From an uncultured virus (IMG/VR IMGVR_UViG_3300013108_000147) (lineage: Duplodnaviria > Heunggongvirae > Uroviricota > Caudoviricetes > Crassvirales): a DNA stretch of 64,000 nucleotides. This document shows positions 1-64,000 of this stretch, piece by piece; within the stretch, counting starts at the first letter, position 1, and each line of letters begins with the position of its first letter. The stretch is taken from IMG/VR virus record IMGVR_UViG_3300013108_000147. One strand, 5' to 3'. The notes beneath the pieces are model-generated. The model was not told the origin of the DNA. It saw only the letters and a program-made list of their open reading frames with translations, and did no database searches. Both the position numbers and the translations under genes were made by a program.

Positions 1-11
1 GAAGCAATGAA

Positions 12-35
12 AAAGCAGCCCAAGTAGGCTGCTTT
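12..35. terminator. Intrinsic terminator-like hairpin downstream of ORF 60-1799
   Basis: AAAGCAGCC-caagta-GGCTGCTTT inverted repeat with A/T flanks. Confidence 0.6.
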
Positions 36-59
36 GTTGTAAAGTTACTAAATGAATTA

Positions 60-1799
60 TTATCTTTCCTTAACTGACCAAGTTGAATCTATTTCTAAAG
101 TACAGTTATCATCATCTAACAGGTTTGCTATCTGCCAAAATACAAAATCGTTCTGATTTAGTATAACAGAAGTCTGTCCTGACCAAATACCTACATCTCT
201 ACCTCCTTGAAAGTTGTTAACTGTCCTTACTTGAGAATAAACTGTAGTTGTAACAGCATTAGCATCTGTCTTCATTAAGAATAGTTCGTAATTATCGTTA
301 TTCTTACCGTCTATCAATAAATCCCAATTAACTGTAAACTCTCTAGGGTTAATACCTATATGTCTTAATCTACCCGCAGAAGGGCTGTCGAAATGTTGTA
401 AGTCTATCGTAGAAAAGTTTCCGTTTAAGTCCACTTGCACATTCTGAGCACTTATAACAGTCTGAACCTCAGCGTCGTTGTTTATAGCTCCGCCAACAAA
501 GGTATTAGCTATCCCTATATTGTTATCCCAATCACAAGGTAAATCAGCAGGGGATAAGTTAGGGAATATGTTACTGTCGTTTGCATCAAAAGCACCATCC
601 CTACTTAATATGGCCCCTTTAACCTGAATAGTTGAAGGATTTGGGAAGTTGGACACTTCAAAATCACAAAGTGGCGCTAACGTAGGTAAATCACAGTTAA
701 TATCAGTTAAAAACCTTGAGTTCATTTGGAATGCTACACCTTCTTTAAATAGTGGAGCAGTCATTGTGCCCGCTAAACTTCTAACAATACTTGTAGTTAT
801 TCTGTAACCACCTCTCCATAATCCGTGAAGCGTTAATGAAGGTGACCCTCCAAATCTACCTGTACCACTTTCTAACCCTTGCCTGTAATCATATATGTCC
901 CCTAAACTGGTACAGTTTATATAATTTATCCTAGCAAACTCAAAAGCATTGAATCCTGTACTATCATATAGCTCGTACACTTTAGAACCTGCTCCTGTAA
1001 CTGATACATAGTAGTCAGCACCTAACAAGTTACCACTACCTATAGCTATAGATTCAGAAACAAACATTGTGTAGTTATCTTCAGATGATGTAAGACCACT
1101 AATATCAAAAGATAGGCCTAATATAGTCATACCTGTAGGAGGCACAGTTATCTGTGTACTACCCATATCAATTATACCGTCTAAGAAATATTGCTTAGTT
1201 GAATCTATTGTACCACCTAAAGTAGTGTCTTTATTAGCTTGAGTAACTAATATTCTGTTATCTAAACCTCCCGCACTAAGTAAAAGGTTGTTAATTTCAT
1301 TAGCTATCGCGTTTCTATCTGACACCCACACAGAGCCATCCCAAACATACCAACCTTCAGGGTAGTAATTGCCTCCTAGTGTACCAGGTAGCCAAGCAGT
1401 ACCTTGAGAGTTTTCTACGTAAGCTATATCTCCTATCTCACTACCTGCAATCAGAGCTGAGTAATTATCAGCTTGCTGCTTTATAGGTATACCTCCACCA
1501 TCAGCGGCAAATACTATAGGGTTTAAGTATAATATTAAAGAGTCTAAATCACTAAACGTAGTTACACCGTCAGAGCTATACTCAGAAATAGGTCTCTCCC
1601 TAGTTATTACAGTTTGATTTTCATTTACACTACGTATCCCTACAGTTACTTCGCTCTTTATTACATTATCAGACGAATCTAATAAAATAGTTCCGTATGT
1701 TATAGTGTAGTCTCCTCTTCTATATTCTAGGCCGTCGACATTAAACAGAGTGTCTGCATCTACGGTACTAGCTTTTACAGTTATAAATTTCTTTGCCAT
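60..1799 (-). CDS. Putative virion/tail-fibre-type protein
   Basis: 579 aa, rich in G/S/T/D/N; 'GWYVWDGSVW' fibre-like motif; N-terminal ~95 aa resembles ORF 2715-3587. Confidence 0.5.
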   Translation of the reverse strand: MAKKFITVKASTVDADTLFNVDGLEYRRGDYTITYGTILLDSSDNVIKSEVTVGIRSVNENQTVITRERPISEYSSDGVTTFSDLDSLILYLNPIVFAADGGGIPIKQQADNYSALIAGSEIGDIAYVENSQGTAWLPGTLGGNYYPEGWYVWDGSVWVSDRNAIANEINNLLLSAGGLDNRILVTQANKDTTLGGTIDSTKQYFLDGIIDMGSTQITVPPTGMTILGLSFDISGLTSSEDNYTMFVSESIAIGSGNLLGADYYVSVTGAGSKVYELYDSTGFNAFEFARINYINCTSLGDIYDYRQGLESGTGRFGGSPSLTLHGLWRGGYRITTSIVRSLAGTMTAPLFKEGVAFQMNSRFLTDINCDLPTLAPLCDFEVSNFPNPSTIQVKGAILSRDGAFDANDSNIFPNLSPADLPCDWDNNIGIANTFVGGAINNDAEVQTVISAQNVQVDLNGNFSTIDLQHFDSPSAGRLRHIGINPREFTVNWDLLIDGKNNDNYELFLMKTDANAVTTTVYSQVRTVNNFQGGRDVGIWSGQTSVILNQNDFVFWQIANLLDDDNCTLEIDSTWSVKER

Positions 1800-1828
1800 T
1801 ATTATCTTGTTTAGTGTGTGTTATCTAG

Positions 1829-1836
1829 CAAAGATA
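1829..1836 (-). promoter_or_regulatory. Bacteroidota -7 promoter element for ORF 60-1799
   Basis: Reverse complement TATCTTTG fits TAnnTTTG, about 30 nt upstream of the ATG. Confidence 0.55.
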
Positions 1837-1889
1837 CTAAAAAAATACGAGGTAAATAAAAACTATTTTACTGTAAAGTTTGTTAAACG

Positions 1890-1921
1890 TTTGGAATTGT
1901 CAAATATATTTCGTATGTTTG
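1890..1921 (+). promoter_or_regulatory. Bacteroidota housekeeping promoter (-33 TTTG / -7 TATGTTTG) for the recombinase
   Basis: TTTG at 1890-1893, 20-nt spacer, TATGTTTG at 1914-1921. Confidence 0.65.
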
Positions 1922-1948
1922 TAAAACACAAATAAAAAACACACTATT

Positions 1949-2653
1949 ATGCAGAACACAAATTACGTTATTTACTACAGAGCTAGTACAGAGAAACAAA
2001 GAGATGGTTTAGGATTAGACGCGCAAAAGGCAGCGATAAGCAAATTCTTAAATAACTACGGAGGCACAATCGTAGATATAGTAGAAGAGATTGTGTCAGG
2101 TGGAGCAGACGTAAGAGAAGGTTTTAACCAAGCTTTAAAAGTAGCTAAAGAAACAAGCTCTACTTTATTAGTACACAGAATAGATAGATTATCTAGGTCA
2201 GGATTCATGACCATAGCTTTATTAGAGCAAGAAGGAGTTAACTTCATAGAAGCTGACGCGCCTAATGACTCTAGTTTCTCTAAAAACATTAAGTTCTTAG
2301 TAGCTAAAGAGGAGAAAGAGAAAATCCAAGCTAGGGTTAAAGGAGCTCTATCAGAAATTAAAACTAAGATAGGTCAGAATGGATATCACATCTCTAAAGC
2401 AGGTAATAAGATTACATCTTTAGGCTCTCCTCAAAACTTATCAGAAGTGTCTAGACAAAAGTCAATAGTGTCAAGAAGAAACAAAGCTCTTAACAATATT
2501 AATAATAAGAAGGCTTACTCTGTAGTAGAGTTAATGGAAGGTAAATCTCTAAGAGCTATAGCAACATACCTTAACAATAACGGATTCAAAACATCTAGAG
2601 GTAAGGACTTCAGCGCCTCTCAAGTATCTAACCTACGTAAGCTTTACTCTTAA
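1949..2653 (+). CDS. Serine recombinase (resolvase/invertase catalytic domain plus short C-terminal DNA-binding region)
   Basis: YYRASTEKQ catalytic Ser motif, 'EIVSG', 'HRIDRLSR'; C-terminal 'LRAIATYLNNNGFKTSRG'. Confidence 0.9.
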   Translation: MQNTNYVIYYRASTEKQRDGLGLDAQKAAISKFLNNYGGTIVDIVEEIVSGGADVREGFNQALKVAKETSSTLLVHRIDRLSRSGFMTIALLEQEGVNFIEADAPNDSSFSKNIKFLVAKEEKEKIQARVKGALSEIKTKIGQNGYHISKAGNKITSLGSPQNLSEVSRQKSIVSRRNKALNNINNKKAYSVVELMEGKSLRAIATYLNNNGFKTSRGKDFSASQVSNLRKLYS

Positions 2654-2691
2654 GGGGTACTTGCACATATAAAATAAAAGTTGTATCTTTA
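2652..2691 (+). repeat. 40-bp promoter-containing direct repeat, copy 1
   Basis: 35/40 identical to 4241-4280. Confidence 0.85.
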
Positions 2692-2714
2692 CCTCTAATA
2701 TAAAAATATAAAAT

Positions 2715-3587
2715 ATGGCAGTATTAAAAGCAGGAGCAGCAAGCTCCACATTCAATTTAGATGGTAACGAGTATTCTAAAGGTTTATACGAAACTATCTA
2801 CAGTAACGTAAGTATCTTACCTGACGGAGAGTCAGATGAAAAGGTGCTTCAAGTAGGTCTACGAAACATAAATACAGGCGAGACTATCCAAGAGCCTATA
2901 ATGATTAGGGCTTGGAAAAATGGTAGTAATGTAGCTTACACTACACTAGACGCCTTGATATCAGATTTAAACTCTTTGGCAGGTGTAGGTTCTTCGGGGC
3001 CTTTAGAAGTACCGACATCCTACCCAACAACAGACGCAGCTAAGGCCGGCAAGACCTTTATATATAAAGGTACGCAGTGGGTGTATCTAAATCAAGAAAT
3101 GATTAACGACAGAAATTGGCAAAACATAGCTGCAGTAAGTGTAGGATTCCCTGCTCCACTTGAAGATAGTAGAACAAACTATAAAGTTGTCAGACCAACT
3201 GCATCAGCTTGGAACGTATCGGGAGTAGCAGATTTCGAATTGGCCAATTATAACTACGTAAATGGTACAGGTGGTGACGTAGAATTTGACGCTATAGGTT
3301 ACTCCTCTGTACATTTAATGCAATCATTGTCCGTCAATATAGGTGCAGGTAATACTTTAGTAAAACTTAGAAACGTAGGTCTATGTGCTAATTTAGAAGA
3401 CGTAGGGACAAGTTCCGCCATGTACTTATCGTCCAAAGGTATGAGTGCAGCCACTATAGACGACATATTTACTCAGTTACCTGCAACAACAAAAACAGCG
3501 ACAATTGACGTAAGGTCTAACCCAGGTTCAGCAACTTGCGACGCCTCAATAGCAACAGCGAAAGGGTACACAGTAGTGACAGCTTAA
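2715..3587 (+). CDS. Putative virion accessory protein
   Basis: 290 aa; N-terminus resembles ORF 60-1799. Confidence 0.45.
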   Translation: MAVLKAGAASSTFNLDGNEYSKGLYETIYSNVSILPDGESDEKVLQVGLRNINTGETIQEPIMIRAWKNGSNVAYTTLDALISDLNSLAGVGSSGPLEVPTSYPTTDAAKAGKTFIYKGTQWVYLNQEMINDRNWQNIAAVSVGFPAPLEDSRTNYKVVRPTASAWNVSGVADFELANYNYVNGTGGDVEFDAIGYSSVHLMQSLSVNIGAGNTLVKLRNVGLCANLEDVGTSSAMYLSSKGMSAATIDDIFTQLPATTKTATIDVRSNPGSATCDASIATAKGYTVVTA

Positions 3588-3589
3588 TT

Positions 3590-4237
3590 ATGAATTTATA
3601 CTCAGTAGCAATAGGGAAGAAGTACGAAATTGAAGCTAAGAGACTTCAAGACAGTATGGAACCACTAGATGTAACAGTACTTACAGAAAGAGACGTAGAG
3701 AGAAAAAGCGAAGACAATTTGATTAATGGGTTATACCATAAGTCAAACTTCGCTAATTACATAGATGGTGTAGAAGGCCCTATAGTCTTTCAAGACGCAG
3801 ATATGTTCACTCTATCAGATAACCCTTTTAAAGATTTTAAAGTTAAAGAAGACACGGAGCTTGCTTACGTACCTTACGAGGGTACGTGGCACCTCCCTGA
3901 CGAAATCAGACAGAGCGCTTTCAATTACCACGGGCATAAGATAAATAGTGGTTTCATGTACTTTAAAGACTTAGAGGTAGCTCAAAAGATTTGTAACCAA
4001 TGGCGATACGAATATCTTGAAAGAGAGAAGTTGTACGATGTTTTTAAAGGTACAAGTAAGTATGAGTACGACGAGTGGGCTTTAATGATAGCTTTACAGA
4101 AACTAGATAGTATAAAGGTAGAGTTGTTAGACAGCAAGTGGAACGATTGGTCTTTAAACTTAGGTGACGAGATAGTCGATAATACCTCTATATTCCTACA
4201 GAGTCACGGGCACTTAGACATATTAAAAAGCGAGTAG
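3590..4237 (+). CDS. GT-A fold glycosyltransferase-like protein
   Basis: DxD motif 'VFQDADMF', 'INSGFMYF', 'YDEWAL', 'LDSKWN' (GT8-like); ATG at 3590 preferred over the track start 3536. Confidence 0.7.
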   Translation: MNLYSVAIGKKYEIEAKRLQDSMEPLDVTVLTERDVERKSEDNLINGLYHKSNFANYIDGVEGPIVFQDADMFTLSDNPFKDFKVKEDTELAYVPYEGTWHLPDEIRQSAFNYHGHKINSGFMYFKDLEVAQKICNQWRYEYLEREKLYDVFKGTSKYEYDEWALMIALQKLDSIKVELLDSKWNDWSLNLGDEIVDNTSIFLQSHGHLDILKSE

Positions 4238-4240
4238 CTA

Positions 4241-4280
4241 AAGGGGTGCTTGCATATATAAAATAAAAGACGTATATTTA
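4241..4280 (+). repeat. 40-bp promoter-containing direct repeat, copy 2
   Basis: 35/40 identical to 2652-2691. Confidence 0.85.
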
Positions 4281-4310
4281 TAAAATAATTAATTTTTAAA
4301 CAACAATTTT

Positions 4311-4850
4311 ATGAGAAAAGGAATATCAGCATTCTCTTATCTACCGCCACTAGAAATCTTTTTAGATGATTTCTCGCCTTGTAGCACAGAGTCTATTATA
4401 ACAGCTTTAGAGCACTTAGCTCAAGAACAAGCTAAAGGATTAGTTGACGGAACTTACAGCGAAACGCTTAGCATGAACACACCGTATACCACTTGTCAGT
4501 GGGGATATATAGTTCAGTTAGGTAACGTTGCAGGAGACGTAGCTGTAGTTAGTGTAGGAGAGAACACACAAGATACTGACGCAATAGGCAGAGCAGGATT
4601 AACAACTAGAAGAAAGGTCGACGTAGGTACTACAGTAACAGGACAGGAGTACACTATCAGGTCTCTAATAGCAGCTATAAACTTCATAGAGAAGTTAGAA
4701 GACGAGGTTGCTGAGACAGGTTCTGACACAAGTACAGACGGGACTTACACAGACGTTTTATTATCAGGGCCAACTCCTTATAGACAATACAAGTGGACTA
4801 TTACAAAGTTAGGTATAGTTTACACAATAACACCAACAACAGAAAGCTAA
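4311..4850 (+). CDS. Hypothetical protein, probable paralogue of 4855-5394
   Basis: 179 aa ORF with shared motifs. Confidence 0.6.
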   Translation: MRKGISAFSYLPPLEIFLDDFSPCSTESIITALEHLAQEQAKGLVDGTYSETLSMNTPYTTCQWGYIVQLGNVAGDVAVVSVGENTQDTDAIGRAGLTTRRKVDVGTTVTGQEYTIRSLIAAINFIEKLEDEVAETGSDTSTDGTYTDVLLSGPTPYRQYKWTITKLGIVYTITPTTES

Positions 4851-4854
4851 GATT

Positions 4855-5394
4855 ATGAGTATAAAGAAAACAAACGCATTACAAGGCTCACAAGCCTTTA
4901 AGCAAAGATGGCAAATCGGAGATTATCACCCAATAGAGGCTTACGAAGCTTTAGCGCATTTTGTGCAGGTTTGGTCAGACGAAGGGAAAGTAGGAGAAGA
5001 CCAAGATGAAGTTCTTCACCCTGCAGGTAAGAGACCAGGTACAGTAGTATCTATTTCTACATCTTACGACGGAGCTACGCAGAGACAGGATTTTGTAATT
5101 GAGAACGGCCCTGCACCGGCAGGTTATAGTTTTGAACTTAACTCTAAAAACAGAGATATTAAGATTGTTCTTGGCACAGGTACATATTCTTCAGACGCAA
5201 TAACGGCTTTTCTTAAAGCTGTAAAAAAGATGGAGAAACAAGGGAAAGTTAAGAATAACTATTTTATTGGCGCAGGCGCAGATATACAAATAGAGTGTAA
5301 AGGTAAGAACCCTTTTAAAACGTATACTTGGGAGTATACTAAAGGCGGAACTAACGGAGAAGATTACACAGCTATCTATATCGGAGAAAACTAA
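4855..5394 (+). CDS. Hypothetical protein, probable paralogue of 4311-4850
   Basis: 179 aa ORF. Confidence 0.6.
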   Translation: MSIKKTNALQGSQAFKQRWQIGDYHPIEAYEALAHFVQVWSDEGKVGEDQDEVLHPAGKRPGTVVSISTSYDGATQRQDFVIENGPAPAGYSFELNSKNRDIKIVLGTGTYSSDAITAFLKAVKKMEKQGKVKNNYFIGAGADIQIECKGKNPFKTYTWEYTKGGTNGEDYTAIYIGEN

Positions 5395-5418
5395 TAGGTT
5401 AATATTAGATATATACTT

Positions 5419-5449
5419 AAGAGAGGTGGGCTTTGCTCACCTTTTCTTA
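5419..5449 (+). terminator. Intrinsic terminator-like hairpin
   Basis: AGAGGTGGGC-ttt-GCTCACCTTT followed by a T-rich tract. Confidence 0.55.
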
Positions 5450-5485
5450 TTTGCATAAGTCAAATATTTTTCTTATATTTACATT

Positions 5486-6034
5486 ATGGACGATAAGCAA
5501 AACGAAAGAAGAAGGCATGAAGAGGGAAGTTTGCACCAAAGGGTTGCAAACAACCTCTCTATACGTAGAGCACCTCTGAAAAAACAGAAAGCTATGCGAG
5601 AAAAGGTTAAAGTGTCTAAAGCTGACTATACGTTTCTTCAGTATAGTTATTTAATTTGGAAGTGGGCAATAGCTAATCACGGACTAACTAATAGGGGTAT
5701 AAACGTTTTATTATACCTACACCCACTAATAGCCTTTGAGTATAGGGACTTTAAGTTAGCCCTAAAAGAGTTAGGCTCAACCGACCACAGTACATTTGGT
5801 AAGATGAAAAAGGAAGGTTGGATAAAGTTATGGAGTAAGGATGAAAACAAGAACTTCTACTGCTTAACACCTAAAGCTAATACACTTATAGCTAGAATGC
5901 ACAGAATGCATATGATGGAGGAACAAATACCGATGTCACCTAGAAGAAACGTACTAGCGAAAGAAGAAACTAAAAAAGATAAAGACTTAATGAAATTATT
6001 CAAGAAGTTTAACGAGAAAGTAAAAAATAAGTAA
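5486..6034 (+). CDS. Putative winged-helix DNA-binding protein
   Basis: Basic 182 aa; 'LTNRGINVLLYL...KEGWIK...YCLTPKA' MarR-like wHTH pattern. Confidence 0.45.
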   Translation: MDDKQNERRRHEEGSLHQRVANNLSIRRAPLKKQKAMREKVKVSKADYTFLQYSYLIWKWAIANHGLTNRGINVLLYLHPLIAFEYRDFKLALKELGSTDHSTFGKMKKEGWIKLWSKDENKNFYCLTPKANTLIARMHRMHMMEEQIPMSPRRNVLAKEETKKDKDLMKLFKKFNEKVKNK

Positions 6035-6035
6035 T

Positions 6036-6371
6036 ATGGTAGCAAGTAGAGAGTTAGCTAGAAAAATCCACAAAGATTTTATAAATAGAGGTTGCAAAGA
6101 GTTTAGTAGCACGTGGGAAAACTTAGACCCTGCAGATAAAGAGTTTTTTGTAGGCGCTATGACATACGTACTAGAAGAGGATAAACCCTTAGCATCAGAT
6201 ATACATGATTTTTGGTTAGACTACATGATAGACAAAGGGTGGGTTTTCGCTAAAAACCTTGATACGGGAGAAAAGTTTTCACCAATGATGCGTAACTACA
6301 GAGCTTTAGATAAAGAGTCTAGAAAGAGGTACACAGCCTTCTTTAGTAATAGACCCGCTAAAGTAAACTAA
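6036..6371 (+). CDS. Hypothetical protein (RyR-domain-like)
   Basis: 'IHDFWLDYMIDKGWVFA...PMMRNYRAL' resembles the phage RyR-repeat pattern. Confidence 0.45.
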   Translation: MVASRELARKIHKDFINRGCKEFSSTWENLDPADKEFFVGAMTYVLEEDKPLASDIHDFWLDYMIDKGWVFAKNLDTGEKFSPMMRNYRALDKESRKRYTAFFSNRPAKVN

Positions 6372-6390
6372 TAGTAACAAGATAAATATC

Positions 6391-6428
6391 AAAGGGCTTA
6401 CATGTAAAATGTAGGCCTTTTATTTTTT
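6391..6428 (+). terminator. Terminator-like hairpin immediately followed by a TATATTTG promoter (6431-6438)
   Basis: AAAGGGCTTACAT...ATGTAGGCCTTT plus T-tract. Confidence 0.5.
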
Positions 6429-6455
6429 AGTATATTTGTACAAAACTATATCCAT

Positions 6456-6746
6456 ATGCCACCTAAGAAGAAAAAATACAGTGAACTTAGTAAGACAGCT
6501 AAGTATTATAGAAATAATCCTGAAGCTCGCAAGAAGAAAGCTAAGACAGATACAAAGATAAATTCTAGACCTGAACAAAGAAGAAAAAGGAGAGAGTTAG
6601 AGAAGAAGAGGCAAGAAGCTAGAAGAAAAGGTGTTGATACATCTAAGTCAGACTACGACCACGCAGTTGGCAGGAGAGTAGCTGTTAGTACGAATAGAGG
6701 AAGAAAAGAAAAATCAAGACTAAAAGGCTCTAAGAGAAATGGGTAG
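6456..6746 (+). CDS. Small basic protein, degenerate HNH-like
   Basis: Lys/Arg-rich; 'DYDH...STNRGR'. Confidence 0.45.
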   Translation: MPPKKKKYSELSKTAKYYRNNPEARKKKAKTDTKINSRPEQRRKRRELEKKRQEARRKGVDTSKSDYDHAVGRRVAVSTNRGRKEKSRLKGSKRNG

Positions 6747-7506
6747 AATTAAAGACATAGTTGTAGACAAGCCCGGCTCTAGGAAAGATTTAGTAGTAGG
6801 TTCAGATTTCGACAATTTCGGGGTAACTAGAAACTATGGTTTAGGGGGAATAGCGGACGTTATAAACAGAGCGTCAGGTAAGTCTGTTTTTATATATAAG
6901 TACACGGAAACCTTATCAGAGCTAGACACAAAAAACGCTGTGATGTCATCTGTAAACGGAGATTTAGATTCTGCTACAGTAACATCGTACAGGTTTAGTA
7001 GGATAGATGATAACGGTAATGACTTAAGTGATATAGTTACTATATATGAACCTAATTCAGACGGAATTGTCTTACAGATTACTTCTGTAGAAGACGCATC
7101 TAAGATAGCTGCGTATACTATAGTATCAGCAACTACAACAACAAACTATGTTGAGATTCAAGTACTTAAGTACAGAGACTTAACAACAGCAATTTTTGAA
7201 AGGAATAAAGAGTTTTCTTTATCTTTCGATTATGTAAACAACAACCTTAATGTTACAGAAGCCACTAATACTTCTCAGTTAGTAAATGACGGAGAAAGTG
7301 GTAACCCGTTCATATCGGCCTACACACACTCTCAAGGTTTACCCAACAATGTGTGGACAATAAACCACAACTTAGGCAGAAGGCCTTCGGTTAACGTGGC
7401 AGACTCAGCAGGAACCCTTATGGAAGGGGCAGTCGAGTATATAGATGAAAACAATTTAACAATAACCTTTAATAATGGCTTCTCAGGAGAAGCGCACTTA
7501 AATTAA
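6739..7506 (+). CDS. Putative structural/tail protein
   Basis: N-terminal 'VVGSD...TRNY' motif shared with 11584; C-terminal 'WTINHNLG' module. Confidence 0.55.
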   Translation: MGRIKDIVVDKPGSRKDLVVGSDFDNFGVTRNYGLGGIADVINRASGKSVFIYKYTETLSELDTKNAVMSSVNGDLDSATVTSYRFSRIDDNGNDLSDIVTIYEPNSDGIVLQITSVEDASKIAAYTIVSATTTTNYVEIQVLKYRDLTTAIFERNKEFSLSFDYVNNNLNVTEATNTSQLVNDGESGNPFISAYTHSQGLPNNVWTINHNLGRRPSVNVADSAGTLMEGAVEYIDENNLTITFNNGFSGEAHLN

Positions 7507-7512
7507 TAAATA

Positions 7513-8697
7513 ATGGCATTAAAAAGATTTTTAGTAGATATAGATTTAAACAAGAATCAACTGCTTAACGCAGTATTGCAAAACTTAGCTACACCTCCAT
7601 CTAACCCATCAGAAGCTCAGATGTATTACGATACAGCTGATGACACAGCTTATATATGGGATGGTACACAATGGTTAGATTTAGCTAAATTACAAAACGC
7701 ATCTGAAGTACCTTTTACACCAACAGGTAACACAGTGTCAACTGACGTACAAGCAGCTATAGAAGAGTTACAAACAGAGATAGACACTATTTCAGGTTTT
7801 TCAGGTAACACCAACCTTAGCAACACACCTACAGCTACTCAAGTAACAGTTGAATCAGACACAGGTAATAATACTGTAATAGCAGCAGCTACAAATTCTG
7901 ATGCCGGTGTAATGTCAGCGTCAGACAAATCTAAACTAGACGGTATAGAAGCTTTAGCAGACGTTACAGACTCAACAAATGTAGATGCAGCAGGAGCGGT
8001 AATGAATTCAGATACTTCTACTTCAGCTATGAACTTTGTTATAGACGAGGACGACATGTCATCTAACACTAATACTAAGGTGCCTACACAACAGTCCGTA
8101 AAAGCTTATGTAGATAGTCAAGTTACAGGGTCGTTAGTGTTTATGGGGGACTATAACGCGTCTACTAACACACCTGACTTAGAAAGTGGCTCAGGAGTTT
8201 CTGTAGGTGACACATACGTAGTCACTGTAGCAGGTAACTTTTTCACAGAGGCAGTACAAGTTGGTGATATGGTGATAGCCAAAGAAGCTTCAGCTAACAC
8301 ACTCGCTAAGTGGTCTGTAGTTAATAAGAACATACCTGACATAGTTGACGCATCGACAACATCTAAAGGTATAATAGAGTTGGCTACACAAACAGAGGTT
8401 AATACAGGTACTGATGCTGATAGAGCTGTAACACCTGCAACATTAGCGGGAACACTTGGTGTAACAGGTTCTCTTTCAACAGTATTAACATATACAGAGT
8501 TAATAGGGGACAACTCCTCTACATCAATAGTAGTGACTCACAGTATTGGCAATCAGCATGTTCAGTCTCAAGTATTTGACGCTACTACAGGAGATAAAGT
8601 TATCTGTGAAATAGAAAATACAAGCACTAACACTACAACATTTAAGTTTAACGTAGCCCCAACTACAAATGAACTAAGAGTAGTTATACAAGGATAG
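7513..8697 (+). CDS. Putative tail fibre protein
   Basis: 'DVQAAIEEL', 'GVMSASDKSKLDGIE', 'VPTQQSVKAYVD', 'KGIIELATQTEV...AVTP' fibre repeat motifs. Confidence 0.7.
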   Translation: MALKRFLVDIDLNKNQLLNAVLQNLATPPSNPSEAQMYYDTADDTAYIWDGTQWLDLAKLQNASEVPFTPTGNTVSTDVQAAIEELQTEIDTISGFSGNTNLSNTPTATQVTVESDTGNNTVIAAATNSDAGVMSASDKSKLDGIEALADVTDSTNVDAAGAVMNSDTSTSAMNFVIDEDDMSSNTNTKVPTQQSVKAYVDSQVTGSLVFMGDYNASTNTPDLESGSGVSVGDTYVVTVAGNFFTEAVQVGDMVIAKEASANTLAKWSVVNKNIPDIVDASTTSKGIIELATQTEVNTGTDADRAVTPATLAGTLGVTGSLSTVLTYTELIGDNSSTSIVVTHSIGNQHVQSQVFDATTGDKVICEIENTSTNTTTFKFNVAPTTNELRVVIQG

Positions 8698-8706
8698 TAT
8701 TACAAT

Positions 8707-9816
8707 ATGGCGCAAGTAGAATGCAAAACGGACTTACTAGTAGAAGGAAAAGTTACAGCTGATTACGCTGTTTTTCCTGCTAACACAACACTACCTTCAA
8801 CTTCTGCTGAAGCACTATATGCAACTTCAGGTAGTTTATATGTACAATCAGGTCAACACGTATATAATAGAGCTGATGAAGATGATAGTGGTAGTGGTAA
8901 TGTGTATTCTTACAGTGGAGGTACAATACTAGGAGCTTTTTATGGGCCTAATGCAGCTAACTCAATTGGTGGCGTAGGATTAGAAGTGTACGGATATACT
9001 AAAACTGATAGTATAATATTAGATAACTTTGAAGAAGCTCAGTGTACTGCAGCAGGGCAAATCGTCTTTGATATTAATGACACAAATGCTCTACAATCAA
9101 CAGGTAACTACAACACTAACCCTATAGGCTTATATGTGAACGATGGAGCTGCTTCAAATAATATAAAAAGAATATGGACTACCGATAACTTTACTAGCGT
9201 TGTTGATTTAACAACAGCTCAAACAATAACAGCTAACAAGACTTTTAGTGGGGCTGATTTACTTTTAAAGGATGACGACAATATTACACTTGGTACAGGT
9301 AAAGACACAAACATATTCCACGGTACTCAAGACTCTGATTTAGGCACTCACTTTATAACCTCAAGTGGAGGATTCTATTTTAGAAAAGAAGGTACAGTAG
9401 CAGAGTTGCTTCATATAGATGTATCTGACGGTGACATTAAAGCAACAAACGATTTATACGCAAACGATTATTATGGTAATGATGATGTAACTAAAACAGA
9501 TATACCTGAAAATGCAACTGTTATAAATTCAGTATCTTCAACAGGTAATTATGCTGTTAAAGCAGGCAGACTTATTATATCAGATACTTACTTTGTAACC
9601 AATACAGGTCAAACAGGTTTTAAAACATTAGCAACACTACCTGTGGGTTCTAGACCTGATGCACCTAGACAAATAAGAGGTTATGAGGTTGAAAGTGGTG
9701 GGGTAGCTGATAACATAGTTTTAATATTATTAGATACAGATGGAACCTTAAAGACTACAGTAAAATCTGAAGCTTCATATTATTTTGACTATGAGTGTAC
9801 ATTAACACAACCGTAG
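8707..9816 (+). CDS. Putative tail fibre / receptor-binding protein
   Basis: 'QTITANKTF' and 'LATLPVGSRP' fibre motifs. Confidence 0.65.
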   Translation: MAQVECKTDLLVEGKVTADYAVFPANTTLPSTSAEALYATSGSLYVQSGQHVYNRADEDDSGSGNVYSYSGGTILGAFYGPNAANSIGGVGLEVYGYTKTDSIILDNFEEAQCTAAGQIVFDINDTNALQSTGNYNTNPIGLYVNDGAASNNIKRIWTTDNFTSVVDLTTAQTITANKTFSGADLLLKDDDNITLGTGKDTNIFHGTQDSDLGTHFITSSGGFYFRKEGTVAELLHIDVSDGDIKATNDLYANDYYGNDDVTKTDIPENATVINSVSSTGNYAVKAGRLIISDTYFVTNTGQTGFKTLATLPVGSRPDAPRQIRGYEVESGGVADNIVLILLDTDGTLKTTVKSEASYYFDYECTLTQP

Positions 9817-9890
9817 TTTTTTTATAACCTAATTATTAGTAACTTTGTATAAACACTATTATTCATAACTATAAGCAAAAAAAAGTAAAA

Positions 9891-10391
9891 ATGAAATCAG
9901 TAACATTCTTTTTTAAGAAAATAACCCTAGCTAAGGCCATACTCCTTACGCTTAGTCCTGTAATAGCTATAATAGTGAATATGAAAACAATGTTAATCGC
10001 CCTAGGGTTTATAATCTTTATAGATATGTTGACGGGAATAAGAAAAGGTTTACACAAAAAAGGTATACCATTTAACCCTATAAAATCTATCTTTTGGAAG
10101 AATGTTCAATCAGCAGGTCTAAGGTCTACATGGAGAAAGACTTATGAGTACGCTATAGGAATAATCGTATTCGCCGTTCTAGACGGAATGGTTTTAGGTA
10201 ACATTGAAGTAGCTTTATTTCAAAAAACATACTCACTAACCCAAATAGCAGTAGCAGTAGCCTGTATAATAGAGGCGTACAGTATACACGAAAATATGGA
10301 AGCCGTTAGCGGTAACAACTTATTCAAAATATTACTAAAAGGTTTTCCTGATAAATTCAGCAAAATTTTTAAGGTGATAAGTGGAAAATGA
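9891..10391 (+). CDS. Holin-like membrane protein
   Basis: Several TM segments; 'IDMLTGI' and 'EAYSIHENM' holin-family motifs; TAACTTTG promoter at 9840-9847. Confidence 0.7.
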   Translation: MKSVTFFFKKITLAKAILLTLSPVIAIIVNMKTMLIALGFIIFIDMLTGIRKGLHKKGIPFNPIKSIFWKNVQSAGLRSTWRKTYEYAIGIIVFAVLDGMVLGNIEVALFQKTYSLTQIAVAVACIIEAYSIHENMEAVSGNNLFKILLKGFPDKFSKIFKVISGK

Positions 10392-10807
10392 AAATATTAG
10401 TAGAGAGGTACAGTTACGGAGAAAAGCAAACAATAGGTAGGTTATACTTGTTGAACCGTCACGAGGAGGTGGTAGAGCAATTTTGGTCTTTAGAGCTACC
10501 TTGGAAGGATAACGAAAGAAGAGTGTCTTGTATACCTGAAGGTAAGTACATAGGTAAGAGACATGAGAGCGTAAAACACGGAGACTCTATTTGGATACAA
10601 GATGTACCTGATAGAAGTGAAATATTAATACATAAAGGTAACTACTATACAGATATATTAGGTTGTATCTTGATAGGTAGTGATTTGTACGACATAAATA
10701 AAGATGGGTTACTAGACGTAACTAATAGCCGTAATAGTATATATAGACTTATGAAAGCTATAGTATTTAAAAAAGGTAGTATAGAAATAGAGGTAAAAAA
10801 GATATGA
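10388..10807 (+). CDS. DUF5675-like putative endolysin
   Basis: 'TIGRL', 'LELPW', 'SCIPEGKY', 'ILIHKGN...DILGCILIG'; overlaps the holin stop. Confidence 0.7.
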   Translation: MKILVERYSYGEKQTIGRLYLLNRHEEVVEQFWSLELPWKDNERRVSCIPEGKYIGKRHESVKHGDSIWIQDVPDRSEILIHKGNYYTDILGCILIGSDLYDINKDGLLDVTNSRNSIYRLMKAIVFKKGSIEIEVKKI

Positions 10808-11112
10808 TAAGAGGCTATATAAAAACAATGGGGTATCTATTCGTACAGCCTTCAGTAATATCTTACGATAAGCAGAAGCATTGTGCTTTAGCAGTATTCC
10901 TGACTATAATTACATACTTCCCTGTATTAGAAGAGTCTGCCAATATATTTATTTCATCTGCAGTCTCTTTTGCTTCAGTAAGTTTAATATCTTGGGGAAT
11001 AGAGTTCTATCAAAAATGGTTTACAACAAACAGACACTTTGATAAGTTGGATGCTATTTACATGCAGATAACCAATGTAACATTAATATTGTTATATATA
11101 ATTATATATTAA
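10804..11112 (+). CDS. Small membrane protein (VanZ-like)
   Basis: 'DKQKH', 'IEFYQ', 'FDKLDA' with hydrophobic helices. Confidence 0.45.
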   Translation: MIRGYIKTMGYLFVQPSVISYDKQKHCALAVFLTIITYFPVLEESANIFISSAVSFASVSLISWGIEFYQKWFTTNRHFDKLDAIYMQITNVTLILLYIIIY

Positions 11113-11113
11113 G

Positions 11114-11578
11114 ATGAGTAATAATCCAAAATTAAAGAAGAACGGAGGTAAAGGAACTGCTGTAGGCAATTTCTTAAGAAGTATAAACTTTGGTAAAGTA
11201 ACTGAAGTCGTAGGAAGTGTCCTAAGTGGAGACATTAAATCAGCTGTACAAATATTAAGAGATAGTAAAGAGCTCTCCGCAGAACAATTCCAAATTGCCC
11301 TAAAAGAGCTTGAGATGGATACTATAGAGATGCAGGAGATAACGAAGAGGCTACAAAGTGATAACGAACATGATATCACAAGGTTGGTCAGGCCTGTTAC
11401 TTACGGATTGATGTTCTTTTTGTTTATAGTAGTAGTTATATTAGATGGTAATATAGGAGAATTTGAAATAAAGGATGCATACGTACCAGTGATAGAATCA
11501 CTATTCACAACAATGACTGTCTTCTACTTTGGCTCAAGAGGACTTGAAAAGATGGTTAAGACATTTAAAAGAAAATAA
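11114..11578 (+). CDS. Second holin-like protein (3TM-holin type)
   Basis: 'RLVRP', two TM helices, 'FYFGSRGLEK'. Confidence 0.6.
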   Translation: MSNNPKLKKNGGKGTAVGNFLRSINFGKVTEVVGSVLSGDIKSAVQILRDSKELSAEQFQIALKELEMDTIEMQEITKRLQSDNEHDITRLVRPVTYGLMFFLFIVVVILDGNIGEFEIKDAYVPVIESLFTTMTVFYFGSRGLEKMVKTFKRK

Positions 11579-11583
11579 TAGTA

Positions 11584-12858
11584 ATGGCAAAAATAGACAA
11601 CGACACAGCTTACATACTAGATTTACAAATAGACCCTAACGACACCGTAATAGGCTCAGACGCAAATGCTGCAGGCAGAACAAAGCAATATAGTTTTGGT
11701 CAAATAGCAGCTTTCTTACAAACATCTCCTGACGTAGCGCCTGGTCTACAAACAGTAGTGGACATAGAGAATACAACTACTAGAGACATAGAGTTTTTAA
11801 GTGACGCAAAGTTACTCATAACAGACCAAGTTTCTTACTCCCCTATATTAGGAGCGAAGATGGAAATGACCCTCACTGACAATAGTACAGGCAGTCTTTA
11901 TGCCTCTTTAAAATACATAAAAAAGTCAAACGGCACAGGTTCAGAAACATCGGTAGCTAGTTATAACTACATAGAAAATAACGGAGATGTTGACTACGGT
12001 TTTCTAAGAGGAGGGTGGAATCACACAAGGGACACAAAAACAGGTGTACCTCATCAAATGGTATCAGGAGAAAACCTAATTCAGTTTAGAAACTCTAATA
12101 CTTCAGGAACCGGAGTAGTAAGTTTATTATCGGGTCTAGAAAACACCGTATCCCTTCAAAACTACGGGTTCAACGGAACTTTACAAAACGTTCTAGGATG
12201 TAGAAGTCAAGTCCAAGCTGACGTACCTGACGCAACAATAGAGGATGTGTTTGTTATGCTGTCTGAATTAGATATATCTAATGGAACTACAATAAACCAT
12301 TGGGTAGGTATTCAGATAGATGTTACTCAAACACAAGGAGAAGGACAAATCTTGGGCGGCTCTTTCTTAGAGATAGCACAAGGTATAGATGAGGACATGG
12401 CTAGAACAAACGGCATTAAAGCTATAAACAGTTTAGTAGATATACCTTCTTTCTTCTTAGGAGACATAGAATTAGGAGACGGAGTATACTCAGCCGCTTT
12501 AAGAAACGGAGAGAACCAAACATCAAATATAATAGTAGAAACACCAAAAGTATCAGGTGTACTAGCTTTAAATCCTATACTAGAAGAAGACACTAACGTT
12601 ACAGGCACAAAAGATATAGATTGGGATAAAGATACATTTAACCTTACTTTAACAGGCAACACAACCCTTACTCAGTCTAATTTACCTGAAACAAATATAA
12701 CTAAGACAATAACTATCTACACAACAGGTAACTTCGACTTAACACTACCTGCAAGTTGGGATAGGGTGCAGGGTTCTTATGACTCTGATTCAGATAATCA
12801 AATAGTTGTAGAATACATAAGCCCTGGCAATTATTGGGTTAGCATATCAAATATATAA
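11584..12858 (+). CDS. Putative tail fibre/spike protein
   Basis: N-terminal 'VIGSD...TKQYS' motif; beta-rich body. Confidence 0.55.
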   Translation: MAKIDNDTAYILDLQIDPNDTVIGSDANAAGRTKQYSFGQIAAFLQTSPDVAPGLQTVVDIENTTTRDIEFLSDAKLLITDQVSYSPILGAKMEMTLTDNSTGSLYASLKYIKKSNGTGSETSVASYNYIENNGDVDYGFLRGGWNHTRDTKTGVPHQMVSGENLIQFRNSNTSGTGVVSLLSGLENTVSLQNYGFNGTLQNVLGCRSQVQADVPDATIEDVFVMLSELDISNGTTINHWVGIQIDVTQTQGEGQILGGSFLEIAQGIDEDMARTNGIKAINSLVDIPSFFLGDIELGDGVYSAALRNGENQTSNIIVETPKVSGVLALNPILEEDTNVTGTKDIDWDKDTFNLTLTGNTTLTQSNLPETNITKTITIYTTGNFDLTLPASWDRVQGSYDSDSDNQIVVEYISPGNYWVSISNI

Positions 12859-12860
12859 TT

Positions 12861-13160
12861 ATGGCAGGTAAAAAAAATTTTTTCAAACCTATCGTAGAAG
12901 AGAATGTTTTAGTAGCTTTCAATGTTAGTGTAACAGTTTACCCTGACGCTTGTACTTTCGTAGACGGTAACGCCTACCCTCCTTACTTTATCACATTTTA
13001 TCACAACGGAGCAGGCGCAACGCCTACAATAGGTGACACAGTGTATACAGATGCAGAAGGAACTACAGTAACCCCACCTAACGGGTACTATGTAGAAGCC
13101 ACACTAACTAAATTAGCTATAGGCGCAGGCGGAGTAGTAGTTGACCCAGGTTGTAGGTAA
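12861..13160 (+). CDS. Small structural protein sharing a domain with the C-terminus of 24297-28397
   Basis: 'YHNG...PTIGDTVYTD' versus 'YHDG...PGIGDKVYID'. Confidence 0.5.
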   Translation: MAGKKNFFKPIVEENVLVAFNVSVTVYPDACTFVDGNAYPPYFITFYHNGAGATPTIGDTVYTDAEGTTVTPPNGYYVEATLTKLAIGAGGVVVDPGCR

Positions 13161-13183
13161 ATTACAGGTACAGTAAATTTTAT

Positions 13184-13191
13184 TATATTTG
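13184..13191 (+). promoter_or_regulatory. TAnnTTTG promoter of the packaging operon
   Basis: TATATTTG, about 28 nt upstream of ATG 13220. Confidence 0.55.
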
Positions 13192-13219
13192 TAATAAATC
13201 TAATTTAATTTAATTAAAA

Positions 13220-13450
13220 ATGAAAGGGAGCATAAGAAAAATTATAGTTGGTGACAGCTATAACTTCAACATCAAGTACTTAAAAGGCACAGAATACAGA
13301 GTAGGCCCTAGAAAGTGCACAATTACAGATTTTATTACTAACGAGGACGAGTCAATCGATATCTATGTTACAGATGGTACTTCCGTATTTATTTGGAAGA
13401 CTATCATAAGTAAACCATTAGAGATTGAGTACGACGTAAACTTTGAGTAA
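13220..13450 (+). CDS. Hypothetical phage protein
   Basis: 76 aa, first gene of the packaging operon. Confidence 0.6.
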   Translation: MKGSIRKIIVGDSYNFNIKYLKGTEYRVGPRKCTITDFITNEDESIDIYVTDGTSVFIWKTIISKPLEIEYDVNFE

Positions 13451-13451
13451 T

Positions 13452-14030
13452 ATGAAATCTAGTTACTATTTTATAGTAGAGGTAGAGAAAGATTATAACA
13501 ACTACGAGACTCTACCTAACGGTTTAAAAATTATGACTAATAACTCTATAGAAACTGTAGAGGCTATTAACAGAGTAGGTACTATAATATCAGCACCCAA
13601 AGGCACAATAGCTGACAAAGGGGACAAGCTACTTTTTCACCACAATATATGTAGGAGAGAACACGGATTCAAAGGAGCTAAAAGGCTAAGCCCTTTTCAA
13701 GTAACTAAGAATATCTTCTTTGTACCTATAATGGAATCTTACATGATAGACAAAGGTAATGGTTGGCAATCAGTAGACCCATATGTATTTCTACTACCGA
13801 TAAAAGAAGAACCTAAAGTATTAGCTAATGGCCTAAAGATTGTAGCTAAAGACCACAAAGGTATGAACGAATACTCGGGTATAGTAGCTTACGGAAATAA
13901 AGCTTTAGAGCAACAAGGGATAAAAGAAGGAGATGTAGTAGGTTTTACAGAGTACTCTCAACATGAGTATGAACTTGACGGAAAGATATACTACAGAATG
14001 ACTACTAATGATATAACATGTAAATATTAA
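13452..14030 (+). CDS. GroES-like co-chaperonin (probably two tandem domains)
   Basis: 'GTIISAP...GDKLLFHH' and 'GIVAYGN...IKEGDVVGF...YELDGKIYYRM' repeats. Confidence 0.6.
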   Translation: MKSSYYFIVEVEKDYNNYETLPNGLKIMTNNSIETVEAINRVGTIISAPKGTIADKGDKLLFHHNICRREHGFKGAKRLSPFQVTKNIFFVPIMESYMIDKGNGWQSVDPYVFLLPIKEEPKVLANGLKIVAKDHKGMNEYSGIVAYGNKALEQQGIKEGDVVGFTEYSQHEYELDGKIYYRMTTNDITCKY

Positions 14031-14031
14031 G

Positions 14032-16680
14032 ATGCAAGGATTATCTAGTGACATACAACAAGGATTAGACGTTATAATAGAAGGTCTTAACTATGAGTTT
14101 GAGGTTGACGCCATAGAACCTGATAAGATTAAGGCAACTATGGCATCTAAATTATCTTCATTTAAGATTGCTAAACAGTTGTTACTTAAGTGGTATAATA
14201 GCCCTAATTCACCTTCTCAGAGCAAATTCGAGAACTATGTGACGGATATCATAGATTCAGGAGAAAAGTCTCTTAAAACGCTTAGAAAAGCTTTAAAAGC
14301 AAAAATAGACTACGACGAGCTAGAAGAACATAAACATAAGGCCGCAATGGAGGCAAAATTGGTTATACTGAATAGTATTAACGAAATGGAGTCGTCTATA
14401 GTAGAATTAAAGGTTCAGCTAGACAGCGGTACAATTAACCTTAAAGAGTCAGAGTTTGACAGAGGTTGGGCAGAAAAGTACTCTTGCCAAGAGTTTTACC
14501 CTGAATCTAACTACTACAAAGATTGGTTAAATAAAGAAGATGACGCAGTTGTTATAGACCCTTTAGGTTCTAGGGGAGAGATAATAATTTTAGACGGACT
14601 TAAGGTACAACTACCAAAACCTCCTAAATCAAGTAAGGACATCTTATTCCACGATAAGAAGAAAGAAGACCAATTTTGGACAAGGCAAGAACCACCTAAA
14701 GGTTTAATACCCGATAACGCAGAGAGTTACACAGAGTATATACTAGAAGAGTTTAGAAGAAGGAGAGAAGGTGTTTGGTTTTATAACAGAGGTGAAAAGG
14801 TGTACCTACCAGGGGAGTACTACTTTTACTTACAATGGGGCAGAATATTCGACGGAGGTATAAGACCACAATTTAGATACGCACAATTAGACATGTTCTA
14901 TCACGCAAAAGCTTGTATGATAGATACACGTTGTCTAGGGCAAATATTCTTGAAGTCTAGACGTACAGGTTTTACGTATATATTAGTTGCTATCATCTTA
15001 GAGAGTGTAACATCTACACTTAACAGACACCACGGACTGACATCTATGACAGAGGACGACGCTGAAAAAGCTTTTAGTAAACTGTCTTACATGTTCCAAG
15101 AGTTACCTTTCTTCTTTCAACCTATAGTAAAAGGTAAAGTAGACTCACCTAAAAAGTTAGACTTCGGTAAACCTAGTAACGCAACTAAAAAGGCTAAGAA
15201 AGAAAAGGACACAACTACAGACGGATACTTAAACTCATCAGTTGACTTTGAAGCAACTAAAGTAAAAGCTTATGATGGTCAGTCTATGAAGATATACCTC
15301 GGAGACGAGAGTGCTAAGTGGGAGAGAGCGAGTTACATAGAACACTTGAATACACTTATGCCTACTGCCTTTCAGGGTGGTAGAGTTGTAGGTAAGATAT
15401 TTTTAGGTTCTACAATGGGTAGACTAGATAAGGGTGGAGAAGATTTCAAAACCTTATACGTAAACTCTAAAGTTGTAGACAGAAGAGACTCAGGATTTAC
15501 TCCTACAAAACTATACTCATACTTTCTACCTGCACACAAAAACTACGAAGCTTGTATAGATAAGTATGGCTTCTGTCACGAAAAGGCACCGAAAGAAAAG
15601 ACTTACAATATCTTTGGTACACTGATAGAAAAAGGTTCTGTACAACAGATACAAGAGTATTACGCAGACGCTAAGAAATCAGGAGAGGTAGCACTTAATG
15701 CAGCTTATAGAGCGTTCCCTATGACAGAGAACCACGCTATGAGAGATGAAGCTGAATCATGTGTATTCAACTTAGGCAAGATTACAGACCAACAAGATTA
15801 TAACGACACACTAGAAGAACACGAACTTTATGTAAGAGGTAACTTTGAGTGGGTAAACGGAAGACATTCCTCAGTAGAGTTTTACCCTGACGAAAGAGGT
15901 AGGTTCAAAGTTTGTTGGATGCCATCAAGAGCTGACGGAACATATCAACTCAGAAATAATGTTGTTAAAATAAGAGACGTTTGGTTCCCTAAGAACGACT
16001 ACGGTTGTATAGGCGTTGACTGTTATGGTAGTTATACTAAAGGTGTAAACAGACAGTCTAAAGGTGCCGCGCACGCATTTTCAAAAGCTAGCAACACTGT
16101 AGGAGCGCCTAGAGACCAATTTTTATTTGAATACATAGAAAAACCTGCAACACAAGATATATTTAACGACGATATAATAAAAGCAGCGTGGTTCTACGGA
16201 ATACCAATACTAGCTGAGAACAACAGAAGAGATTTTGTTAGGTATATATACTTAGACGGAACAGGAGGGTTCTCTATGAAGAGAGTTGATAAACTTGCAT
16301 CAGAACTTCGAGGTGACGACGCCCTCTTAGGAGGACAGCCTATGACAGGTAAGGACATACTAGATTCTCACGAAAATGGTTTAAGGACTTATATCCAAAG
16401 AAGACTTGGCTATGCTAATGACACAGAAAGTATGAAGTTTAGACCTGAAGGAGAAATGGGAAAAATGCCTTTTGAAGAAACAATGAACGATTGGAAAAAG
16501 TTCGACCCAAACAACAGAACAGCTCATGACGCAACGATTTCATCGGGATTGGCTATCATGGGATGCGCAAGGGAAAAGTATAAACCAACACGTAAAAAAA
16601 GAGACCCTAAAAAATTTGTACCTTTGTTGAAGAAGTATAACAACTCAGGACAATACGGCACTTTAATAAAAGGTAGATGA
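14032..16680 (+). CDS. terL: Terminase large subunit with N-terminal extension
   Basis: Walker A-like 'LKSRRTGFT', Walker B 'YLGDESAKW', 'GST' coupling motif, RNase H-like 'IGVD' and 'HDATISSGLA'. Confidence 0.85.
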   Translation: MQGLSSDIQQGLDVIIEGLNYEFEVDAIEPDKIKATMASKLSSFKIAKQLLLKWYNSPNSPSQSKFENYVTDIIDSGEKSLKTLRKALKAKIDYDELEEHKHKAAMEAKLVILNSINEMESSIVELKVQLDSGTINLKESEFDRGWAEKYSCQEFYPESNYYKDWLNKEDDAVVIDPLGSRGEIIILDGLKVQLPKPPKSSKDILFHDKKKEDQFWTRQEPPKGLIPDNAESYTEYILEEFRRRREGVWFYNRGEKVYLPGEYYFYLQWGRIFDGGIRPQFRYAQLDMFYHAKACMIDTRCLGQIFLKSRRTGFTYILVAIILESVTSTLNRHHGLTSMTEDDAEKAFSKLSYMFQELPFFFQPIVKGKVDSPKKLDFGKPSNATKKAKKEKDTTTDGYLNSSVDFEATKVKAYDGQSMKIYLGDESAKWERASYIEHLNTLMPTAFQGGRVVGKIFLGSTMGRLDKGGEDFKTLYVNSKVVDRRDSGFTPTKLYSYFLPAHKNYEACIDKYGFCHEKAPKEKTYNIFGTLIEKGSVQQIQEYYADAKKSGEVALNAAYRAFPMTENHAMRDEAESCVFNLGKITDQQDYNDTLEEHELYVRGNFEWVNGRHSSVEFYPDERGRFKVCWMPSRADGTYQLRNNVVKIRDVWFPKNDYGCIGVDCYGSYTKGVNRQSKGAAHAFSKASNTVGAPRDQFLFEYIEKPATQDIFNDDIIKAAWFYGIPILAENNRRDFVRYIYLDGTGGFSMKRVDKLASELRGDDALLGGQPMTGKDILDSHENGLRTYIQRRLGYANDTESMKFRPEGEMGKMPFEETMNDWKKFDPNNRTAHDATISSGLAIMGCAREKYKPTRKKRDPKKFVPLLKKYNNSGQYGTLIKGR

Positions 16681-19154
16681 GAAAAAATTATAAGTATTTA
16701 AAAATGTCTGCGAATTCCGCTAGGCCTAATCCGCTTGCCTCATCAGAGGAGAAAGACACTGAAGAGTACGGATTAAAGTACGCTAACTTAATAGAATCGG
16801 AATGGTTCTACATAAAAGACGGTAATAGCGGTAATAGTTATCAAGATAAGAGACAGAAGTTTGATAAATTAAGAAAGTACGCGAGAGGAGAACACTCTAC
16901 AGATTTACACAAGGAACTTATAACAGGAGGTACAGACGGAGAGTCTTATTCTAATTACGATTGGAGACCTATCCAAATACTACCTAAGTTTGTTAAGTTA
17001 GTTGTTAACCAAATGTTAGAGAGACTATATCAGATAGACGCTAAAGCTGTCGACGGAGTTTCTCAAGGTTTAAGAGATAAGCATAAAGAGCTTTTACAAA
17101 ACCTTATGGTTAATAAGCAAATGTACTCACAAGCTAAAGATGAATTAGGAGTAGACTTAGTACCGCCAGGTATGGAACCTCCTGATACACCTGAAGAAAT
17201 AGATTTAAGAATGAATCTAGAGTATAAGCCAAACATAGAGATTGCTATGGAGGAGGCTATAAAATATACTCTTAATATAAATGAGTACGACGAAGAGCAG
17301 AAACAACTACTAAAAGATTTAGTAGAGATAGGAGTATGCGCAGTATATCACTCGACTGACCCTTCTAAAGGCCTTAAAGTAGAGGCAATAGACCCTGCAG
17401 ACATGGTGTGGTCTTACCCTACCAAAAAGAATTTTGGTAACGTTTATTACTACGGAAGAGTAAAACGTATGACTGTAAATGAATTACAGAGAATTGCAGG
17501 ACGTAAGTTTACAGACGAAGAGATTAGAGATTTTGCTAACGTATCTAGTGAGTGGCAAGGCTACAACAAGATATCAAATGAGTTTTGGTACAGAGGAGAA
17601 GACTTATCTGCCCACATGGTAGATGTACTATTCTTTACTTTCAAAACGACTAAAAATAAGAAGTATAAAAAGAAGTACAGAAAAGACGGTTCTTTCACTA
17701 TCAAAGAAAGAGAGTCAACTTTCATTAAGCCTGACAGCATAAGAGATAAAGAAATAGCTCAAGGATATAAAGAGTTTGATGTACTAGAAGAAGTAATGGA
17801 CGTGTGGTACGAAGGAGCTAAGGTTCTAGGTACTCAGTCTTTATTTAATTACAGAGAGTGTTCTACTATGGTTAGACCTGAAGGATACTTACAATCAGAA
17901 GCTATGTCAAACTACATAGTTTACGCACCTGAATTATACCAAGGAAGGATACAATCTTTAGTAGAGAGAGTTATACCTGATATAGACCAAATGCAACAGC
18001 TTAAGATTAAAATTCAACAATTCATATCTAAAGCTAAACCAAATGGTATTTTCATAGATATAGACGGATTAGACGAAGTTGATTTAGGAAACGGTAATAC
18101 ACTTACTCCATTAGAACTTATCAGATTCTATGATGACACAGGTAATATGATAGGTACATCTAGAATGGCTGACGGCTCTATACAAAACGGAAGAGCTATC
18201 CAAGAACTTAACAACGGTCAGATAGCAGGTTTAGAGCAACTCATGAACGCGTATAACTTTTCTTTTAACTTACTAAGAGACGCTATAGGTATAGGCCAAG
18301 GAGCAGACGCATCTTTACCTCACCCTGACACATCAGTGGGAGCTCTTCAGCAACAACAGATAAACTCTAATGTTGCTACTAGATACATACTAGACGCTCA
18401 ACTTAAGATGACTCAGTACTTAGCAGAAGGATTATCATTAAGGTTGAGAGATATATTCAAATATCCTAGATTACTTAAGGCTTATATTAACTCTATAGGT
18501 AAGGTTAACGTAGAGATAATCAAATCAATAAATAACTTACACCTTCACGATTTTGGTATAACTATAACACTTAAGCCTGACGCACAAGAGAAAGCTTTAT
18601 TAGAGCAGAACATACAAGCAGAAATAGCTCAAGGAGGTTTATCTACAACTGACGGAATAGATATCAGAAGAGTGGGTAACTTAGCTTTGGCTAATCAAAT
18701 GCTTAAGATAAGAAAAGAGAAGCACGTAAAAGAAGCTCACGCAAGAGAGATGGAGAAAATCCAAGCTCAAGCAGAGAGTAACACACAAGCAGCTCAAGCA
18801 GCGTCTCAGATAAAACAGGAAGAGTTCCATATAACTAATCAAGGTAAACTAGAATTAGAGAAAGTTAAAGGAGATAATGCTCTACAACTGATAAATAGAG
18901 AACTTGAAGCTAAGAAAGAACTTATGGCTTTAGAGTACGAATACCAAACGGGCATAAAGAAGAAAGAGAGCGATAACCTAAAAGATAGGGAAACTATAAA
19001 AGAAGATAGAAAAGATAAAAGGCAAGCTGAATCTGCTACGCAACAATCTAGAATAAAAGCAGAGTCTAAGAAAGAAAATCCTCAGCCAATAGAGTTTCAG
19101 TCAGCTAACGCAACTATGACTGGAGACTTTGGAATGGACGATTTTACCGTATAA
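16677..19154 (+). CDS. Portal protein
   Basis: 825 aa directly after TerL; 'ILPKFVKLVVN', helical with coiled-coil C-terminus. Confidence 0.75.
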   Translation: MRKNYKYLKMSANSARPNPLASSEEKDTEEYGLKYANLIESEWFYIKDGNSGNSYQDKRQKFDKLRKYARGEHSTDLHKELITGGTDGESYSNYDWRPIQILPKFVKLVVNQMLERLYQIDAKAVDGVSQGLRDKHKELLQNLMVNKQMYSQAKDELGVDLVPPGMEPPDTPEEIDLRMNLEYKPNIEIAMEEAIKYTLNINEYDEEQKQLLKDLVEIGVCAVYHSTDPSKGLKVEAIDPADMVWSYPTKKNFGNVYYYGRVKRMTVNELQRIAGRKFTDEEIRDFANVSSEWQGYNKISNEFWYRGEDLSAHMVDVLFFTFKTTKNKKYKKKYRKDGSFTIKERESTFIKPDSIRDKEIAQGYKEFDVLEEVMDVWYEGAKVLGTQSLFNYRECSTMVRPEGYLQSEAMSNYIVYAPELYQGRIQSLVERVIPDIDQMQQLKIKIQQFISKAKPNGIFIDIDGLDEVDLGNGNTLTPLELIRFYDDTGNMIGTSRMADGSIQNGRAIQELNNGQIAGLEQLMNAYNFSFNLLRDAIGIGQGADASLPHPDTSVGALQQQQINSNVATRYILDAQLKMTQYLAEGLSLRLRDIFKYPRLLKAYINSIGKVNVEIIKSINNLHLHDFGITITLKPDAQEKALLEQNIQAEIAQGGLSTTDGIDIRRVGNLALANQMLKIRKEKHVKEAHAREMEKIQAQAESNTQAAQAASQIKQEEFHITNQGKLELEKVKGDNALQLINRELEAKKELMALEYEYQTGIKKKESDNLKDRETIKEDRKDKRQAESATQQSRIKAESKKENPQPIEFQSANATMTGDFGMDDFTV

Positions 19155-19202
19155 TATTTTTATTATCTTTGTAGTAATTAAATTTAATTAAATCTAAAAA
19201 AC

Positions 19203-20393
19203 ATGGGAATACTAAGCAACGGTAACAATAACCTAACTAGAGCTCAGTCAATTATTTCAAGCATTGGTAAAGGAGAAGTAAAACCTGAATTACCTGCTGT
19301 AGACGGAGAAGCTCCTGTAGCAGAAGAAACACCTGTAGCAGAAGAAACACCTGTAGTAGAAGAGACACCTACAGTTGTTGAAACACCTGCAGAACAAATT
19401 ACTGAAGAAACACCTGTAGTAGAAGAAACACCTACAGTTGAAAATACACCGCAAGTGGAAACACCTGTGGCAATAGAACCTGAAACGCCACCGGCACTTT
19501 CAGATATTCCGGACGAAGTTATCTTGTCTAAACTGAGCGAGACGCTTGGAAGAAAGATTGAGAATTACGACGACCTGAAACCTAAAGAAATTGCAGTTGA
19601 CCACGAGTTGCAGCAATTATTAGAGTGGAAAGAGAAAACAGGTTTAAGTCTAACCCAATGGGCTGACTACAACAAAGATTACTCTTCTATGAGTGATGTA
19701 GATGTAGCTAAAGAGACTTTAGCAAACAAATACCCTACATTCAACGCAGAAGAAATCGAGTTTGAATTAAGCAACCTCGTTCCTGACGAATACGATGACG
19801 ACAGGGATAAAATGAGAAAGCAGATTGAACTAAAGAAGTTAGTAGCAGAGGGAAGACAAATGTTAGAGTCGAAGAAGTTTGAATTAAAGCCTAACACGGG
19901 TCTAACAGAGGAGCAACAGAAAGCTATCGAGTTTGCTAAACAAGCTGAACAAAGTCAGGCGCAGGCATTGGAAAGCCAAAAAGCTTACGCAAATAACTTG
20001 AACCTTGCTGCTCAAAACTTGGACACTATTTCGCTTAATTTAGCAGAAGGTGTTCAGATTAACCATAAGGTAGAAGATAACGTTAAGAATAGTCTTAGCG
20101 ACTATGTGTTAAAAATGCCTCATTGGTATAATCAGGACGGTAGCCCAAATCACGAGAACATCGCGAAGGACGGCTACAAAATTAAGAACTTTGACTCATT
20201 GTTGAAAACAGCTTATGAACAAGGGAGAGCAGCGCAGCTTGAAGAAAGTATCACAGGCAAACCTAAAGCATCTATGGATGTATCAGGTAAACCTCAAGAA
20301 GGTCAAGGCCAAACAAAGAAAGGGAACATAAACGAAGTTGTCAATAAATTATCAGGAGGCAATAAGAAGAGGTTTCGTTTCAGAAGTAAATAA
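19203..20393 (+). CDS. Putative capsid scaffolding protein
   Basis: Acidic, EETPV repeats, located between portal and capsid; TATCTTTG promoter at 19164-19171. Confidence 0.6.
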   Translation: MGILSNGNNNLTRAQSIISSIGKGEVKPELPAVDGEAPVAEETPVAEETPVVEETPTVVETPAEQITEETPVVEETPTVENTPQVETPVAIEPETPPALSDIPDEVILSKLSETLGRKIENYDDLKPKEIAVDHELQQLLEWKEKTGLSLTQWADYNKDYSSMSDVDVAKETLANKYPTFNAEEIEFELSNLVPDEYDDDRDKMRKQIELKKLVAEGRQMLESKKFELKPNTGLTEEQQKAIEFAKQAEQSQAQALESQKAYANNLNLAAQNLDTISLNLAEGVQINHKVEDNVKNSLSDYVLKMPHWYNQDGSPNHENIAKDGYKIKNFDSLLKTAYEQGRAAQLEESITGKPKASMDVSGKPQEGQGQTKKGNINEVVNKLSGGNKKRFRFRSK

Positions 20394-20427
20394 TAAAGTA
20401 ATTTTTAATTTTTAATTTTTTTAAACA

Positions 20428-21768
20428 ATGGCATTAAATGCAAATCCAGCTCCATCGTTTACTCCAAGCTCTATCAAGAAGCCTACGAGCGAGAACTATA
20501 TCGACATCTTCGATTACACTACTCAGTACGAACCGGACGCTTACGAAAAGTTAATATCTATCTATGGAGACCAATCTCTTATGGGTATGTTATTTGAATT
20601 AGGTAGCGAAGAAGCTATCTCATCTGACCAATACATTTGGACTGAAAAAGGACGTTTACACACTTCTTACAGTGACGTAGCTCGTGCAGCTAACGTATTT
20701 ACTAAAGCAGGACATGTTTACCGTGTAGGTGAAGTTGTTGCTTGTAGTGGTAACGGAAATTTCCAATTAGGTCGTATTACAGCAGTAGACGCTAACACTT
20801 TCACAGCAGTACCTTATAAGGCTGCAGGTTGGTTAGTTGGTACAGCTGATATCACAACTTTCATCTCTCACTCTGAGTTCAAGAAGAACACAGGAGGTAT
20901 GGAAGGTTCTTTAGAAACTGATTTTACTGTTCTTAACAACAAGACTATCATTTTCAAAGACAACTACATCGCTTCAGGTTCTGACGTAACTCAAGATTCT
21001 TGGGTACAGACTGACAACGGAGGTTTTGTATGGTACTTACAGTCTGAATTAGACGGACGTAGAAGATTCGAAGACAGAGTTGAAATGGGTCTTATCTTAG
21101 GACAAGACGCTGAAGCAGGTTCTGACGCTGCAACTGCAGGTTACGAAGGTTCTGAAGGTTTATTTGAGTCAGTAAAGAGTAGAGGTAACATCTTTGATGG
21201 TTTAGCTACTGCTTTAACTGATTTTGATTCTATCCTTAAGCGTTTCGACCAACAAGGAAAAATCCGTGAGTATATGTTCTACGTAGACAGAGACCAATCT
21301 TTAGCTATCGATGACTTATTAGGTTCATTGAACGCAGGTTACTCTACTGGAATTTCTTTCGGTATGTTTGATAACTCTGAAGAAATGGCTGTAAACTTAG
21401 GTTTCACAGGTTTCAAAAGAGGAACTTACAACTTCTACAAGTCTGATTGGAAATTGTTGAACGACCCTACTTTATTAGGTGGTGTTCCTGCAGCAGACGG
21501 TAAAGTAAGAGGTTTATTAGTACCTTACGGAGATAAGGAAGTTTATGACGGAACTAGCACTATGGCTGACCGAATCACTAAGCCTTACTTATCTATCAAG
21601 TACAGAGTTAAAGGTCAAGAGAACAGACGTCACAAAACTTGGATTACAGGTTCTGTTGGAACGTCAACTCCAACTGATGACAATGACCACATGAGAGTAA
21701 ATCACCTTGCAGATAGAGGTGTATGTGTGGTAGGAGCTAACAACTTCATGATTTTTGAAGGAGCATAA
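20428..21768 (+). CDS. Major capsid protein
   Basis: 446 aa after the scaffold; strongly biased codons; followed by a strong terminator. Confidence 0.75.
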   Translation: MALNANPAPSFTPSSIKKPTSENYIDIFDYTTQYEPDAYEKLISIYGDQSLMGMLFELGSEEAISSDQYIWTEKGRLHTSYSDVARAANVFTKAGHVYRVGEVVACSGNGNFQLGRITAVDANTFTAVPYKAAGWLVGTADITTFISHSEFKKNTGGMEGSLETDFTVLNNKTIIFKDNYIASGSDVTQDSWVQTDNGGFVWYLQSELDGRRRFEDRVEMGLILGQDAEAGSDAATAGYEGSEGLFESVKSRGNIFDGLATALTDFDSILKRFDQQGKIREYMFYVDRDQSLAIDDLLGSLNAGYSTGISFGMFDNSEEMAVNLGFTGFKRGTYNFYKSDWKLLNDPTLLGGVPAADGKVRGLLVPYGDKEVYDGTSTMADRITKPYLSIKYRVKGQENRRHKTWITGSVGTSTPTDDNDHMRVNHLADRGVCVVGANNFMIFEGA

Positions 21769-21784
21769 TTAGCTTATCATATAT

Positions 21785-21814
21785 AAGGGGGTGGGAAACC
21801 ACCCCTTTTATTTT
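21785..21814 (+). terminator. Intrinsic terminator after the capsid gene
   Basis: GGGGTGG-gaaa-CCACCCC followed by TTTTATTTT. Confidence 0.85.
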
Positions 21815-21870
21815 AACACTAAGTAATATATTAACAAAGCGTACAATACGCAAACTAAATTTAATCTAAA

Positions 21871-22653
21871 ATGGCTACAAAAGCAAAAGCTAAAGCAAGT
21901 AGAGAACTAGTACCTGTTAGCTACAGGCAATTAAAAAACTCGTCTTTAACTTTCGAATTAAAGACAGGCAGAGACAACAACTTAGTTGTATTTCACGAAG
22001 AAACTGAAATAACGAGAGCAATAAAACATTGCCCCAATCAAAAATCTATCTTCGTAGACGAACAATCGGACATGGCAGTAGTTAAACCTATTGTATTTGT
22101 TAACGGAGTGTTCCACACAGAACCAAAAGACGTAATCACACAAGATTTCCTTAGCATACACCCAGGATTAGGTGTAACCTTTGAAGTTATAGACGACGAA
22201 GCAGATACTCAAGATATGTTAGAGTATGAAGATATCATCTTAGATATTAAGAGCGCTATCCGAAATAAGTCTAAAGAAGAGGGAGGAATCGAAGAAATTA
22301 GAGTCGTAGTAGGAGCACTTATCTCAGACGTAGGGCAGGCAGCTAATATGTCTCCTTCAGAGCTAAGATATGCAGCTTACGAACAAGCAGAAACAAACCC
22401 TAACCGTTTCTTAAACGACGAAGGAGAAATTGCAATCTTTGATGACGCATCTATCACTAGACAAGCTATATCACAACAAGGCTTCTTATCAGGAGTTATA
22501 TCATTATCACCTGACGCTAAGTCTGTAATATGGTCAGATAACAAAGCAGTAATATGTAGCATACCTGCAGGTAAAAGCTACTCTAAATACTTTGCTGAGT
22601 ATCTAGGCACAGAAGACGGAATAGCTGTAATGAAAGAGTTAAGTAAAAGGTAA
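21871..22653 (+). CDS. Hypothetical (probable virion) protein
   Basis: 260 aa in the morphogenesis block. Confidence 0.55.
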   Translation: MATKAKAKASRELVPVSYRQLKNSSLTFELKTGRDNNLVVFHEETEITRAIKHCPNQKSIFVDEQSDMAVVKPIVFVNGVFHTEPKDVITQDFLSIHPGLGVTFEVIDDEADTQDMLEYEDIILDIKSAIRNKSKEEGGIEEIRVVVGALISDVGQAANMSPSELRYAAYEQAETNPNRFLNDEGEIAIFDDASITRQAISQQGFLSGVISLSPDAKSVIWSDNKAVICSIPAGKSYSKYFAEYLGTEDGIAVMKELSKR

Positions 22654-22673
22654 TCAATCCTACAGATATTTAT

Positions 22674-22706
22674 AAAGGGGCTATAGAAATGTAGCTCCTT
22701 TTTTTT
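22674..22706 (+). terminator. Intrinsic terminator followed by a TATATTTG promoter (22710-22717)
   Basis: AAAGGGGCTAT-agaaa-TGTAGCTCCTTT plus poly-T. Confidence 0.7.
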
Positions 22707-22736
22707 ATGTATATTTGTATATATAAAACTTTAATA

Positions 22737-23432
22737 ATGATAGACAACGTATTCCAAACAGTTAAGACAATAGTTAACAAAGAACTCGCAGGCAACCTTA
22801 CTCCTACAGAGCTTAACAAGTTAGCTAAACTTGCTCAAGATGAGATATTTTCTTCTTACTTTGAAGATATAAACCTACTTAAGAACAAGCAGAACAGAGG
22901 ATTAACAAATCTTAATAATGCTAACTTGCCACAGAAGGTTAGACAGAAGATAGATATATTCAGCACTACAGCGATTATAACAGAAGGCTCAGGACTATAC
23001 ACTCTACCTGCAGATTTATATTTCATAGAGGATAGAGGTATAATATATGGGAACGAAACTGTTGTTGATGAAGCTCAGAAGTCAGAGTTACCATTCTTAA
23101 ACTCCTCTATTGCAGCACCTTCAACAACCTTTCCCGTATATGAAAGATTAGGTAACGATATAAAAATATACCCTAACACAATAACAGACCCTATAACTGT
23201 TAGGTATATAAGAAGACCTTTAACACCTAAGTGGACTTACACAGAGGTTTTCTCTAAAGAGCTTTTTAACCCTTCAGCAGTGGATTACCAAGACTTTGAA
23301 ATACACCCATCAGAGTTTGATAACCTAGTGCTAAAGATTTTATCTTACGCAGGTATAAACCTAAGAGAGGGAGAGGTAGCTTTATACGCAGAAAACAAAA
23401 TGAATCAAGAGAATATTAAACAAGGGAAATAA
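22737..23432 (+). CDS. Putative tail ring/adaptor protein
   Basis: ATG at 22737 (MIDNVF) downstream of the promoter; 'LPADLY', 'VRYIRRP'. Confidence 0.55.
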   Translation: MIDNVFQTVKTIVNKELAGNLTPTELNKLAKLAQDEIFSSYFEDINLLKNKQNRGLTNLNNANLPQKVRQKIDIFSTTAIITEGSGLYTLPADLYFIEDRGIIYGNETVVDEAQKSELPFLNSSIAAPSTTFPVYERLGNDIKIYPNTITDPITVRYIRRPLTPKWTYTEVFSKELFNPSAVDYQDFEIHPSEFDNLVLKILSYAGINLREGEVALYAENKMNQENIKQGK

Positions 23433-24295
23433 TGCCAATAAGAAATTTTACAAATTTAGATAATTACTATAATGATAATGACCAATGGGGCAATCACCAA
23501 TATGTAACTATAAAAGATGTGGTTAACAACTTCATGTTTGAACAAGAAGATGATAGTTACGTAGGTAGTGTTAATAGGAACAGAGTTGTTTATCACGCTA
23601 AGAGAGCTGTTCAAGAATTATACTTTGATGTTTTAAACGAAGTTATAGCTATTGAGTTTGACCTTACACCTACTCTAATTATACCTATCCCGCATGACTA
23701 CGTTAACTATGTTAGAATATCGTGGGTAGACAGTAACGGAAAATTACACCCTTTAGCAGTAGATAACAGTAGTAACTTAGCTCAAGCTTATTTACAAGAT
23801 GATTCATACGAATACCTGTACGACCAAGACGGAGCAATCTTACAAGGTAATCACATACAAGATTTAGGCGGGGACACACTAGGAGACCAAAGTTACCTAG
23901 CTGCGTCAGGAGTATCTTCTCCTATGCCTAACTTTAACACGGACGCATCTAAGGTATTTAAGAATGGTTCTTACAAAATAGATAAGGACAGAGGTGTAAT
24001 ACAATTCTCATCTACAGTTACAGGAAGAACTATTGTTTTAGAGTATATATCAGACGGGCTGTTCCAAAGAGAGGATTCTGATATAAGAATACACAAGTTT
24101 GCAGAAGAAGCAGCTTACAACTTCATATACCACAAGCTAATCTCAAAGAAAAGGAATGTACCTTACAATGAGAAGATGAGAGCTAGACAAGAGTACTACA
24201 ACTCGAGAAGAGTGGCTAAAAGAAGAATAACTCCTATAAGATTTGAGGAAATAAGACAAGTTATGAAGTCTCAAAACAAAATGATTAAGAACTAG
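23432..24295 (+). CDS. Putative tail tubular/ring protein
   Basis: 'IPHDYVNYVRISW', 'VLEYISDG'; translationally coupled to the previous gene. Confidence 0.55.
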   Translation: MPIRNFTNLDNYYNDNDQWGNHQYVTIKDVVNNFMFEQEDDSYVGSVNRNRVVYHAKRAVQELYFDVLNEVIAIEFDLTPTLIIPIPHDYVNYVRISWVDSNGKLHPLAVDNSSNLAQAYLQDDSYEYLYDQDGAILQGNHIQDLGGDTLGDQSYLAASGVSSPMPNFNTDASKVFKNGSYKIDKDRGVIQFSSTVTGRTIVLEYISDGLFQREDSDIRIHKFAEEAAYNFIYHKLISKKRNVPYNEKMRARQEYYNSRRVAKRRITPIRFEEIRQVMKSQNKMIKN

Positions 24296-24296
24296 T

Positions 24297-27200
24297 ATGA
24301 AACAAGAACAAGGTAAAAATACATTCATAGGAAGTAGAATGGATAAAGATACCGACTCTCGTTTACTAGAGCCAGGTGTTTATAGAGATGCCCTTAATGT
24401 AAGGGTAGGTAATTCTAGCGGTTCTGATGTAGGGGCCTTAGAAAACTCTCTATCTAATAAAAAACTGACTAACAAAAGTTTTGGAGCTAATGCTACGTGC
24501 ATAGGAATGTATTCAGATAAAAACGAACAAAAGGTATATTGGTTCGTTGTCTCAGATGATGGTAGCTACGTAATGGAATATGATTTCCCTAACGGAGTTA
24601 CGTCTGTTGTATTAGAAGATACCTCAGCAGGTGTCCTTAACTTTAACAAAGAGTACTTAATAACAGGAGTTAACATTATAATAGATACAGACAAGAAAAG
24701 GAGACTTTTATATTGGACTGATAATCTAAACCCTCCTAGAAGTATTAACATAGATAGAGCTAAGACTTACGGAGCTAACAACTTTACAGAAGAGCAGATA
24801 AGTGTAATCAAAGCTCCCCCTTTACAAAAGCCTTCTATAGCATTAGGACAAACTAACACAGGCTTAGAGAATAACATAGAGGAAAAATTCTTAAGGTTTG
24901 CTTATAGATATAGATACCTAGACGGTGAGTATAGCGCACTCTCTTCTTTCTCTGAAACAGCTTTCTTAGCTAAGCCCTTCAACTTTGACTACGCAGTAAG
25001 TTCTAACGAAGGTATGGTAAACAACTTTAGTAAAGTTAGTATCGCCTTTAATACAGGCTCTAAACTAGTTACTGAAATAGATGTAGTATTTAAAGAATCA
25101 GGAACTAATACAGTCTATTTAGTAGACAGTTACAAAAAAGAATCTAAGAATTGGGGAGACAATGAGAATCAATTTGTAGAGTTCTTCAACAATAAAATAA
25201 AGAAAGCTTTAGACCAAGACCAATTATTTAGGTTATATGACGCAGTGCCCCTCAAAGCAAAGGCACAAGAGTTAATAGGTAATAGGTTAGTATACGGATT
25301 CTACACAGAGAATTATAACATAGAGGACGCTAACGGTTCTGCAATAGATGTAGATTTCTCTCTAGAGGGTATTAACACAGCTATAAATATAGGCACACCT
25401 ACAGAGTCACTTAAAAGTAACAGGGATTACGAGATAGGTATAGTTTATCTAGATAAGTACGGAAGACAAACATCTGTACTTACATCGGAGAATAATACTA
25501 TAAACTTCCCTAACATAGACTCTTTAACTCAAAATCAAATTAAAGCTGTAGTAAATAGCCCTGCACCAAACTTTGCAGAAAAGTTTAGATTCTACATTAA
25601 ACAAACAAGAGAGGATTACGATATAATCGTACCCACTATTTTTTATTTGGACGGGCCTTACGTATGGGTTAAATTGGAAGGTAGCGAAGACAATAAGATA
25701 GAGGAAGGAGATTACTTATATGTAAAAGCTGACACACAAGAGGTATTACCTCAGTTGGTGCAAACCAAAGTGTTAGAGATTAAGAATCAACCCAAAGATT
25801 TCTTAGAAGACAGTAACAAGCAGTTATCAGGTAATTACATGAGATTAAAACCTAATAACTATAGGCTAGACCCTGACGACTACGAATTTTACGATTGGGA
25901 CAGTTACGACAGTTCTAAAAACGCTAATGATAACCCTATAAGAGGTAACCAATCTTATGTAGAACCTGCAGTTTATTATGGTACGTCACTATCAGATGAC
26001 TTAACATCTAGCGGAACTTACACAGGCTTAGTTGACGAGAGATACGAAATAGAGATAATAGTTACAGGAGCGACAGATGAGTTTAGATGGACTAAAGATG
26101 AAGGTCAGAATTGGTCAGCTAACACACCTATTACAGGTGCTGCTCAAGCAATAGAGAACGGAGTTGAAATAACATTCGCATCTGTAACAGGGCACAGCTT
26201 AGACGACTCTTGGGTAGTAGGAGCTAAGTCAAGTTCAGACGACAGTTTTGGAGGTTCGGAGAGTTCTAAAGCTTACGGATTTTTTAAAGGGCCTGATACA
26301 AATAACGGCGTTATATATGGAGGCGCTAGGATAGAGTGGGAATACTCTGAGTACGGAGAAGAAACTCAAAAGATAACTAGGAACTTCGTATCAACTAGAA
26401 AGTACGAAAACATAGAAGAGTGGTATTACGGAGATAATATTTACGACGAGATATCTGAAATAGGAGAGAGTAGAATATGGTTTAGAAGAGGGCTCGTAGA
26501 GTTCAATTACCCCGGCAACCAATACAATAACTCTAAGCACATCACAGTAGACCCTGCAGAGGATATGGTTATGATTGTGAAAAGTAAAGGTACTCAGAAC
26601 AGCGACCTTGACGGAGTTGTAAAACTAAGAACAAGCTTAGAAATATTCCAAGCAGAGCAAAATGTAATCTTTGAAACTATACCGTTTTCAAATGATGCAG
26701 CGCCATTCTTTGAGATAGGACAAACTTACGACATAGTTAATGGGTTCCACACTAGCAGTAACGCTTCAGATGTAGACCAAGCTTTAGGTGTAGCAGGAGA
26801 GTTTGTACTAGATGTGTTTAACTGCATAGCTTGGGGGAACGCTTTTGAAAGCTACAAGATAAAAGATTTGTTTAACGCTAAGACTATGAAGATAGACACT
26901 AGACCTTCTGATAGTATCGAAGATTACTCAGAGAACATAAGGATAGCGTCTTTAACTTATAGCAAGGTTTATGAGCAAACTCTTAATTATAATGGTACTA
27001 ATGAGTTTAACTTATCTACTATAAACTTTGTAGATATAGACGACAAGTATAACTCTATACAGAAACTATTCTCTAGAGACACAGATTTAATCGTTTTTCA
27101 AGAAGATAAGCTACACAAAATGCCTTTTGAGAAAGACGTATTATTTACTGCCGCAGGAGAAGGAGCTGTAACAGAAAGTAATAAAGTATTTGGTAAAGAG

Positions 27201-28397
27201 ATTCCTTACGCAGGAGAGTTTGGTATATCTCTTAACCCTGAGAGTTTTGCTTTCTACGGCAATAATATATATTTCACTGACCAAAGAAGGGGGTCTGTAA
27301 TGAGACTTAATCTTAATGGTTTAGTAGCCATCTCTAATAACGGAATGAAAGATTTCTTCAGAGATGATTTTAGAAGTAAGAACACTAAAAAATTAGGAGG
27401 GTTAGATTTATATAACAAACAATACGTACTGTATTCAGACGATACAGAGATACCTATTGGTTCAGGAGGAAATGGTGTAGACCCTAATGAGGGGACTACT
27501 CCTACCCCAGGGTACATACCTTTTAATTGTGGCAGTACTGTAGAGGTTACAGGAGTAACTAATTCTACGCCTCTCAAAGTAAAAGCACTACAAGTAAATG
27601 GTCTAGGAGATATATTCGTAAATTACAATCTTGAGACAGTTTCAGATATAGTAATAGACAATAATGGAGATATAATAAACTTCCCTTCTCAGGGGCCAGG
27701 ACTAGGTTCGGTATCTTTTACACAAACTTACGACGACGTAGATTTCATATTAATAGACGTCACTCCTATAGCAACTCCGGGAGAGTTTGAAGTCAAAATT
27801 GGTTCGCCTTGTTTAGTTCCTGACACACCTGCACCTGACCCTGTAGTAGCAACCAAAGATGACTACACAGTGTACAAAGGTACAGTGGACAACGTGCTTA
27901 ATGTATTATATAATGATATATACACACTACCTGTAACTATTACTATAACATCAGCGCCTACAGAAGGTACTGCTGTTGTAAGTGGTAACAATATATTGTA
28001 CACCCACACTAATGTAGTGGACGGAGATTCAGATAGCCTTACTTATCAAATAGATGACGGACTTACTACAGACACTGCAATAGTTACTATAACAGCTCTT
28101 ACAGACCCCGGAGGAGGTGGCAATCCTTCAGAAGGTACTGCATTCCAAATGTCAACGTCAACTGCACTTAACCCTGCAGAGCCTGACAACGGACAAGTAG
28201 CTTGCTCAATAACGTCTTTAAACACTTATTACCATGACGGAGCTTTCTTTAGCCCTGGCATAGGAGATAAGGTTTACATAGACTTGTACATGTCTCAACC
28301 TGTAGTAGGGGGCAATGAGTACAGAGCTATAGAGTTTGGTAGAACAATAAGAATAGATAATACAGGAACAGTAACAGATGTGTTTATCTGTGAATAA
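24297..28397 (+). CDS. Tail stabilisation/nozzle protein (P22 gp10-like) with C-terminal Ig-like modules
   Basis: 'MDKD.D.RL...YRDALNVR', 'LYWTDNLNPPR', 'GEFGISLNPESFA'; Ig/cadherin-like 'ATKDDYTV...NVLYND'. Confidence 0.65.
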   Translation: MKQEQGKNTFIGSRMDKDTDSRLLEPGVYRDALNVRVGNSSGSDVGALENSLSNKKLTNKSFGANATCIGMYSDKNEQKVYWFVVSDDGSYVMEYDFPNGVTSVVLEDTSAGVLNFNKEYLITGVNIIIDTDKKRRLLYWTDNLNPPRSINIDRAKTYGANNFTEEQISVIKAPPLQKPSIALGQTNTGLENNIEEKFLRFAYRYRYLDGEYSALSSFSETAFLAKPFNFDYAVSSNEGMVNNFSKVSIAFNTGSKLVTEIDVVFKESGTNTVYLVDSYKKESKNWGDNENQFVEFFNNKIKKALDQDQLFRLYDAVPLKAKAQELIGNRLVYGFYTENYNIEDANGSAIDVDFSLEGINTAINIGTPTESLKSNRDYEIGIVYLDKYGRQTSVLTSENNTINFPNIDSLTQNQIKAVVNSPAPNFAEKFRFYIKQTREDYDIIVPTIFYLDGPYVWVKLEGSEDNKIEEGDYLYVKADTQEVLPQLVQTKVLEIKNQPKDFLEDSNKQLSGNYMRLKPNNYRLDPDDYEFYDWDSYDSSKNANDNPIRGNQSYVEPAVYYGTSLSDDLTSSGTYTGLVDERYEIEIIVTGATDEFRWTKDEGQNWSANTPITGAAQAIENGVEITFASVTGHSLDDSWVVGAKSSSDDSFGGSESSKAYGFFKGPDTNNGVIYGGARIEWEYSEYGEETQKITRNFVSTRKYENIEEWYYGDNIYDEISEIGESRIWFRRGLVEFNYPGNQYNNSKHITVDPAEDMVMIVKSKGTQNSDLDGVVKLRTSLEIFQAEQNVIFETIPFSNDAAPFFEIGQTYDIVNGFHTSSNASDVDQALGVAGEFVLDVFNCIAWGNAFESYKIKDLFNAKTMKIDTRPSDSIEDYSENIRIASLTYSKVYEQTLNYNGTNEFNLSTINFVDIDDKYNSIQKLFSRDTDLIVFQEDKLHKMPFEKDVLFTAAGEGAVTESNKVFGKEIPYAGEFGISLNPESFAFYGNNIYFTDQRRGSVMRLNLNGLVAISNNGMKDFFRDDFRSKNTKKLGGLDLYNKQYVLYSDDTEIPIGSGGNGVDPNEGTTPTPGYIPFNCGSTVEVTGVTNSTPLKVKALQVNGLGDIFVNYNLETVSDIVIDNNGDIINFPSQGPGLGSVSFTQTYDDVDFILIDVTPIATPGEFEVKIGSPCLVPDTPAPDPVVATKDDYTVYKGTVDNVLNVLYNDIYTLPVTITITSAPTEGTAVVSGNNILYTHTNVVDGDSDSLTYQIDDGLTTDTAIVTITALTDPGGGGNPSEGTAFQMSTSTALNPAEPDNGQVACSITSLNTYYHDGAFFSPGIGDKVYIDLYMSQPVVGGNEYRAIEFGRTIRIDNTGTVTDVFICE

Positions 28398-28410
28398 AAA
28401 AAGATAACTA

Positions 28411-29151
28411 ATGGCTTACACGATAACATTTGATGAGGGAGCTAAAGGATTTACGTCCTTTTTCTCCTATGTACCTGAGTTTATGATAGGTATGAATAAC
28501 GATTTTTTCACCGTAAAGGATGGACAATTGTATATGCACAACGACGAAGAGAATCCTACAAGGAACAATTTCTATGGGGCTCAGCACAATACTAAAATTA
28601 CATATGTAGAGAACAGTTTTCCTTCTCAAGTTAAATTTGTTAAGTCTATGAAATTAGAGGCTAACAGACCTTTACAGACTGACATAAAAGCTTTTGTTTC
28701 AGACGAGAATTCTTCAGCTATGGACTCAACCATATCAAGTGATGAATATGTAGAGAAAGAAGGTATGTTCTACTCTTACGTAAGAAGAAACGAGAATGGA
28801 GGAAACTACAGTGATAAGAACGTGTACGGAATAGGGGAAGTGTTCGACGTATCAGGCTCAACTGTAACTTTCGCCACTCCTATACCATTAGGCTCTATAG
28901 CAGCAGGAGATAATATACTAGACGTTAATGGCTCTGTCTTAGCTCAAATAGTATCGTACTCAGGCTCAAGTATGGAAACAACCCCTAACTTAGCAAGCCT
29001 CCCCGGCGACTTTTTAATAGGTCAAAAGAGCGCTAGAATAGAGGCAGGTAACTTGAGAGGATATAACTTCGAAGTTACTTTAGAAGATAGCAATACAAGT
29101 AGGTTAGAACTGTTTGGGAGTAAACTTAACACATCTAAGTCAAACCCTTAA
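28411..29151 (+). CDS. Tail structural protein
   Basis: 'TSFFSYVPEFM...GQLYMHN...NNFYG', 'GNLRGY'. Confidence 0.5.
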   Translation: MAYTITFDEGAKGFTSFFSYVPEFMIGMNNDFFTVKDGQLYMHNDEENPTRNNFYGAQHNTKITYVENSFPSQVKFVKSMKLEANRPLQTDIKAFVSDENSSAMDSTISSDEYVEKEGMFYSYVRRNENGGNYSDKNVYGIGEVFDVSGSTVTFATPIPLGSIAAGDNILDVNGSVLAQIVSYSGSSMETTPNLASLPGDFLIGQKSARIEAGNLRGYNFEVTLEDSNTSRLELFGSKLNTSKSNP

Positions 29152-29195
29152 TGACATTTGGTTTATAAGATATTTTTTCGTATATTTACGTATAT

Positions 29196-29555
29196 ATGAA
29201 AAAGTTCAACAAAAGATTATCGGCGCATGTAGTACTAAGTATTATTTGCGCCATTTGTTCTAATGGGTACGCCCAATATCAAAACGATTGGGACGCTACA
29301 GAGATATTATACGAGATGAATAAATCTTGGTCTGTAGGTAACGGATGCTTAGAAGGTCACCACAAGGTAATTGATGTGTATAACGGATTAGAGTTAAACG
29401 GTAATACCCTAGAGGTTATGGATTCTACTATCCAAATCATAGGAGGTAAGGTTACTAACTTTGGTGTAGATGTAGACATACTCAATCACCCATTAATTAT
29501 ATACAGATGTGAGAACTCTGTTATATTAGAATTTCCAATAACTTTATCCGATTAA
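29196..29555 (+). CDS. Hypothetical protein with signal-peptide-like N-terminus
   Basis: MKK plus hydrophobic stretch; own promoter TTTG(29157)-20 nt-TATATTTA(29181). Confidence 0.5.
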   Translation: MKKFNKRLSAHVVLSIICAICSNGYAQYQNDWDATEILYEMNKSWSVGNGCLEGHHKVIDVYNGLELNGNTLEVMDSTIQIIGGKVTNFGVDVDILNHPLIIYRCENSVILEFPITLSD

Positions 29556-29565
29556 ATATAATAAC

Positions 29566-29961
29566 ATGATAGAATTTAATAAAACTAAAAAAGAAGACTT
29601 CTACACAGTGTACAAAAAAATGTGTAAAGCTCACCAATTTCCTGCTATGCACATAGATAACATCGAAGATGTTTTCATTTGTAAAAGAGAAGGGCTATTA
29701 ATGTATAGCTGTTTTAAATGGAACACAGGCTCAGGTATGTGTATGATAGGGTTCCCTGTTAGTAACTTATATGTGCCAAAAGAGCTTAGGGAAGGTTTAT
29801 TACCAAAGTTCTTAAATTACATCTCAGATGTTTGTAAATCAGAGGGCTATAATATAATATGGACAACCTCAGCAACACAGAGGGTTGAGAGAGCTTTATC
29901 TCAAAGTGACTTCCAAAAAGGAGACCAAAACGTAAATACTTACATAAAAGTTTTGTCTTAA
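29566..29961 (+). CDS. Possible GNAT-fold protein
   Basis: 131 aa; 'REGLLPKFL...GYNIIW...SDFQKG'; position before the ejection genes. Confidence 0.35.
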   Translation: MIEFNKTKKEDFYTVYKKMCKAHQFPAMHIDNIEDVFICKREGLLMYSCFKWNTGSGMCMIGFPVSNLYVPKELREGLLPKFLNYISDVCKSEGYNIIWTTSATQRVERALSQSDFQKGDQNVNTYIKVLS

Positions 29962-30003
29962 TATTTTTCTTATTTTTGTATATAACTTAAAAAACATTCA
30001 TAA

Positions 30004-30507
30004 ATGGGAGCAGCAAGCGCAGGTATAGGGGCAGTAGGAGGAATAGCACAAACTATAATAGGGGCAGGCCAAGCAAGGAAGGCTAGAAAAGCTATCGAAA
30101 ACTATGACCGACAAGATATCACAAACTTATCAGAAGGGTTAAAAGTTAGCACTAAAGGTGCAGACTTAGCTACACAAGAATTGGCTAGAGCTAACGCAAC
30201 AACTGTTTCTGCACTTAAGGCAGGAGGAGTTAGAGCGCTAATGGGAGGTATCCCTCAGATACAGGCATCTACCGTAAATCAAATGGCTAAAATAGGTGCA
30301 GACTTAGACGAGCAAGTAATAAACATTCAGCAGCAAGAGATAGCAGGAGCAGAGAAAGCTAGACAGATGATAGAGAGAAGAGAGGAAGCTGATTTAGCAG
30401 GTCTAGGACAACAGATGTCTACAGGGCAACAAACAATGGCTTCAGGTTTATCAGGATTCGCAGGTTCAATGGGGCAAATGGGTACGCTTTTTGCTGACGA
30501 GGATTAA
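30004..30507 (+). CDS. Putative internal virion/ejection protein
   Basis: Gly/Ala/Gln-rich amphipathic sequence; TATTTTTG promoter at 29971. Confidence 0.55.
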   Translation: MGAASAGIGAVGGIAQTIIGAGQARKARKAIENYDRQDITNLSEGLKVSTKGADLATQELARANATTVSALKAGGVRALMGGIPQIQASTVNQMAKIGADLDEQVINIQQQEIAGAEKARQMIERREEADLAGLGQQMSTGQQTMASGLSGFAGSMGQMGTLFADED

Positions 30508-30531
30508 TATAGTAAATAGAAAAACAAAATA

Positions 30532-32121
30532 ATGGCTAAAGGTAATTACGCAGCATATCAACAGTTACAACCTATAGATATAGATTGGACTGAAATAGCT
30601 AAGTCAGGGGTAGACGCTGAGCTAGCTAGAAGAGATAAGAAAAGAGCAGAAGAAAAGGCAGAGCAAGATGAGCTACAGACAGTAGAGTTCACCCCGTTAG
30701 AAGATGTTGTAACAAACGTCGATTCTCTTGACCAAGCTATGGCTCTAGGTATACAAGAGGCAGGTGAGATTAATCAGCGAGATTTCGACAAAGCTAGTAA
30801 AGATATAGACTTTAAGAGAAGCTCTGAGTATAAGGTTAGACACGCAAACATACAAAACTACCCTAAAAGACTTAAGATACTTTCTCAAGGAGTTGCTGAA
30901 TTAGCTAAGAGGTACTCACAGGCAGAAATGGATGGAAAGGTATCGGATTGGGACGATAGTTTAGGAGCTACACTTCACGGAGCTTTTGTTACAGAGAAAG
31001 TAATTTTTAAGGCTGATGAAAGAACGGGCGAGCCTTACGCAATGGTTGCTCAAACTAAAGAAGACCTTAAGACAGGTAAAGACGGTGATAACCCTAATGG
31101 TTACGTATATAATGATGACGGCAGTATCTCTATGAAAAAGGTTACCATTAACGAGGTATTCAAAGGATTAGGAGAATACAGAATAACTAATAAAGTTGAT
31201 GTGGCAGCTGAAGCTCAGAAGTTCGGAAAAGCTTTAGGTAAAAAGGTAGAGACTGATATAGACGGAAATATGGCTTCAGGCTTAACTATAACTAAAGAGC
31301 AGAAGTTCGAGTTTATACAAGAAAAAGCTAATGAAGCAGCTATGGACTTACTAGGTTCTGCAGGTGCTCCTACAGACTTAGCTAAGAATATTTGGGCTGA
31401 TAAAATGGGTAGAAAGAGTAGAGAGCTTACTGAAGAAAATATGTTAGAGATTAGAGATGATTTTGTACAATCAGCGTCTGCTTATTACGACCAAACACAA
31501 GAGAAAAGCTTTAATCAAAGAGCTACAGGTGGAACATCAAATTCAGGTAAAAATGATATAGAAGTTCACACACCTTCTTACGTAACTGACCCTTCTACGG
31601 GAGCGTTATCTAAGGCTAATATAACAGTCCCTGTAACTAAAGATGGTCAAACAGTTAATAAAGAGTTTAAAGATGTATACGAAGTTCAACTAGGGGGAGT
31701 TAACGGAGTTCTTTTAGAAGAGTCTGAAACAACTGTTAGGACTGTTAAGAATTTCTACGTAGATGATAAGGGTAACACTTTTGCAGATGTCACAACCTCT
31801 ATTAAGCCTTCAGGTAGAGTGGATTTCAAGGACGAGGACGAGTTAACACAAGCTATTGTAGTGGGAGCTATTAAGAATTGGGAGTCTGAAACAAAGACTA
31901 TAAAACTATCTAACAAGCAATTCCAAGCTATAGCTACAAACTCCGCGGTTGTAGATGAAAAAGGTTCAGGATTCTCTAACGGAAAAGCCTTTATGGATTA
32001 CTTAAAACGTAAGAGAGGTGGTACACCAACTCCTACGAGCACCCCTACCAACTCTGGTTTCGACATTCACAGTTACAAAAATAAGGGGACTAACGACACT
32101 CAGCACGGCCCACAACAATAA
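30532..32121 (+). CDS. Putative internal virion/ejection protein
   Basis: 529 aa between the small ejection protein and the giant ORF. Confidence 0.5.
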   Translation: MAKGNYAAYQQLQPIDIDWTEIAKSGVDAELARRDKKRAEEKAEQDELQTVEFTPLEDVVTNVDSLDQAMALGIQEAGEINQRDFDKASKDIDFKRSSEYKVRHANIQNYPKRLKILSQGVAELAKRYSQAEMDGKVSDWDDSLGATLHGAFVTEKVIFKADERTGEPYAMVAQTKEDLKTGKDGDNPNGYVYNDDGSISMKKVTINEVFKGLGEYRITNKVDVAAEAQKFGKALGKKVETDIDGNMASGLTITKEQKFEFIQEKANEAAMDLLGSAGAPTDLAKNIWADKMGRKSRELTEENMLEIRDDFVQSASAYYDQTQEKSFNQRATGGTSNSGKNDIEVHTPSYVTDPSTGALSKANITVPVTKDGQTVNKEFKDVYEVQLGGVNGVLLEESETTVRTVKNFYVDDKGNTFADVTTSIKPSGRVDFKDEDELTQAIVVGAIKNWESETKTIKLSNKQFQAIATNSAVVDEKGSGFSNGKAFMDYLKRKRGGTPTPTSTPTNSGFDIHSYKNKGTNDTQHGPQQ

Positions 32122-32148
32122 ATTTAATTTAATTTAAACTTTCGTATA

Positions 32149-35100
32149 ATGAACGAAGAATATTTAAAAGGATTACACGGACACTTAGGGATAACTGACG
32201 ATTACTCAACTTGGGTAAACGCAGTACAAGGAGACGAAGAATATTTAAAAGGACTACACGGACACTTAGGAATAACTGACGATTACCAAACTTGGGCAAG
32301 TGCTGTGTGGGGAAAGACTACAGCCGATTCTATGGAGTCTCGTTTGGATTCGGTGGTACAATTTTCTCAATCGGAATCGGAAGAGACAAATCAGGAGCAA
32401 GAAGTTACTACTTCGGAAGAAACTGAAACATTTGACACAAGTTTCCCTGAGGATATGATATCTCAAAGTAAAACGGAGAATGTTATACCTAGTGGAGATG
32501 GTACGCTTGTAATAGGTGGCGAAGAGATTTCCGTAGAAGACATGGAGATTTCTGAACTATATGACGCGTACAAACAAGCAGGGTACATTTCTCAAGCTGA
32601 CGTTTCTGAAGTAGAGGCTACAATAGAGGCTCAAGCAAAAGGAGATTTTTCTACAGTAGAAACAATAAAAGCTTACGCAAATACACTTATGAAGTATGGG
32701 CCCGCATCAGGTATGCACAGCCCTATATTTGATTATATGGATAGAGACGAAGCCTTGTTTGCTAGACAACAGAAAAATAAGGTTGATTTTCTTAACGCTT
32801 TACCTGAAGATAAGGTAACAGAGTTAAAAGAATACGCTTTCAACAGAACTGAGCAAATATCAGCTGATAACTTAAATGTTTTTGCTCAGAATAAACTTCT
32901 AGAAAGTAAGATTAAGACAGTTGTATCTGATTTAGAGCAGATGTCTTTATCTATGGAAAAGATAAAAGAAGATGGCGGTGTCTTACCTAAAGAAGCTGCT
33001 GATGAGTATCTAAAGGCTTATAAAGAAGCTGTATCTTTACAAACTACTTATAAAGAAAATACTAATATACTAGAGTCTAATACAGAGGATTTAGGAGAGA
33101 CTTGGGAAGAATTAGACCTTCTTAAAAGAAACTACGGCGGACTTGACTATTATCAAGAGAAGCTGAGATTAAGCGCTGCGCATATTGCAGGTGGACTTGT
33201 TCAACTTCAAGCTATGGCAGGAAACCCTGCGACCTTAACACCTGACGTTGAGCTTATGTATACAATGCAGAAGTATAGAGAGCAAGTGGCTGCAGACGAG
33301 GATATGTTAAGGCCTGCTATGTCAGTAGAGCAGATAAACGGCTTAGAGGACTTTGGTATGTGGGCAGGTGAGCAAATAGCTAACCAATTACCTATATTAT
33401 TGACACTAACAGCTACAGGCGGTACATCAGGGTTAGTTTTACTTTCTTCTTCTACAGCAGGTAGTAAGGCAGGTGAGATGACAGACTCTAATGTGAAAGG
33501 TGAAACAAACTTTTCAGCGGGAAATATACTTTTAACTAGTATAGGTCACGGAGCAGCCGAATACTTAAGCGAGAGAGTTAGTTTAGGTATCCTTAGTAAA
33601 GGTAACAGAGTTATAAAGTCTGCGTTAAAAGGTAAGAAACCTGGAGCTAAAATACCTACACCTGAGTATTCTAGTATAAGAACAGGCGTATCTAATTACG
33701 CAAAGAAAACTTGGGGAGCAGCTTGGCAAGAAGGTAGCTCAGAGTGGGCTAACACTTTAGCTCAGAATATGTTAGATATCGCAGCGGGAGCAGAAGATGT
33801 AAACCCTTTTGACGGAGCTTTAGATGCATTTGCATCGGGCGCGTTTATGGGTAAAGCTATGCAAACAGTTCCCTCTGTTGTAGGTATGGCTATAAGACCA
33901 TTCACTAGAAAGGAAATATCTAAAAAGATTAAATCTAATCTAGAAGATTTAGAGGCTTTAGCTTATATGTTAGAGACTCAAGATTTAAGCGAAGCGTCTC
34001 AGAACATTGTTAAAAGAAAGATGCAAAATATCATGACTCAGTCTGAGTCTATGATAAATGAAACTTTAGGAGAAACGTCTAAAGTAGGTTCTAAAGGTTT
34101 ACAGAGAATATTAGAGATAGAGAAAAGAGCAGGTATATTAAGAAAGTCTGTAAAAGAAATAGAAAATTCTGATTTACCTACAGAAACTAAAACTCAAATT
34201 AAAGCTGAGGCTAAGGCTGAAGTAGACGCTTTAAGAAAAGAGAAAGAAAATATATTAGATGGGAGTAAACAAGATGGGGAGAAATCCCGAGTACAACAAG
34301 AACTCGAAGCAGCAATACAAGGAGGAGTCGAAGTTGAGCAAGGAGGAAAAGGAACTGCAGAAGTTCAAGGAGAAAATGCTGAAGCACGAGATACTGATAC
34401 AGACTCTGAAGGAGTGCGGACAGATAAGCAGGGAGATACGAAACTCGATGACGGAAAAGCAACACAAACAACTGCAGCAAAACCTGAAACTGTAGATGTA
34501 GAACCTCTAAAAAAGAGAAAGAGACAATTAGAAGAGGAGCTAGTTGATATAGAGGACGACGCTACTGCAGAAAAGATGGAGGCTGAAATAGAGCAGTTAA
34601 ATACTCAAATATCTGAAGCTAGTAAAGTTGCTACTCCAGTAGTAGACAATTCGGCTAAGATACAAGCTAAGGACGACGCTACTAATCAAGATGTTACTGA
34701 TGAAGTATCAAATATCCAAACTAAGTTGCAGGAGGCGGGTAAACAAAAAGAGCTTGATACTTTAGGGGACAAGTATTTCAAAATTTTAGAAGACCAAGCC
34801 AAGAAGGAAGAATCAGGACAGGAGTTAGATAGATACGACAAAGCTAGAAAAACTAGAGCGTTTAATAAGATTGCTAAGTTAGGCAAAGAGTTAGGTATAG
34901 ACCCTATGTATTACTTAGAGAACAAGGGCGCGCTACCTAAAGAATCTGCACCTAAGAAAGCAGCACCTAAGAAAGCAGCACCTAAGAAAGCAGCACCTAA
35001 GAAAGCAGCGCCTAAGAAACCTGCGGCTGAAAAAATAATCGAGTCTTTTGAAAAACATGTTAAAAGTAAAGGAGTTACTTGGAAATCTATGTTTGCTATG

Positions 35101-38100
35101 GAAGGCGAAGTGTACAACGAGTTGTACGATATGATTAGTAACAAAGAAATAACTGAGGAGGAGTACGAGGCTTTTAAAAGGAGACTAAATAAAGCTAAAG
35201 ATAATGTTGAGACCAAGATAGCTGAAAATCAGTACGGAAAAGGCTCTCTTATGCATAAGCTTTCTCAAGAAATTCAAAAACTTTATAAGAAACATAAAGA
35301 TACTAAGGTTAAATTAGAGAAAGAGATAGATGATGTAGTAGACAAAATCTATAGTTTAAACAGACAGAGTTTAGATGTAGATAACATGAGTGAACGTCTA
35401 AAAGAACTTGACACTCTTAATAAAAAGAGAGAGAGTTTACAAGCTAAGATAGACGAAGCTGAAAGGAAGTATCAAGACGCTACAAATACGTTTGACGCTA
35501 TAGAAGGTACAATTAGTGCTTACGGAGCAATTACTGAGGGCGTAGACCCTAGGATAACAATCCTAAAAAAACTTGAAGGATTTATAAAAGAGTTTGAGAG
35601 TACCAAAAACCCAACTGAGCAAGAAAAAAGGTTCAACGCTCATAACGTCGAAGAAAGAAATTCTATAAAGAATAACCTTAAAGATTTCCCTACTAAAGTT
35701 CCTTATAAGAAAAAATCTCTTACTCAAGAAGATATAGAGTCTGCATTTGACCTTAACCCTGAGCAAAGTGAAGCTGCAGCTATTGTAAGTGATATAATGA
35801 TAGAGAATATGGCTGCTATAGAAGGCATTTCTGTAGAGGAGATGAGAAAGAAGATAGAGTTTAAGAAAAGTAACGTTGCTCCTGACGGAAGTCTTAAGCA
35901 AGACGCTGAGAGTAATGTGCAACCTTTCTACTCCCTTATAGGTAAGGCCATGTCTAAATTGGCTAAGCTACAGCCTTCTACACCTCAAGTATGGGTTAAG
36001 AAGATAGTAGAAGAAGGTGGTAGAGGCACTAAGTCAGAGTCAGACCTAGTTAAACTAGAAACTACCTTGAGAGAGTATTTAGAGATTACTAACGCTTTAA
36101 AAATAAATAAAGGTAAGCCTAAGAAGACTATATCTTACTCAGAGGTTCTAGGAGTCATTTCTGAAACAAGTAACGTTGATATAAGAGTTATTGTTAAAAG
36201 GAGTCTTACAAAACCTCAGTTAGAGGCTGAAGAGAGATTGTGGAAACGAGACGGGGAACTAGAGGATAAGGTAGAAAAACTAGACGAAAAGATAAAGAAA
36301 CTTAAAAGTGAGTTATCTGAATCCGAAATGTACACTAACCCTGAGTTAGCAGAACTTACAGCCCAACGAGCTAAAGCTATAGTAGAGGTGCGAAAACTTT
36401 TCTCTCACCTTAAAGAACTTAATGACCAAAATGTAGTTTACAGTAGTGACTCACAATATGTGTTGCAAGGGCCTGAAGGAGGCGGTAGAACAGAGGTTAT
36501 TATAGCGCTACCTTACTTAGACTTTAAAGTAATGAATGAGGAGCACTTCCAAGGTGTTGAGGATTCTATTGTAGGTTGGACTAGAAATAGTGTTAGGGTA
36601 AACCCTGCTACAAATTCTAAAGTTCTTTTAATAGAGGAGTTTCAGTCAGATTGGGCACAGAATCAAAGAAAGTACGGTGTAAAGGGAGGCCCTAAACAGA
36701 GAGAGCTTCAGAGAAGAGAGTCAAAATATCAAAAGTCTGCTCAGTACTTAGAGACGTTGGTTGAAAATTACAATGATTTCTTAAAGAAAACTTTTGGCCA
36801 ATTTGCAGCTTTAAGGGGTTACGAAAAGACTTTTTACGGTTTCTTACAAAAGCCACTATCTCCATCAGACCCTATGTACACTAACTTTGGTTTTAATCAC
36901 AGTTTTGTGGCTAACGGGCTTGCTCTACCTGAGACTATGGAGTTTTTAGCAAAGGTTTCTGAAATGCAAGGTAGACCTGCAACTGCTAAGAAGTTAAGAG
37001 AAGCGGCTAAAGAGGCTGAGTACAAAATATCAGAAATGATAGGGGCTCAAGAAATGCTTAATGAAGATTATATAGCCATAGCTGAACATATGGATTATGA
37101 CTCTTATTTTGGAAAGGGTGCAGTAGCTGCTCATGCAGAAGATATAAAAGAGTATACAGAATTTCTTAAGAACATGCTTTCAGTTGGTAACCTTTTCTCA
37201 AATGTTCTAACTAAAATAGACCCTGACTTTAAAGACCTCGCTCCTAACGCCATAAGAATTATTTACAATAATGTAACTTCGATAGGTGCATTAGAGAACT
37301 TTGACTCTGAAGTACAACGGGACGGTATACAAGAGGGCCTTGCAGAGATGTTTGAAAAAGAAGGGTTCCCTAATCTAAAAACACACTTGGACGAGGTTGT
37401 AAGTGAAGTGTATAATATTATTGGCGCTCCAATAGTCTCCGGTATAGTGACGGAATACCTAGAAGGTACGGAATCTAACTTCATGATGTTCAAGGAGAGA
37501 GTATACAATCCTGTAGAAATGCCTAATCCTTACGCTAAGAACAATGCTTGGATAGGACTTACTTTCAGAAAAACTCTACAAATGGCTATTGAGCAAGGTC
37601 TAGACCAAGTGGCTTGGACTACAGGTCAGCAACAGTCTGCTAGATGGGGTCAATTAGAAGGTAAAGAAAAGCAAGGTATAGAGTACTTCTATAACAATAT
37701 GATACCTAAAGAGGTATTAAAAGAGGCTAAACGATACGATAAGAACGCTAAGGTAGAAGTAATAGACTTAGACCCTTCTAATAAAGATAATAACTTGGCT
37801 GTTGGAAAACAGTTAGCTATCACTATCACGCCCGCTATGAGAATGGCTATTCGCGAAGGTGGCGTACCACTATTCCAAAATGGCCAAAGCCCACAAGGAG
37901 CTATGTCGGTTAAGAATGGTAAGTATATCGTACACGCGATAACTAACCCTAACGTAACTACTCCTTTACATGAGTTAGCTCACGTATATGAGGATTACTT
38001 AACTCCTGAAGAGAGACAAGTAGTTTTAGGATTTGCAGGTAAGACACAGTGGGATACAGAAACATCTGAGAAGTTTGCTAGAGGTGCTGAAAAATACTTG

Positions 38101-41100
38101 TCTAAAGGCACTGTACCTAACAATCCTCAGTTAGCAGAAATATTCTCTAAGTTCAAAGATTGGTTAACTGATATATACAACGGCATAACAGATAGTTCTA
38201 TTGATATAGAGCTCAATCCTGCTATGGAGGCGATATATGAGAAGATGTTTACTCCTCAGAACAAAAACAGAAATGTCAATAAGGAAGTAAGAAAAATGCT
38301 TAGTGAAGGTAAGACTGCTAAAGAGATATTTGCAGAGTTTACATCTAAGAGTGAGAGAATGCAAGCTAAGAATATCCTTAAGAGACTGATAGCTCAACCT
38401 AAGACTCCTGAAGAGGCTTTAAAGGCAGCTAGAAAAAGTTACAATAAAGCTAAAGCAAAAGCTAAGGCTAAGAAACCTAAGAATATTTGGAAAGAAACAA
38501 TCTTTAATTTAGCTAAGTATTTTACTGATAAGCAGTATCTACCTAAGAGAATGCTTAAGAAAGCGGGCGGAGATTTAGTTAGAGATTATATGGTAGCATC
38601 TAAAGGTTCGCCAGGCTACGCTAAAAGATTGTTTGATAAAGCTTACAATAAAATATATAGAGGCTTAACTAAAGAGCAGATAGATGACCTTAATAAAATT
38701 ATATTACAAAGAAGGTTTATAGCTATAGATAAGAATAGAGCTAAGAGAGGTCTAGACCCTGTAACTCACTCTGATTTCCAAAATCAAGAGACTGCTGAAT
38801 TAACTTTAGAAGGTCTTAGAGAAGAGTTGGGAGATAAGGAGTTCAACGAACTTAATAAAAGAGCTACAGCGTACTTTTCTGAGTTTAAGAACTTACTAGA
38901 TATGATAGAGAAGGCGGGTATAGTTAACAAAGAATTTAGAGATAGTTTCTTTGATGTAGATTATCAACCTAGATTATTCTTACAGTTCTTGCAGACACAG
39001 GAGCAAGAGAACTCTATTCAAGAAATGGGAGCGCCTACATCTACGTCACTTACTTCTAAGCAAGTTCAAACTATGGAGAAAGGTAGTGACGAAGCTTTAG
39101 TAGTGGATTCTATGTACTTATTAGGAAGGTCTCTTAATATGAGAGCTAAGACAGTAGCTATGAACAGAACTACTACTAAACTTGCAGAGTTTATGAAAGA
39201 GAGATTAGACTACATTAAGAAAACAAAGAAGAGTATAAGTGAAGGTAAACTAAAAGGTAAAGAACTTAAGAAGGCTAAAAAAGATATTAAGTACTTCGAA
39301 GAATTACAAAGAAGAGTTAAACTTAACCCTATTATAGGTTTCACAGAGTCAGGTAACCCTAAGTATAGGTTTAAGCCTGAGCCAGGCGAGAGAATTGTTT
39401 CTTACTACGTTAATGGTGTTAAACATCAGATGATAATGGAAGAAACGTTCTATGACCAATATAACGATAACTTAAAAGGTGTGTTTACTAATAGTGACGT
39501 AAGAGAAAAAGCTGCTGTCTTATCCGGCACAGCACTTGTTAAGACTATAGCTACAGGTAATAACCCTGCGTTCTTCCTTACTAACTTCCCTAGAGATTTG
39601 TTCTTTGTAGCATCTTTCTCTAAGGAGTATGGTAGAAGGAATGGAGGAGTGTTCGGAGCATATAACCCTCTGTCTGCTATTTCAGTTCTTTGGGATTTTG
39701 GTAAGAGTGTATATGAAATTGCAGCTGCTAATAATACTAAATTTAAGTGGCTTAAAGATAATGGTAGTTTTGAGAAATTTGTAGAGTACGGAGGTATGTT
39801 GGATTTCTTACACACACAAGGAGAGTACAAAGGTACAAAAGGTCTTAAAGGACTGTATAACGATAAAGTTGGTAACCGAACTAAAGAGACCCTTAGCCTT
39901 GTAGGTGACGCTCTATCTCTTAAACCACTCCAAACTTATTCTGAAATAGGTTTCCGTTTAGCAGTTTTCAACAAGTCTCTTGCGAACTCTCTGAGACTTT
40001 CAGAGTATAAAGATATGAAAGACGTACCTGCTGATGTATTAGAAGAGTGGTATATTAGTGCTGTTGCGTCTGCTAGAAGTTTAACAGACTTTAGTCAAGG
40101 AGGTATTTACGCAAAAGATTTAGATGCTGTAGTACCTTACCTTAATGCGGGTATTCAAGGTACAAGGTCTGCTGTTGACGCTATAGCGGAATCACCTTCA
40201 GACACATTATATAGAATGCTTACAACAGGTTTCACGTTGACTGCTATACCTGTCGCAGCTTCAGCTCATCTTATAGCCGGGGCTAATTGGGGAGATGACG
40301 ACGAAGATATGAAAGGTTTGTCTGCGGGAGGCCAATACTTAAAAGCTTTAGAAGGTGTTAGTAGATATGATAGAATTAATTATCAAATTATTTTCACAGG
40401 GGATAAAGACGAGAGAGGTGAGTATAAATATGTTAGAATAGCTAAGCCACACTTCGTTACGCCTGCATCTATATTAGCTCATCACTTATTAGAGGAGTAT
40501 ATAAGACAAGATAATAATCTTTCACCTGCAGGAGAGCAGAAGCTGATTGAAGACTTATCATTTGCTTTTGAGAAGAATATATCTCCTGTAGAATTTAATA
40601 TACTAGGTAATACGGCTAGAACTCCTTTACTTAAAGCGGCATTAACTTACGCTTTAGGTTACGACTTCTACCGTGAGCAACCTTTATCTTATCAGAAAGG
40701 TAAAGTGGCTCCTGAAGCCGAAGGTTTTGAGTCTAGAGGTGTAGAAGATTTCTATAAAGCTATAGGAGAATATCAGCAAATGTCACCTGCTAGATTAAAG
40801 GGAGCTATTGAAAGTCTTATAACTACTCCGTCTACCTCTGCTTATGTTGCATTAGCTTATGGTGGAGCAGACGCTTTGTTCGCTGATAAAGATTTGAAGG
40901 GGCCTGCAGAAATAATGAGTGAAGCTCTTAAGAAAAGTGTTTCAGGCCGTCTTTTGAAAACTACTAGTGAGTTTAACAGAAGAGTAGATTGGGATAAGAG
41001 ACTTAAAAATGAGATTGTAGCTAAAGATGTAAAGAATCTTAAAGATAGGTACAGACTTAAAGAGTTGGCTATCCAAGAAAGGGACGGTAAGGTTACAAGA

Positions 41101-41400
41101 GGTGAGGTTATGGACTACTTGAAGAAGATAGGGAATGATAATCTTATGCAAATGAAGAGGTTGGCTAACGTGTATAAAGAAATGGTAGCTAACCCTAAGA
41201 TAGACCCTAACGTAGCTGATTTAAAATACAGAGACGATAAGGAGAGAGCTTTAATACTGACTGAAATCTTTGGAGAAGAGTTACTTAAAAAAGATACTTT
41301 TGCTAAAGATGAGAAGAAGTTATATGAAGAGCTTCTGAAGAATAAGATACTCAATAAAGGAACTATGTATGAGTACTTGAAGTTAATAGATAAACTATAA
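32149..41400 (+). CDS. Giant polyvalent/ejection protein (HExxH metallopeptidase-like and LPD38-like regions)
   Basis: 3083 aa; 'LHELAHV...EKFA', 'LIEEFQSDW', C-terminal 'VPYLNAGIQG...VRIAKP'. Confidence 0.65.
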   Translation: MNEEYLKGLHGHLGITDDYSTWVNAVQGDEEYLKGLHGHLGITDDYQTWASAVWGKTTADSMESRLDSVVQFSQSESEETNQEQEVTTSEETETFDTSFPEDMISQSKTENVIPSGDGTLVIGGEEISVEDMEISELYDAYKQAGYISQADVSEVEATIEAQAKGDFSTVETIKAYANTLMKYGPASGMHSPIFDYMDRDEALFARQQKNKVDFLNALPEDKVTELKEYAFNRTEQISADNLNVFAQNKLLESKIKTVVSDLEQMSLSMEKIKEDGGVLPKEAADEYLKAYKEAVSLQTTYKENTNILESNTEDLGETWEELDLLKRNYGGLDYYQEKLRLSAAHIAGGLVQLQAMAGNPATLTPDVELMYTMQKYREQVAADEDMLRPAMSVEQINGLEDFGMWAGEQIANQLPILLTLTATGGTSGLVLLSSSTAGSKAGEMTDSNVKGETNFSAGNILLTSIGHGAAEYLSERVSLGILSKGNRVIKSALKGKKPGAKIPTPEYSSIRTGVSNYAKKTWGAAWQEGSSEWANTLAQNMLDIAAGAEDVNPFDGALDAFASGAFMGKAMQTVPSVVGMAIRPFTRKEISKKIKSNLEDLEALAYMLETQDLSEASQNIVKRKMQNIMTQSESMINETLGETSKVGSKGLQRILEIEKRAGILRKSVKEIENSDLPTETKTQIKAEAKAEVDALRKEKENILDGSKQDGEKSRVQQELEAAIQGGVEVEQGGKGTAEVQGENAEARDTDTDSEGVRTDKQGDTKLDDGKATQTTAAKPETVDVEPLKKRKRQLEEELVDIEDDATAEKMEAEIEQLNTQISEASKVATPVVDNSAKIQAKDDATNQDVTDEVSNIQTKLQEAGKQKELDTLGDKYFKILEDQAKKEESGQELDRYDKARKTRAFNKIAKLGKELGIDPMYYLENKGALPKESAPKKAAPKKAAPKKAAPKKAAPKKPAAEKIIESFEKHVKSKGVTWKSMFAMEGEVYNELYDMISNKEITEEEYEAFKRRLNKAKDNVETKIAENQYGKGSLMHKLSQEIQKLYKKHKDTKVKLEKEIDDVVDKIYSLNRQSLDVDNMSERLKELDTLNKKRESLQAKIDEAERKYQDATNTFDAIEGTISAYGAITEGVDPRITILKKLEGFIKEFESTKNPTEQEKRFNAHNVEERNSIKNNLKDFPTKVPYKKKSLTQEDIESAFDLNPEQSEAAAIVSDIMIENMAAIEGISVEEMRKKIEFKKSNVAPDGSLKQDAESNVQPFYSLIGKAMSKLAKLQPSTPQVWVKKIVEEGGRGTKSESDLVKLETTLREYLEITNALKINKGKPKKTISYSEVLGVISETSNVDIRVIVKRSLTKPQLEAEERLWKRDGELEDKVEKLDEKIKKLKSELSESEMYTNPELAELTAQRAKAIVEVRKLFSHLKELNDQNVVYSSDSQYVLQGPEGGGRTEVIIALPYLDFKVMNEEHFQGVEDSIVGWTRNSVRVNPATNSKVLLIEEFQSDWAQNQRKYGVKGGPKQRELQRRESKYQKSAQYLETLVENYNDFLKKTFGQFAALRGYEKTFYGFLQKPLSPSDPMYTNFGFNHSFVANGLALPETMEFLAKVSEMQGRPATAKKLREAAKEAEYKISEMIGAQEMLNEDYIAIAEHMDYDSYFGKGAVAAHAEDIKEYTEFLKNMLSVGNLFSNVLTKIDPDFKDLAPNAIRIIYNNVTSIGALENFDSEVQRDGIQEGLAEMFEKEGFPNLKTHLDEVVSEVYNIIGAPIVSGIVTEYLEGTESNFMMFKERVYNPVEMPNPYAKNNAWIGLTFRKTLQMAIEQGLDQVAWTTGQQQSARWGQLEGKEKQGIEYFYNNMIPKEVLKEAKRYDKNAKVEVIDLDPSNKDNNLAVGKQLAITITPAMRMAIREGGVPLFQNGQSPQGAMSVKNGKYIVHAITNPNVTTPLHELAHVYEDYLTPEERQVVLGFAGKTQWDTETSEKFARGAEKYLSKGTVPNNPQLAEIFSKFKDWLTDIYNGITDSSIDIELNPAMEAIYEKMFTPQNKNRNVNKEVRKMLSEGKTAKEIFAEFTSKSERMQAKNILKRLIAQPKTPEEALKAARKSYNKAKAKAKAKKPKNIWKETIFNLAKYFTDKQYLPKRMLKKAGGDLVRDYMVASKGSPGYAKRLFDKAYNKIYRGLTKEQIDDLNKIILQRRFIAIDKNRAKRGLDPVTHSDFQNQETAELTLEGLREELGDKEFNELNKRATAYFSEFKNLLDMIEKAGIVNKEFRDSFFDVDYQPRLFLQFLQTQEQENSIQEMGAPTSTSLTSKQVQTMEKGSDEALVVDSMYLLGRSLNMRAKTVAMNRTTTKLAEFMKERLDYIKKTKKSISEGKLKGKELKKAKKDIKYFEELQRRVKLNPIIGFTESGNPKYRFKPEPGERIVSYYVNGVKHQMIMEETFYDQYNDNLKGVFTNSDVREKAAVLSGTALVKTIATGNNPAFFLTNFPRDLFFVASFSKEYGRRNGGVFGAYNPLSAISVLWDFGKSVYEIAAANNTKFKWLKDNGSFEKFVEYGGMLDFLHTQGEYKGTKGLKGLYNDKVGNRTKETLSLVGDALSLKPLQTYSEIGFRLAVFNKSLANSLRLSEYKDMKDVPADVLEEWYISAVASARSLTDFSQGGIYAKDLDAVVPYLNAGIQGTRSAVDAIAESPSDTLYRMLTTGFTLTAIPVAASAHLIAGANWGDDDEDMKGLSAGGQYLKALEGVSRYDRINYQIIFTGDKDERGEYKYVRIAKPHFVTPASILAHHLLEEYIRQDNNLSPAGEQKLIEDLSFAFEKNISPVEFNILGNTARTPLLKAALTYALGYDFYREQPLSYQKGKVAPEAEGFESRGVEDFYKAIGEYQQMSPARLKGAIESLITTPSTSAYVALAYGGADALFADKDLKGPAEIMSEALKKSVSGRLLKTTSEFNRRVDWDKRLKNEIVAKDVKNLKDRYRLKELAIQERDGKVTRGEVMDYLKKIGNDNLMQMKRLANVYKEMVANPKIDPNVADLKYRDDKERALILTEIFGEELLKKDTFAKDEKKLYEELLKNKILNKGTMYEYLKLIDKL
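32153..32296 (+). repeat. Tandem 81-bp-period coding repeat (EEYLKGLHGHLGITDDYxTW x2)
   Basis: Near-identical DNA copies at about 32153 and 32234. Confidence 0.85.
34948..35019 (+). repeat. 15-bp tandem repeat encoding (AAPKK)n
   Basis: gcacctaagaaagca, about 5 copies. Confidence 0.9.
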
Positions 41401-41426
41401 AAAAAGGGGGGCGAAAGCCCCCTCTT
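41401..41426. terminator. Bidirectional terminator between the convergent structural and replication arms
   Basis: A-run, GGGGGGC-gaaa-GCCCCCC, then TCTTT. Confidence 0.85.
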
Positions 41427-41503
41427 TAATTAAAGTACGTTGTACAAAATAGTTAAAACAGTTACATAAAAAACTGTGTTAGCTAATAAACATTTTATCT
41501 TTT

Positions 41504-42139
41504 TCATAATTCTTGATTAATTAAATTAAATACTCTGTAGTAATCGCTGATTGACTCAGCTGTTTTCTTAACTACATTTTTTATCTTTTCTACATTCTCT
41601 TTAGAGATATCTTGGGGAATCTTTTCTACCTTTGTACCTAATACAAGTTTCTCCCCCCTAAAAGCATTGCCGTCTCTCTCAATAAGCTCTACCCAAGCGT
41701 TCTCAGGAAGTTTGCCTGTTTCTTGCTCAATAGCTGCGGCATAAATACCTAATTGGTTATATTCTTCGTCTTCATAGACCGCTACCTTATTCATAGCTCC
41801 AGTCTTATAGTCAATAAGGGTTTTACAGTCCTTATCGTTAGTGTCTATAAAACCTAGAACATAAAAGTCAACAAAATCTAATTTGATTTCTCTCTCAAAC
41901 TCATCTAAACGAGTTACTTTGTTTAGCACCTTCTTTTCTTTGGCGCTAAATTCGCTGAAGTCTCCTCTCTCAAGTGCCTCTCCGATAAGGGAGCCGAATT
42001 CTGTGTAAGCATTGCCTTCAAACCTCTCACCGAAAAAGTAAGAGAGAATGTAATCCTTCTTTGAATCCTTCCACTTGGATACTTGACTGTATGATAAATA
42101 GTTTACACCTTTATCATCTTTCCTTGGTAAATCTATCAT
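41504..42139 (-). CDS. PD-(D/E)XK nuclease
   Basis: 'LSYSQ', 'FEREI', 'GFID', 'LIDYKTG', 'QLGIYA'. Confidence 0.8.
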   Translation of the reverse strand: MIDLPRKDDKGVNYLSYSQVSKWKDSKKDYILSYFFGERFEGNAYTEFGSLIGEALERGDFSEFSAKEKKVLNKVTRLDEFEREIKLDFVDFYVLGFIDTNDKDCKTLIDYKTGAMNKVAVYEDEEYNQLGIYAAAIEQETGKLPENAWVELIERDGNAFRGEKLVLGTKVEKIPQDISKENVEKIKNVVKKTAESISDYYRVFNLINQEL

Positions 42140-42315
42140 ATTAAATATGCTGCTAATAAGATTAGTGTTATTTTAAATACAGATACTCCTATTATGATTA
42201 CTGCCGTAAAATTATCTATGAACTCTTTGTAATTAATGTACCTAAGCTCAAGGTTCTTTATTTCCCATAGTATTAATACTAATACTGCTACTGTGTGTAT
42301 AATTAAGTCTAACAT
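42136..42315 (-). CDS. Small membrane protein (not in the ORF track)
   Basis: 59 aa MLDLIIHTVAVLVLILWE..., two hydrophobic stretches, overlaps both neighbours. Confidence 0.45.
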   Translation of the reverse strand: MLDLIIHTVAVLVLILWEIKNLELRYINYKEFIDNFTAVIIIGVSVFKITLILLAAYLI

Positions 42316-43214
42316 AATTCTTTAATGTGTTTTTTAGTTATTTTTGTTACTTTTCCTTTTGCTCTTGAGGGTATTGTGTTTAATATCTCAATAGCTTTCT
42401 TCTTGTCCTCAGGGCTCAGACTAGATAAAATATCTTGGAGTTTTTGCTTAACACTTTTTGTGTAATCTCCTCCGTCCCTCAAATAAGTAAGTATTTTTTC
42501 AGTAGGCTCAGTATAAGATGTAGCGCTTCTGAAACTTTCTAAAGGTTTCTCGTACCTAAGCTTTCTGAAAAGGTTTACCGTAGCGAAGACATCTTTCTCA
42601 CAATAAGAAACAATCTTATCTATGCCTCCTTCGTAGAATACTCTGCTTACATCTGCTCCCGAAATGTCGTCCTTTGGAGAAGGTAATCCTAAAGCAGCTA
42701 TAACAGATGCTAGTGACTGCTTTTTCCAAGCAGTACCTTTCCATAGGAGGGCTGTATCAAACACAGAAGTCTCCCAAGGTTTTAAGTGAGCAGTATCGAA
42801 CAATAAGTGTAGTTGAACACCATTAGCCATACACCTTCTCATGATGTAAGGCATATCAAAGTCTAATATATTGTGGCCACATAACCAAGTCTTATTATTC
42901 GCGAACTTACTTATAGAGTCGTTAAACTCTTCTAGTAAAACTTTCTCATCTTCGTTACTAAAACTTTTGATGATAAGTTCTCCACCTCTAACTGCTCCTA
43001 TAGATATCGTAACAATTCTACCGTACTCTGCGTAGAGAGGGGCAGTCTTGTTATAAAGCTCTATAAGCTCAGAAGAATCTTCTACGTTACGTAGATGGTC
43101 GTATGCCCACGCGTCGTATAACTCGTGATTCTCATCAAAGTTATTAGTTGCCGCAGCAGTCTCAACATCAAAGAATAATATATCTTCTATGTTCTGTTTA
43201 ATCAATAGTCTCAT
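42309..43214 (-). CDS. Stand-alone 3'-5' exonuclease (PolB-exo-like DEDDy)
   Basis: 'FFDVET', 'GHNILDFD', 'YCEKDV'. Confidence 0.8.
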   Translation of the reverse strand: MRLLIKQNIEDILFFDVETAAATNNFDENHELYDAWAYDHLRNVEDSSELIELYNKTAPLYAEYGRIVTISIGAVRGGELIIKSFSNEDEKVLLEEFNDSISKFANNKTWLCGHNILDFDMPYIMRRCMANGVQLHLLFDTAHLKPWETSVFDTALLWKGTAWKKQSLASVIAALGLPSPKDDISGADVSRVFYEGGIDKIVSYCEKDVFATVNLFRKLRYEKPLESFRSATSYTEPTEKILTYLRDGGDYTKSVKQKLQDILSSLSPEDKKKAIEILNTIPSRAKGKVTKITKKHIKELC

Positions 43215-43533
43215 AATCTCTATATTTGTTTAAAGTGTACTCATTAAGAGTAACGTACCTGTTATTATCGGGAACTATAGCCCTAGCTAGTAGCTCAGCA
43301 GAATCTCTGAACTGCTCTATATAAAAGTTTATAGCTCTTTCGTGAGAGGCGTCGTAATTAATTGTGAAAGGTCTTACGTACTTAAGTCCGTCGTCATCCT
43401 TACACTGTAATATAGTTGATATGCCTACTCTTGTCCAACTCCCTTCTGAAGGAGTTACTGTTAAAGCTATAGAGGGGTATATAACCCCCCTTAGCTCATT
43501 CAACCTTTTAATAGTTTTCTCTCTTCTATCCAT
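43198..43533 (-). CDS. Hypothetical protein
   Basis: 111 aa within the operon. Confidence 0.5.
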   Translation of the reverse strand: MDRREKTIKRLNELRGVIYPSIALTVTPSEGSWTRVGISTILQCKDDDGLKYVRPFTINYDASHERAINFYIEQFRDSAELLARAIVPDNNRYVTLNEYTLNKYRDYETID

Positions 43534-43538
43534 AACTA

Positions 43539-45101
43539 TTAGTTTCTAGCTACAACTGCGTCAGTGGTCAAAAACGCACCTGCAACAGATACAGCGTTAG
43601 TTAGCGCAGATTTTGTAACCTTCTTAGGGTCAACTATACCTGCTTCAATCATGTCTACAAGTTCTCCTGTATTAACATCGATACCTTCTGTAGGTTTAGC
43701 AAAACTCATTAAGTCCGTGCTATCTATACCCGCATTAGCTAATATCTGCTCAAACGGAGCGCTAAGAGACTCTAACAACATAACGTAACCTTTAACGAAA
43801 GATTCGCTATTTTTAGTAGGGACTTCTCTTAGTAAGTTAAGAGAAATATCTAGTAGTGTTACACCACCACCGGCAACGATACCTTCTTCAAGGGCCGCTC
43901 TAGTAGCGTTGATACCATCTTCAATTCTATCTCTCTTCTCGATAAGCTCGCTATCTGATGAAGCACCGATATGAAGAGTTGCAACTCCTCCGCTGATTCT
44001 AGATAAACGCTCTTGCAAGTCTTTACGCTCTATGTCGTTGTTCTCAGCTTTAATTCTAACTTTAAGCTCTTCGATAGTTTCTGTCAAGTTGCCTTGATTA
44101 CCGATAAGAATACTGCTACTTACATCAGCTATAAACTTATCCACTCTGCCTAAGGCTTCAGCTCCTAAAGAAACACCTGTCTCAGACGCTACAATCTTAG
44201 CTCCTGATAGCTTAGCTACGTCTGATAGAATGTCAGAGTTAATTTTAAGAATCTGAGGAGTTCTCACTACACAAATCTTACCTCGTATAGCTCCGCTATC
44301 TACGTTACTACGTATTGTAGAGAATACAAAAGGGTCGATGTCGTCACAAATAATCACTAAAGAGTTATGAGGATTGTCCGCGCTCCATACTGCGTTAAAC
44401 ATTTCTACTAAGTTATCTCCTCTCTCTATCTTACCTTTGTAAAGTAATAAGTAAGGATTCTCAAGGGCACACTCATATTTGATAGGGTCTGTAACAAAGA
44501 TAGGGTCTATAAAACCATTATCTAATTGTATACCTTGACCTACTTCGATAGTAGTCTCCCTAGTGTCAGATGGCTTAGTGATAACTAAACCGTGCTCACC
44601 AATCTTAGAGAAAGCTTCTGCTATTAAGTTACCTAAATCTTTATCTCCGTTAACAGATATAGTGGTAACATCTGAAAGGTTATCATTAGAAACTTGTATA
44701 GCTCTTGAGTCTAACTCAGCTAAAACATCCTCTAAAGCTGCGTCCATACCTCGTTTGAGTTGTATGGCTGAGGCTCCTTCTTCTAATGCTTGCAACCCTG
44801 CGTTGAAAATACTCTGAACAAGTACAGAGGCTGTAGTTGTGCCGTCACCTGCTTTAGTGTTTGTTCTACCTGAAGCCTCCTTAACTATAGATGCCCCAAT
44901 CTCCTTGAAACGACCTACAGGGTCGATACTTCTTGCAATAGATACTCCGTCCTTAGTGGTGATGTATCCGCCCTCTCCTACAGGTATGATTACTGTCCTA
45001 CCTTCGGCTCCCATAGAAACTTTCACTGTGTCAGCTACTTCGTCTACTCCTTTTTTTAATTCTTGTCTCGCGTCGTCAGCGAATTTAATTACTGTTTTCA
45101 T
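43539..45101 (-). CDS. groEL: Chaperonin GroEL
   Basis: 'TKDGVSIA', 'AGDGTTTA', 'EEGIVAGGG', 'GIVDPKKVT'. Confidence 0.95.
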   Translation of the reverse strand: MKTVIKFADDARQELKKGVDEVADTVKVSMGAEGRTVIIPVGEGGYITTKDGVSIARSIDPVGRFKEIGASIVKEASGRTNTKAGDGTTTASVLVQSIFNAGLQALEEGASAIQLKRGMDAALEDVLAELDSRAIQVSNDNLSDVTTISVNGDKDLGNLIAEAFSKIGEHGLVITKPSDTRETTIEVGQGIQLDNGFIDPIFVTDPIKYECALENPYLLLYKGKIERGDNLVEMFNAVWSADNPHNSLVIICDDIDPFVFSTIRSNVDSGAIRGKICVVRTPQILKINSDILSDVAKLSGAKIVASETGVSLGAEALGRVDKFIADVSSSILIGNQGNLTETIEELKVRIKAENNDIERKDLQERLSRISGGVATLHIGASSDSELIEKRDRIEDGINATRAALEEGIVAGGGVTLLDISLNLLREVPTKNSESFVKGYVMLLESLSAPFEQILANAGIDSTDLMSFAKPTEGIDVNTGELVDMIEAGIVDPKKVTKSALTNAVSVAGAFLTTDAVVARN

Positions 45102-45103
45102 AC

Positions 45104-45373
45104 TTAATCTAAAATTGCTATTATATTACCTGCTTGAATTATGAAATGGTCTTCGCCATTATGTTTACATTTCCCCGGCTCTCTAGGCTCTAAGTAGTGG
45201 ACAAAATCGCCTGGTTCAGTCACATCTACTTTCTCTCCCACTAAAACAACTTCCGCTACGGGAAGGCTTAGTCCGTCATCTTTAATCTCTAGACCTCCTT
45301 CGGTCTTAATGGTGCCTGCTAATCTTTTTAGCAACACTCTTCCGTTAACTACTTTGGTTACGTTCTTACTCAT
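45104..45373 (-). CDS. groES: Co-chaperonin GroES
   Basis: 'RVLLKR...KTEGGL...AEVVLVG...PGD.V...IIAIL', directly upstream of groEL. Confidence 0.85.
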   Translation of the reverse strand: MSKNVTKVVNGRVLLKRLAGTIKTEGGLEIKDDGLSLPVAEVVLVGEKVDVTEPGDFVHYLEPREPGKCKHNGEDHFIIQAGNIIAILD

Positions 45374-46325
45374 TTTCTGATTTCCATTTTAAATATGATG
45401 AATTTGACATTTTAAATTGTACTTGGTCGTCTAAACAAATCATGTGTCTTTGGATAGTACCTGCAGGAGTTACAGAAAGGTTTCCGTTAAACTCTCTTAT
45501 GTTACTTCCTCCACAATTAGGGCAAGTATGTTTACCTAAACCTTTGTGGACACCTAAATGTGTCTTGTGACCCATATACTTTCTCATCTCTAAGTATAAC
45601 TCCTCTGTAGAAACAATGTCTCCTACATTGTAGTCTATCATCTTCTGTAAGTACTCTTCCTTCTCTTCGTCTGTACCGAATTGAATCTTATCCCACATAG
45701 TTATACCTTCGTGACTTTGCTTAACAGTTACTCCTAAATACTCAGATAAGTAAGCCATTGAGTAGCTAGGGATTCTGAATAACTTCTTAGCTTGCTTCAT
45801 AACGTCAAAAGACTTTATGTGTAAGTTGACAGTCAGTTTATACTTAGCTGCTCTAGCGTTAATCCACTTGTTATCAAACTTATCGTTATTGTATCCGATA
45901 ACCATGTCAGCGGTATTATAAACCTGCAAGAAATCTCTCATGAGTTGCTCATCAGATTGGTCTTTATCCCAAGCTATAGAGTAAACTTTGTCTTCTCCTA
46001 GCCACTTATAAGATACCGTTATGATACGAGGCTCTTCTTGTAGTTGGGTGTGGTTTATATAAGTTTTACCTGACCAAAATACCATAGCAGGTACTCTGCA
46101 AGTTTCTAAGTCGTAAACTAAAACCCTAAACTTGTGCTCGTTACCAATTTGTGTATTAAGACCTAAAGCTTTAGCCCAATTCCTAATACTTCTTCTAGTA
46201 ACTCCGAAGTGCTCAGCTAGTTCTTTTTGTATATCTGACATTAGAACGCCTTGGCTCTTTGTCTCATACTTTCTGCTTATTAACTCCTTATCTTTAAGGG
46301 TTAGTGTACTATACGATGTCTCCAT
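45366..46325 (-). CDS. HTH plus RNase H-like DEDD exonuclease with C-terminal CxxC
   Basis: 'LAEHFGVTRRSIRNW', 'YDLET', 'GYNNDKFD', 'YNVGDI', 'CPNCG'. Confidence 0.75.
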   Translation of the reverse strand: METSYSTLTLKDKELISRKYETKSQGVLMSDIQKELAEHFGVTRRSIRNWAKALGLNTQIGNEHKFRVLVYDLETCRVPAMVFWSGKTYINHTQLQEEPRIITVSYKWLGEDKVYSIAWDKDQSDEQLMRDFLQVYNTADMVIGYNNDKFDNKWINARAAKYKLTVNLHIKSFDVMKQAKKLFRIPSYSMAYLSEYLGVTVKQSHEGITMWDKIQFGTDEEKEEYLQKMIDYNVGDIVSTEELYLEMRKYMGHKTHLGVHKGLGKHTCPNCGGSNIREFNGNLSVTPAGTIQRHMICLDDQVQFKMSNSSYLKWKSENE

Positions 46326-46518
46326 GTACTAATTGCTCTTTTAACATATTAAGTTTGCTCCTTACGTCCTCTATGAACTGAATGCATGATTCTTTGTCTC
46401 TGTCTACTAAAGAATCCGATAAGTCTGCGACATCATCTTGAATGTCATTTATTTGGCTATTAATAACCTTAAGCCTTCTGCTATCTAAAGGCTCTCTATT
46501 CTCTTTTTTGTTGCTCAT
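46309..46518 (-). CDS. Hypothetical coiled-coil protein
   Basis: 69 aa within the operon. Confidence 0.5.
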   Translation of the reverse strand: MSNKKENREPLDSRRLKVINSQINDIQDDVADLSDSLVDRDKESCIQFIEDVRSKLNMLKEQLVHGDIV

Positions 46519-46522
46519 GATT

Positions 46523-46675
46523 TTAAATTAAGTTTGTTACGTACAATAAATGTTTGAAATTTGTATCCATATTATTTAGGATAATCTTTCTGTGTTCAGT
46601 CTCTAATTCGTCTAGCGCATATGCCTTTGATATCGCTGACTCTTCTACAACTTGTTCGAAAGTTTTTCTACTCAT
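46523..46675 (-). CDS. Small hypothetical protein (not in the ORF track)
   Basis: 50 aa MSRKTFEQVVEES... fills the gap between operon genes. Confidence 0.4.
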   Translation of the reverse strand: MSRKTFEQVVEESAISKAYALDELETEHRKIILNNMDTNFKHLLYVTNLI

Positions 46676-47126
46676 TAAGTGTTTTTATTAATTCTACTAC
46701 TTTATCACAATCTGCCTGCCTTCTAGGTACAAACAGAACTGTGTCGTGGCCCTCCTTCACTATCAGCTTCTTAAAAAGCTTCCATGTTCTTGAGAAGTCA
46801 GGCATTGCTCGACCTTTAGTTTCTATAACCCAACTAAGGGGCTTACCTTTTGGAGGAGTGAAGTCAGGAGTGTAAACCATATCTGCGTAAGACTTGTTAC
46901 CCCTGTCTTTGAAATCACCCTTGCCATTTAAGAATCTCTCGTAAGACTTGCCGTCGTATTTGAAACCTTCTATGATAACAAAGCTCTGTCCTTCGTATTC
47001 GAATTTAATCTTCTCTTTTTTAAGAGCCTTATACATATAAAGCTCCAAACTAGATTTAAACTCTATTCCGTTAAACGTAACCTTCTTAGAGTTCACAGGT
47101 TTCCGACGTCTTTTTTTTCTACTCAT
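46668..47126 (-). CDS. T7 endonuclease I / DUF1064-like nuclease
   Basis: 'FKSSLE', 'FEYE', 'YTPDF', 'IETKG'. Confidence 0.75.
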   Translation of the reverse strand: MSRKKRRRKPVNSKKVTFNGIEFKSSLELYMYKALKKEKIKFEYEGQSFVIIEGFKYDGKSYERFLNGKGDFKDRGNKSYADMVYTPDFTPPKGKPLSWVIETKGRAMPDFSRTWKLFKKLIVKEGHDTVLFVPRRQADCDKVVELIKTLNE

Positions 47127-47604
47127 CTACACTAACTTCTATTTTTAATAGTTCAGCTTTCAAGCAGTTGTCTAAGTGCCTCTCTGTCGAATTGAAACTT
47201 TGGCTACTTGTAAGTCTAAATAACTTTTTGACTAGTCGACCTAAATCTTCATCTCTGATTCTCTCGTCTTCAGTCTCTTGGCTAGTTAAACCTGTGTCTA
47301 GCACAACTTTAAGTCTGCGAACTATGCTGTTATAAACGAATCTAAAATGGGCGTTCCATTCGACTCTCTTTCTTGCTCTCTTAAGATATGTATATAAACA
47401 AGCTCTAGTCTTCTTGTAACCTCGCTCTGTCATAAACTTGTATATACCTTTAATAGGTTTACCGTGAACAACATTTGCTATGTAAACAAACATAGCTAAC
47501 ATATCTTGCTTATCATCGTCTCTCGTCTCACTCAACATAAAAGATTCTTCTATACTATACTCTTCGCAGATTAGTGAGATTAAGATTTCCTCTAATTTAA
47601 TCAT
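47119..47604 (-). CDS. Hypothetical protein (weak DnaA C-terminal HTH resemblance)
   Basis: 'ICEEYSI...SETR...MFVYI'. Confidence 0.4.
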   Translation of the reverse strand: MIKLEEILISLICEEYSIEESFMLSETRDDDKQDMLAMFVYIANVVHGKPIKGIYKFMTERGYKKTRACLYTYLKRARKRVEWNAHFRFVYNSIVRRLKVVLDTGLTSQETEDERIRDEDLGRLVKKLFRLTSSQSFNSTERHLDNCLKAELLKIEVSVDE

Positions 47605-47651
47605 AATTTTACTTTTATCCTAATTTTTAAGGGATTATTTTTAAATAAATT

Positions 47652-49529
47652 TTAGTGTACGTCTGCGTAGCTATTACCAAACTGTACATCTACTGTAATC
47701 TCTACGTTAAGGTCTAGAGATTTATTAACTTTGCTCATACTATCGTGAAGGATTGTCTCAACTTTATCTCTATCTTCATCTTTCAGTAAGCAAAGCACTT
47801 CGTCATGATATTGTAAGAAAGGGACTACATCTTCAGCTCTCATCATCTTTACCCAACAATCGAAGACAAATGCTCCTGTTCCTTGGTTAAGAGTTGAGAA
47901 GATATCTTTCTCATTCCTTATTGAGTACCAAAAGTTATTTACAGGGTTAAGTAGCCACATTTGTTCTCCGACAACCTTAGTCTTCATATCCTTAGGTAGC
48001 TGCTTAATGCTCCAATTCCTTCTCCAATAAGCTTCTATCAACTTCTTAGCTTCCTTTCTAGAAATTCCAATTGAATCAGCTAACTTAGGGGCCCCTACTC
48101 CGTATATACAAGAGTAGTTTGCCATCTTATACATATCCCTTATTGGTTTAAGAGTACCTGCTTCCTTCATCTCTTGAACCTTGTCCTCCTCTACAGCCCC
48201 GGCCTTTACAGCAAGGTCTAAGTGAGGGTCAAATCCTTCTCTCATTTGCTCTTTAACATAGTCAGGGTCGTAACTCCACATGTAGTGTCTCTTAGTGTTA
48301 TCCTCTAAGGAAGTGATATCGCTACCACATAATATGTAACCTTCAGGAGCTATGATACACTCTCTAATTAACTGTCCGTCTCTTAGGTTGTCAGATACTG
48401 CGTCTATCTTAGATTTACCCGCTTTAATATCAGCGTTAATCTTACCCGTAACTCCGGGGAGGTTAGCTATAGGTCTAGAGTGTCTAAGTCTAAGGGTATT
48501 AGTAAATCCACTCATACCCGCTATAGTGTAACCTTCTTCGTCTGTCGTGTCTAAGAAAGCTTTAAGAACTGCTAATCTATGGGCAATAACACTTAAACCG
48601 TCTAGTGACTCTATAGCAGGGTGCTCCTTAGCTAACTCTAGTACACTCTCGCACAAATCCTTCTTATCATTCCTTACTTGAGGGACTTTGCCGTTAGCGC
48701 CTTCCTTAAAAGTGGTAGGCTTCCAACCTAAGTCAAACAACCAATCTTTAATTTGATTAGAAGAGTTTATATTAGGCTCGTCGTACACTACCTCAGTGGT
48801 TAGGTCTAAGTCGTTATCCCTTAAGTACGCGTACCACTTATCAGCAGCAGCGCTAGGGGTTCCGTCCTTCTTAGTCATCTTAGCAGGTTTCTTCTTAAGT
48901 ACCGGCCCAGGGGGCATACTCTCTTTAAGTGCCTGTTCTTTAGGGAGGCGAAGAGATTCTAGTATCTTAATGTTTTCTTTAACCATTTCAACATCGACCT
49001 TTGTTCCTATTCGTTCTTGGTCGACTATACAGTCCATTTTAAACATTAAGTATCTTATGATTCTCCTAACTTCCCTAACGTCTCCGTAAACACCAAAGAA
49101 ATCTCTACTTAATTTTTCAAACAACTCTATGTTAATCTTAACATCTTCTTCGCATCTGTGTTTGTACTCTTCGTAAGAAAGGTTATCCCAATCTTCAATC
49201 TTTGGTTTAGGTACTCCGAAATCTTCTCCGAAAGCTCCTAGTCCGTAAGACCTCTTCCTACTTGGTAATATGTACCAAGCCATAGGTAGCGTATCTATTA
49301 TCTCAGCTTTAATCTCTATGTCTAATATCCTACTTAGAGCAGGAGCGTCAAACATCTTAAAGTTGTGACCTACAATAGTATTCTTAGGTTCAGTTAAGAG
49401 ACTTCTCATCTTATCGTAGTCATTAGTAGATACTATCTCCCACTTTCCGTCCTTCTTATACCCTGCAGATAAAACGTGTACCTTTGTAGGGTTAAGTCCG
49501 TCAGCTTCTATGTCTACTACATATGTCAT
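47652..49529 (-). CDS. polA: Family A DNA polymerase with 3'-5' exonuclease (T7-like)
   Basis: Exonuclease 'DIEAD', 'GHNFKMFD'; motif A 'GSDITSLE', motif B 'RDMYKMANYSCIYG', motif C 'YHDE'. Confidence 0.92.
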   Translation of the reverse strand: MTYVVDIEADGLNPTKVHVLSAGYKKDGKWEIVSTNDYDKMRSLLTEPKNTIVGHNFKMFDAPALSRILDIEIKAEIIDTLPMAWYILPSRKRSYGLGAFGEDFGVPKPKIEDWDNLSYEEYKHRCEEDVKINIELFEKLSRDFFGVYGDVREVRRIIRYLMFKMDCIVDQERIGTKVDVEMVKENIKILESLRLPKEQALKESMPPGPVLKKKPAKMTKKDGTPSAAADKWYAYLRDNDLDLTTEVVYDEPNINSSNQIKDWLFDLGWKPTTFKEGANGKVPQVRNDKKDLCESVLELAKEHPAIESLDGLSVIAHRLAVLKAFLDTTDEEGYTIAGMSGFTNTLRLRHSRPIANLPGVTGKINADIKAGKSKIDAVSDNLRDGQLIRECIIAPEGYILCGSDITSLEDNTKRHYMWSYDPDYVKEQMREGFDPHLDLAVKAGAVEEDKVQEMKEAGTLKPIRDMYKMANYSCIYGVGAPKLADSIGISRKEAKKLIEAYWRRNWSIKQLPKDMKTKVVGEQMWLLNPVNNFWYSIRNEKDIFSTLNQGTGAFVFDCWVKMMRAEDVVPFLQYHDEVLCLLKDEDRDKVETILHDSMSKVNKSLDLNVEITVDVQFGNSYADVH

Positions 49530-49530
49530 A

Positions 49531-50343
49531 TTAATAATTTGTTAAGTTGTCTAAGCTATCTAACCTCTTGTGCCCTACATCATACTTCTCATTGTGAGGA
49601 GCAGTGAATAAATAGGTACAGATACCTGCTCTATTCATCTCTACAAAGTTGTGGTAAGCATCATCTACAAATATCTCTACGCCCGCTTTTTTAGCCGTAT
49701 CTACTTTAGAGTGATTATCTTCACCTACCCCTACGGTATATATTGGAGCTACAGGGAAACCATTCTTGTCTAGCCACGCCTTAGTAATAGATGTGTCTAT
49801 AGGTCTAGATGTTATGTAGCAATGTGGTTCGAAAGGTATAGTGTCTACCTTAGGTTTTAAGTTTAACCAAAACTCTTCGTCACCCACTACAGACTCAAAG
49901 TACTGAGCTATGTGGGGGTCGTTCCAATATGTAGGTCTACTCTCCATGTCAGGGAACTTCTTCATCATACCTCCAGTAAAGTCGGCTAGAACTTCGTCGA
50001 TATCTAATCCTATCTTATTTTGAACTAAGTAGTTGTGTGGTCTGTCGTCTCCTTGAGGATAAATACTGTAGTAAGCAGATAAGAAGTGAGCGTTACACTG
50101 TACATGGTCTATGTGCAATTCGCCTGTCTCAGGGTCATAATCTTCACCTCTTTCAAAAGCAGCTATGTGCCTTTTCATAGACGCTAGAACCGTAGTCCAA
50201 TTCATACCCAATTCCCAATTTCTTTCTGCGTATTTGTTTGCTCCCGCAGTTAATACTTTTACTATCCCTTCTTGAGCTTTAGGGTGTAGTAAGTCATATC
50301 GAGGTTTATTATCGTTATACCTCAATCCTTTGACTTTTTTCAT
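49531..50343 (-). CDS. dATP/dGTP diphosphohydrolase (DUF5664-like) fused to a HAD 5'-nucleotidase
   Basis: N-half 'KPRYDLL...GANKYAERNW...DPETGELHIDH..CN'; C-half HAD 'LDIDEVLAD', 'ITSR', 'FVDD'. Confidence 0.8.
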   Translation of the reverse strand: MKKVKGLRYNDNKPRYDLLHPKAQEGIVKVLTAGANKYAERNWELGMNWTTVLASMKRHIAAFERGEDYDPETGELHIDHVQCNAHFLSAYYSIYPQGDDRPHNYLVQNKIGLDIDEVLADFTGGMMKKFPDMESRPTYWNDPHIAQYFESVVGDEEFWLNLKPKVDTIPFEPHCYITSRPIDTSITKAWLDKNGFPVAPIYTVGVGEDNHSKVDTAKKAGVEIFVDDAYHNFVEMNRAGICTYLFTAPHNEKYDVGHKRLDSLDNLTNY

Positions 50344-50358
50344 AATGTTTGTGTTTAT

Positions 50359-50586
50359 TTAATTAAGTGATGCTACTAGTAGTCTTCCGTACTCATCGAC
50401 GGACTTAAAACATAAGTCGTCAAAACTATTCATGTCCATCATAACTATAAATTCTCTTCCGCTTACCATAGTTACTCTGACGCTGTGTTCGTCGTTTGCT
50501 TCAAAAGATTCTACTCTGTTTAAATCAATTATCTTCTCTGTATAGCCGCCTTTACCTAAGACGGCTAGTCTTTCAAAATATGCCAT
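50359..50586 (-). CDS. Hypothetical protein
   Basis: 75 aa. Confidence 0.5.
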   Translation of the reverse strand: MAYFERLAVLGKGGYTEKIIDLNRVESFEANDEHSVRVTMVSGREFIVMMDMNSFDDLCFKSVDEYGRLLVASLN

Positions 50587-52470
50587 TTAAAATATATCGG
50601 GTGTTGGTTCTACTAGAGGTAAAGGTGTTTTCTCAAGTCTCTTAGGGTTTCTAGCTAAATACTTTTCATACATAGGGTTGTTACCTTGACTATCGAAGTA
50701 CCCTTTAAATCCGTCTACAGTTTTAAAGGTCAGAGAGATACATTTGTCGATAGGTGTTACGCTACCTCCGGTCTTCTCGTCTTTAACTTTGAACTGCCTC
50801 AACTCCATCACGGTTCTCATAGCAGGTATACTGTGATTCCTTATTCTATGATAAACCATAAAGTGGTCACTCCTATTGGCAAAAATGTTCCCGCCAATTG
50901 CGTCGTACTGAGTAGGAGGCTTGAGATAACCTTCTTGGTCTCTCGGCGCTCTCGTTGCGTCAGTAGTAGGGTGAACGGTCATAAATATTGCGCAAACGTG
51001 CTTACTAAAGATATTAAGTTTCGATAGTAAGTCATCGTTGTAAGAGTACACGTTTGTAAGTGGGCGCTTAAAGTATGAGAAAGGGTCTATCAAAAGTCCG
51101 TCAATATTAAACCTCTCTTTTAAAACCTCAGCTCTCTTTAAAATATCCTCTATAGTGTAGTGTGTCTCGTTCTTAAAGATAAAGAAATGAGAAGAGATGA
51201 AATCTTTGTACTTACTGTACTCTTTCATCTTACCTTTAAAACACTCTATGTCTTTACCTGACACTGCCTCTATTAAAGTTCTTTTAGTTGCCCACACTTC
51301 ATTCTCTCCGCAAGCTATTGCGAACTTCTTTCCGTAAAGAACTGATAGCGCGACTAACTTATGTAACTCCATGTATGTTTTACCTACACCTTCAAAAGCT
51401 AGTATAAAGTTTAGGGTGTTCTCCTTAAATAAGATGTACTCATCTAAGTCTGCCCAACCATAAGACAACCCTAAAGGTATAGTACCCTCAATAGATTGTA
51501 TTAACTTTTCCTCGTCTTCTCCGGACTTAGATAAGAACCCTAATGTAGCTATCTCATCGTCGTAATCTTTCTCAACCTTAACCTCAGACTCAGCCTCCTT
51601 AACATCAGCCTCCTTAGTTCCGTAGCCAAGCTCTCCAAGCTTAGCGTAACCTACTCTATAATCTCCGTCCGCTTCAAGCACGCAGAATATAGCTGAGTTA
51701 GAATAAGGTCTCTCAGTCTCAAAGTCAGTTGACGTAGTGAATACGTATAAGAAGTTGCCTTCTAAATTGTATCCTGCAGAAATGCCTTCTGTCTTGCCTG
51801 GCCTAACTAACTCTACCCACTTATCATCTTCTCTTACTATTACCCATCCGTGTTTCTCTAACAACTCAATTCCTATGTCAGGGTCTGAGTTATACTTAGG
51901 GAACGGGTCTTTGTACTCATTGTTTCCGTAGTCTTTCTTCTTCTTAACTAGGCTACTATCGAACAGTGCTGAGGTGCTAAATAATATAGCTCTCTCTTGC
52001 TTAGATATTGATTGTATATTCTCTAAGTCTCCGAAGATAACTTCGTAACCATCAGAAGGGAAGCACTTTAAGTACCCACCTTCTCCTCTAGTCTCAATAA
52101 GAACTTCCTTGTCCTTATTCATAGCTAGTTTTCTATTCCCCTCTATAACATCTGTTCTATATAAAAGGTGGTAACCATTATTAGCCGTCTTAGATACAGT
52201 CATCTTAGCTAATAAGTTCTTAGGTATTCTAGCTTTCCAATCTTCCCACAACTTATCAGGATTATCAGCGTACTTTAGGTCAAAGTCTAAGCCCTCTAGC
52301 CCGCCCGATATGGCTCCCGTACATATTCCTATGTCGTCAAAGTTATAGTTATCTACCTCGTCACCTATCGGTAAGCCCCAATTCTTTCTGATGGGTACTT
52401 TACCTCCGTGTGGGAGCGGTACAGGGTTCAAACCTGCTTTAAGGTAGGCTTTAGCTTCTGTTCTTCTCAT
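50587..52470 (-). CDS. Prim-Pol primase fused to a DnaB/RecA-type helicase
   Basis: 'GLDFD', 'TANNGYHLLY', 'ETRGEGGY'; Walker A 'AFEGVGKT', Walker B 'LLIDP', 'VHP'. Confidence 0.8.
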   Translation of the reverse strand: MRRTEAKAYLKAGLNPVPLPHGGKVPIRKNWGLPIGDEVDNYNFDDIGICTGAISGGLEGLDFDLKYADNPDKLWEDWKARIPKNLLAKMTVSKTANNGYHLLYRTDVIEGNRKLAMNKDKEVLIETRGEGGYLKCFPSDGYEVIFGDLENIQSISKQERAILFSTSALFDSSLVKKKKDYGNNEYKDPFPKYNSDPDIGIELLEKHGWVIVREDDKWVELVRPGKTEGISAGYNLEGNFLYVFTTSTDFETERPYSNSAIFCVLEADGDYRVGYAKLGELGYGTKEADVKEAESEVKVEKDYDDEIATLGFLSKSGEDEEKLIQSIEGTIPLGLSYGWADLDEYILFKENTLNFILAFEGVGKTYMELHKLVALSVLYGKKFAIACGENEVWATKRTLIEAVSGKDIECFKGKMKEYSKYKDFISSHFFIFKNETHYTIEDILKRAEVLKERFNIDGLLIDPFSYFKRPLTNVYSYNDDLLSKLNIFSKHVCAIFMTVHPTTDATRAPRDQEGYLKPPTQYDAIGGNIFANRSDHFMVYHRIRNHSIPAMRTVMELRQFKVKDEKTGGSVTPIDKCISLTFKTVDGFKGYFDSQGNNPMYEKYLARNPKRLEKTPLPLVEPTPDIF

Positions 52471-53176
52471 TAAATCCGTTTATTAAATATTGTGCGTATA
52501 CGAAATTACCGTGCTGAGGTAATCCGTCCTTCCAAGATGTAGGGAATATCCTCTCCCCACTCTCTAACTCTACGTAGAAATATTCGAAACCTTTAGGTGC
52601 TCCTTCAGCCTTCTCAAGCTTATTCTTATCTCTGCACCAAACTTTTTCTAATTTCTGTTTCCAATTTCTAACTAGTTTATTGTTTTTGTCGTACCAATCG
52701 TTGCTACCGTAATATTCACAGAACTCTTTCCCGTTAACTAAATAGCCTAGGGACAGTGCGTAGTCCGAAACTTCGCTTGGAGTAGGAGTTTTGAAAGATG
52801 TATTACTTTCAAAGTCTCCTTTCTTAAAAACCTCTCTGAATATTTTAAGCAGTTTAGGGCTTGCTGACTTACCTTCGTCTAAAGCTTTTCTAATATTAGT
52901 TTTAGACTTGGGCAAACTCTTCCAATGGTCTACTACAACAGCGTGTATCACATTACTATCTTCGTACCCTCTTATGTACCCTTTTTTCAAGAGCGCTCTG
53001 TAAGATTTGTCAAAGTCTTTAATACTTAAATCAAATAGTATTTTGTCTTTAAATAGTGAAACTACACCTAAGGTAGTAATATTAGGTTGGGATACTAAGT
53101 AACAATAAAGTAGTTTAGAATTAGGAGAGAGCGAAGCGAAGTCCGCATCTCCCCATAGTTTCCCAAACTTTACCAT
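52451..53176 (-). CDS. Putative replication initiator / replisome organiser
   Basis: N-terminal 'LSPNSKLLYCYL'; C-terminal 'FKTPTPSEV...FCEYY...W...NWK'. Confidence 0.55.
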   Translation of the reverse strand: MVKFGKLWGDADFASLSPNSKLLYCYLVSQPNITTLGVVSLFKDKILFDLSIKDFDKSYRALLKKGYIRGYEDSNVIHAVVVDHWKSLPKSKTNIRKALDEGKSASPKLLKIFREVFKKGDFESNTSFKTPTPSEVSDYALSLGYLVNGKEFCEYYGSNDWYDKNNKLVRNWKQKLEKVWCRDKNKLEKAEGAPKGFEYFYVELESGERIFPTSWKDGLPQHGNFVYAQYLINGFNEKNRS

Positions 53177-53868
53177 TAGAACGGCAAGTCGTCGTCTGAA
53201 TTATTTGCACTTGATTGTGCAGAAACTGAGGCTGTGTCTGTTACGTTTAGTGCGTCACCTTTGAAATTTGAGTTAGAGAAATCTACTATAGTGTCATATA
53301 GAAAATCTTCTTGCTCTGAGTAATCCCAAGTAACCTTACGTCCTCTTGTTTTCTTCTCAGGCTGCGGTAGGTCTTCATAAGAGATAAAGTAATCAAGCTT
53401 ATCTCCATCTTGATACATACGAACACCGCTCTTAGCTTTACCATTCTCGGCTTGCTCAGCAGTTAAGCTCCACACTCCGAAAACTAATTCAGATGATAAG
53501 TCAATTCCTCCGCACTTTCTAGCGAAATCTTTAGCTATCCTACCTGTAACATCTCCTAAAGATATTACAAACTTTTCATCTACATCTGTAATCTCTAGTT
53601 CTACGAACTCTCCGAAAGGTAGTTCTTTGACAGTTACGTTAGTAAGTAATCCTGATACGTCAAACAATACGTAGTAGAATACATCTTTGCCTTCGTTCTT
53701 ACCTTTTGTTCGTTGCCTAACCTTTACTCCTTCTTGGTCTAAGCCTAAGCTATCTAGTTTGGATAATAGTTTATCTTGCTCATCATACTCGATTACGATG
53801 TTACCTTGATACACGTTTAAAAATGTTGTGTTTGAGCCTCCTCCGACTCCTCTTGAATTCACTCCCAT
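53176..53868 (-). CDS. Putative single-stranded DNA-binding protein
   Basis: Acidic 'DDDLPF' C-terminal tail; position in the replication module. Confidence 0.6.
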   Translation of the reverse strand: MGVNSRGVGGGSNTTFLNVYQGNIVIEYDEQDKLLSKLDSLGLDQEGVKVRQRTKGKNEGKDVFYYVLFDVSGLLTNVTVKELPFGEFVELEITDVDEKFVISLGDVTGRIAKDFARKCGGIDLSSELVFGVWSLTAEQAENGKAKSGVRMYQDGDKLDYFISYEDLPQPEKKTRGRKVTWDYSEQEDFLYDTIVDFSNSNFKGDALNVTDTASVSAQSSANNSDDDLPF

Positions 53869-53872
53869 GAGT

Positions 53873-54433
53873 TTAGTGTTTAAATTTAAAATTAGAATAT
53901 AATATTTGTCTTGCCTCGTAGAACTTCTTGTCTATTTTGAGGGCTTCTTTTTCTTCTAAGATTACTCTTCTCTTCTTTTGATACAGAGCTTTCTTATCTT
54001 CAAACTTCTTTATAAGTCTGTCCACTTTTCTTTTTACTTCATCTTTGCTTAACTTTTTGCTTTTAAGTACATTGTTCTTCTCTCTTTCAAACTGAGCCCA
54101 TAGCTTAGAGGACTCTTTAACCCAATAAGATACTATGGCGTCTTTTCTTTCTATCTCCCTTTTTAATTCAGTTATCTTCCTACTGTCTGTGTGAACCATA
54201 ACCTCAGTTATAGTTTGTTCGAATCCGACTTGAAGAATCCTATCTGATATGTCAGGGTCAACCATTTCGTAGTAGTTACTATGTCTAGTGTCGTACCACT
54301 CGTAGTATCCGTCTATGTGCTTAGAGATTCTGAAACCTCTGAAGAAAATTACATCTTCATAAGGGAACTCTCTAACAGAGTGAGGCATCTCTTTTATAGC
54401 TACCTCATATATAAGTTGTGTTATATCTTTCAT
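53873..54433 (-). CDS. Hypothetical coiled-coil protein
   Basis: Likely start MKDITQ at 54433, downstream of a promoter-like TATATTGCG. Confidence 0.5.
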   Translation of the reverse strand: MKDITQLIYEVAIKEMPHSVREFPYEDVIFFRGFRISKHIDGYYEWYDTRHSNYYEMVDPDISDRILQVGFEQTITEVMVHTDSRKITELKREIERKDAIVSYWVKESSKLWAQFEREKNNVLKSKKLSKDEVKRKVDRLIKKFEDKKALYQKKRRVILEEKEALKIDKKFYEARQILYSNFKFKH

Positions 54434-54483
54434 TACGTATTTTGTTTTACGCAATATACGAAAAATATATCGGAAAACCAAAT

Positions 54484-54846
54484 CTATTTACCCTCTAGCC
54501 TCTTCGTAATCCTAGCTTGTAGTAAAATCCTATCGTAATTAGTAGGCTTGTAATCTTTGTACAACTCTTTAGGTAGTCCGTCAAAAGACCTGCCGTAATA
54601 CTCTACATTAAAACCTCTATCTTTACACTCTCTGTAAAGAGTTTCATACCTTCTCCTCAGGTACTTAAGTTTATCATAAAAGAATTTAACGTGACCTGTA
54701 CCTAGTTTAAACTCACTAGGTTGGTTGTCTAAGCTGTATCTGCCCTTCCTTATGCAGTTGGGTATACGCTTTATCTCTCTGTGTTCGGCTATCAACATCT
54801 TGTTGTTTAATTCCGACGCTCTAATTCCTACGTTTATCCTAGTCAT
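54484..54846 (-). CDS. denV: Pyrimidine-dimer DNA glycosylase (T4 endonuclease V)
   Basis: 'MTRIN...LIAEHREIKRI...FKLGTGHVKFFYDKL..L..RY'. Confidence 0.92.
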   Translation of the reverse strand: MTRINVGIRASELNNKMLIAEHREIKRIPNCIRKGRYSLDNQPSEFKLGTGHVKFFYDKLKYLRRRYETLYRECKDRGFNVEYYGRSFDGLPKELYKDYKPTNYDRILLQARITKRLEGK

Positions 54847-54983
54847 CTATATAGACCTAAATCTTCTGTTACTGTTCCAGTCTTGCCTCTTAGCTTTGCC
54901 TAGAATAGCTTTTTTAGAAACACGCTTGTTAACGTCTTCTCTAGCCTCGTTCATCTGAGGGTTTCCGTTTTGGTTTTTCATGT

Positions 54984-55361
54984 TTAAAGTTTTTTAATAG
55001 TTGCGTTATTCCATTTACCTATTGGCATGTCTTCGTTTATTAAGATGTCTATTCTCTTACTAAACCTTTTGTTCATCTTGTCCATGACAGTGTACACACC
55101 GTCATATTTAGTACCGCTAAGGTAAACCTTAGTCCCTTTAGGGTACTTCGCAAGTAAATCCCTTGACACGGCTATAATCTTGTGCTTGTAGGGATTGTTC
55201 AAGTCTAATTCAAACATGAAAGCTGTGTGCTTTGGGTCTGAGTTAGTCTGCTCTTCAACAGCGTTATACACTGTACAAACTACCTGCTCTTGTGCTGATA
55301 GTGAAACAAATGTAGTAAATAAAAATAACACTACAAAATATTTTCTAAACTTTTTTTTCAT
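54984..55361 (-). CDS. Secreted 3D-domain protein
   Basis: Signal peptide; 'TVYN...QT...TA', 'IAVSRDL', 'V.D.M', 'RIDIL'. Confidence 0.7.
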   Translation of the reverse strand: MKKKFRKYFVVLFLFTTFVSLSAQEQVVCTVYNAVEEQTNSDPKHTAFMFELDLNNPYKHKIIAVSRDLLAKYPKGTKVYLSGTKYDGVYTVMDKMNKRFSKRIDILINEDMPIGKWNNATIKKL

Positions 55362-55371
55362 AATTTAAACT

Positions 55372-55620
55372 TTAATCTTCTATTCTAAATGTTATTAGTC
55401 CGTCTTTAGCAAAAGGGATTCCGTACACAGTGTAATTTGTCATAGCTTCAACTTCGTTTATTAAGTCTAGGAAATGGTAACCCGTATTTTTTGGTATAGG
55501 GTATTTAAACTTATCTATACCTGCTTTAGCTCTTTGTTCTGCTATCGTGATTATAGTATTTACATGTGTTTTATAATTTACAGCTCTTTTCGTTTTACTA
55601 ACTTTTATTTCCATAATCAT
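55372..55620 (-). CDS. Hypothetical protein
   Basis: 82 aa. Confidence 0.45.
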   Translation of the reverse strand: MIMEIKVSKTKRAVNYKTHVNTIITIAEQRAKAGIDKFKYPIPKNTGYHFLDLINEVEAMTNYTVYGIPFAKDGLITFRIED

Positions 55621-55776
55621 TTATCTAGATGTTAATGCCCATATAACAAGGTAAGGTATGAGTCCTACCACAAAGATAAATAATAGTCTCCAAAATATGG
55701 GGTCTATATTAGTGTAATCTCCTAATCCCTGGCATACGCCACCTACGTAGCCGTCTCTTCTTTTAAATTTTCTCAT
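55621..55776 (-). CDS. pspC: PspC-domain small membrane protein (not in the ORF track)
   Basis: My translation: MRKFKRRDGYVGGVCQGLGDYTNIDPIFWRLLFIFVVGLIPYLVIWALTSR, matching the PspC GVCxGLxxYxxIDP signature. Confidence 0.8.
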   Translation of the reverse strand: MRKFKRRDGYVGGVCQGLGDYTNIDPIFWRLLFIFVVGLIPYLVIWALTSR

Positions 55777-55778
55777 AA

Positions 55779-56108
55779 TTATCTATTTGTATAATAAAAT
55801 TGATTTCCATCCTCATCTGTAAACATCTTAGATGGTAGTTTAAACTCGCAAGGAACATCTACTAACTCTTCTTCTGTTCTTACGCCATTGTTTGATAATG
55901 TTTCACAAGCACCGTCTACTGCATTTGGATTGTTGTTTAATACATTGATGTATGCGTTGTAATTACTATAGGTCTTTGTCTGACCATTTAAACATAAAGT
56001 CCAAGATTGATTTTTACCACCTACATAAACTTTTTTTGCCTCTTGTGTACATTCGTTCTCGCAATTAAACATTGCTAATGTTACTAATAATACTAATACT
56101 TTTTTCAT
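55779..56108 (-). CDS. Putative lipoprotein
   Basis: Likely start MKKVLVLLVTLAMFN-C. Confidence 0.5.
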   Translation of the reverse strand: MKKVLVLLVTLAMFNCENECTQEAKKVYVGGKNQSWTLCLNGQTKTYSNYNAYINVLNNNPNAVDGACETLSNNGVRTEEELVDVPCEFKLPSKMFTDEDGNQFYYTNR

Positions 56109-56110
56109 TT

Positions 56111-56317
56111 TTACTTGGTTTTTAAATTTATATACCAACCACTATTCATTTCTTCGTTTAATCTATCTTCGCCTTTCTTTGTAAAGAATTTTTTCTCAAA
56201 ATCTCCAAAAGTGTGGTAGTCTTTTAACTTGTCAATACATTCTTTTACTGACTCTCCGCTTGTGTAAGTTTCACGATTTCCGCAGTCGCTTACAATTTTT
56301 AATTGATATTTTGCCAT
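56111..56317 (-). CDS. Hypothetical protein
   Basis: 68 aa. Confidence 0.45.
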   Translation of the reverse strand: MAKYQLKIVSDCGNRETYTSGESVKECIDKLKDYHTFGDFEKKFFTKKGEDRLNEEMNSGWYINLKTK

Positions 56318-56334
56318 TTCTATTGGTTTTTAAT

Positions 56335-56520
56335 TTAAAGTTTTACTAATTTTTCCATGACCTCCATTCTGTTGTCCCAATTGTAGAAACAGAACTTAAT
56401 GAAGGAGTTTCTGTGTTGCATAGCGTCAGCTTTCTTGAGGAAGGCGTCTATATGCTTTTCATCAGGTGTATAGTTTAACTTGTCACACTGATGTATAAAA
56501 TCGTACATTAATCCTAACAT
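56335..56520 (-). CDS. Hypothetical protein
   Basis: 61 aa. Confidence 0.4.
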   Translation of the reverse strand: MLGLMYDFIHQCDKLNYTPDEKHIDAFLKKADAMQHRNSFIKFCFYNWDNRMEVMEKLVKL

Positions 56521-56704
56521 AAATTATTTATTTTTCTTCAACATTCGTTAAGTGGTCATACAATAAGTTCATTTGATTTTTAAAAGATAGAGGTTTTTTT
56601 ACACACTCGTATCTGCTATACTTGTTATAATAGTAATTTAAGTAGTCTTGAATTACTTTTTTTTCTTTTGGTGTGAGTTTCATAATATTCACTTTTAAGA
56701 TTAG

Positions 56705-57004
56705 TTAAAGCTCTCTAATGATTCTCATTTTCTGAGCTAGAACCCAAGTGCCTCCTTGAGACTCGGGTCTATTATAAAGTTCGTAGTCTTTTACCTCTAC
56801 TTCAACCCATACTCTACCCTTCTCGGATAGGTGTGGTGCACTCTTCTCTAGGGTACAGTGCCAACCTTTTCTAGGTGCAAAACCCTTTTTAGGGTGAAAC
56901 TCTGCATCTATCCAAACGTTTATCGGCACTCTACTTCTCTGATTTATGAACAACGGAGATAAGCTGCCGTCTTTCATCTTTCTAATTAGCTTGTATGCTT
57001 TCAT
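56705..57004 (-). CDS. Hypothetical phage protein
   Basis: 99 aa; 'KAYKL...PLFI...RKGWH...APHL'. Confidence 0.55.
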   Translation of the reverse strand: MKAYKLIRKMKDGSLSPLFINQRSRVPINVWIDAEFHPKKGFAPRKGWHCTLEKSAPHLSEKGRVWVEVEVKDYELYNRPESQGGTWVLAQKMRIIREL

Positions 57005-57005
57005 T

Positions 57006-57191
57006 CTAATCTAATTGGTTTAATAATCCTCTTACAATATCTATCTGTTTTTTCAAGTAATCATCTGCGTCAGAAGGTTCTCTTTCTGATAATGATATTA
57101 ATAGGTCTTTAAGAGCCCTCTTCCTATGTTCTAGGGACACCTTAACTATACTAGCTGATTCATCATTCAGCACTATGATTTTCTGTGACAT
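57006..57191 (-). CDS. Hypothetical protein
   Basis: 61 aa. Confidence 0.45.
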   Translation of the reverse strand: MSQKIIVLNDESASIVKVSLEHRKRALKDLLISLSEREPSDADDYLKKQIDIVRGLLNQLD

Positions 57192-57197
57192 GTCTGC

Positions 57198-58073
57198 TTA
57201 ATTATATTTTTTGTTATACCAAGCTAACTTGTTTAAATCTAGCTTAGCGTTATTAGACTTCATGCTTCCTCCGTTTATAAACAGTTTGATTGCTTTTTCT
57301 TTGTTTATAATGTTATTGGATTTGTTGTCTTCCTTAGGTGACCAACCTAGTCTAAGTATGTAGTTGAGTAGTGCGTCATTACTGATGTTGCTTAAGTCTA
57401 TCTCATCGGAATCTCTCTTAGACAACTTCTTTCCTGAACTGTGGCATACTAAACCTACGTGTGTAAATTTAGGTAAATCTTTTTCAATTACAAAACTTTC
57501 GTTCAATAATTTCCAAATTAATGTTTGTTTATACGTATTAGATATGTGGTCTACTCCGCGAACTATCCACGTTACATCTTCATCGTAGTCGTCTACTGTA
57601 GATGCAAAGTTGTATGCCGGTGAGCCGTCAGACTTCATTATAACTTGTTCTGAGGCGTACCCTGCAATTTGGTCGTTAGCTTTCTTTAAACCTGTCAAAG
57701 TATCTGTCCAACTACAAGCGTCAACTTTAGTGGTTCCGTCGTAAAGTTCGTAACCTTTATTAAGTCTTATACATCCGTCATCTTCGATAGCCATACCTAA
57801 TTCTACAAGTTGATTAGCTACTTCTCTATATCTGCCAAACCTCTCAGACTGCTTGAAAGTCTTGTCGTAGTCTAGACCAAGCCGTGATAGTGAATCAAAT
57901 ATGGGTTGTATAAGTTCCTCTCTACTACGTGTTAAGTCAGTGTCATCAACACGGACTATAAACTTAGAGTTTGTGTCTTGCTTAGATATAAGCCAATTGT
58001 GGTAAGCTGTTCTAAGTGTACCTATGTGTAACATACCAGTAGGTGATGGTGCTATTCTAACTATTTCTGCCAT
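57198..58073 (-). CDS. Glutamyl-tRNA synthetase-like protein, catalytic domain only
   Basis: 'RIAPSPTGMLHIG', 'RVDDTD..R', 'QSER', 'YNFASTVDD', 'VRGVDH', 'KKLSKR', 'LGWS'; 291 aa, no anticodon-binding domain. Confidence 0.9.
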   Translation of the reverse strand: MAEIVRIAPSPTGMLHIGTLRTAYHNWLISKQDTNSKFIVRVDDTDLTRSREELIQPIFDSLSRLGLDYDKTFKQSERFGRYREVANQLVELGMAIEDDGCIRLNKGYELYDGTTKVDACSWTDTLTGLKKANDQIAGYASEQVIMKSDGSPAYNFASTVDDYDEDVTWIVRGVDHISNTYKQTLIWKLLNESFVIEKDLPKFTHVGLVCHSSGKKLSKRDSDEIDLSNISNDALLNYILRLGWSPKEDNKSNNIINKEKAIKLFINGGSMKSNNAKLDLNKLAWYNKKYN

Positions 58074-58077
58074 TGTT

Positions 58078-58455
58078 TTAAAGTATTATTAATGTGTCGT
58101 ATAAACTGTTTTGTTCTTCTTTTGATAGAGAGTTCATAAAGTATTTGATATCTGATATATCTTCTAGCGTCTCTATAGCGCTTCTGACGTGGTGATTCGG
58201 GTCGTACACCTCTTTGAATAAAGATATAGCTTTGTTAACACTCGTTATACCCTCATCTAATTTAAGATGTTTGCCTATGCTTTTATTGTTCATAAGCATT
58301 TGGTCGTAATATAAATCCTCTACCCAAAGGTAGTTGTGGATTATCATAAGAAATCTTTGCGCCTTTTTCGCGTCTTTCACGTGGCTTTTATAACCTAGAA
58401 GTCTTATGTATCTTCTAAGAGCCTTTTGTCTATTTCTAATATCTTCTCTTGTCAT
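58078..58455 (-). CDS. Hypothetical protein
   Basis: 125 aa. Confidence 0.5.
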   Translation of the reverse strand: MTREDIRNRQKALRRYIRLLGYKSHVKDAKKAQRFLMIIHNYLWVEDLYYDQMLMNNKSIGKHLKLDEGITSVNKAISLFKEVYDPNHHVRSAIETLEDISDIKYFMNSLSKEEQNSLYDTLIIL

Positions 58456-58540
58456 TATTTCTGTTTTATTTCTTCAAAATGTATTTTATGGTAGCGACAT
58501 TCGTGTCGTTAGCATCGGCTTCAATTTTTATACAGAGCCG

Positions 58541-58738
58541 TTACCACCCATAAGAGTTGTACATTTTTACTATATCCTCTCTTGTTATAGTTGTGTCTTC
58601 CATAAATTCACCATAACCAAACATTTTGTGTTCATAGTGAAATTTTTGTGACTTAGATAATTTATTCCACCACTTAATAGCTTTATTACGTGTGGTAACA
58701 CCACCTAAATTTAATTTATTCTCTTCGTTCATAAACAT
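58541..58738 (-). CDS. Cassette ORF, hypothetical
   Basis: Stop TAA lies in the TAAC core at 58540-58543; starts within the hairpin. Confidence 0.55.
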   Translation of the reverse strand: MFMNEENKLNLGGVTTRNKAIKWWNKLSKSQKFHYEHKMFGYGEFMEDTTITREDIVKMYNSYGW

Positions 58739-58759
58739 AATTTTAGCTTAACCGTTGTA
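58692..58759. repeat. attC-like site 1
   Basis: GTGGTAAC...ctaaatttaatttat / ataaacataattttag...cGTTGTA. Confidence 0.65.
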
Positions 58760-58764
58760 AGTAA

Positions 58765-59058
58765 TTAAAGGTTCATTTCTTTTATTTTCATATAAACCAT
58801 CATTAGTTCAAACAAACTATAACTTGTTTTCTTATAAAGGTATATATTTTCTCCTTGTACGCTTACATACTTTTCACACCAATCATCAAAGGTCAGTTCC
58901 TTTTTGCTCTTTAACTCCGTACAACAATGTGTATAATTAATAGCTTCTATATCGTTCATTAAACAAGCTACTGTTTTAATTGTTTTTTTGTCTGCATCAG
59001 CTTTTTCTATGTAAAAATCTATTACTCTTTGCAATATCTGTTTCTTATAATTATCCAT
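58765..59058 (-). CDS. Cassette ORF, hypothetical
   Basis: 97 aa; starts in the loop of site 2 and reads through the arm (INYTHCC). Confidence 0.55.
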   Translation of the reverse strand: MDNYKKQILQRVIDFYIEKADADKKTIKTVACLMNDIEAINYTHCCTELKSKKELTFDDWCEKYVSVQGENIYLYKKTSYSLFELMMVYMKIKEMNL

Positions 59059-59116
59059 TTTTATTATTTTTAGTTATTATTCAAGCTACTAATCATACAC
59101 TCGTCCGTTATGCACC
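58920..59116. repeat. attC-like site 2 (long loop)
   Basis: TACAAC; arm gtgtataattaatagctt (58929-46) pairs 16/18 with aagctactaatcatacac (59083-100); cGTTATGC. Confidence 0.75.
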
Positions 59117-59296
59117 ATTACGCAAACTCTTACCTTGCTCTTTCGCCAAAGTTTTTAGTGTTTCCTTTTTTATTAAAATACCCTTACAAGGCATTGTTCT
59201 GCAAATTGTTTCACAGCCTTCTCTTTCCAATAAATCTAAACCGCATTTAGTGCAAGGTATCCTACCAAGTTCATTGTAAGTATCTACTACATCCAT
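59108..59296 (-). CDS. Cassette ORF, Cys-rich hypothetical
   Basis: CxxC motifs; stop in the TAAC core. Confidence 0.5.
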   Translation of the reverse strand: MDVVDTYNELGRIPCTKCGLDLLEREGCETICRTMPCKGILIKKETLKTLAKEQGKSLRNGA

Positions 59297-59317
59297 TTTT
59301 TACAATTTAAAATTAAC

Positions 59318-59365
59318 GGTGCATAACACCATATAAAATTCATTTCGTTCCTCCCGTTAGCCACA
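59318..59365. repeat. attC-like site 3 (right arm apparently missing)
   Basis: GGTGCATAAC-accatataaaattcatttcgttcctccc-GTTAGCC. Confidence 0.55.
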
Positions 59366-59566
59366 ATTAACAGGTTGCTCTTTTGCCATTGTAGCGTTTT
59401 CTAAAATACTTATAGCTTGGTTTAGTTCTGAGATAGCATCTAAATCAGCATCAGTATCGGGGCAAGGTGCATCTATCTTACAGTTTCTTTTTATAAAACT
59501 ATTTTCTATAAACGTATCCTTTGCTTTTTCTCGTTGTTCTTTTAGTTGTTGAATAATTCTTTCCAT
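59357..59566 (-). CDS. Cassette ORF, hypothetical
   Basis: Likely start MERIIQ at 59566; an in-frame upstream ATG lies in the site-4 loop; stop in the TAAC core. Confidence 0.5.
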   Translation of the reverse strand: MERIIQQLKEQREKAKDTFIENSFIKRNCKIDAPCPDTDADLDAISELNQAISILENATMAKEQPVNCG

Positions 59567-59573
59567 AATTAAA

Positions 59574-59680
59574 TTAACTGTGGCTAACACAAAAGATAGT
59601 GAATAGCCGATTAAACATTTGTTTTTCATAGCCAAGTTTAAGGTGTCGGCTACTCACCATATTCAAGCACGTTGTAGTTA
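59574..59680. repeat. attC-like site 4
   Basis: TGTGGCTAAC; atagtgaatagccga (59596-610) pairs 13/15 with tcggctactcaccat (59646-60); cGTTGTAG. Confidence 0.75.
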
Positions 59681-59890
59681 ATGTTTTTTACGAAACTTTC
59701 GCCATTTAATTTTAATCCATTCTACTAACACAATCACACCAAAGGCAAGTATTAATATCCCAAATATTGATAAACCTATTACGTCTTTCCAATTCCAAAA
59801 CATTGTTGTATCGTTACCGCAAGAGGTAAAAAACACTAACAACAACATTGTATATAGTGCATAGCTTGTTTTTGTTCTTAATCGTTTCAT
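59678..59890 (-). CDS. Cassette ORF, putative lipoprotein/membrane protein
   Basis: 'LLLVFFTSC' lipobox-like plus a TM helix; starts in the site-5 loop. Confidence 0.55.
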   Translation of the reverse strand: MKRLRTKTSYALYTMLLLVFFTSCGNDTTMFWNWKDVIGLSIFGILILAFGVIVLVEWIKIKWRKFRKKH

Positions 59891-59973
59891 TTTGCTTTTT
59901 ATTTAAGTTATTTATAAATCATTATTTCGTGCTATAAGGTCGCTACGACACCATACACTAAGCGTTGTGTGTA
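59837..59973. repeat. attC-like site 5
   Basis: TAACAACAAC; gtatatagtgcatagc / gctacgacaccatacac; cGTTGTGT. Confidence 0.7.
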
Positions 59974-59976
59974 ATG

Positions 59977-60363
59977 CTATACTTGCTTGTTAATTTCCTT
60001 AAAACACAATATACACTCAGGGTATTGTCTTCTACTATTAAAACTATAAAAACCGCCTTCCATATATTGTTTCCACAATTCACTTTTTCTTTTAATTTCT
60101 AAAACATCTACCAATAAAAATTTATTAGGATTTAATTTTACAAAATCCCAAGATTTTTTATCTAAAAATCCTTTAAAATCACCACTTTGTTTTAATGAGT
60201 TGTAATAATTACCTTCATTAATAGTGATAAAAGTTCCTCCGTATTCTCTTGTAAAAGTGTTAAGTTTTACTTTGTTTCCTTTTGATATTACAACTTGTTT
60301 TAAATCTTCTTTTGTCAGTTTTTCAGTATAAAATCTTTTTCTAAGTTTTGAAAGTTCACTCAT
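59977..60363 (-). CDS. Cassette ORF, hypothetical
   Basis: 128 aa, very AT-rich, entirely inside one unit. Confidence 0.55.
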   Translation of the reverse strand: MSELSKLRKRFYTEKLTKEDLKQVVISKGNKVKLNTFTREYGGTFITINEGNYYNSLKQSGDFKGFLDKKSWDFVKLNPNKFLLVDVLEIKRKSELWKQYMEGGFYSFNSRRQYPECILCFKEINKQV

Positions 60364-60396
60364 TATTTCTATATATCATTAATTAATAATCCGCAC

Positions 60397-60463
60397 TACA
60401 CACAACAATATGTATAGTGCATTTTCGTGCCTCAAACGACACCATACACTCAAAGTTAGCCAC
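60397..60463. repeat. attC-like site 6 (short)
   Basis: TACACACAAC-aatatgtatagtgcattt-tcgtgcctc-aaacgacaccatacactcaaa-GTTAGCC. Confidence 0.75.
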
Positions 60464-60728
60464 AATTAAATGCCTTTAACGTCTCTTCTATCATTGTTTG
60501 CCCTACGTAAGTATGTGTACTTTCATTAAATCTGTCTGCCAAATCATTTAACAGTTCACGTTGTTGGCTAACATCAGATAAAACAAATTCTATGTCATTG
60601 TCATTTATCCGATGGTCTGACCAAGTAATCGCACTTTGAAACAAATCATTCCAATCTGTTGTGCTCTTGTCTATTGTTACATCACTGCCTTCAATTTGTA
60701 GGTATATTTTTTTAGGTATATTTTTCAT
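60456..60728 (-). CDS. Cassette ORF, hypothetical
   Basis: Likely start MKNIPK at 60728 in the site-7 loop; reads through the arm (LSDVSQQR); stop in the TAAC core. Confidence 0.55.
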   Translation of the reverse strand: MKNIPKKIYLQIEGSDVTIDKSTTDWNDLFQSAITWSDHRINDNDIEFVLSDVSQQRELLNDLADRFNESTHTYVGQTMIEETLKAFNCG

Positions 60729-60764
60729 AATCAAACTTGTTTTATCTGTGATACGTTGTATCAC
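60565..60764. repeat. attC-like site 7 (long loop)
   Basis: TGGCTAAC; cagataaaacaaatt (60575-89) pairs 14/15 with aacttgttttatctg (60734-48); cGTTGTAT. Confidence 0.75.
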
Positions 60765-60766
60765 AT

Positions 60767-61000
60767 TTATGGTTGTTTAAATACATTGTCTGCCCACTTA
60801 ATATATTTCAAAGCATAATCAACACCTGTTAATATATAAGCTAAGTTTAGAGGTACTGCCAACACAATAAACACGATTGATAAGACAAGGTTTCCTACTG
60901 CATATCTTAAACGTGCTACAACACCGTATAAACTTAATTTAGGTTTCTTTTCTAATCCTAAACTTTTAATCATATATTCTGCGTCTATTTCTTTTTTCAT
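60767..61000 (-). CDS. Cassette ORF, membrane protein
   Basis: TM helix; crosses the half-site GTGCTACAAC at 60913-22 (LYGVVAR). Confidence 0.55.
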   Translation of the reverse strand: MKKEIDAEYMIKSLGLEKKPKLSLYGVVARLRYAVGNLVLSIVFIVLAVPLNLAYILTGVDYALKYIKWADNVFKQP

Positions 61001-61020
61001 AATTTCTGTTATTTAATTCA

Positions 61021-61434
61021 TTACACATCAATCAACTCGAATGATTTAGCATTTCTTGTTTTATCGTTCCAATATTTTTTGTTTAGTTCGTAAGCATCAG
61101 ACATTCTCAAACCCATAGTTTCAGCAAGTATGTAGAATGGTTTAGTTAAGTAGTTAAATGCTAATGTCATTTCTGTTGCATCTCCTTCAAAAATTACTTC
61201 TTTTTTGTCGTTTAAAATTTGTTTCATATCACTTCGTTGGCTAACAATAGATACACTCAAATTTTTAACCTTAGCTTCGAGCCATTCTACGTATTCATCA
61301 CAAAAACCATCTTCATAAGGTGTTTGTCCTGCGTAATCCTGTCTAACAGCCATCACACCATATCCGTTTTCTTTTTTAAACTTTTCTCTTAAATCCATAT
61401 TTACTTCTTTTTTGTCGTTTAAAATTTGTTTCAT
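61021..61434 (-). CDS. Hypothetical protein with duplicated N-terminus
   Basis: MKQILNDKKEV occurs twice. Confidence 0.5.
   Translation of the reverse strand: MKQILNDKKEVNMDLREKFKKENGYGVMAVRQDYAGQTPYEDGFCDEYVEWLEAKVKNLSVSIVSQRSDMKQILNDKKEVIFEGDATEMTLAFNYLTKPFYILAETMGLRMSDAYELNKKYWNDKTRNAKSFELIDV
61194..61434. repeat. 34-bp perfect direct repeat (61194-61227 and 61401-61434)
   Basis: ttacttcttttttgtcgtttaaaatttgtttcat x2. Confidence 0.9.
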
Positions 61435-61606
61435 CGCTCAATGTGGTTAAAAATTAACTTCATCACCCAAGCATTTTCAAACTCATACATACCACAAACT
61501 AAACGCGCTTCTTCTGCTGTTTCGTAGTAGTTAATTTTTCCGTTTTCGTCTTTCATATAGTCCATATTTCTAAGGTCTATAATTACATATTTGTTTTCCA
61601 TTCCGT

Positions 61607-61807
61607 TCATCTTGTTAGTTTTGAGTTAACTACATCGATAATAACCCAATCGTGAGCACCCTCTTTTTTAAATTCTTCTAACTCTCTTTCAGAGTCTAAG
61701 TAAAAGAAAATGTCATCGTCATCTTCTTCTATGTCTCCGATTTTTAGAACCATATCGTCTTGTATGTTTCCGTCATCTAACCATTTTATCGTTGCTATAA
61801 ATCTCAT
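61607..61807 (-). CDS. Hypothetical acidic protein
   Basis: Likely start MRFIAT. Confidence 0.45.
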   Translation of the reverse strand: MRFIATIKWLDDGNIQDDMVLKIGDIEEDDDDIFFYLDSERELEEFKKEGAHDWVIIDVVNSKLTR

Positions 61808-61885
61808 TTTAATCCCTTTTAATTTGTAAAACAATTTAATTCCACCCTTACACTTTGAGTGAGGGCTGATAGTGAATCGCTAATA

Positions 61886-62236
61886 TTAAACATTAAAACG
61901 ATTATATTCTTGAATAAATTCTACTACTGCCTTATATGTATCTTCTATAGTCCATATGTTTTCGTACCCCTCTGTAAGTTTTGAGAATGTTTCATCAAAT
62001 GGTGTGTTATAGTAATCATCCCCTATCTTTTGGACTACTGGCATCAGCCAATCCCAAGAGGTGTGGTATTTTAAATCACTAATTCTTTTAACGGCATAAG
62101 TACCACTTGGCAAACCCTCACTTCCTTTTACGCAAAGGATTCTTGATTCTCCTATTGTTTGTGGCAGGTTAATTAAATTTGGTACACTTGATGGTATACC
62201 ACTCATAAATTCTGCAATAAGTTTATTGTATTCCAT
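61886..62236 (-). CDS. Hypothetical phage protein
   Basis: 'NKLIAEFM...LKYHTSWDWLMPVV.KI...YKAVVEFI' motif, recalled from Bacteroidota phages. Confidence 0.6.
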   Translation of the reverse strand: MEYNKLIAEFMSGIPSSVPNLINLPQTIGESRILCVKGSEGLPSGTYAVKRISDLKYHTSWDWLMPVVQKIGDDYYNTPFDETFSKLTEGYENIWTIEDTYKAVVEFIQEYNRFNV

Positions 62237-62278
62237 GATTGTAATTTTTAAGTCTTAGGTTTTTTCGTTTAAAATAAA

Positions 62279-62298
62279 GCCCCCTATCTCTAGGGGGC
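62279..62298 (-). terminator. Terminator-like hairpin downstream of the peptidase gene
   Basis: GCCCCCTA-tctc-TAGGGGGC; T-rich tail on the - strand. Confidence 0.6.
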
Positions 62299-62338
62299 AG
62301 GTTAACAATTAAAACAAATAAAACAAATAAACAATATT

Positions 62339-63415
62339 TTAAAACGGTAAGTCTCCGTGTTCGTCAGTATCTTCTAGTAGCTCTTCTTCGTAAAAACCTT
62401 CGAAACTGTCTTTTGTCCAATCTTCTACTTCGTCATCAGATATGTAGTCTTGACAACCGTGGCACCAATGCATTTGGACTGTTTCGTCATACTCTAGCTC
62501 TCCGTATGTGCCACAAGACATACAGACTAAGTCGTCAGTATTACTAACATTGTTGCTTTCGGTGTCTACGAAGTCGTCATCATAGTAGTGGTCAAAGTAT
62601 CTTGAACCTCCGCCGTATTTGTGGTATCTAGACGTTGCCCATTGTGATAAGACCTCTCTGTCTGCAGTTTTGATAGTGAACTTTGTGCCACCTAAGTTGT
62701 CTATAACATCTTGGACAAAGTCTGCAGTTCTAAACACTTCGCTTATGATTATGTACTCATTGTCAGTGTGGGGGTCGTAGTATCCGCAAGACATATTTGC
62801 TACAGATACTTCTAAGCCATTCTTGGTTAACTGATATACATCTGTCAATCCTCCGTCAGCCTCTACCCTATCGTATTGTGCTAAGTAGGGTGCTACTGCT
62901 TGAGAGAATTCATCGCTATATAGTTTAGTGCTATAGATTGAAGATACAAAGTCTGCGTAACCTCGTCTATCACACTGAAGGACAAACCCTACATCTGAGA
63001 AGAAGGACATAAGAGCCACGCTACTGCCTACACAACCTACTTCCTCGTCTCTGAAGAACGCAACCTTTATGTTGTCAGTGTTGATAAGTGCTTGAAGGGC
63101 TACAAATATACCTACTTTATCGTCACCACCTATACCTACTCTCTCGTATTTATCGTTGATAGCGTAGAGTGCATCTTTATGGCGTTTAACATGAAATTCT
63201 TTCTCTATATCATGTACTGTGTCTGTGTGAGCTACTACGCAAGGGTAAGCGTCTGACTCACCTTTTGTTGCGTAGATGTTACCCTTGTTTTTACAAACCC
63301 TTACACCGGGGATAGTTGATATATAGTCTATTAAAAACTTGTTCATTTGTTTGGTATTGTAGCTAGTAGTTTGTACTGCCATTACCGATTTTAAATCTTT
63401 TAATCTGCTTTCCAT
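62339..63415 (-). CDS. M28/M20-type zinc exopeptidase with acidic Zn-ribbon tail
   Basis: 'AHTDTV', 'GGDDKVG', 'DEEVG', 'CDR', 'GYYDPHT..E'; CxxC...CxxC; ends DLPF. Confidence 0.8.
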   Translation of the reverse strand: MESRLKDLKSVMAVQTTSYNTKQMNKFLIDYISTIPGVRVCKNKGNIYATKGESDAYPCVVAHTDTVHDIEKEFHVKRHKDALYAINDKYERVGIGGDDKVGIFVALQALINTDNIKVAFFRDEEVGCVGSSVALMSFFSDVGFVLQCDRRGYADFVSSIYSTKLYSDEFSQAVAPYLAQYDRVEADGGLTDVYQLTKNGLEVSVANMSCGYYDPHTDNEYIIISEVFRTADFVQDVIDNLGGTKFTIKTADREVLSQWATSRYHKYGGGSRYFDHYYDDDFVDTESNNVSNTDDLVCMSCGTYGELEYDETVQMHWCHGCQDYISDDEVEDWTKDSFEGFYEEELLEDTDEHGDLPF

Positions 63416-63438
63416 TGTTTGTTTATTTAATGTTTTAA

Positions 63439-64000
63439 TTATTCTGATTCTTTCATCTCCTCTAAGTACTCTTCATAGTACTCAACTAACACGTACTCAT
63501 CGGCATCGGTAACATGATAATCAGAGTGCTCTAAGCTAAACTCTGTACCCGACTGAGCGCATGTTCCCATATCGTCACAATCCCTAACATAACCGCCGTT
63601 ATAATCTACGTAAATAGCGTGAGATTCGTGTATGTACTCTCCGTCAAGCAACTCTACTGCGTCATCGTTCAATATATACTCACCTGAATATTCGCAGTAA
63701 GTAGCGTTATCTATGTGTGTATTTATTCCTCTACTATCTATGTAAACAGCGTCTCCGCTATATATGTATCTATGATCCCAATCGTCGTACTCTCTTTCTT
63801 CCAAGTTACTGTGCTCACCTTCAGTAGACCTAAGCTCTGTTACCTCGTCACGGCTACTCAAGTACCCCGACAATTCTCCCGAATCTATATTAAGGTAGTA
63901 GAATGTGTCTAAGTAAGGGAATCCATCGTCATCACTTGGTATATGGTCAAGCATAATACTTATGTCTTCAGAGCTCTCTGTTTCATTTCCGTCAGGAGAC
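63439..64000 (-). CDS. Acidic Tyr/Asp-rich protein, 5' end outside the window
   Basis: Frame is open to the window edge; 'FPYLDTF' motif and 'CEYSGEYI'-like repeats. Confidence 0.6.
   Translation of the reverse strand, partial: SPDGNETESSEDISIMLDHIPSDDDGFPYLDTFYYLNIDSGELSGYLSSRDEVTELRSTEGEHSNLEEREYDDWDHRYIYSGDAVYIDSRGINTHIDNATYCEYSGEYILNDDAVELLDGEYIHESHAIYVDYNGGYVRDCDDMGTCAQSGTEFSLEHSDYHVTDADEYVLVEYYEEYLEEMKESE

Follow-up and report, generated by a model that had tools for sequence, protein, structure and literature searches.

Eight units with self-complementary ends in a marine phage genome probably represent mobile cassettes of an integron-like system

The DNA analyzed here (64,000 nucleotides, subsequently designated the window) carries an array of eight consecutive units, each running from GTT to GTT, which is located at the end of a marine phage genome (Table 1). 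Re-examination reproduced the eight GTT…AAC pairs of the original prediction at their positions, the unit lengths given there (214, 353, 249, 315, 293, 491 and 300 bp) and the presence of one small ORF per unit, the ORFs of all eight units being located on the minus strand. The top (+) strand of the array was assigned by analogy with bacterial arrays. Units 7 and 4 are identical in their first 15 nt, and a truncated site lacking a fold (59328-59355) comes after unit 3.

Table 1. Units and sites of the array. Positions refer to the window; all ORFs are on the minus strand. R1 designates the site family described in the text.
Feature	Position	Strand	Ends or evidence	ORF
Putative cassette array, eight GTT-to-GTT units	58540..60935	+	inverted-repeat pairs, ORFs, shuffles	
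Unit 1	58540..58753	+	GTTACCAC / GTGGTAAC	58541-58738, 65 aa; stop codon within GTTA
Unit 2, 353 bp	58754..59106	+	weak inverted repeat (6 nt)	58765-59058, 97 aa
Unit 3	59107..59355	+	GTTATGCACC / GGTGCATAAC, 10/10, or 14 with 1 mismatch	59108-59296, 62 aa
Unit 4	59356..59670	+	ends complementary 14/15	59357-59569, 70 aa
Unit 5	59671..59963	+	arms complementary 19/21	59678-59890, 70 aa; alternative lipoprotein-like start at 59848
Unit 6	59964..60454	+	ends complementary 10/10, or 14 with 1 mismatch	59977-60363, 128 aa
Unit 7	60455..60754	+	GTTAGCCA / TGGCTAAC (8 nt)	60456-60728
Unit 8	60755..60935	+	ends complementary 9/10; unit within ORF	60767-61000, 77 aa; residues 1-27 match phrog_30810
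Site A, hairpin of different type	58456..58546	.	low-coordinate array end; core oppositely oriented	
Site C	58923..59109	-	arms 17/19 complementary by eye	
Site E: AAC, long imperfect hairpin, GTT	59583..59678	-	fold z -3.5, 0/200 shuffles equal	
Site F, two halves split by ~100-nt tip	59841..59970	-	nhmmer matches to halves	
Site G, full R1-family member	60400..60461	-	55.4 bits, E 1.4e-14	
Perfect 7-bp stem, 3-nt loop	60748..60764	.	unit 7/8 border	

Each unit start had been proposed to pair with the end of its own unit rather than with its neighbor. Counted from the GTT/AAC anchor, perfect complementarity extends over 8, 6, 10, 10, 5, 10, 8 and 6 nt in pairs 1 to 8, and over 10, 8, 14, 15, 10, 14, 8 and 10 nt when one mismatch is allowed; the inverted repeats of units 2, 7 and 8 are weak (6–8 nt perfect). 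Indeed, when unit ends were compared with their own start (8, 6, 10, 10, 5, 10 and 8 nt) versus the start of the next unit (3, 3, 4, 3, 5, 3 and 3 nt), the own start was superior in six out of seven comparisons, the remaining one being a tie. For a test of enrichment, GTT-anchored inverted repeats within 600 nt were counted in region 58400-61100 and in 500 dinucleotide shuffles thereof. Eight repeats of ≥8 nt, six of ≥9 nt and three of ≥10 nt were observed, as compared to shuffle means of 1.24, 0.33 and 0.10, respectively, and none of the 500 shuffles reached the observed counts. Thus, the self-matching ends withstood the comparison with shuffled sequence, which had been named as a possible refutation. 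The tile containing the array had the top score among 46 tiles of the window, and GTT ranked first among the 64 trinucleotide anchors (≥10 nt). Five of the eight perfect pairs of ≥8 nt are those originally noticed, one is located inside the arms of pair 5, and two (58584/58823 and 60199/60294) are extra pairs at roughly chance level. A chance or composition artefact of AT-rich DNA could explain these two extra pairs as well as the shortness (6–8 nt) of several pairs noticed earlier. As an explanation of the array it is refuted by the shuffles, by the position of the region as the maximum of the window, and by homologous sites in other phages and at 122 or more loci of bacterial genomes, and we give it practically no credence. 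Comparable enrichment was detected in three viral contigs designated L032 (5 observed versus 0.76 expected), L047 (6 versus 0.65) and L272 (15 versus 1.19), where 0/200 shuffles reached the observed number in each case. It was not significant in Polaribacter phage P12002L (56/200 shuffles reached the count) and phage phi18:3 (15/200). Unit-specific GTT..AAC terminal inverted repeats are also present in the bacterial genomes G006 and G004.

Site G belongs to a family of ~60-nt sites, designated R1, which occurs at no fewer than 122 loci in Bacteroidota and in a small number of allied phyla. Its members follow the plan AAC-spacer-stem-tip-stem-spacer-GTT, with a ~5-nt spacer, a 10-bp stem with bulged T's in addition to fixed G.T pairs, a variable tip, the return stem and a second spacer of 3–4 nt. 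The R1 model was built from 71 sequences, and 96.3% of its cells are paired. In the alignment, one bulged T is fixed, two G.T pairs are invariant and the variable tip has compensated changes, covariation being limited as the scan pattern had fixed most of the stem. The attC sites of integrons are composed of R''(..AAC) and R'(GTT..) boxes, an unpaired spacer, L boxes with extrahelical bases and a variable tip, and this architecture is found in the R1 family including site G. The R and L boxes and the sequence G|TTRRRY are given for attC by Qi et al. 2023 (PMC9892861). Rfam yielded no match to an attC-type family. In bacteria, R1 sites immediately adjoin the 3' side of defence and accessory genes: they follow the stop codon of the neighboring gene, which is oriented opposite to the model strand in 55/57 loci and encodes functions such as restriction-modification, Thoeris TIR, SMC-like ATPase, Schlafen helicase, PLD and HEPN. 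Since the conserved block around site G extends ~24 nt beyond the minus-strand GTT and the spacer beside AAC is more variable than the stem, the cut point cannot be read from such comparisons.

The original prediction placed an imperfect hairpin in each gap between AAC and the following GTT. We folded seven sequences, four of them on both strands, and expressed the results as z-scores relative to shuffles. Four sequences passed by fold or by match to a site model (59583-59678, 58456-58546, 60729-60770 and 60400-60461) and here the claim stood; it failed for the other three (59322-59362, 59841-59970 and 60915-61024), whose folds were no better than those of shuffles. The window sites share a common core motif in direct orientation. 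Site A folds with z -4.5 on the plus and -2.4 on the minus strand, and shares 92% identity over 48 nt with intergenic DNA of Cellulophaga phage phi46:3. An unannotated intergenic sequence of Cellulophaga phage phi18:3, itself matched by R1 (E 7.6e-4), is 82% identical to site E. The sequence at the unit 7/8 border reached z -2.9, and the flank of its stem resembles the 3' end of the published attC2 site of P12002L. The fold of site G, in contrast to its model score, is no better than shuffles (z only -1.0). Apart from site G, R1 had no match with E <1 in the window, and sites F and C matched the site models only weakly. The arms of site C, the left one of which is also present in P12002L, flank the ribosome-binding region together with the initial ~37 codons of the unit 2 ORF; a weak R1 match is located at 58919-58979 (E 3.7). 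Similarly, the tip of site F contains the ribosome-binding region and the start codon of the unit 5 ORF. Its halves were detected by nhmmer at 59938-59966 (E 4.4e-5) and 59843-59865 (E 0.019), and its long-range stem appears in the minimum-energy fold.

As predicted, no tyrosine recombinase is encoded among the 76 ORFs of the window, and the search of the remaining known genome was likewise negative, i.e. there is none in ~71 kb known of the phage (window plus 7.3 kb upstream). This applies also to IntI, recognizable by an extra domain in the catalytic fold. As the phage has no recombinase for the system, the array is the counterpart of a CALIN, a cluster of attC sites lacking an integrase. 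Site G together with sites C, E and F provides the two or more attC-type sites without nearby integrase that characterize a CALIN, albeit only loosely, given that the formal definition is based on IntegronFinder. The window also encodes a serine recombinase (1949-2650).

In bacteria, R1 sites are linked to a tyrosine recombinase in a polar manner. Among 27 full-length members of one recombinase family, 14 have 1–8 R1 sites within 40 kb downstream, all in a single polarity, whereas sites upstream or in the other polarity were found in 0/27; the other 13 lack a nearby R1 site, and 70/100 R1 sites are away from any such recombinase. In G006, the GTT of the first cassette is located 55 nt past the recombinase stop codon, and this cassette ends with the 10-nt reverse complement followed by a site. 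A multi-gene cassette consisting of a 9-kb type I restriction-modification block is present in G004. In 80 viral loci with Xer-like recombinases, 31/31 R1 matches (17 loci) share the strand of the recombinase and are located upstream of it, and contig L272 carries an array resembling that of the window, which ends at a recombinase of 267 aa. The layout of the viral contigs is thus the mirror image of the bacterial arrays. The window genes are likewise antisense to site polarity, all eight ORFs being on the strand of the R1 model, and therefore each site is upstream of its gene, while the arrangement of strict integrons, a promoterless ORF followed by its own attC in sense to the array, is absent from the window. 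With such Xer-type arrays of bacteria and phages the window shares an R1 site and unit-specific repeats, and it lacks the recombinase at the polar end. We found no published name for these Xer-type integron-like arrays of Bacteroidota and phages.

The polar arrangement also bears on a further explanation, in which an HUH enzyme of the IS200/IS605 or RAYT type would mobilize the units as small non-autonomous transposable elements or REP-like palindromes. Imperfect palindromes at gene 3' ends, with G.T on one strand and A.C on the other, would suit such elements. We nevertheless judge them very improbable: the R1 model has 1–12 matches per genome (27 genomes) instead of a high copy number, the flanks are unit-specific inverted repeats and not target duplications, and it is a tyrosine recombinase to which the sites are linked in a polar manner.

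Which type of recombinase is involved was addressed by model scores and alignment. The original prediction of an IntI-like enzyme had to be corrected to a Xer/XerA-like one: the recombinases at the array heads score 194–205 bits on TIGR02249, below the cut-off of 265, and their alignment to IntI4 (2a3v) is broken into two segments, as compared to a single one for XerA (5hxy). Lacking the IntI-specific insertion, they are not integron integrases in the strict sense. A single one of the 27 R1-bearing genomes has an IntI above cut-off, and there the sites are far from the IntI gene.

Clusters of attC sites in virulent phages, including P12002L, have been reported by Qi et al. 2023 (PMC9892861), so that the earlier view that such arrays are not a standard described feature of lytic-type phages needs correction. 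In that work, two sites of P12002L were predicted using HattCI and IntegronFinder; IntI1 recombined attC2 with attI1 in E. coli, and for attC1 no verified recombinants were obtained with IntI1. The two phages share sequence at this locus. Window positions 60920-61019 (100 nt) are 89% identical to P12002L gene 0042, the likeness stopping at the minus-strand GTT, and the published attC1 is matched by R1 (16.2 bits, E 0.01); attC1 and the stretch homologous to the window lie within one array. Like the window, the P12002L CALIN is a leftward array of small genes with an R1-matched site, and R1 adds at least two sites (6907-6959 and 8221-8285 of contig L258) to the two published ones. Qi et al. 2023 (PMC9892861) read these sites as classical attC, with no cognate recombinase named in the portion available, where a Bacteroidota-wide site family and the reversed gene orientation are also unmentioned. 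Following this view, the window array would be a classical CALIN, made and used by a canonical IntI of the host. The attC calls in the homologous array, the reaction of attC2 with IntI1, and the AAC/GTT boxes, spacers and bulges following the attC plan speak in its favor. However, the near absence of IntI from R1-bearing genomes, the low TIGR02249 scores and XerA-like alignment of the array-head recombinases, the missing recombinants for the R1-like attC1 and the antisense orientation of all phage ORFs to site polarity make it rather improbable.

To assess variation within the population, unitigs of metagenome runs were inspected. In three runs of one study (X2, X3 and X4), a joint 58751->59105 skips exactly unit 2 (353 nt). 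The joint contains 5 ambiguous letters (CCGTT on both sides) and coincides with the right border of unit 1. Unit 2 is thus present or absent within the phage population. The depth of the form lacking unit 2 was 6.6 (X2), 2.6 (X3) and 2.1 (X4), that of the full form about 15, 6–7 and 5.6, respectively, and hence the deletion accounts for ~27–30% of local depth; this evidence consists of contigs, with 25 letters on the shorter side of the joint. The joint was absent in metagenome X1. Microhomology of 5 nt could also yield it without a recombinase.

Cargo varies as well. Other contigs have loose ends at 59310 and at 59350-59355, or have the right half of a complete site immediately in front of 59355/59356, where they diverge. 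A joint 59979->60383 and further loose ends point to other cargo in the frame of unit 6, and site G exceeds the phage in depth by a factor of 3.5 to 8 (177 versus about 22 in X1). Indeed, identical unit-6 ends (16 nt and ~24 nt) surround unrelated ORFs of 128 aa in the window, 57 aa in L032 and ~40–60 aa in L047, and the flank beyond AAC differs in 9/9 viral loci carrying the full site. A unit of L272 differs from unit 6 by a 5-nt block at both ends, with four changed positions on each side and pairing kept. The same contig contains a homologous unit with the ends of unit 2.

Alternatively, the hairpins might be regulatory, i.e. terminators, RNA-stabilising or -processing elements or promoter-plus-stem-loop units, shuffled by homologous recombination across conserved repeats of ~40–60 nt without a dedicated recombinase, in the manner suggested for the promoter-early stem-loops of T4-type phages. 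The sites are indeed located between co-directional genes in phages and bacteria, the G.U-compatible strand is the mRNA strand in the phage, the conserved blocks extend past GTT and the phage lacks a recombinase; moreover, graph branching and depth spikes at the sites imply that many genomes in the samples share them, providing homology for exchange. We consider this unlikely, if less so than an array of classical attC sites, as it leaves unexplained the self-complementary unit ends and their joint change, and the polarity towards the tyrosine recombinase. Gene orientation opposite in bacteria and phages fits a single transcriptional role poorly, no T-run follows the R1 hairpin, and the deletion joint falls on the predicted border, within a repeat of 5 nt and outside the long shared repeats.

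We therefore favor the reading that the region consists of about eight mobile gene cassettes, probably of an integron-like system common to Bacteroidota chromosomes and phages. It builds on the anatomy of the array, the enrichment of its repeats and the site family, and on the polar recombinase link in other genomes. The original idea of a phage-borne cassette array served by a tyrosine recombinase in trans gains support from the loss of unit 2, the swaps of cargo, the co-changing ends and the polar arrays. In the proposed mechanism, a cassette would read, on the plus strand, GTT + X ... X' + AAC, followed by a folding site. A Xer-like tyrosine recombinase, which the host or a co-infecting phage would supply in trans, may recombine a pair of folded sites at G|TT or immediately beside it; we infer this cut point as well as the single-stranded substrate, the chemistry of the reaction and the identity of the enzyme. 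The cassette would leave or enter as a circle, and exit or entry at G|TT would explain the pairing of each unit start with the end of its own unit instead of a neighboring one. Phage cassettes would mirror the bacterial ones, with several sites containing a ribosome-binding region and first codons. Thus, the array might be the phage version of the bacterial integron, seemingly using a simpler recombinase.

Integrons and CALINs (Cury et al. 2016; Ghaly et al. 2021) resemble this system in their single-gene units and imperfect hairpins bounded by ...AAC/GTT.... Further common traits are unit starts complementary to their own ends, a tyrosine recombinase at one end and defence-rich cargo in the bacterial arrays, stop codons overlapping the ...TAAC box, and group II introns at TTGT|T. 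In contrast to integrons, the recombinase resembles XerA most closely and has no IntI insertion, the complementary ends measure 10–21 nt rather than 7, a single site sequence of ~60 nt is kept across the whole phylum, bacterial cassettes can be multi-gene (G004), and the phage genes are antisense to site polarity with gene starts in some site tips. The promoter-early stem-loop cassettes of T4-type phages, reportedly described by Arbiol et al. 2010, are said to be direct repeats of one promoter-plus-hairpin unit undergoing homologous recombination. They likewise place small accessory ORFs between repeated stem-loops in a plastic phage region, but here the unit ends are unit-specific inverted repeats and relatives have a dedicated recombinase. 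The pdif sites of Acinetobacter plasmids, on which Blackwell and Hall reportedly worked, are said to be 28-bp duplex XerC/XerD sites in alternating orientation. Such modules also consist of genes bounded by Xer-type recombinase sites on an element without the recombinase itself, whereas the present sites are folding palindromes of ~60 nt in one orientation. Finally, group IIC-attC introns are reportedly known from Leon and Roy and from Quiroga. An association of group IIC introns with integrons is stated in PMC7923331. In several bacterial site copies, group II introns are found directly after ...CACATTGT, at TTGT|T and on the strand antisense to the cargo; position and strand are like those of group IIC-attC introns, while the target is not a classical attC.

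An array of integron-like cassettes, mirror-oriented and lacking a recombinase, occupies the region 58540..60935, and the mobile cassette array proposed in the original prediction is supported in substance. All genes between 41.5 kb and 64 kb are located on the minus strand. The eight predicted GTT…AAC pairs were all present at their coordinates, the lengths proposed for the first seven units (214, 353, 249, 315, 293, 491 and 300 bp) were correct, and the single small ORF expected per unit was recovered as eight ORFs of 62-128 aa. Perfect complementarity counted from the anchor amounted to 8, 6, 10, 10, 5, 10, 8 and 6 nt for pairs 1-8, or to 10, 8, 14, 15, 10, 14, 8 and 10 nt when one mismatch was allowed, and the arms of pair 5 are complementary in 19/21 positions. 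GTT-anchored inverted repeats spanning ≤600 nt within 58400-61100 numbered 8, 6 and 3 for arms of ≥8, ≥9 and ≥10 nt, respectively, as compared to 1.24, 0.33 and 0.10 expected from dinucleotide shuffling. The self-matching ends withstood this check, as none of 500 shuffles equaled any observed count. Of the eight pairs with arms of ≥8 nt, two fall outside the listed unit pairs and represent the chance contribution. The array region ranked first among 46 window tiles for such repeats, and GTT performed best among all 64 trinucleotide anchors (repeats ≥10 nt). As predicted, unit ends match their own start better than that of the neighbor (6/7 cases, one tie). A hairpin had been proposed for every gap, which held for some gaps; 59322-59362, 59841-59970 and 60915-61024 were indistinguishable from shuffled sequences. 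Fold z-scores were -3.5 for 59583-59678, -2.4 and -4.5 for 58456-58546, -2.9 for 60729-60770 and only -1.0 for site G. PHROGs assigned no function to 11/13 small ORFs, and the 128-aa cargo ORF yielded only two matches of 19 residues among the viral contigs.

Read on the minus strand, the intergenic core consists of AAC, 5-8 nt, a left arm of the GTGTATGGTG type, a variable middle, a right arm of the CACTATACA type, 2-4 nt and GTT. Comparison with cultured phages by blastn returned short, site-sized matches only (see table). In the viral contigs, a 14-nt motif scan detected 121 loci, of which ~20 were judged by eye to be true site homologues, always with ..AAC 5-8 nt ahead of the motif; the remainder were set aside by eye as chance matches or a conserved protein-coding motif. 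A 22-base gapped pattern, applied to one genome per prokaryote species, matched at least 122 loci. Those listed belong mostly to Bacteroidota (Flavobacteriales, Cytophagales, Bacteroidales, Saprospiraceae) and include a few genomes of allied phyla (Balneolaceae, Melioribacteraceae, KSB1, Neomarinimicrobiota); they have in common a near-invariant ~60-nt element reaching from AAC to GTT. In the structure assigned to this element, 96.3% of the cells are paired. Two of its G.T pairs are invariant and favor folding of one strand over that of its complement; T's are bulged, and the tip is variable, with compensated changes. Covariation beyond this is limited, most of the stem having been fixed by the scan pattern itself. 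The covariance model R1, built from 71 sequences of the family, matched site G with 55.4 bits (E 1.4e-14), and no second match with E <1 was obtained across the window. Weak R1 matches (E 2.5 and 2.7) coincide with two near-identical stretches where the 3083-aa ORF begins. Rfam provided no credible family for 56000-64000, all five matches having E > 4. The 3083-aa ORF and the 3-nt loops of hairpins had suggested hairpin promoters of an N4-type virion RNA polymerase; this idea was dropped because these sites are also present in siphoviruses and bacterial chromosomes. A Bacteroidota -7 promoter box was likewise considered for the sites, in which its matches are inexact.

Coordinates of features in the window and in related records
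Feature	Position	Strand	Remarks
Split serine recombinase candidate, first ORF	1949-2650	+	234 aa; Resolvase domain, E 3.8e-20
Split serine recombinase candidate, second ORF	2715-3587	+	290 aa; no Pfam match; 60 nt past first ORF
Near-identical stretches	32152-32190 / 32233-32271	-	~39 nt, 81 nt apart
Chaperonin pair (Cpn60, Cpn10) and second Cpn10-like domain	43539-45373 / 13443-14030	- / +	Cpn60 E 1e-52
tRNA synthetase-like protein	57198-58073	-	291 aa; adjoins array
Match to phi46:3 (Cellulophaga phage)	58486-58533		gap; 92% identity (blastn)
Match to phi18:3 (Cellulophaga phage)	59574-59673		unannotated gap; 82% identity (blastn)
Site G	60400-60461	-	R1 match
Shared motif	60556-80 / 61229-53		second copy just upstream of inner start of ORF 61021-61434
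Match to P12002L (Polaribacter phage)	60920-61019		89% identity (blastn); likeness stops at GTT
Direct repeat	61187-61227 / 61394-61434		41 nt, 93% identical
Group II introns (bacterial loci L133, L159, L161, L171)	at the end of ...CACATTGT	antisense to cargo gene	directly after site
R1 sites of bacterial genome G021	G021:C1 720394-731567		six sites in 11 kb, single orientation
ORF-poor stretch upstream of window	L257 (G001:C1) 2305-3826		~1.5 kb; no ORF ≥50 aa, no tRNA gene

In bacteria, the neighboring gene at the GTT end of the site is encoded opposite to R1 in 55/57 loci among the matches listed, with its stop codon at the site edge. Many of these genes are related to defense, encoding Bpu10I, Mrr and MvaI endonucleases, a type I R subunit and Eco57I/MmeI enzymes. 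The defense genes also include those for Thoeris TIR proteins, SMC-like ATPases, Schlafen helicases, PLD, HEPN and a reverse transcriptase, and further accessory genes occur beside sites as well. Several bacterial copies carry a group II intron directly 3' of ...CACATTGT, as confirmed by Pfam and Rfam; for the introns of the table, these searches recovered the reverse transcriptase/maturase and both RNA domain sets, D1-D4 and D5-6. R1 matches are few per genome (1-12 in 27 genomes). In these 27 genomes, all of which carry R1 sites, we surveyed recombinases with their 40-kb flanks and found 27 full-length members of a single tyrosine-recombinase family. Of these, 14/27 have 1-8 R1 sites in the 40 kb that follow them, without exception with the opposite strand label, and upstream sites or sites of the other polarity were found for 0/27. 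Recombinase-headed arrays account for 30/100 R1 sites. In genome G006, the first cassette opens with GTT 55 nt past the stop codon of the recombinase and closes with 10 nt that are the reverse complement of that start, after which a site follows. A 9-kb type I restriction-modification block in genome G004 is bounded likewise. No recombinase of the family was found near the six sites in genome G021, which is a putative bacterial array without recombinase.

The array recombinase scored 216-228 bits against NF040815 (cut-off 220), termed 'site-specific tyrosine recombinase/integron integrase' in NCBI naming, and 194-205 bits against the IntI model (cut-off 265). It aligned in one stretch to XerA (5hxy) and in two stretches to IntI4 (2a3v). 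Canonical IntI was present in only 1/27 genomes, far from any R1 site.

Among 80 viral loci with Xer-like recombinases, 17 contained R1 matches, and all 31 matches share the strand of the recombinase and precede it. Hence, relative to site polarity the recombinase occupies the same end in viruses and bacteria, and it is the genes that are flipped in viruses. A viral contig (L272) carries an array like that of the window, which ends at a 267-aa recombinase and includes a homologue of unit 2. It also contains a site close to the published attC1 of P12002L with a compensated stem change, followed by a methyltransferase. Compared to unit 6 of the window, one L272 unit differs by a 5-nt block at both ends, so that the ends still pair. 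The window ORFs reside on the same strand as the R1 model; therefore, by analogy with bacteria, the plus strand would be the top strand and every gene antisense to the array. By this comparison, the window array appears mirror-oriented, its genes running antisense to site polarity. At sites C (58923..59109) and F (59841..59970), the ribosome-binding region lies in the hairpin tip together with the first codons. The predicted lack of an integrase was borne out for tyrosine recombinases, none being present in ~71 kb comprising the window and 7.3 kb upstream.

Evidence for mobility came from related contigs and from metagenomes. The 16-nt and ~24-nt ends of unit 6 are identical in the window and two viral contigs (L032, L047), the enclosed ORFs are unrelated (n=3), and each of the three has a different hairpin past the far end. 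In contigs and unitigs (not raw reads) from four marine metagenome runs of one study, two of which may be the source of the window, contigs break at site borders, and site G is covered 3.5 to 8 times as deeply as the phage. These contigs, in which rare forms would be missed, contained no backward joints of the kind expected from circular cassettes. In three runs, a unitig joins 58751 to 59105, i.e. exactly unit 2 is gone. The depth of this joint was 6.6, 2.6 and 2.1 versus about 15, 6-7 and 5.6 for the full form, with 25 letters on its shorter side. Its position is ambiguous within CCGTT, and deletion by 5-nt microhomology, for which no enzyme is needed, could also produce it. Other contigs part from the window at 59310, 59350-59355, 59979 and 60383, and in one of them the GTT at 59356 is immediately preceded by the right half of a complete site. 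Further joints (59110->60547, 60468->60549, 62078->62148) are short-sided. As to the mechanism of cassette exchange, we infer that an Xer-like enzyme supplied in trans would act on the folded sites by site-specific recombination, probably at or near G/TT. The main rival explanation is that regulatory hairpins are shuffled by homologous recombination.

It had been suggested that such arrays are no standard described feature of lytic-type phages. They have, however, been published: Qi et al. 2023 (PMC9892861) describe 17 attC clusters in phages, among them virulent P12002L, and report that IntI1 recombined P12002L attC2 in an assay and that no verified recombinants with IntI1 were obtained for attC1. 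When attC1 and attC2 were located in P12002L, R1 proved to match attC1 and two further sites, which belong to one leftward array together with the stretch homologous to the window. Attachment-site arrays are thus already known from lytic phages. GTT..AAC enrichment in P12002L and phi18:3 was not significant when compared to shuffles. Integrons as such have been reported from Bacteroidota. In the literature outside subscription journals, we found no description of an Xer-type integron-like system in Bacteroidota, a phylum-wide site, an Xer-type recombinase as its partner, mirrored phage cassettes or sites enclosing gene starts.

Taken together, a comprehensive reading, whose chances we regard as evenly balanced, is that a second gene-capture system, independent of IntI, is common to Bacteroidota and their phages and relies on a simple Xer/XerA-like recombinase, whose substrate is a folded site of ~60 nt found across the phylum. 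Cassettes would be defense systems in bacterial chromosomes and, in mirror image, small accessory genes in phages, where some sites enclose a gene start, and therefore one conserved protein front end could be joined to different back ends. The window would represent a recombinase-less phage array with one cassette polymorphic in nature. If true, gene capture of the integron type does not depend on IntI, and a simpler Xer-like enzyme with a differently built folded site does the same job in a major phylum and its viruses. Surveys depending on the IntI domain would miss these platforms. The arrays would be a common exchange route, carrying defense genes in hosts and plausibly counter-defense or takeover genes in phages. 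Since recombinase and site are both simple, the system would lend itself to testing how integrons arose from Xer recombination. For the phage of the window, it would account for the mosaic early region and predict the places of gene gain and loss.

Additional features were observed in and around the array. In phi46:3, a ~70-nt hairpin without ORF precedes, on the minus strand, the site that is homologous to 58486-58533 of the window; it opens with GTT and 6 further nt, closes with their reverse complement and AAC, and looks like an empty unit. Beyond 60935, the 41-nt direct repeat doubles a start codon and the first 11 codons, because of which ORF 61021-61434 resembles a pair of units with no stop codon between them. 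Due to this duplication and the shared upstream motif, the cassette array may extend past 60935. The protein adjoining the array has a class I glutamyl/glutaminyl-tRNA synthetase catalytic domain without the anticodon-binding part, a layout reminiscent of glutamyl-Q tRNA(Asp) synthetase, and a search of the viral contigs for close relatives carrying this protein gave none. No tRNA genes were detected in the 7.3 kb upstream of the window, which include an ORF-poor stretch. The serine recombinase near the left end of the window stops inside the 'Recombinase' domain, of which only the first third is present, and the following ORF is perhaps its continuation; they may represent a large serine integrase that has been split or has decayed, in a phage of otherwise lytic appearance. 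The phage also encodes a chaperonin pair, and its structural module contains a second Cpn10-like domain as well as crAss-type muzzle and SU10-adaptor domains.

What the first reader, a model, noticed from the sequence alone, without database searches (positions are those of the whole stretch)
58541..61000. ORFs are woven into the recombination-like sites: starts inside hairpins, stops on the TAAC core
Seen: four ORFs stop on the TAA of the core (ends 58541, 59108, 59357, 60456), and the other four stop 7-13 nt from it. At least four ORFs begin inside a hairpin (58738, 59058, 59890, 60728) and translate through the arm and GTT core, giving the junction peptides LGGVTTR, INYTHCC, LYTMLLL and LSDVSQQR. 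The half-sites give LYGVVAR and VSIVSQR. Three loops are expanded to about 75-145 nt and hold the leader and N-terminus. Inference: the sites double as coding sequence. If crossover occurs at the core that the ORF crosses, reshuffling would join different N- and C-terminal halves, a combinatorial source of small proteins. If it occurs at the other core, each cassette carries an inverted gene that begins in its own att site.
Basis: partly seen in the sequence, partly recalled or inferred. Interest (0 to 1): 0.8.

Follow-up and report, generated by a model that had tools for sequence, protein, structure and literature searches.

The report
Phage gene cassettes spliced through recombination sites
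In this marine phage, small early genes sit in integron-like cassettes whose hairpin recombination sites are themselves translated, so swapping cassettes between phages joins different front and back halves of small proteins.

Summary
Window 58.5-61.0 kb (genes on the minus strand) is an array of at least 8 small cassettes. Each is bounded by its own inverted repeat (GTTR-arm ... arm'-YAAC). Between cassettes lie attC-like folded sites: R''-spacer-L''-loop-L'-spacer-R'. All 8 ORFs stop on or within 15 nt before a YAAC core, against 1 of 70 elsewhere in the window stopping on TAAC.

At least four ORFs start between the cores and read in frame through L' and the GTT core. For ORF 58765-59058, 27 metagenome homologues keep the N-terminal 46 aa but carry unrelated C-termini, and one keeps the C-half with another N-half. 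Across 64 metagenome loci the 27-nt junction is invariant even at synonymous positions, joining 43 N-modules to 65 C-modules. A second junction (VSQQRELL) behaves the same way.

Cassette ends covary, stems covary with two fixed G.T pairs, and assembly graphs of four runs branch at the sites.

attC-like sites in a related Polaribacter phage are published (CALIN). The systematic in-frame weaving and N/C shuffling were not found in print by three of my five literature searches. The enzyme and the crossover point remain unknown.

The parts
58540..58549 (-). R''(A): GGGTGGTAAC. The TAA (58541-58543) is the stop of ORF A.
58541..58738 (-). ORF A (65 aa). The start lies between R''(B) and R'(A), and it reads through R'(A) as LGGVTTR.
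   Evidence: Its one homologue (L313, 89% identity) spans the whole ORF.
58690..58699 (-). R'(A): GTTACCACAC, inverted repeat of R''(A)
58754..58766 (-). R''(B): AATTACTTACAAC. It overlaps the stop of ORF B (58765-58767) by two bases.
   Evidence: The same end is found on most C-modules of the family.
58765..59058 (-). ORF B (97 aa): N-module (residues 1-37) encoded in the site loop, then the junction EAINYTHCC, then the C-module in the cassette.
58921..58947 (-). 27-nt invariant junction GAAGCTATTAATTATACACATTGTTGT. It holds L' at 58929-58944 and the first five bases (GTTGT) of R'; the R' arm as a whole spans 58909-58925.
59085..59100 (-). L'' of site C>B: GTGTATGATTAGTAGC. It pairs with L' over 16 bp with 2 G.T. 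The 140-nt loop (58945-59084) holds the leader, ATG 59058 and the N-module.
59107..59119 (-). R''(C): AATGGTGCATAAC. The TAA (59108-59110) is the stop of ORF C (59108-59296).
59314..59337 (-). R'(C) GTTATGCACCGTTA preceded by TTTATATGGT (a 'half-site' with no L partner)
59356..59370 (-). R''(D): TTAATTGTGGCTAAC. The TAA (59357-59359) is the stop of ORF D (ATG at 59566; ...NCG*).
59579..59680 (-). Compact full site E>D: R''(E) - GTGCTT - L'' (59646-59664) - 35-nt loop - L' (59592-59610) - TGT - R'(D) GTTAGCCACA
   Evidence: CM hit of 53.1 bits, E 2e-7. Fold z -3.0. 82% identical to an intergenic element of Cellulophaga phage phi18:3.
59671..59691 (-). R''(E), a 21-nt arm complementary to R'(E) at 59826-59846. 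It overlaps the stop of ORF E (59678-59890).
   Evidence: I3: 21 nt, 90%
59826..59958 (-). Site F>E, inner part: L'' GTGTATGGTG(TCGTAGC) (about 59942-59958), a loop holding ATG 59890, L' (GCTATG)CACTATATAC (59850-59865), and R'(E) (59826-59846). ORF E reads through as SYALYTMLLL.
   Evidence: The RNA fold shows the attC-like shape. The DNA fold does not.
59964..59977 (-). R''(F): GCATTACACACAAC, directly after the TAG stop of ORF F (59977-60363)
60397..60464 (-). Compact full site G>F: R''(G') TGTGGCTAAC - TTTGA - L'' GTGTATGGTG - 20-nt loop - L' CACTATACAT - ATT - R'(F) GTTGTGTGTAGTGC (60393-60406)
   Evidence: CM hit of 35.9 bits, E 3e-4. Near-identical sites occur in 5 IMG/VR contigs. The MFE prefers an L'/R'(F) hairpin.
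60456..60728 (-). ORF G (90 aa from the ATG). Its N-module is joined through LSDVSQQRELL to a 37-aa C-module ending NCG*, on the TAA of R''(G') (60455-60469).
60549..60572 (-). Junction / R'(G'): GTTAGCCAACAACGTGAACTGTTA (VSQQRELL)
   Evidence: Contigs of two of the four runs (X3, X4) diverge at 60541 (X3 only) and at 60575.
60755..60764 (-). R''(H): GTGATACAAC, 2 nt after the stop codon (60767-60769) of ORF H (60767-61000); complementary to R'(H)
60913..60943 (-). L' (CCTAAATTAAGTTTATACGG, 60924-60943) and R'(H) GTTGTAGCAC (60913-60922), inside ORF H (KPKLSLYGVVAR). The L'' arm is missing in the window.
61021..61434 (-). ORF I (137 aa). It has junction VSIVSQR (R' at 61229-45) and a 33-nt direct repeat (61195-61227, 61402-61434) that gives MKQILNDKKEV twice. 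It looks like two units fused in frame.
   Evidence: (D2, D17)

Best explanation
Window 58.5-61.0 kb is an array of small mobile gene cassettes in the early-gene arm of an uncultured marine phage of the Cellulophaga/Polaribacter-phage kind. The array is built on integron-like (attC-like) folded recombination sites that have been recruited as coding sequence.

Shown:
1. Each cassette has its own terminal inverted repeat, GTTR-arm ... arm'-YAAC.
2. Between cassettes lies a site of the form R''(YAAC) - 4-6 nt - L'' stem arm - loop - L' stem arm - 0-4 nt - R'(GTT). The L stem covaries freely and has two fixed G.T pairs on the sense strand.
3. ORFs end on or just before the R'' core.
4. In several sites the loop is enlarged. 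It then carries an A-rich leader, a start codon and an N-terminal module of about 20-50 aa that is read in frame through L' and R' into the cassette.
5. In nature the N- and C-modules occur in many combinations, joined by a junction that is invariant at the DNA level.

Inferred: exchange happens at the sites by a structure-specific, single-strand recombination of the integron type. The recombinase is not encoded in the window, so it may be host-borne, from a co-infecting phage, or of an unknown type. Each exchange then gives a startless cassette a promoter-proximal leader, a start codon and a new N-terminal module. In some cases the loop ORF instead stops just past the core and may act as a coupling ORF.

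What the small proteins do is unknown. By position they are early, accessory host-takeover or anti-defence candidates.
For: Cassette inverted repeats in the window:
- 5 GTT..AAC-anchored repeats of >=12 nt, against 0 in 18 control segments and a simulation mean of 0.16.
- The repeats tile 60922>58540.

Cassette-specific covariation of the two ends in relatives:
- Own ends match at 8.0 of 13 positions beyond the core, against 5.5 for shuffled partners. The maximum was 6.07 in 1000 shuffles, with 44 C-modules.
- This includes a compensatory change in the core itself, GTTCT/AGAAC (rows L149, L148).

Site structure:
- RNAalifold on 27 sites from other phages gives 19 pairs, 10 with compensatory changes. 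G.U is fixed at two columns (26/27 and 27/27).
- With sites picked by outer motifs only, 50 of 96 have >=7 of 8 inner pairs, against 5.8% with shuffled partners. There are 61 G.T wobbles against 1 A.C, so the fold is strand-specific.
- A covariance model holding no window sequence finds 59579-59680 (E 2e-7) and 60397-60464 (E 3e-4). 5 of its 10 best hits lie in 58690-60464.

Coding overlap: stops lie on or near YAAC in 8 of 8 region ORFs, while 1 of 70 ORFs outside stops on TAAC. In the VSQQR family, 43 of 92 stop on the TAA of TAAC and 36 stop 1-12 nt before.

Shuffling.

DNA-level constraint: the 27-nt junction is 93-100% conserved per column, synonymous sites included, in 61 distinct contexts. 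These were found with degenerate peptide patterns.

Population level: Logan contigs of 4 runs of one study end or branch at the sites. One form joins 58751 to 59105, removing the ORF B unit, in 3 runs.

Literature: a CALIN with two predicted attC sites is reported around the methyltransferase genes of Polaribacter phage P12002L, and one site recombined with attI1 under IntI1 in E. coli (PMC9892861, section 3.4 and passages read). The same site architecture is seen there, including an ORF (gp037) that starts in a loop.
Against: Recombinase:
- No tyrosine recombinase was found in the 64-kb window (Pfam). The 7 kb upstream in the near-identical record G001 holds only ORFs under 190 aa.
- Only 1 of 4 complete site-bearing viral genomes has a PF00589 protein, and it is not IntI-like.

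Crossover point and linkage:
- Breakpoints are seen at both R' and R''. Canonical integrons cut only at G|TT.
- The site downstream of a given C-module is not constant, unlike an integron cassette and its attC.
- The A/G polymorphism 3 nt before the GTT core travels with the C-module in 16 of 22 pairs. With the N-module it is 173 of 336 pairs, about the roughly 50% expected if unlinked. This places the exchange at or 5' of the canonical G|TT. The pairs are not independent.

Structure:
- The fixed G.T pairs favour the sense strand, that of the mRNA. Canonical integrons recombine the bottom strand.
- The expanded-loop sites do not fold better than shuffles.

Other:
- All joints have short sides (19-34 nt), come from contigs, and could belong to other phages in the sample.
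- No expression or protein data exist for any of these ORFs.
- ORF A's only homologue is unshuffled.
Confidence: 0.6

Rival explanations
1. There is no site-specific enzyme. The conserved 13-35-nt segments (the R'' end, the L''-leader, the 27-nt and VSQQRELL junctions) act as homology 'linkers'. General or phage-encoded homologous recombination swaps modules at these linkers during co-infection, as proposed for PeSL motifs of T4-type phages. The in-frame junctions persist because only in-frame products survive.
For: Breakpoints fall at every conserved segment, both R'' and R'. No recombinase is linked to the arrays. The junction polymorphism sits closer to the 3' end of the conserved block and travels with the C-module, as uniform crossover within the block would predict. 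PeSL precedent: PMC2839356 and PMC4122927 (search listing and abstracts only).
Against: It does not explain why each cassette's two ends are complementary to each other and covary cassette by cassette. It does not explain why the L stems covary with fixed G.T pairs on one strand. It does not explain why a related site is a substrate for IntI1 (PMC9892861). Linkers of 13 nt are short for homologous exchange.
Confidence: 0.27
2. The hairpins are primarily mRNA elements of the early transcripts, serving stability, processing or translational control. For example, a loop ORF may open the stem for the next gene, as with ORF-11 of attI1 or the short ORFs in attC. Their conservation for that purpose makes them passive hotspots of mosaicism.
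For: The fold is favoured on the sense strand: 61 G.T against 1 A.C, and G.U pairs are fixed. With RNA parameters site F>E adopts the full R/L structure. In one contig the loop ORF stops one codon after the junction and the next gene has its own ATG (L391), like a coupling ORF. For the precedent, passages of the review PMC8876359 were read.
Against: An RNA role does not explain the cassette-specific inverted repeats that flank whole ORFs, nor the DNA-level exchange. No Rfam family matches. The stem's 3' arm lies inside coding sequence, so a processing site there would cut the message. This role is not exclusive of the best explanation.
Confidence: 0.12
3. Chance and over-called ORFs: AT-rich DNA with many short ORFs and coincidental GTT/AAC palindromes.
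For: Folding energies of three of the six stretches folded as DNA are within the shuffle range. The ORFs are short and have no family matches.
Against: Repeat statistics. Stop-codon placement. Independent model hits. Hundreds of homologous junctions in other contigs, with open frames on both sides.
Confidence: 0.01

Closest known systems
Integron attC sites and CALINs (clusters of attC lacking an integrase), including the CALIN reported in Polaribacter phage P12002L (PMC9892861)
   Same: Order stop - R''(..YAAC) - spacer - L'' - variable loop - L' - spacer - R'(GTT..) downstream of an ORF. Each cassette begins and ends with complementary core-plus-arm sequences. Compact sites are 50-105 nt. 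The stem is imperfect with fixed non-Watson-Crick positions. Arrays of small genes all point one way. No integrase is nearby, as in a CALIN. A site of the related phage recombines with attI1 under IntI1.
   Different: R arms are 10-21 nt rather than 7. There are fixed G.T pairs instead of extrahelical bases, and they favour the sense strand. Loops reach 140 nt or more and hold a leader, a start codon and an N-terminal module. L' and R' are read in frame. Breakpoints also occur at R''. The 27-nt junction was found in only 1 contig of 185,579 species genomes, so this is a phage-borne pool, not a bacterial integron pool.
ORF-11/ORF-18 of attI1, short ORFs inside attC, and fused cassettes of class 1 integrons (review PMC8876359, passages read)
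   Same: A short ORF with its own initiation region lies in the recombination site and crosses the crossover point. The stop or the continuation is supplied by whatever cassette is inserted. Startless cassettes borrow an upstream start. Occasional fusion proteins arise, for example gcuF1-blaOXA-28.
   Different: Those cases are regulatory or accidental, with one ORF per platform. Here dozens of different N-modules sit in attC-like loops and are joined in frame to dozens of C-modules as the regular architecture.
PeSL (promoter-early stem-loop) mobile regulatory cassettes of T4-type phages (PMC2839356, PMC4122927; listing and abstracts seen)
   Same: Conserved stem-loop motifs flank small, variable early genes in hyperplastic regions and mark the boundaries of modular exchange between phages.
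   Different: PeSLs are intergenic promoter/terminator motifs that swap whole ORFs. They are not translated, do not give N/C chimeras, and are not described as carrying cassette-specific inverted ends.
Shufflons and invertible tail-fibre segments (Rci/sfx, Gin/Cin) - recalled, not looked up
   Same: Recombination sites lie inside coding sequence, and a constant N-terminal part is joined to alternative C-terminal segments.
   Different: Those systems invert segments within one locus of one genome using a dedicated, adjacent recombinase. Here the modules are exchanged among genomes, both halves vary, and no recombinase is adjacent.

Membership tests
Integron attC site | Inverse core R'' (RYYYAAC) and core R' (GTTRRRY) at the two ends | tested here: met
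   YAAC and GTTR cores are present at every junction. AAC/GTT are invariant in 27 related sites. The purine/pyrimidine pattern beyond four bases is not kept strictly.
Integron attC site | Imperfect hairpin: R box, unpaired central spacer, L box, variable terminal loop | tested here: met
   The consensus has an R box of 4-5 bp, spacers of 4-6 nt and 0-4 nt, an L stem of 14 or more bp with 10 covarying pairs, and a variable loop.
Integron attC site | Extrahelical bases that set strand choice, with the bottom strand recombined | tested here: inconclusive
   No conserved bulges were found. Instead there are two fixed G.T pairs on the sense (top) strand, which would be A.C mismatches on the bottom strand. 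Which strand is used cannot be told from sequence.
Integron attC site | Length about 57-141 nt | tested here: inconclusive
   Compact sites measure 50-105 nt. Expanded-loop sites reach about 190 nt. The length range is recalled, not from a call.
Integron attC site | Detected by the curated attC models (IntegronFinder CM, HattCI) | not testable with these tools
   Those models are not in Rfam (no hit) nor in any tool here. The paper reports HattCI/Infernal hits in P12002L. Its supplement with coordinates could not be read.
Integron attC site | Recombined by an integron integrase at G|TT | not testable with these tools
   This is published for one P12002L site with IntI1 (PMC9892861, section 3.4). 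It has not been done for the window's sites. The natural breakpoints seen here are not confined to G|TT.
Complete integron | intI gene, attI site and Pc promoter beside the array | tested here: not met
   No tyrosine recombinase was found in the window. The adjacent 7 kb holds only ORFs under 190 aa. The window's only recombinase is a serine recombinase at 1949-2653, 55 kb away. About 3 kb of the genome was not seen.
CALIN | Two or more attC sites within a few kb, without an integrase | tested here: met
   Two model-supported compact sites lie 0.7 kb apart, with at least five further junctions of the same build. This holds only if the sites are accepted as attC-like.
PeSL cassettes | Stem-loop followed by an early promoter, strictly intergenic | tested here: not met
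   L' and R' lie inside ORFs at four or more junctions. No promoter was tested. No sequence likeness was examined.
Shufflon / invertase system | Adjacent dedicated recombinase and inversion of segments between inverted sites in one locus | tested here: not met
   No adjacent recombinase was found. No inverted forms appeared among the contigs laid.

The most novel reading that the evidence does not exclude
Marine Flavobacteriia-type phages carry their own integron-like cassette system. In it the attC-like site is a protein-coding linker: its loop supplies the leader, start codon and N-terminal domain, and its L'-R' arm is a fixed in-frame splice peptide. Structure-specific recombination, by an as yet unidentified and non-IntI enzyme able to act on either strand, then assembles two- and three-module early proteins combinatorially from a shared pool of N- and C-modules. 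This would be a DNA-level 'exon shuffling' device for phage accessory proteins.
Probability: 0.35. Interest if true: 0.9.

Novelty: new variant of a known kind. Interest (0 to 1): 0.78.

Why it matters
Integron recombination is understood as moving whole, promoterless genes. Here the same kind of site is systematically translated and used as an in-frame joint. Cassette exchange therefore creates new proteins, not just new gene orders.

The evidence is already quantitative. 43 N-modules and 65 C-modules occur in 79 combinations around one 27-nt junction, and a second junction family has 80 N-modules and 66 C-modules.

This bears on several questions:
- It gives a concrete mechanism for the mosaic 'ORFan' early regions of marine phages.
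- It shows how startless cassettes can be expressed.
- It extends the recent report of attC sites in virulent phages from two sites to a widespread, phage-borne pool.
- It poses a clear enzymological question: which recombinase acts, and on which strand.

Cultured relatives exist (Cellulophaga phi18:3 and phi46:3, Polaribacter P12002L), so the idea is directly testable.

Tried and rejected
Searches that found nothing:
- tblastn of ORFs B, G and I against 50,697 phage records gave no match.
- PHROGs and Pfam on 18 proteins of the region gave only partial or weak hits.
- Rfam on 58000-62500 at E<=1 gave no family.
- tRNA scan of the 7 kb upstream record gave none.
- The protein atlas for ORF B scored below 0.8 with TM below 0.45, so it names nothing.
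- Earlier findings of this scan: none on record.

Records not available:
- The window's own assembly is not held.
- The nearest record, G001, is a fragment that stops at window position 47452 and lacks the region.

Scans that were uninformative or noisy:
- The IMG/VR scan with the ORF B alignment found only junction-level matches, 8 loci.
- The scan for the H-type N-module DNA found only the P12002L record.
- The scan with the 14-mer TAATTGTGGCTAAC is mostly chance at that length. It was used only as a source of low-GC contigs.
- A generic hairpin scan gave many false sites, so I replaced it with motif-anchored tests.

Sequencing runs: no RNA holder is listed for the region, so nothing can be said on expression. 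The runs are contigs only, so rare excision products cannot be seen.

Ideas rejected or left untested:
- A Bacteroidetes promoter reading of the TATGGTG/TATAAA motifs was considered by eye only. It was not tested, and I do not claim it.
- IS200/IS605-type ends were considered and dropped because the arms are cassette-specific inverted repeats.
- A terminator reading was dropped because there are no T-runs after the stems.

Supplement: the supplement of PMC9892861 with the P12002L attC coordinates could not be read. I cannot say which of the sites seen are the paper's attC1 and attC2.

Full report
**What the window is.** The 64-kb window (36.8% G+C) is most of a tailed-phage genome.
- Structural genes lie on the plus strand from 1.9 to 41.4 kb. 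They include a crAss-type muzzle domain, a head-tail connector and a 3083-aa ORF.
- Replication and early genes lie on the minus strand from 41.5 kb to the end.
- It comes from marine metagenomes. Four runs of one study hold the region at 0.94-0.97 of sampled words.
- Its only DNA-level relatives among 50,697 phage records are short patches of 48-100 nt in Polaribacter phages P12002L/S and Cellulophaga phages phi18:3 and phi46:3. These are 82-92% identical.
- All three patches start or end at the sites discussed below. That was the first hint that the sites are mosaic boundaries.

**Anatomy.** Read on the coding (minus) strand, the stretch 60922>58540 is tiled by eight units.
- Each unit is bounded by its own inverted repeat, GTTR-arm ... 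arm'-YAAC. The arms are 10-21 nt long.
- The arm sequences differ from unit to unit: ACCAC, ATGCACC, AGCCACA, a 21-mer, GTGTGTAGTGC, AGCCAAC, GTAGCAC, GTACGGAG.
- Such GTT/AAC-anchored repeats of >=12 nt number 5 here. There are 0 in each of 18 other 3.1-kb segments. The simulation mean is 0.16 and the maximum 3 in 400.
- Between units lies a site of constant build: R'' (arm'-YAAC), 4-6 unpaired nt, an L'' arm (typically G[TG]NTA[TA]G...), a loop, the complementary L' arm, 0-4 nt, then R' (GTT...).
- Two sites are compact: 59579-59680 with a 35-nt loop and 60397-60464 with a 20-nt loop.
- Two have enlarged loops. One is 140 nt (58945-59084). The other is about 78-89 nt and holds ATG 59890.
- The rest are partial ('half-sites').

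**Is the site family real?**
- I collected sites from other contigs and aligned 27 of them, none from the window.
- RNAalifold gives an R box and a 14-bp L stem. 10 of 19 pairs show compensatory changes. Two columns are G.U in 26/27 and 27/27 sequences.
- Those sites had been picked for pairing, so I ran a control that picks sites by the outer motifs alone. 50 of 96 then have >=7 of 8 inner pairs, against 5.8% when partners are shuffled. There are 40 different inner arms. Wobbles are 61 G.T against 1 A.C. The fold is therefore selected, and on one strand only, the sense strand.
- A covariance model built from the 27 foreign sites finds the two compact window sites at E 2e-7 and 3e-4. It puts 5 of its 10 best hits inside 58690-60464.
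- By energy, the compact sites beat shuffles (z -3.0 and -2.7). The expanded ones do not, although their L stems appear in the centroid or MFE.

**The observation itself.**
- Four ORFs end on the TAA of TAAC, and the other four end 1-10 nt before a CAAC. Outside the region 1 of 70 ORFs stops on TAAC.
- ORFs from 58738, 59058, 59890 and 60728 start between R'' and R' and read through the GTT core. ORFs from 61000 and 61434 read through half-sites.
- For A, B, G and H the part after the core has no usable ATG for most of its length, so a downstream start is not an escape (by inspection).
- For E, an ATG overlaps the core. For I, an ATG follows the junction by two codons.

- ORF B (58765-59058) has 27 homologues in the 5.8-billion-protein set. 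Their first 46 residues are nearly invariant. Everything after INYT[HR]CC is unrelated and of varied length.
- One protein (P0003) has the window's C-half behind a different N-half.
- A metagenome scan with degenerate peptide patterns gave 64 loci, holding 72 junction ORFs.
- The 27 nt GAAGCTATTAATTATACAC[A/G]TTGTTGT are 93-100% conserved per column in 61 distinct contexts, synonymous positions included. Only position 20 varies.
- 81 distinct proteins fall into 43 N-clusters and 65 C-clusters in 79 combinations. 12 N-clusters have two or more C partners, and 10 C-clusters have two or more N partners. The sample is seeded by the window's N-module.
- Upstream of the start, nearly all loci carry YAAC-N6-GTGTATGATTAGTAGCG plus an A-rich leader. 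This L'' pairs with the L' inside the junction over 16 bp with two G.T.

**The second junction.** GTTAGCCAACAACGTGAACTGTTA (VSQQRELL) occurs in 107 IMG/VR stretches.
- 84 complete proteins give 80 N-clusters and 66 C-clusters. 14 C-clusters have two or more N partners.
- 43 of 92 stop on the TAA of ..TGGCTAAC.

**The other window ORFs.**
- The N-module of ORF H recurs in P12002L, L146 and L128 with three further unrelated C-halves, and there with a complete L''/L' stem.
- ORF I's N-half recurs in L280 and L073 with other C-halves.
- ORF A's single homologue is intact.
- L' and R' are read in at least three frames in different families: INYTHCC, CTIHNVV and LYTMLL.

**What speaks for site-specific, integron-like exchange.**
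- The two ends of each C-module cassette are complementary over about 20 nt and covary cassette by cassette. Own ends match at 8.0 of 13 positions against 5.5 for shuffled partners, and no shuffle out of 1000 reached 6.1. One family carries a compensatory change in the core itself, seen in rows L149 and L148. That is what is expected if both ends derive from one folded site, as in integron cassettes.
- The order stop-R''-L''-loop-L'-R' is the canonical attC order.
- Qi et al. 2023 (PMC9892861) predicted a CALIN with two attC sites around the methyltransferase genes of P12002L. They showed that one recombines with attI1 under IntI1. That region has the same sites, including an ORF (gp037) starting in a loop and a cassette with 10-nt perfect ends.
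- In the four runs that hold the window, Logan contigs end or branch at the sites: 58727-58756, 59105-59134, 59310-59355, 59950-59979, 60383-60423, 60541-60575 and 60754-60783.
- A form joining 58751 to 59105 is present in three runs. It removes the ORF B unit between two AACGG repeats. Its short side is 25 nt and the data are contigs, so this is a hint, not proof.

**What speaks against a canonical integron.**
- No tyrosine recombinase was found in the window. The 7 kb upstream holds only ORFs under 190 aa.
- Only 1 of 4 complete site-bearing viral genomes has a tyrosine recombinase, and it is Xer-like at best.
- Breakpoints occur at R'' as well as R'.
- A given C-module is followed by different sites.
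- The junction polymorphism travels with the C-module, in 16 of 22 pairs against 173 of 336.
- The 27-mer occurs in only one contig, a Saprospiraceae MAG and probably phage, among 185,579 species genomes. The pool is therefore phage-borne.
- Homologous exchange at the conserved linkers, and an RNA role for the sense-strand hairpins, remain live. They are not mutually exclusive with the best explanation.

**Comparison with what is in print.**
- The integron literature knows ORF-11 and ORF-18 of attI1, which cross the crossover point. It also knows short ORFs in attC that relieve the stem-loop barrier, and occasional fused cassettes (PMC8876359, passages).
- T4-type phages have PeSL motifs that bound swapped ORFs (listing and abstracts).
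- Three of my five searches bore on this question; the other two covered Cellulophaga-phage repeats and PeSL motifs. None of the three found a description of attC-like sites that regularly carry start codons and N-terminal modules in their loops. None described N/C module shuffling at such sites. Subscription journals are not covered by the library.

**Verdict.** The thing is best filed as a new variant of the integron-cassette principle in phages. The enzyme, the strand and the exact crossover point are open, and no expression data exist.

Noticed in passing
window 61021-61434 (-), repeats 61195-61227 and 61402-61434: A 33-41-nt direct repeat makes the peptide MKQILNDKKEV appear twice in one ORF. 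It occurs at the N-terminus and again right after the VSIVSQRSD junction. It looks like two units fused in frame with no stop between them.
   Followed up: partly
window 58486-58533; L003 3001-3048: A 48-nt intergenic element downstream of R''(A) is 92% identical to Cellulophaga phage phi46:3. It holds an imperfect 12-bp hairpin around GACA-CGAA-TGTC. In phi46:3 it also sits between a GTT..AAC-bounded cassette and the next gene.
   Followed up: partly
loci (e.g. L047, L081, L110, L112, L133, L158, L198): A second recurrent element follows many cassette ends. It consists of one or two short hairpins with the loop CGTTTTAATG (..acGTTTTAATGtg..), often in tandem. It was not analysed.
   Followed up: no
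window 1949-2653 (+) and 2715-3587 (+): A serine recombinase (Resolvase N-terminal domain plus the start of a Recombinase domain, 234 aa) is followed by a 290-aa ORF with no family hit. This may be a split or unusual large serine recombinase. It is the only recombinase seen in the window.
   Followed up: partly
window 57198-58073 (-): A 291-aa protein has a class I Glu/Gln tRNA-synthetase catalytic domain (Pfam E 6e-50). It is too short for a full GluRS and lies next to the cassette array.
   Followed up: no
window 43539-45373 (-) and 13452-14030 (+): Phage-encoded chaperonin pair: a Cpn60-like protein of 520 aa and a Cpn10-like protein of 89 aa. A second Cpn10-like domain sits at the end of a 192-aa structural-arm protein.
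   Followed up: no
window 32149-41400 (+): A single 3083-aa ORF without any Pfam hit at E<=1e-4, lying downstream of a crAss muzzle-domain gene (28411-29151) and a few small ORFs. By position it is a candidate giant virion protein.
   Followed up: no
window 62275-62305: A G+C-rich hairpin, AGCCCCCTATCTCTAGGGGGC, lies between the peptidase-like gene and ORF 61886-62236 and looks like a terminator. It is unlike the AT-rich attC-like sites.
   Followed up: no
L391 3893-4033 (+) (contig of a Saprospiraceae MAG): Here the loop ORF ends one codon after the junction (..EAINYTRCCR*), and the next gene has its own ATG 22 nt later. This is a natural example of the N-module as a stand-alone short ORF crossing the core. 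The 10.9-kb contig is probably a phage contig binned into the MAG.
   Followed up: partly
L001 (P12002L) 1106-1113 and 2482-2490: R''(GCAGGTAAC) of one site and the matching R'(GTTACCTG) lie 1.4 kb apart, with two cassettes (the gp038 methyltransferase and gp037) between them. It looks as if those cassettes had been inserted into a pre-existing single site.
   Followed up: no
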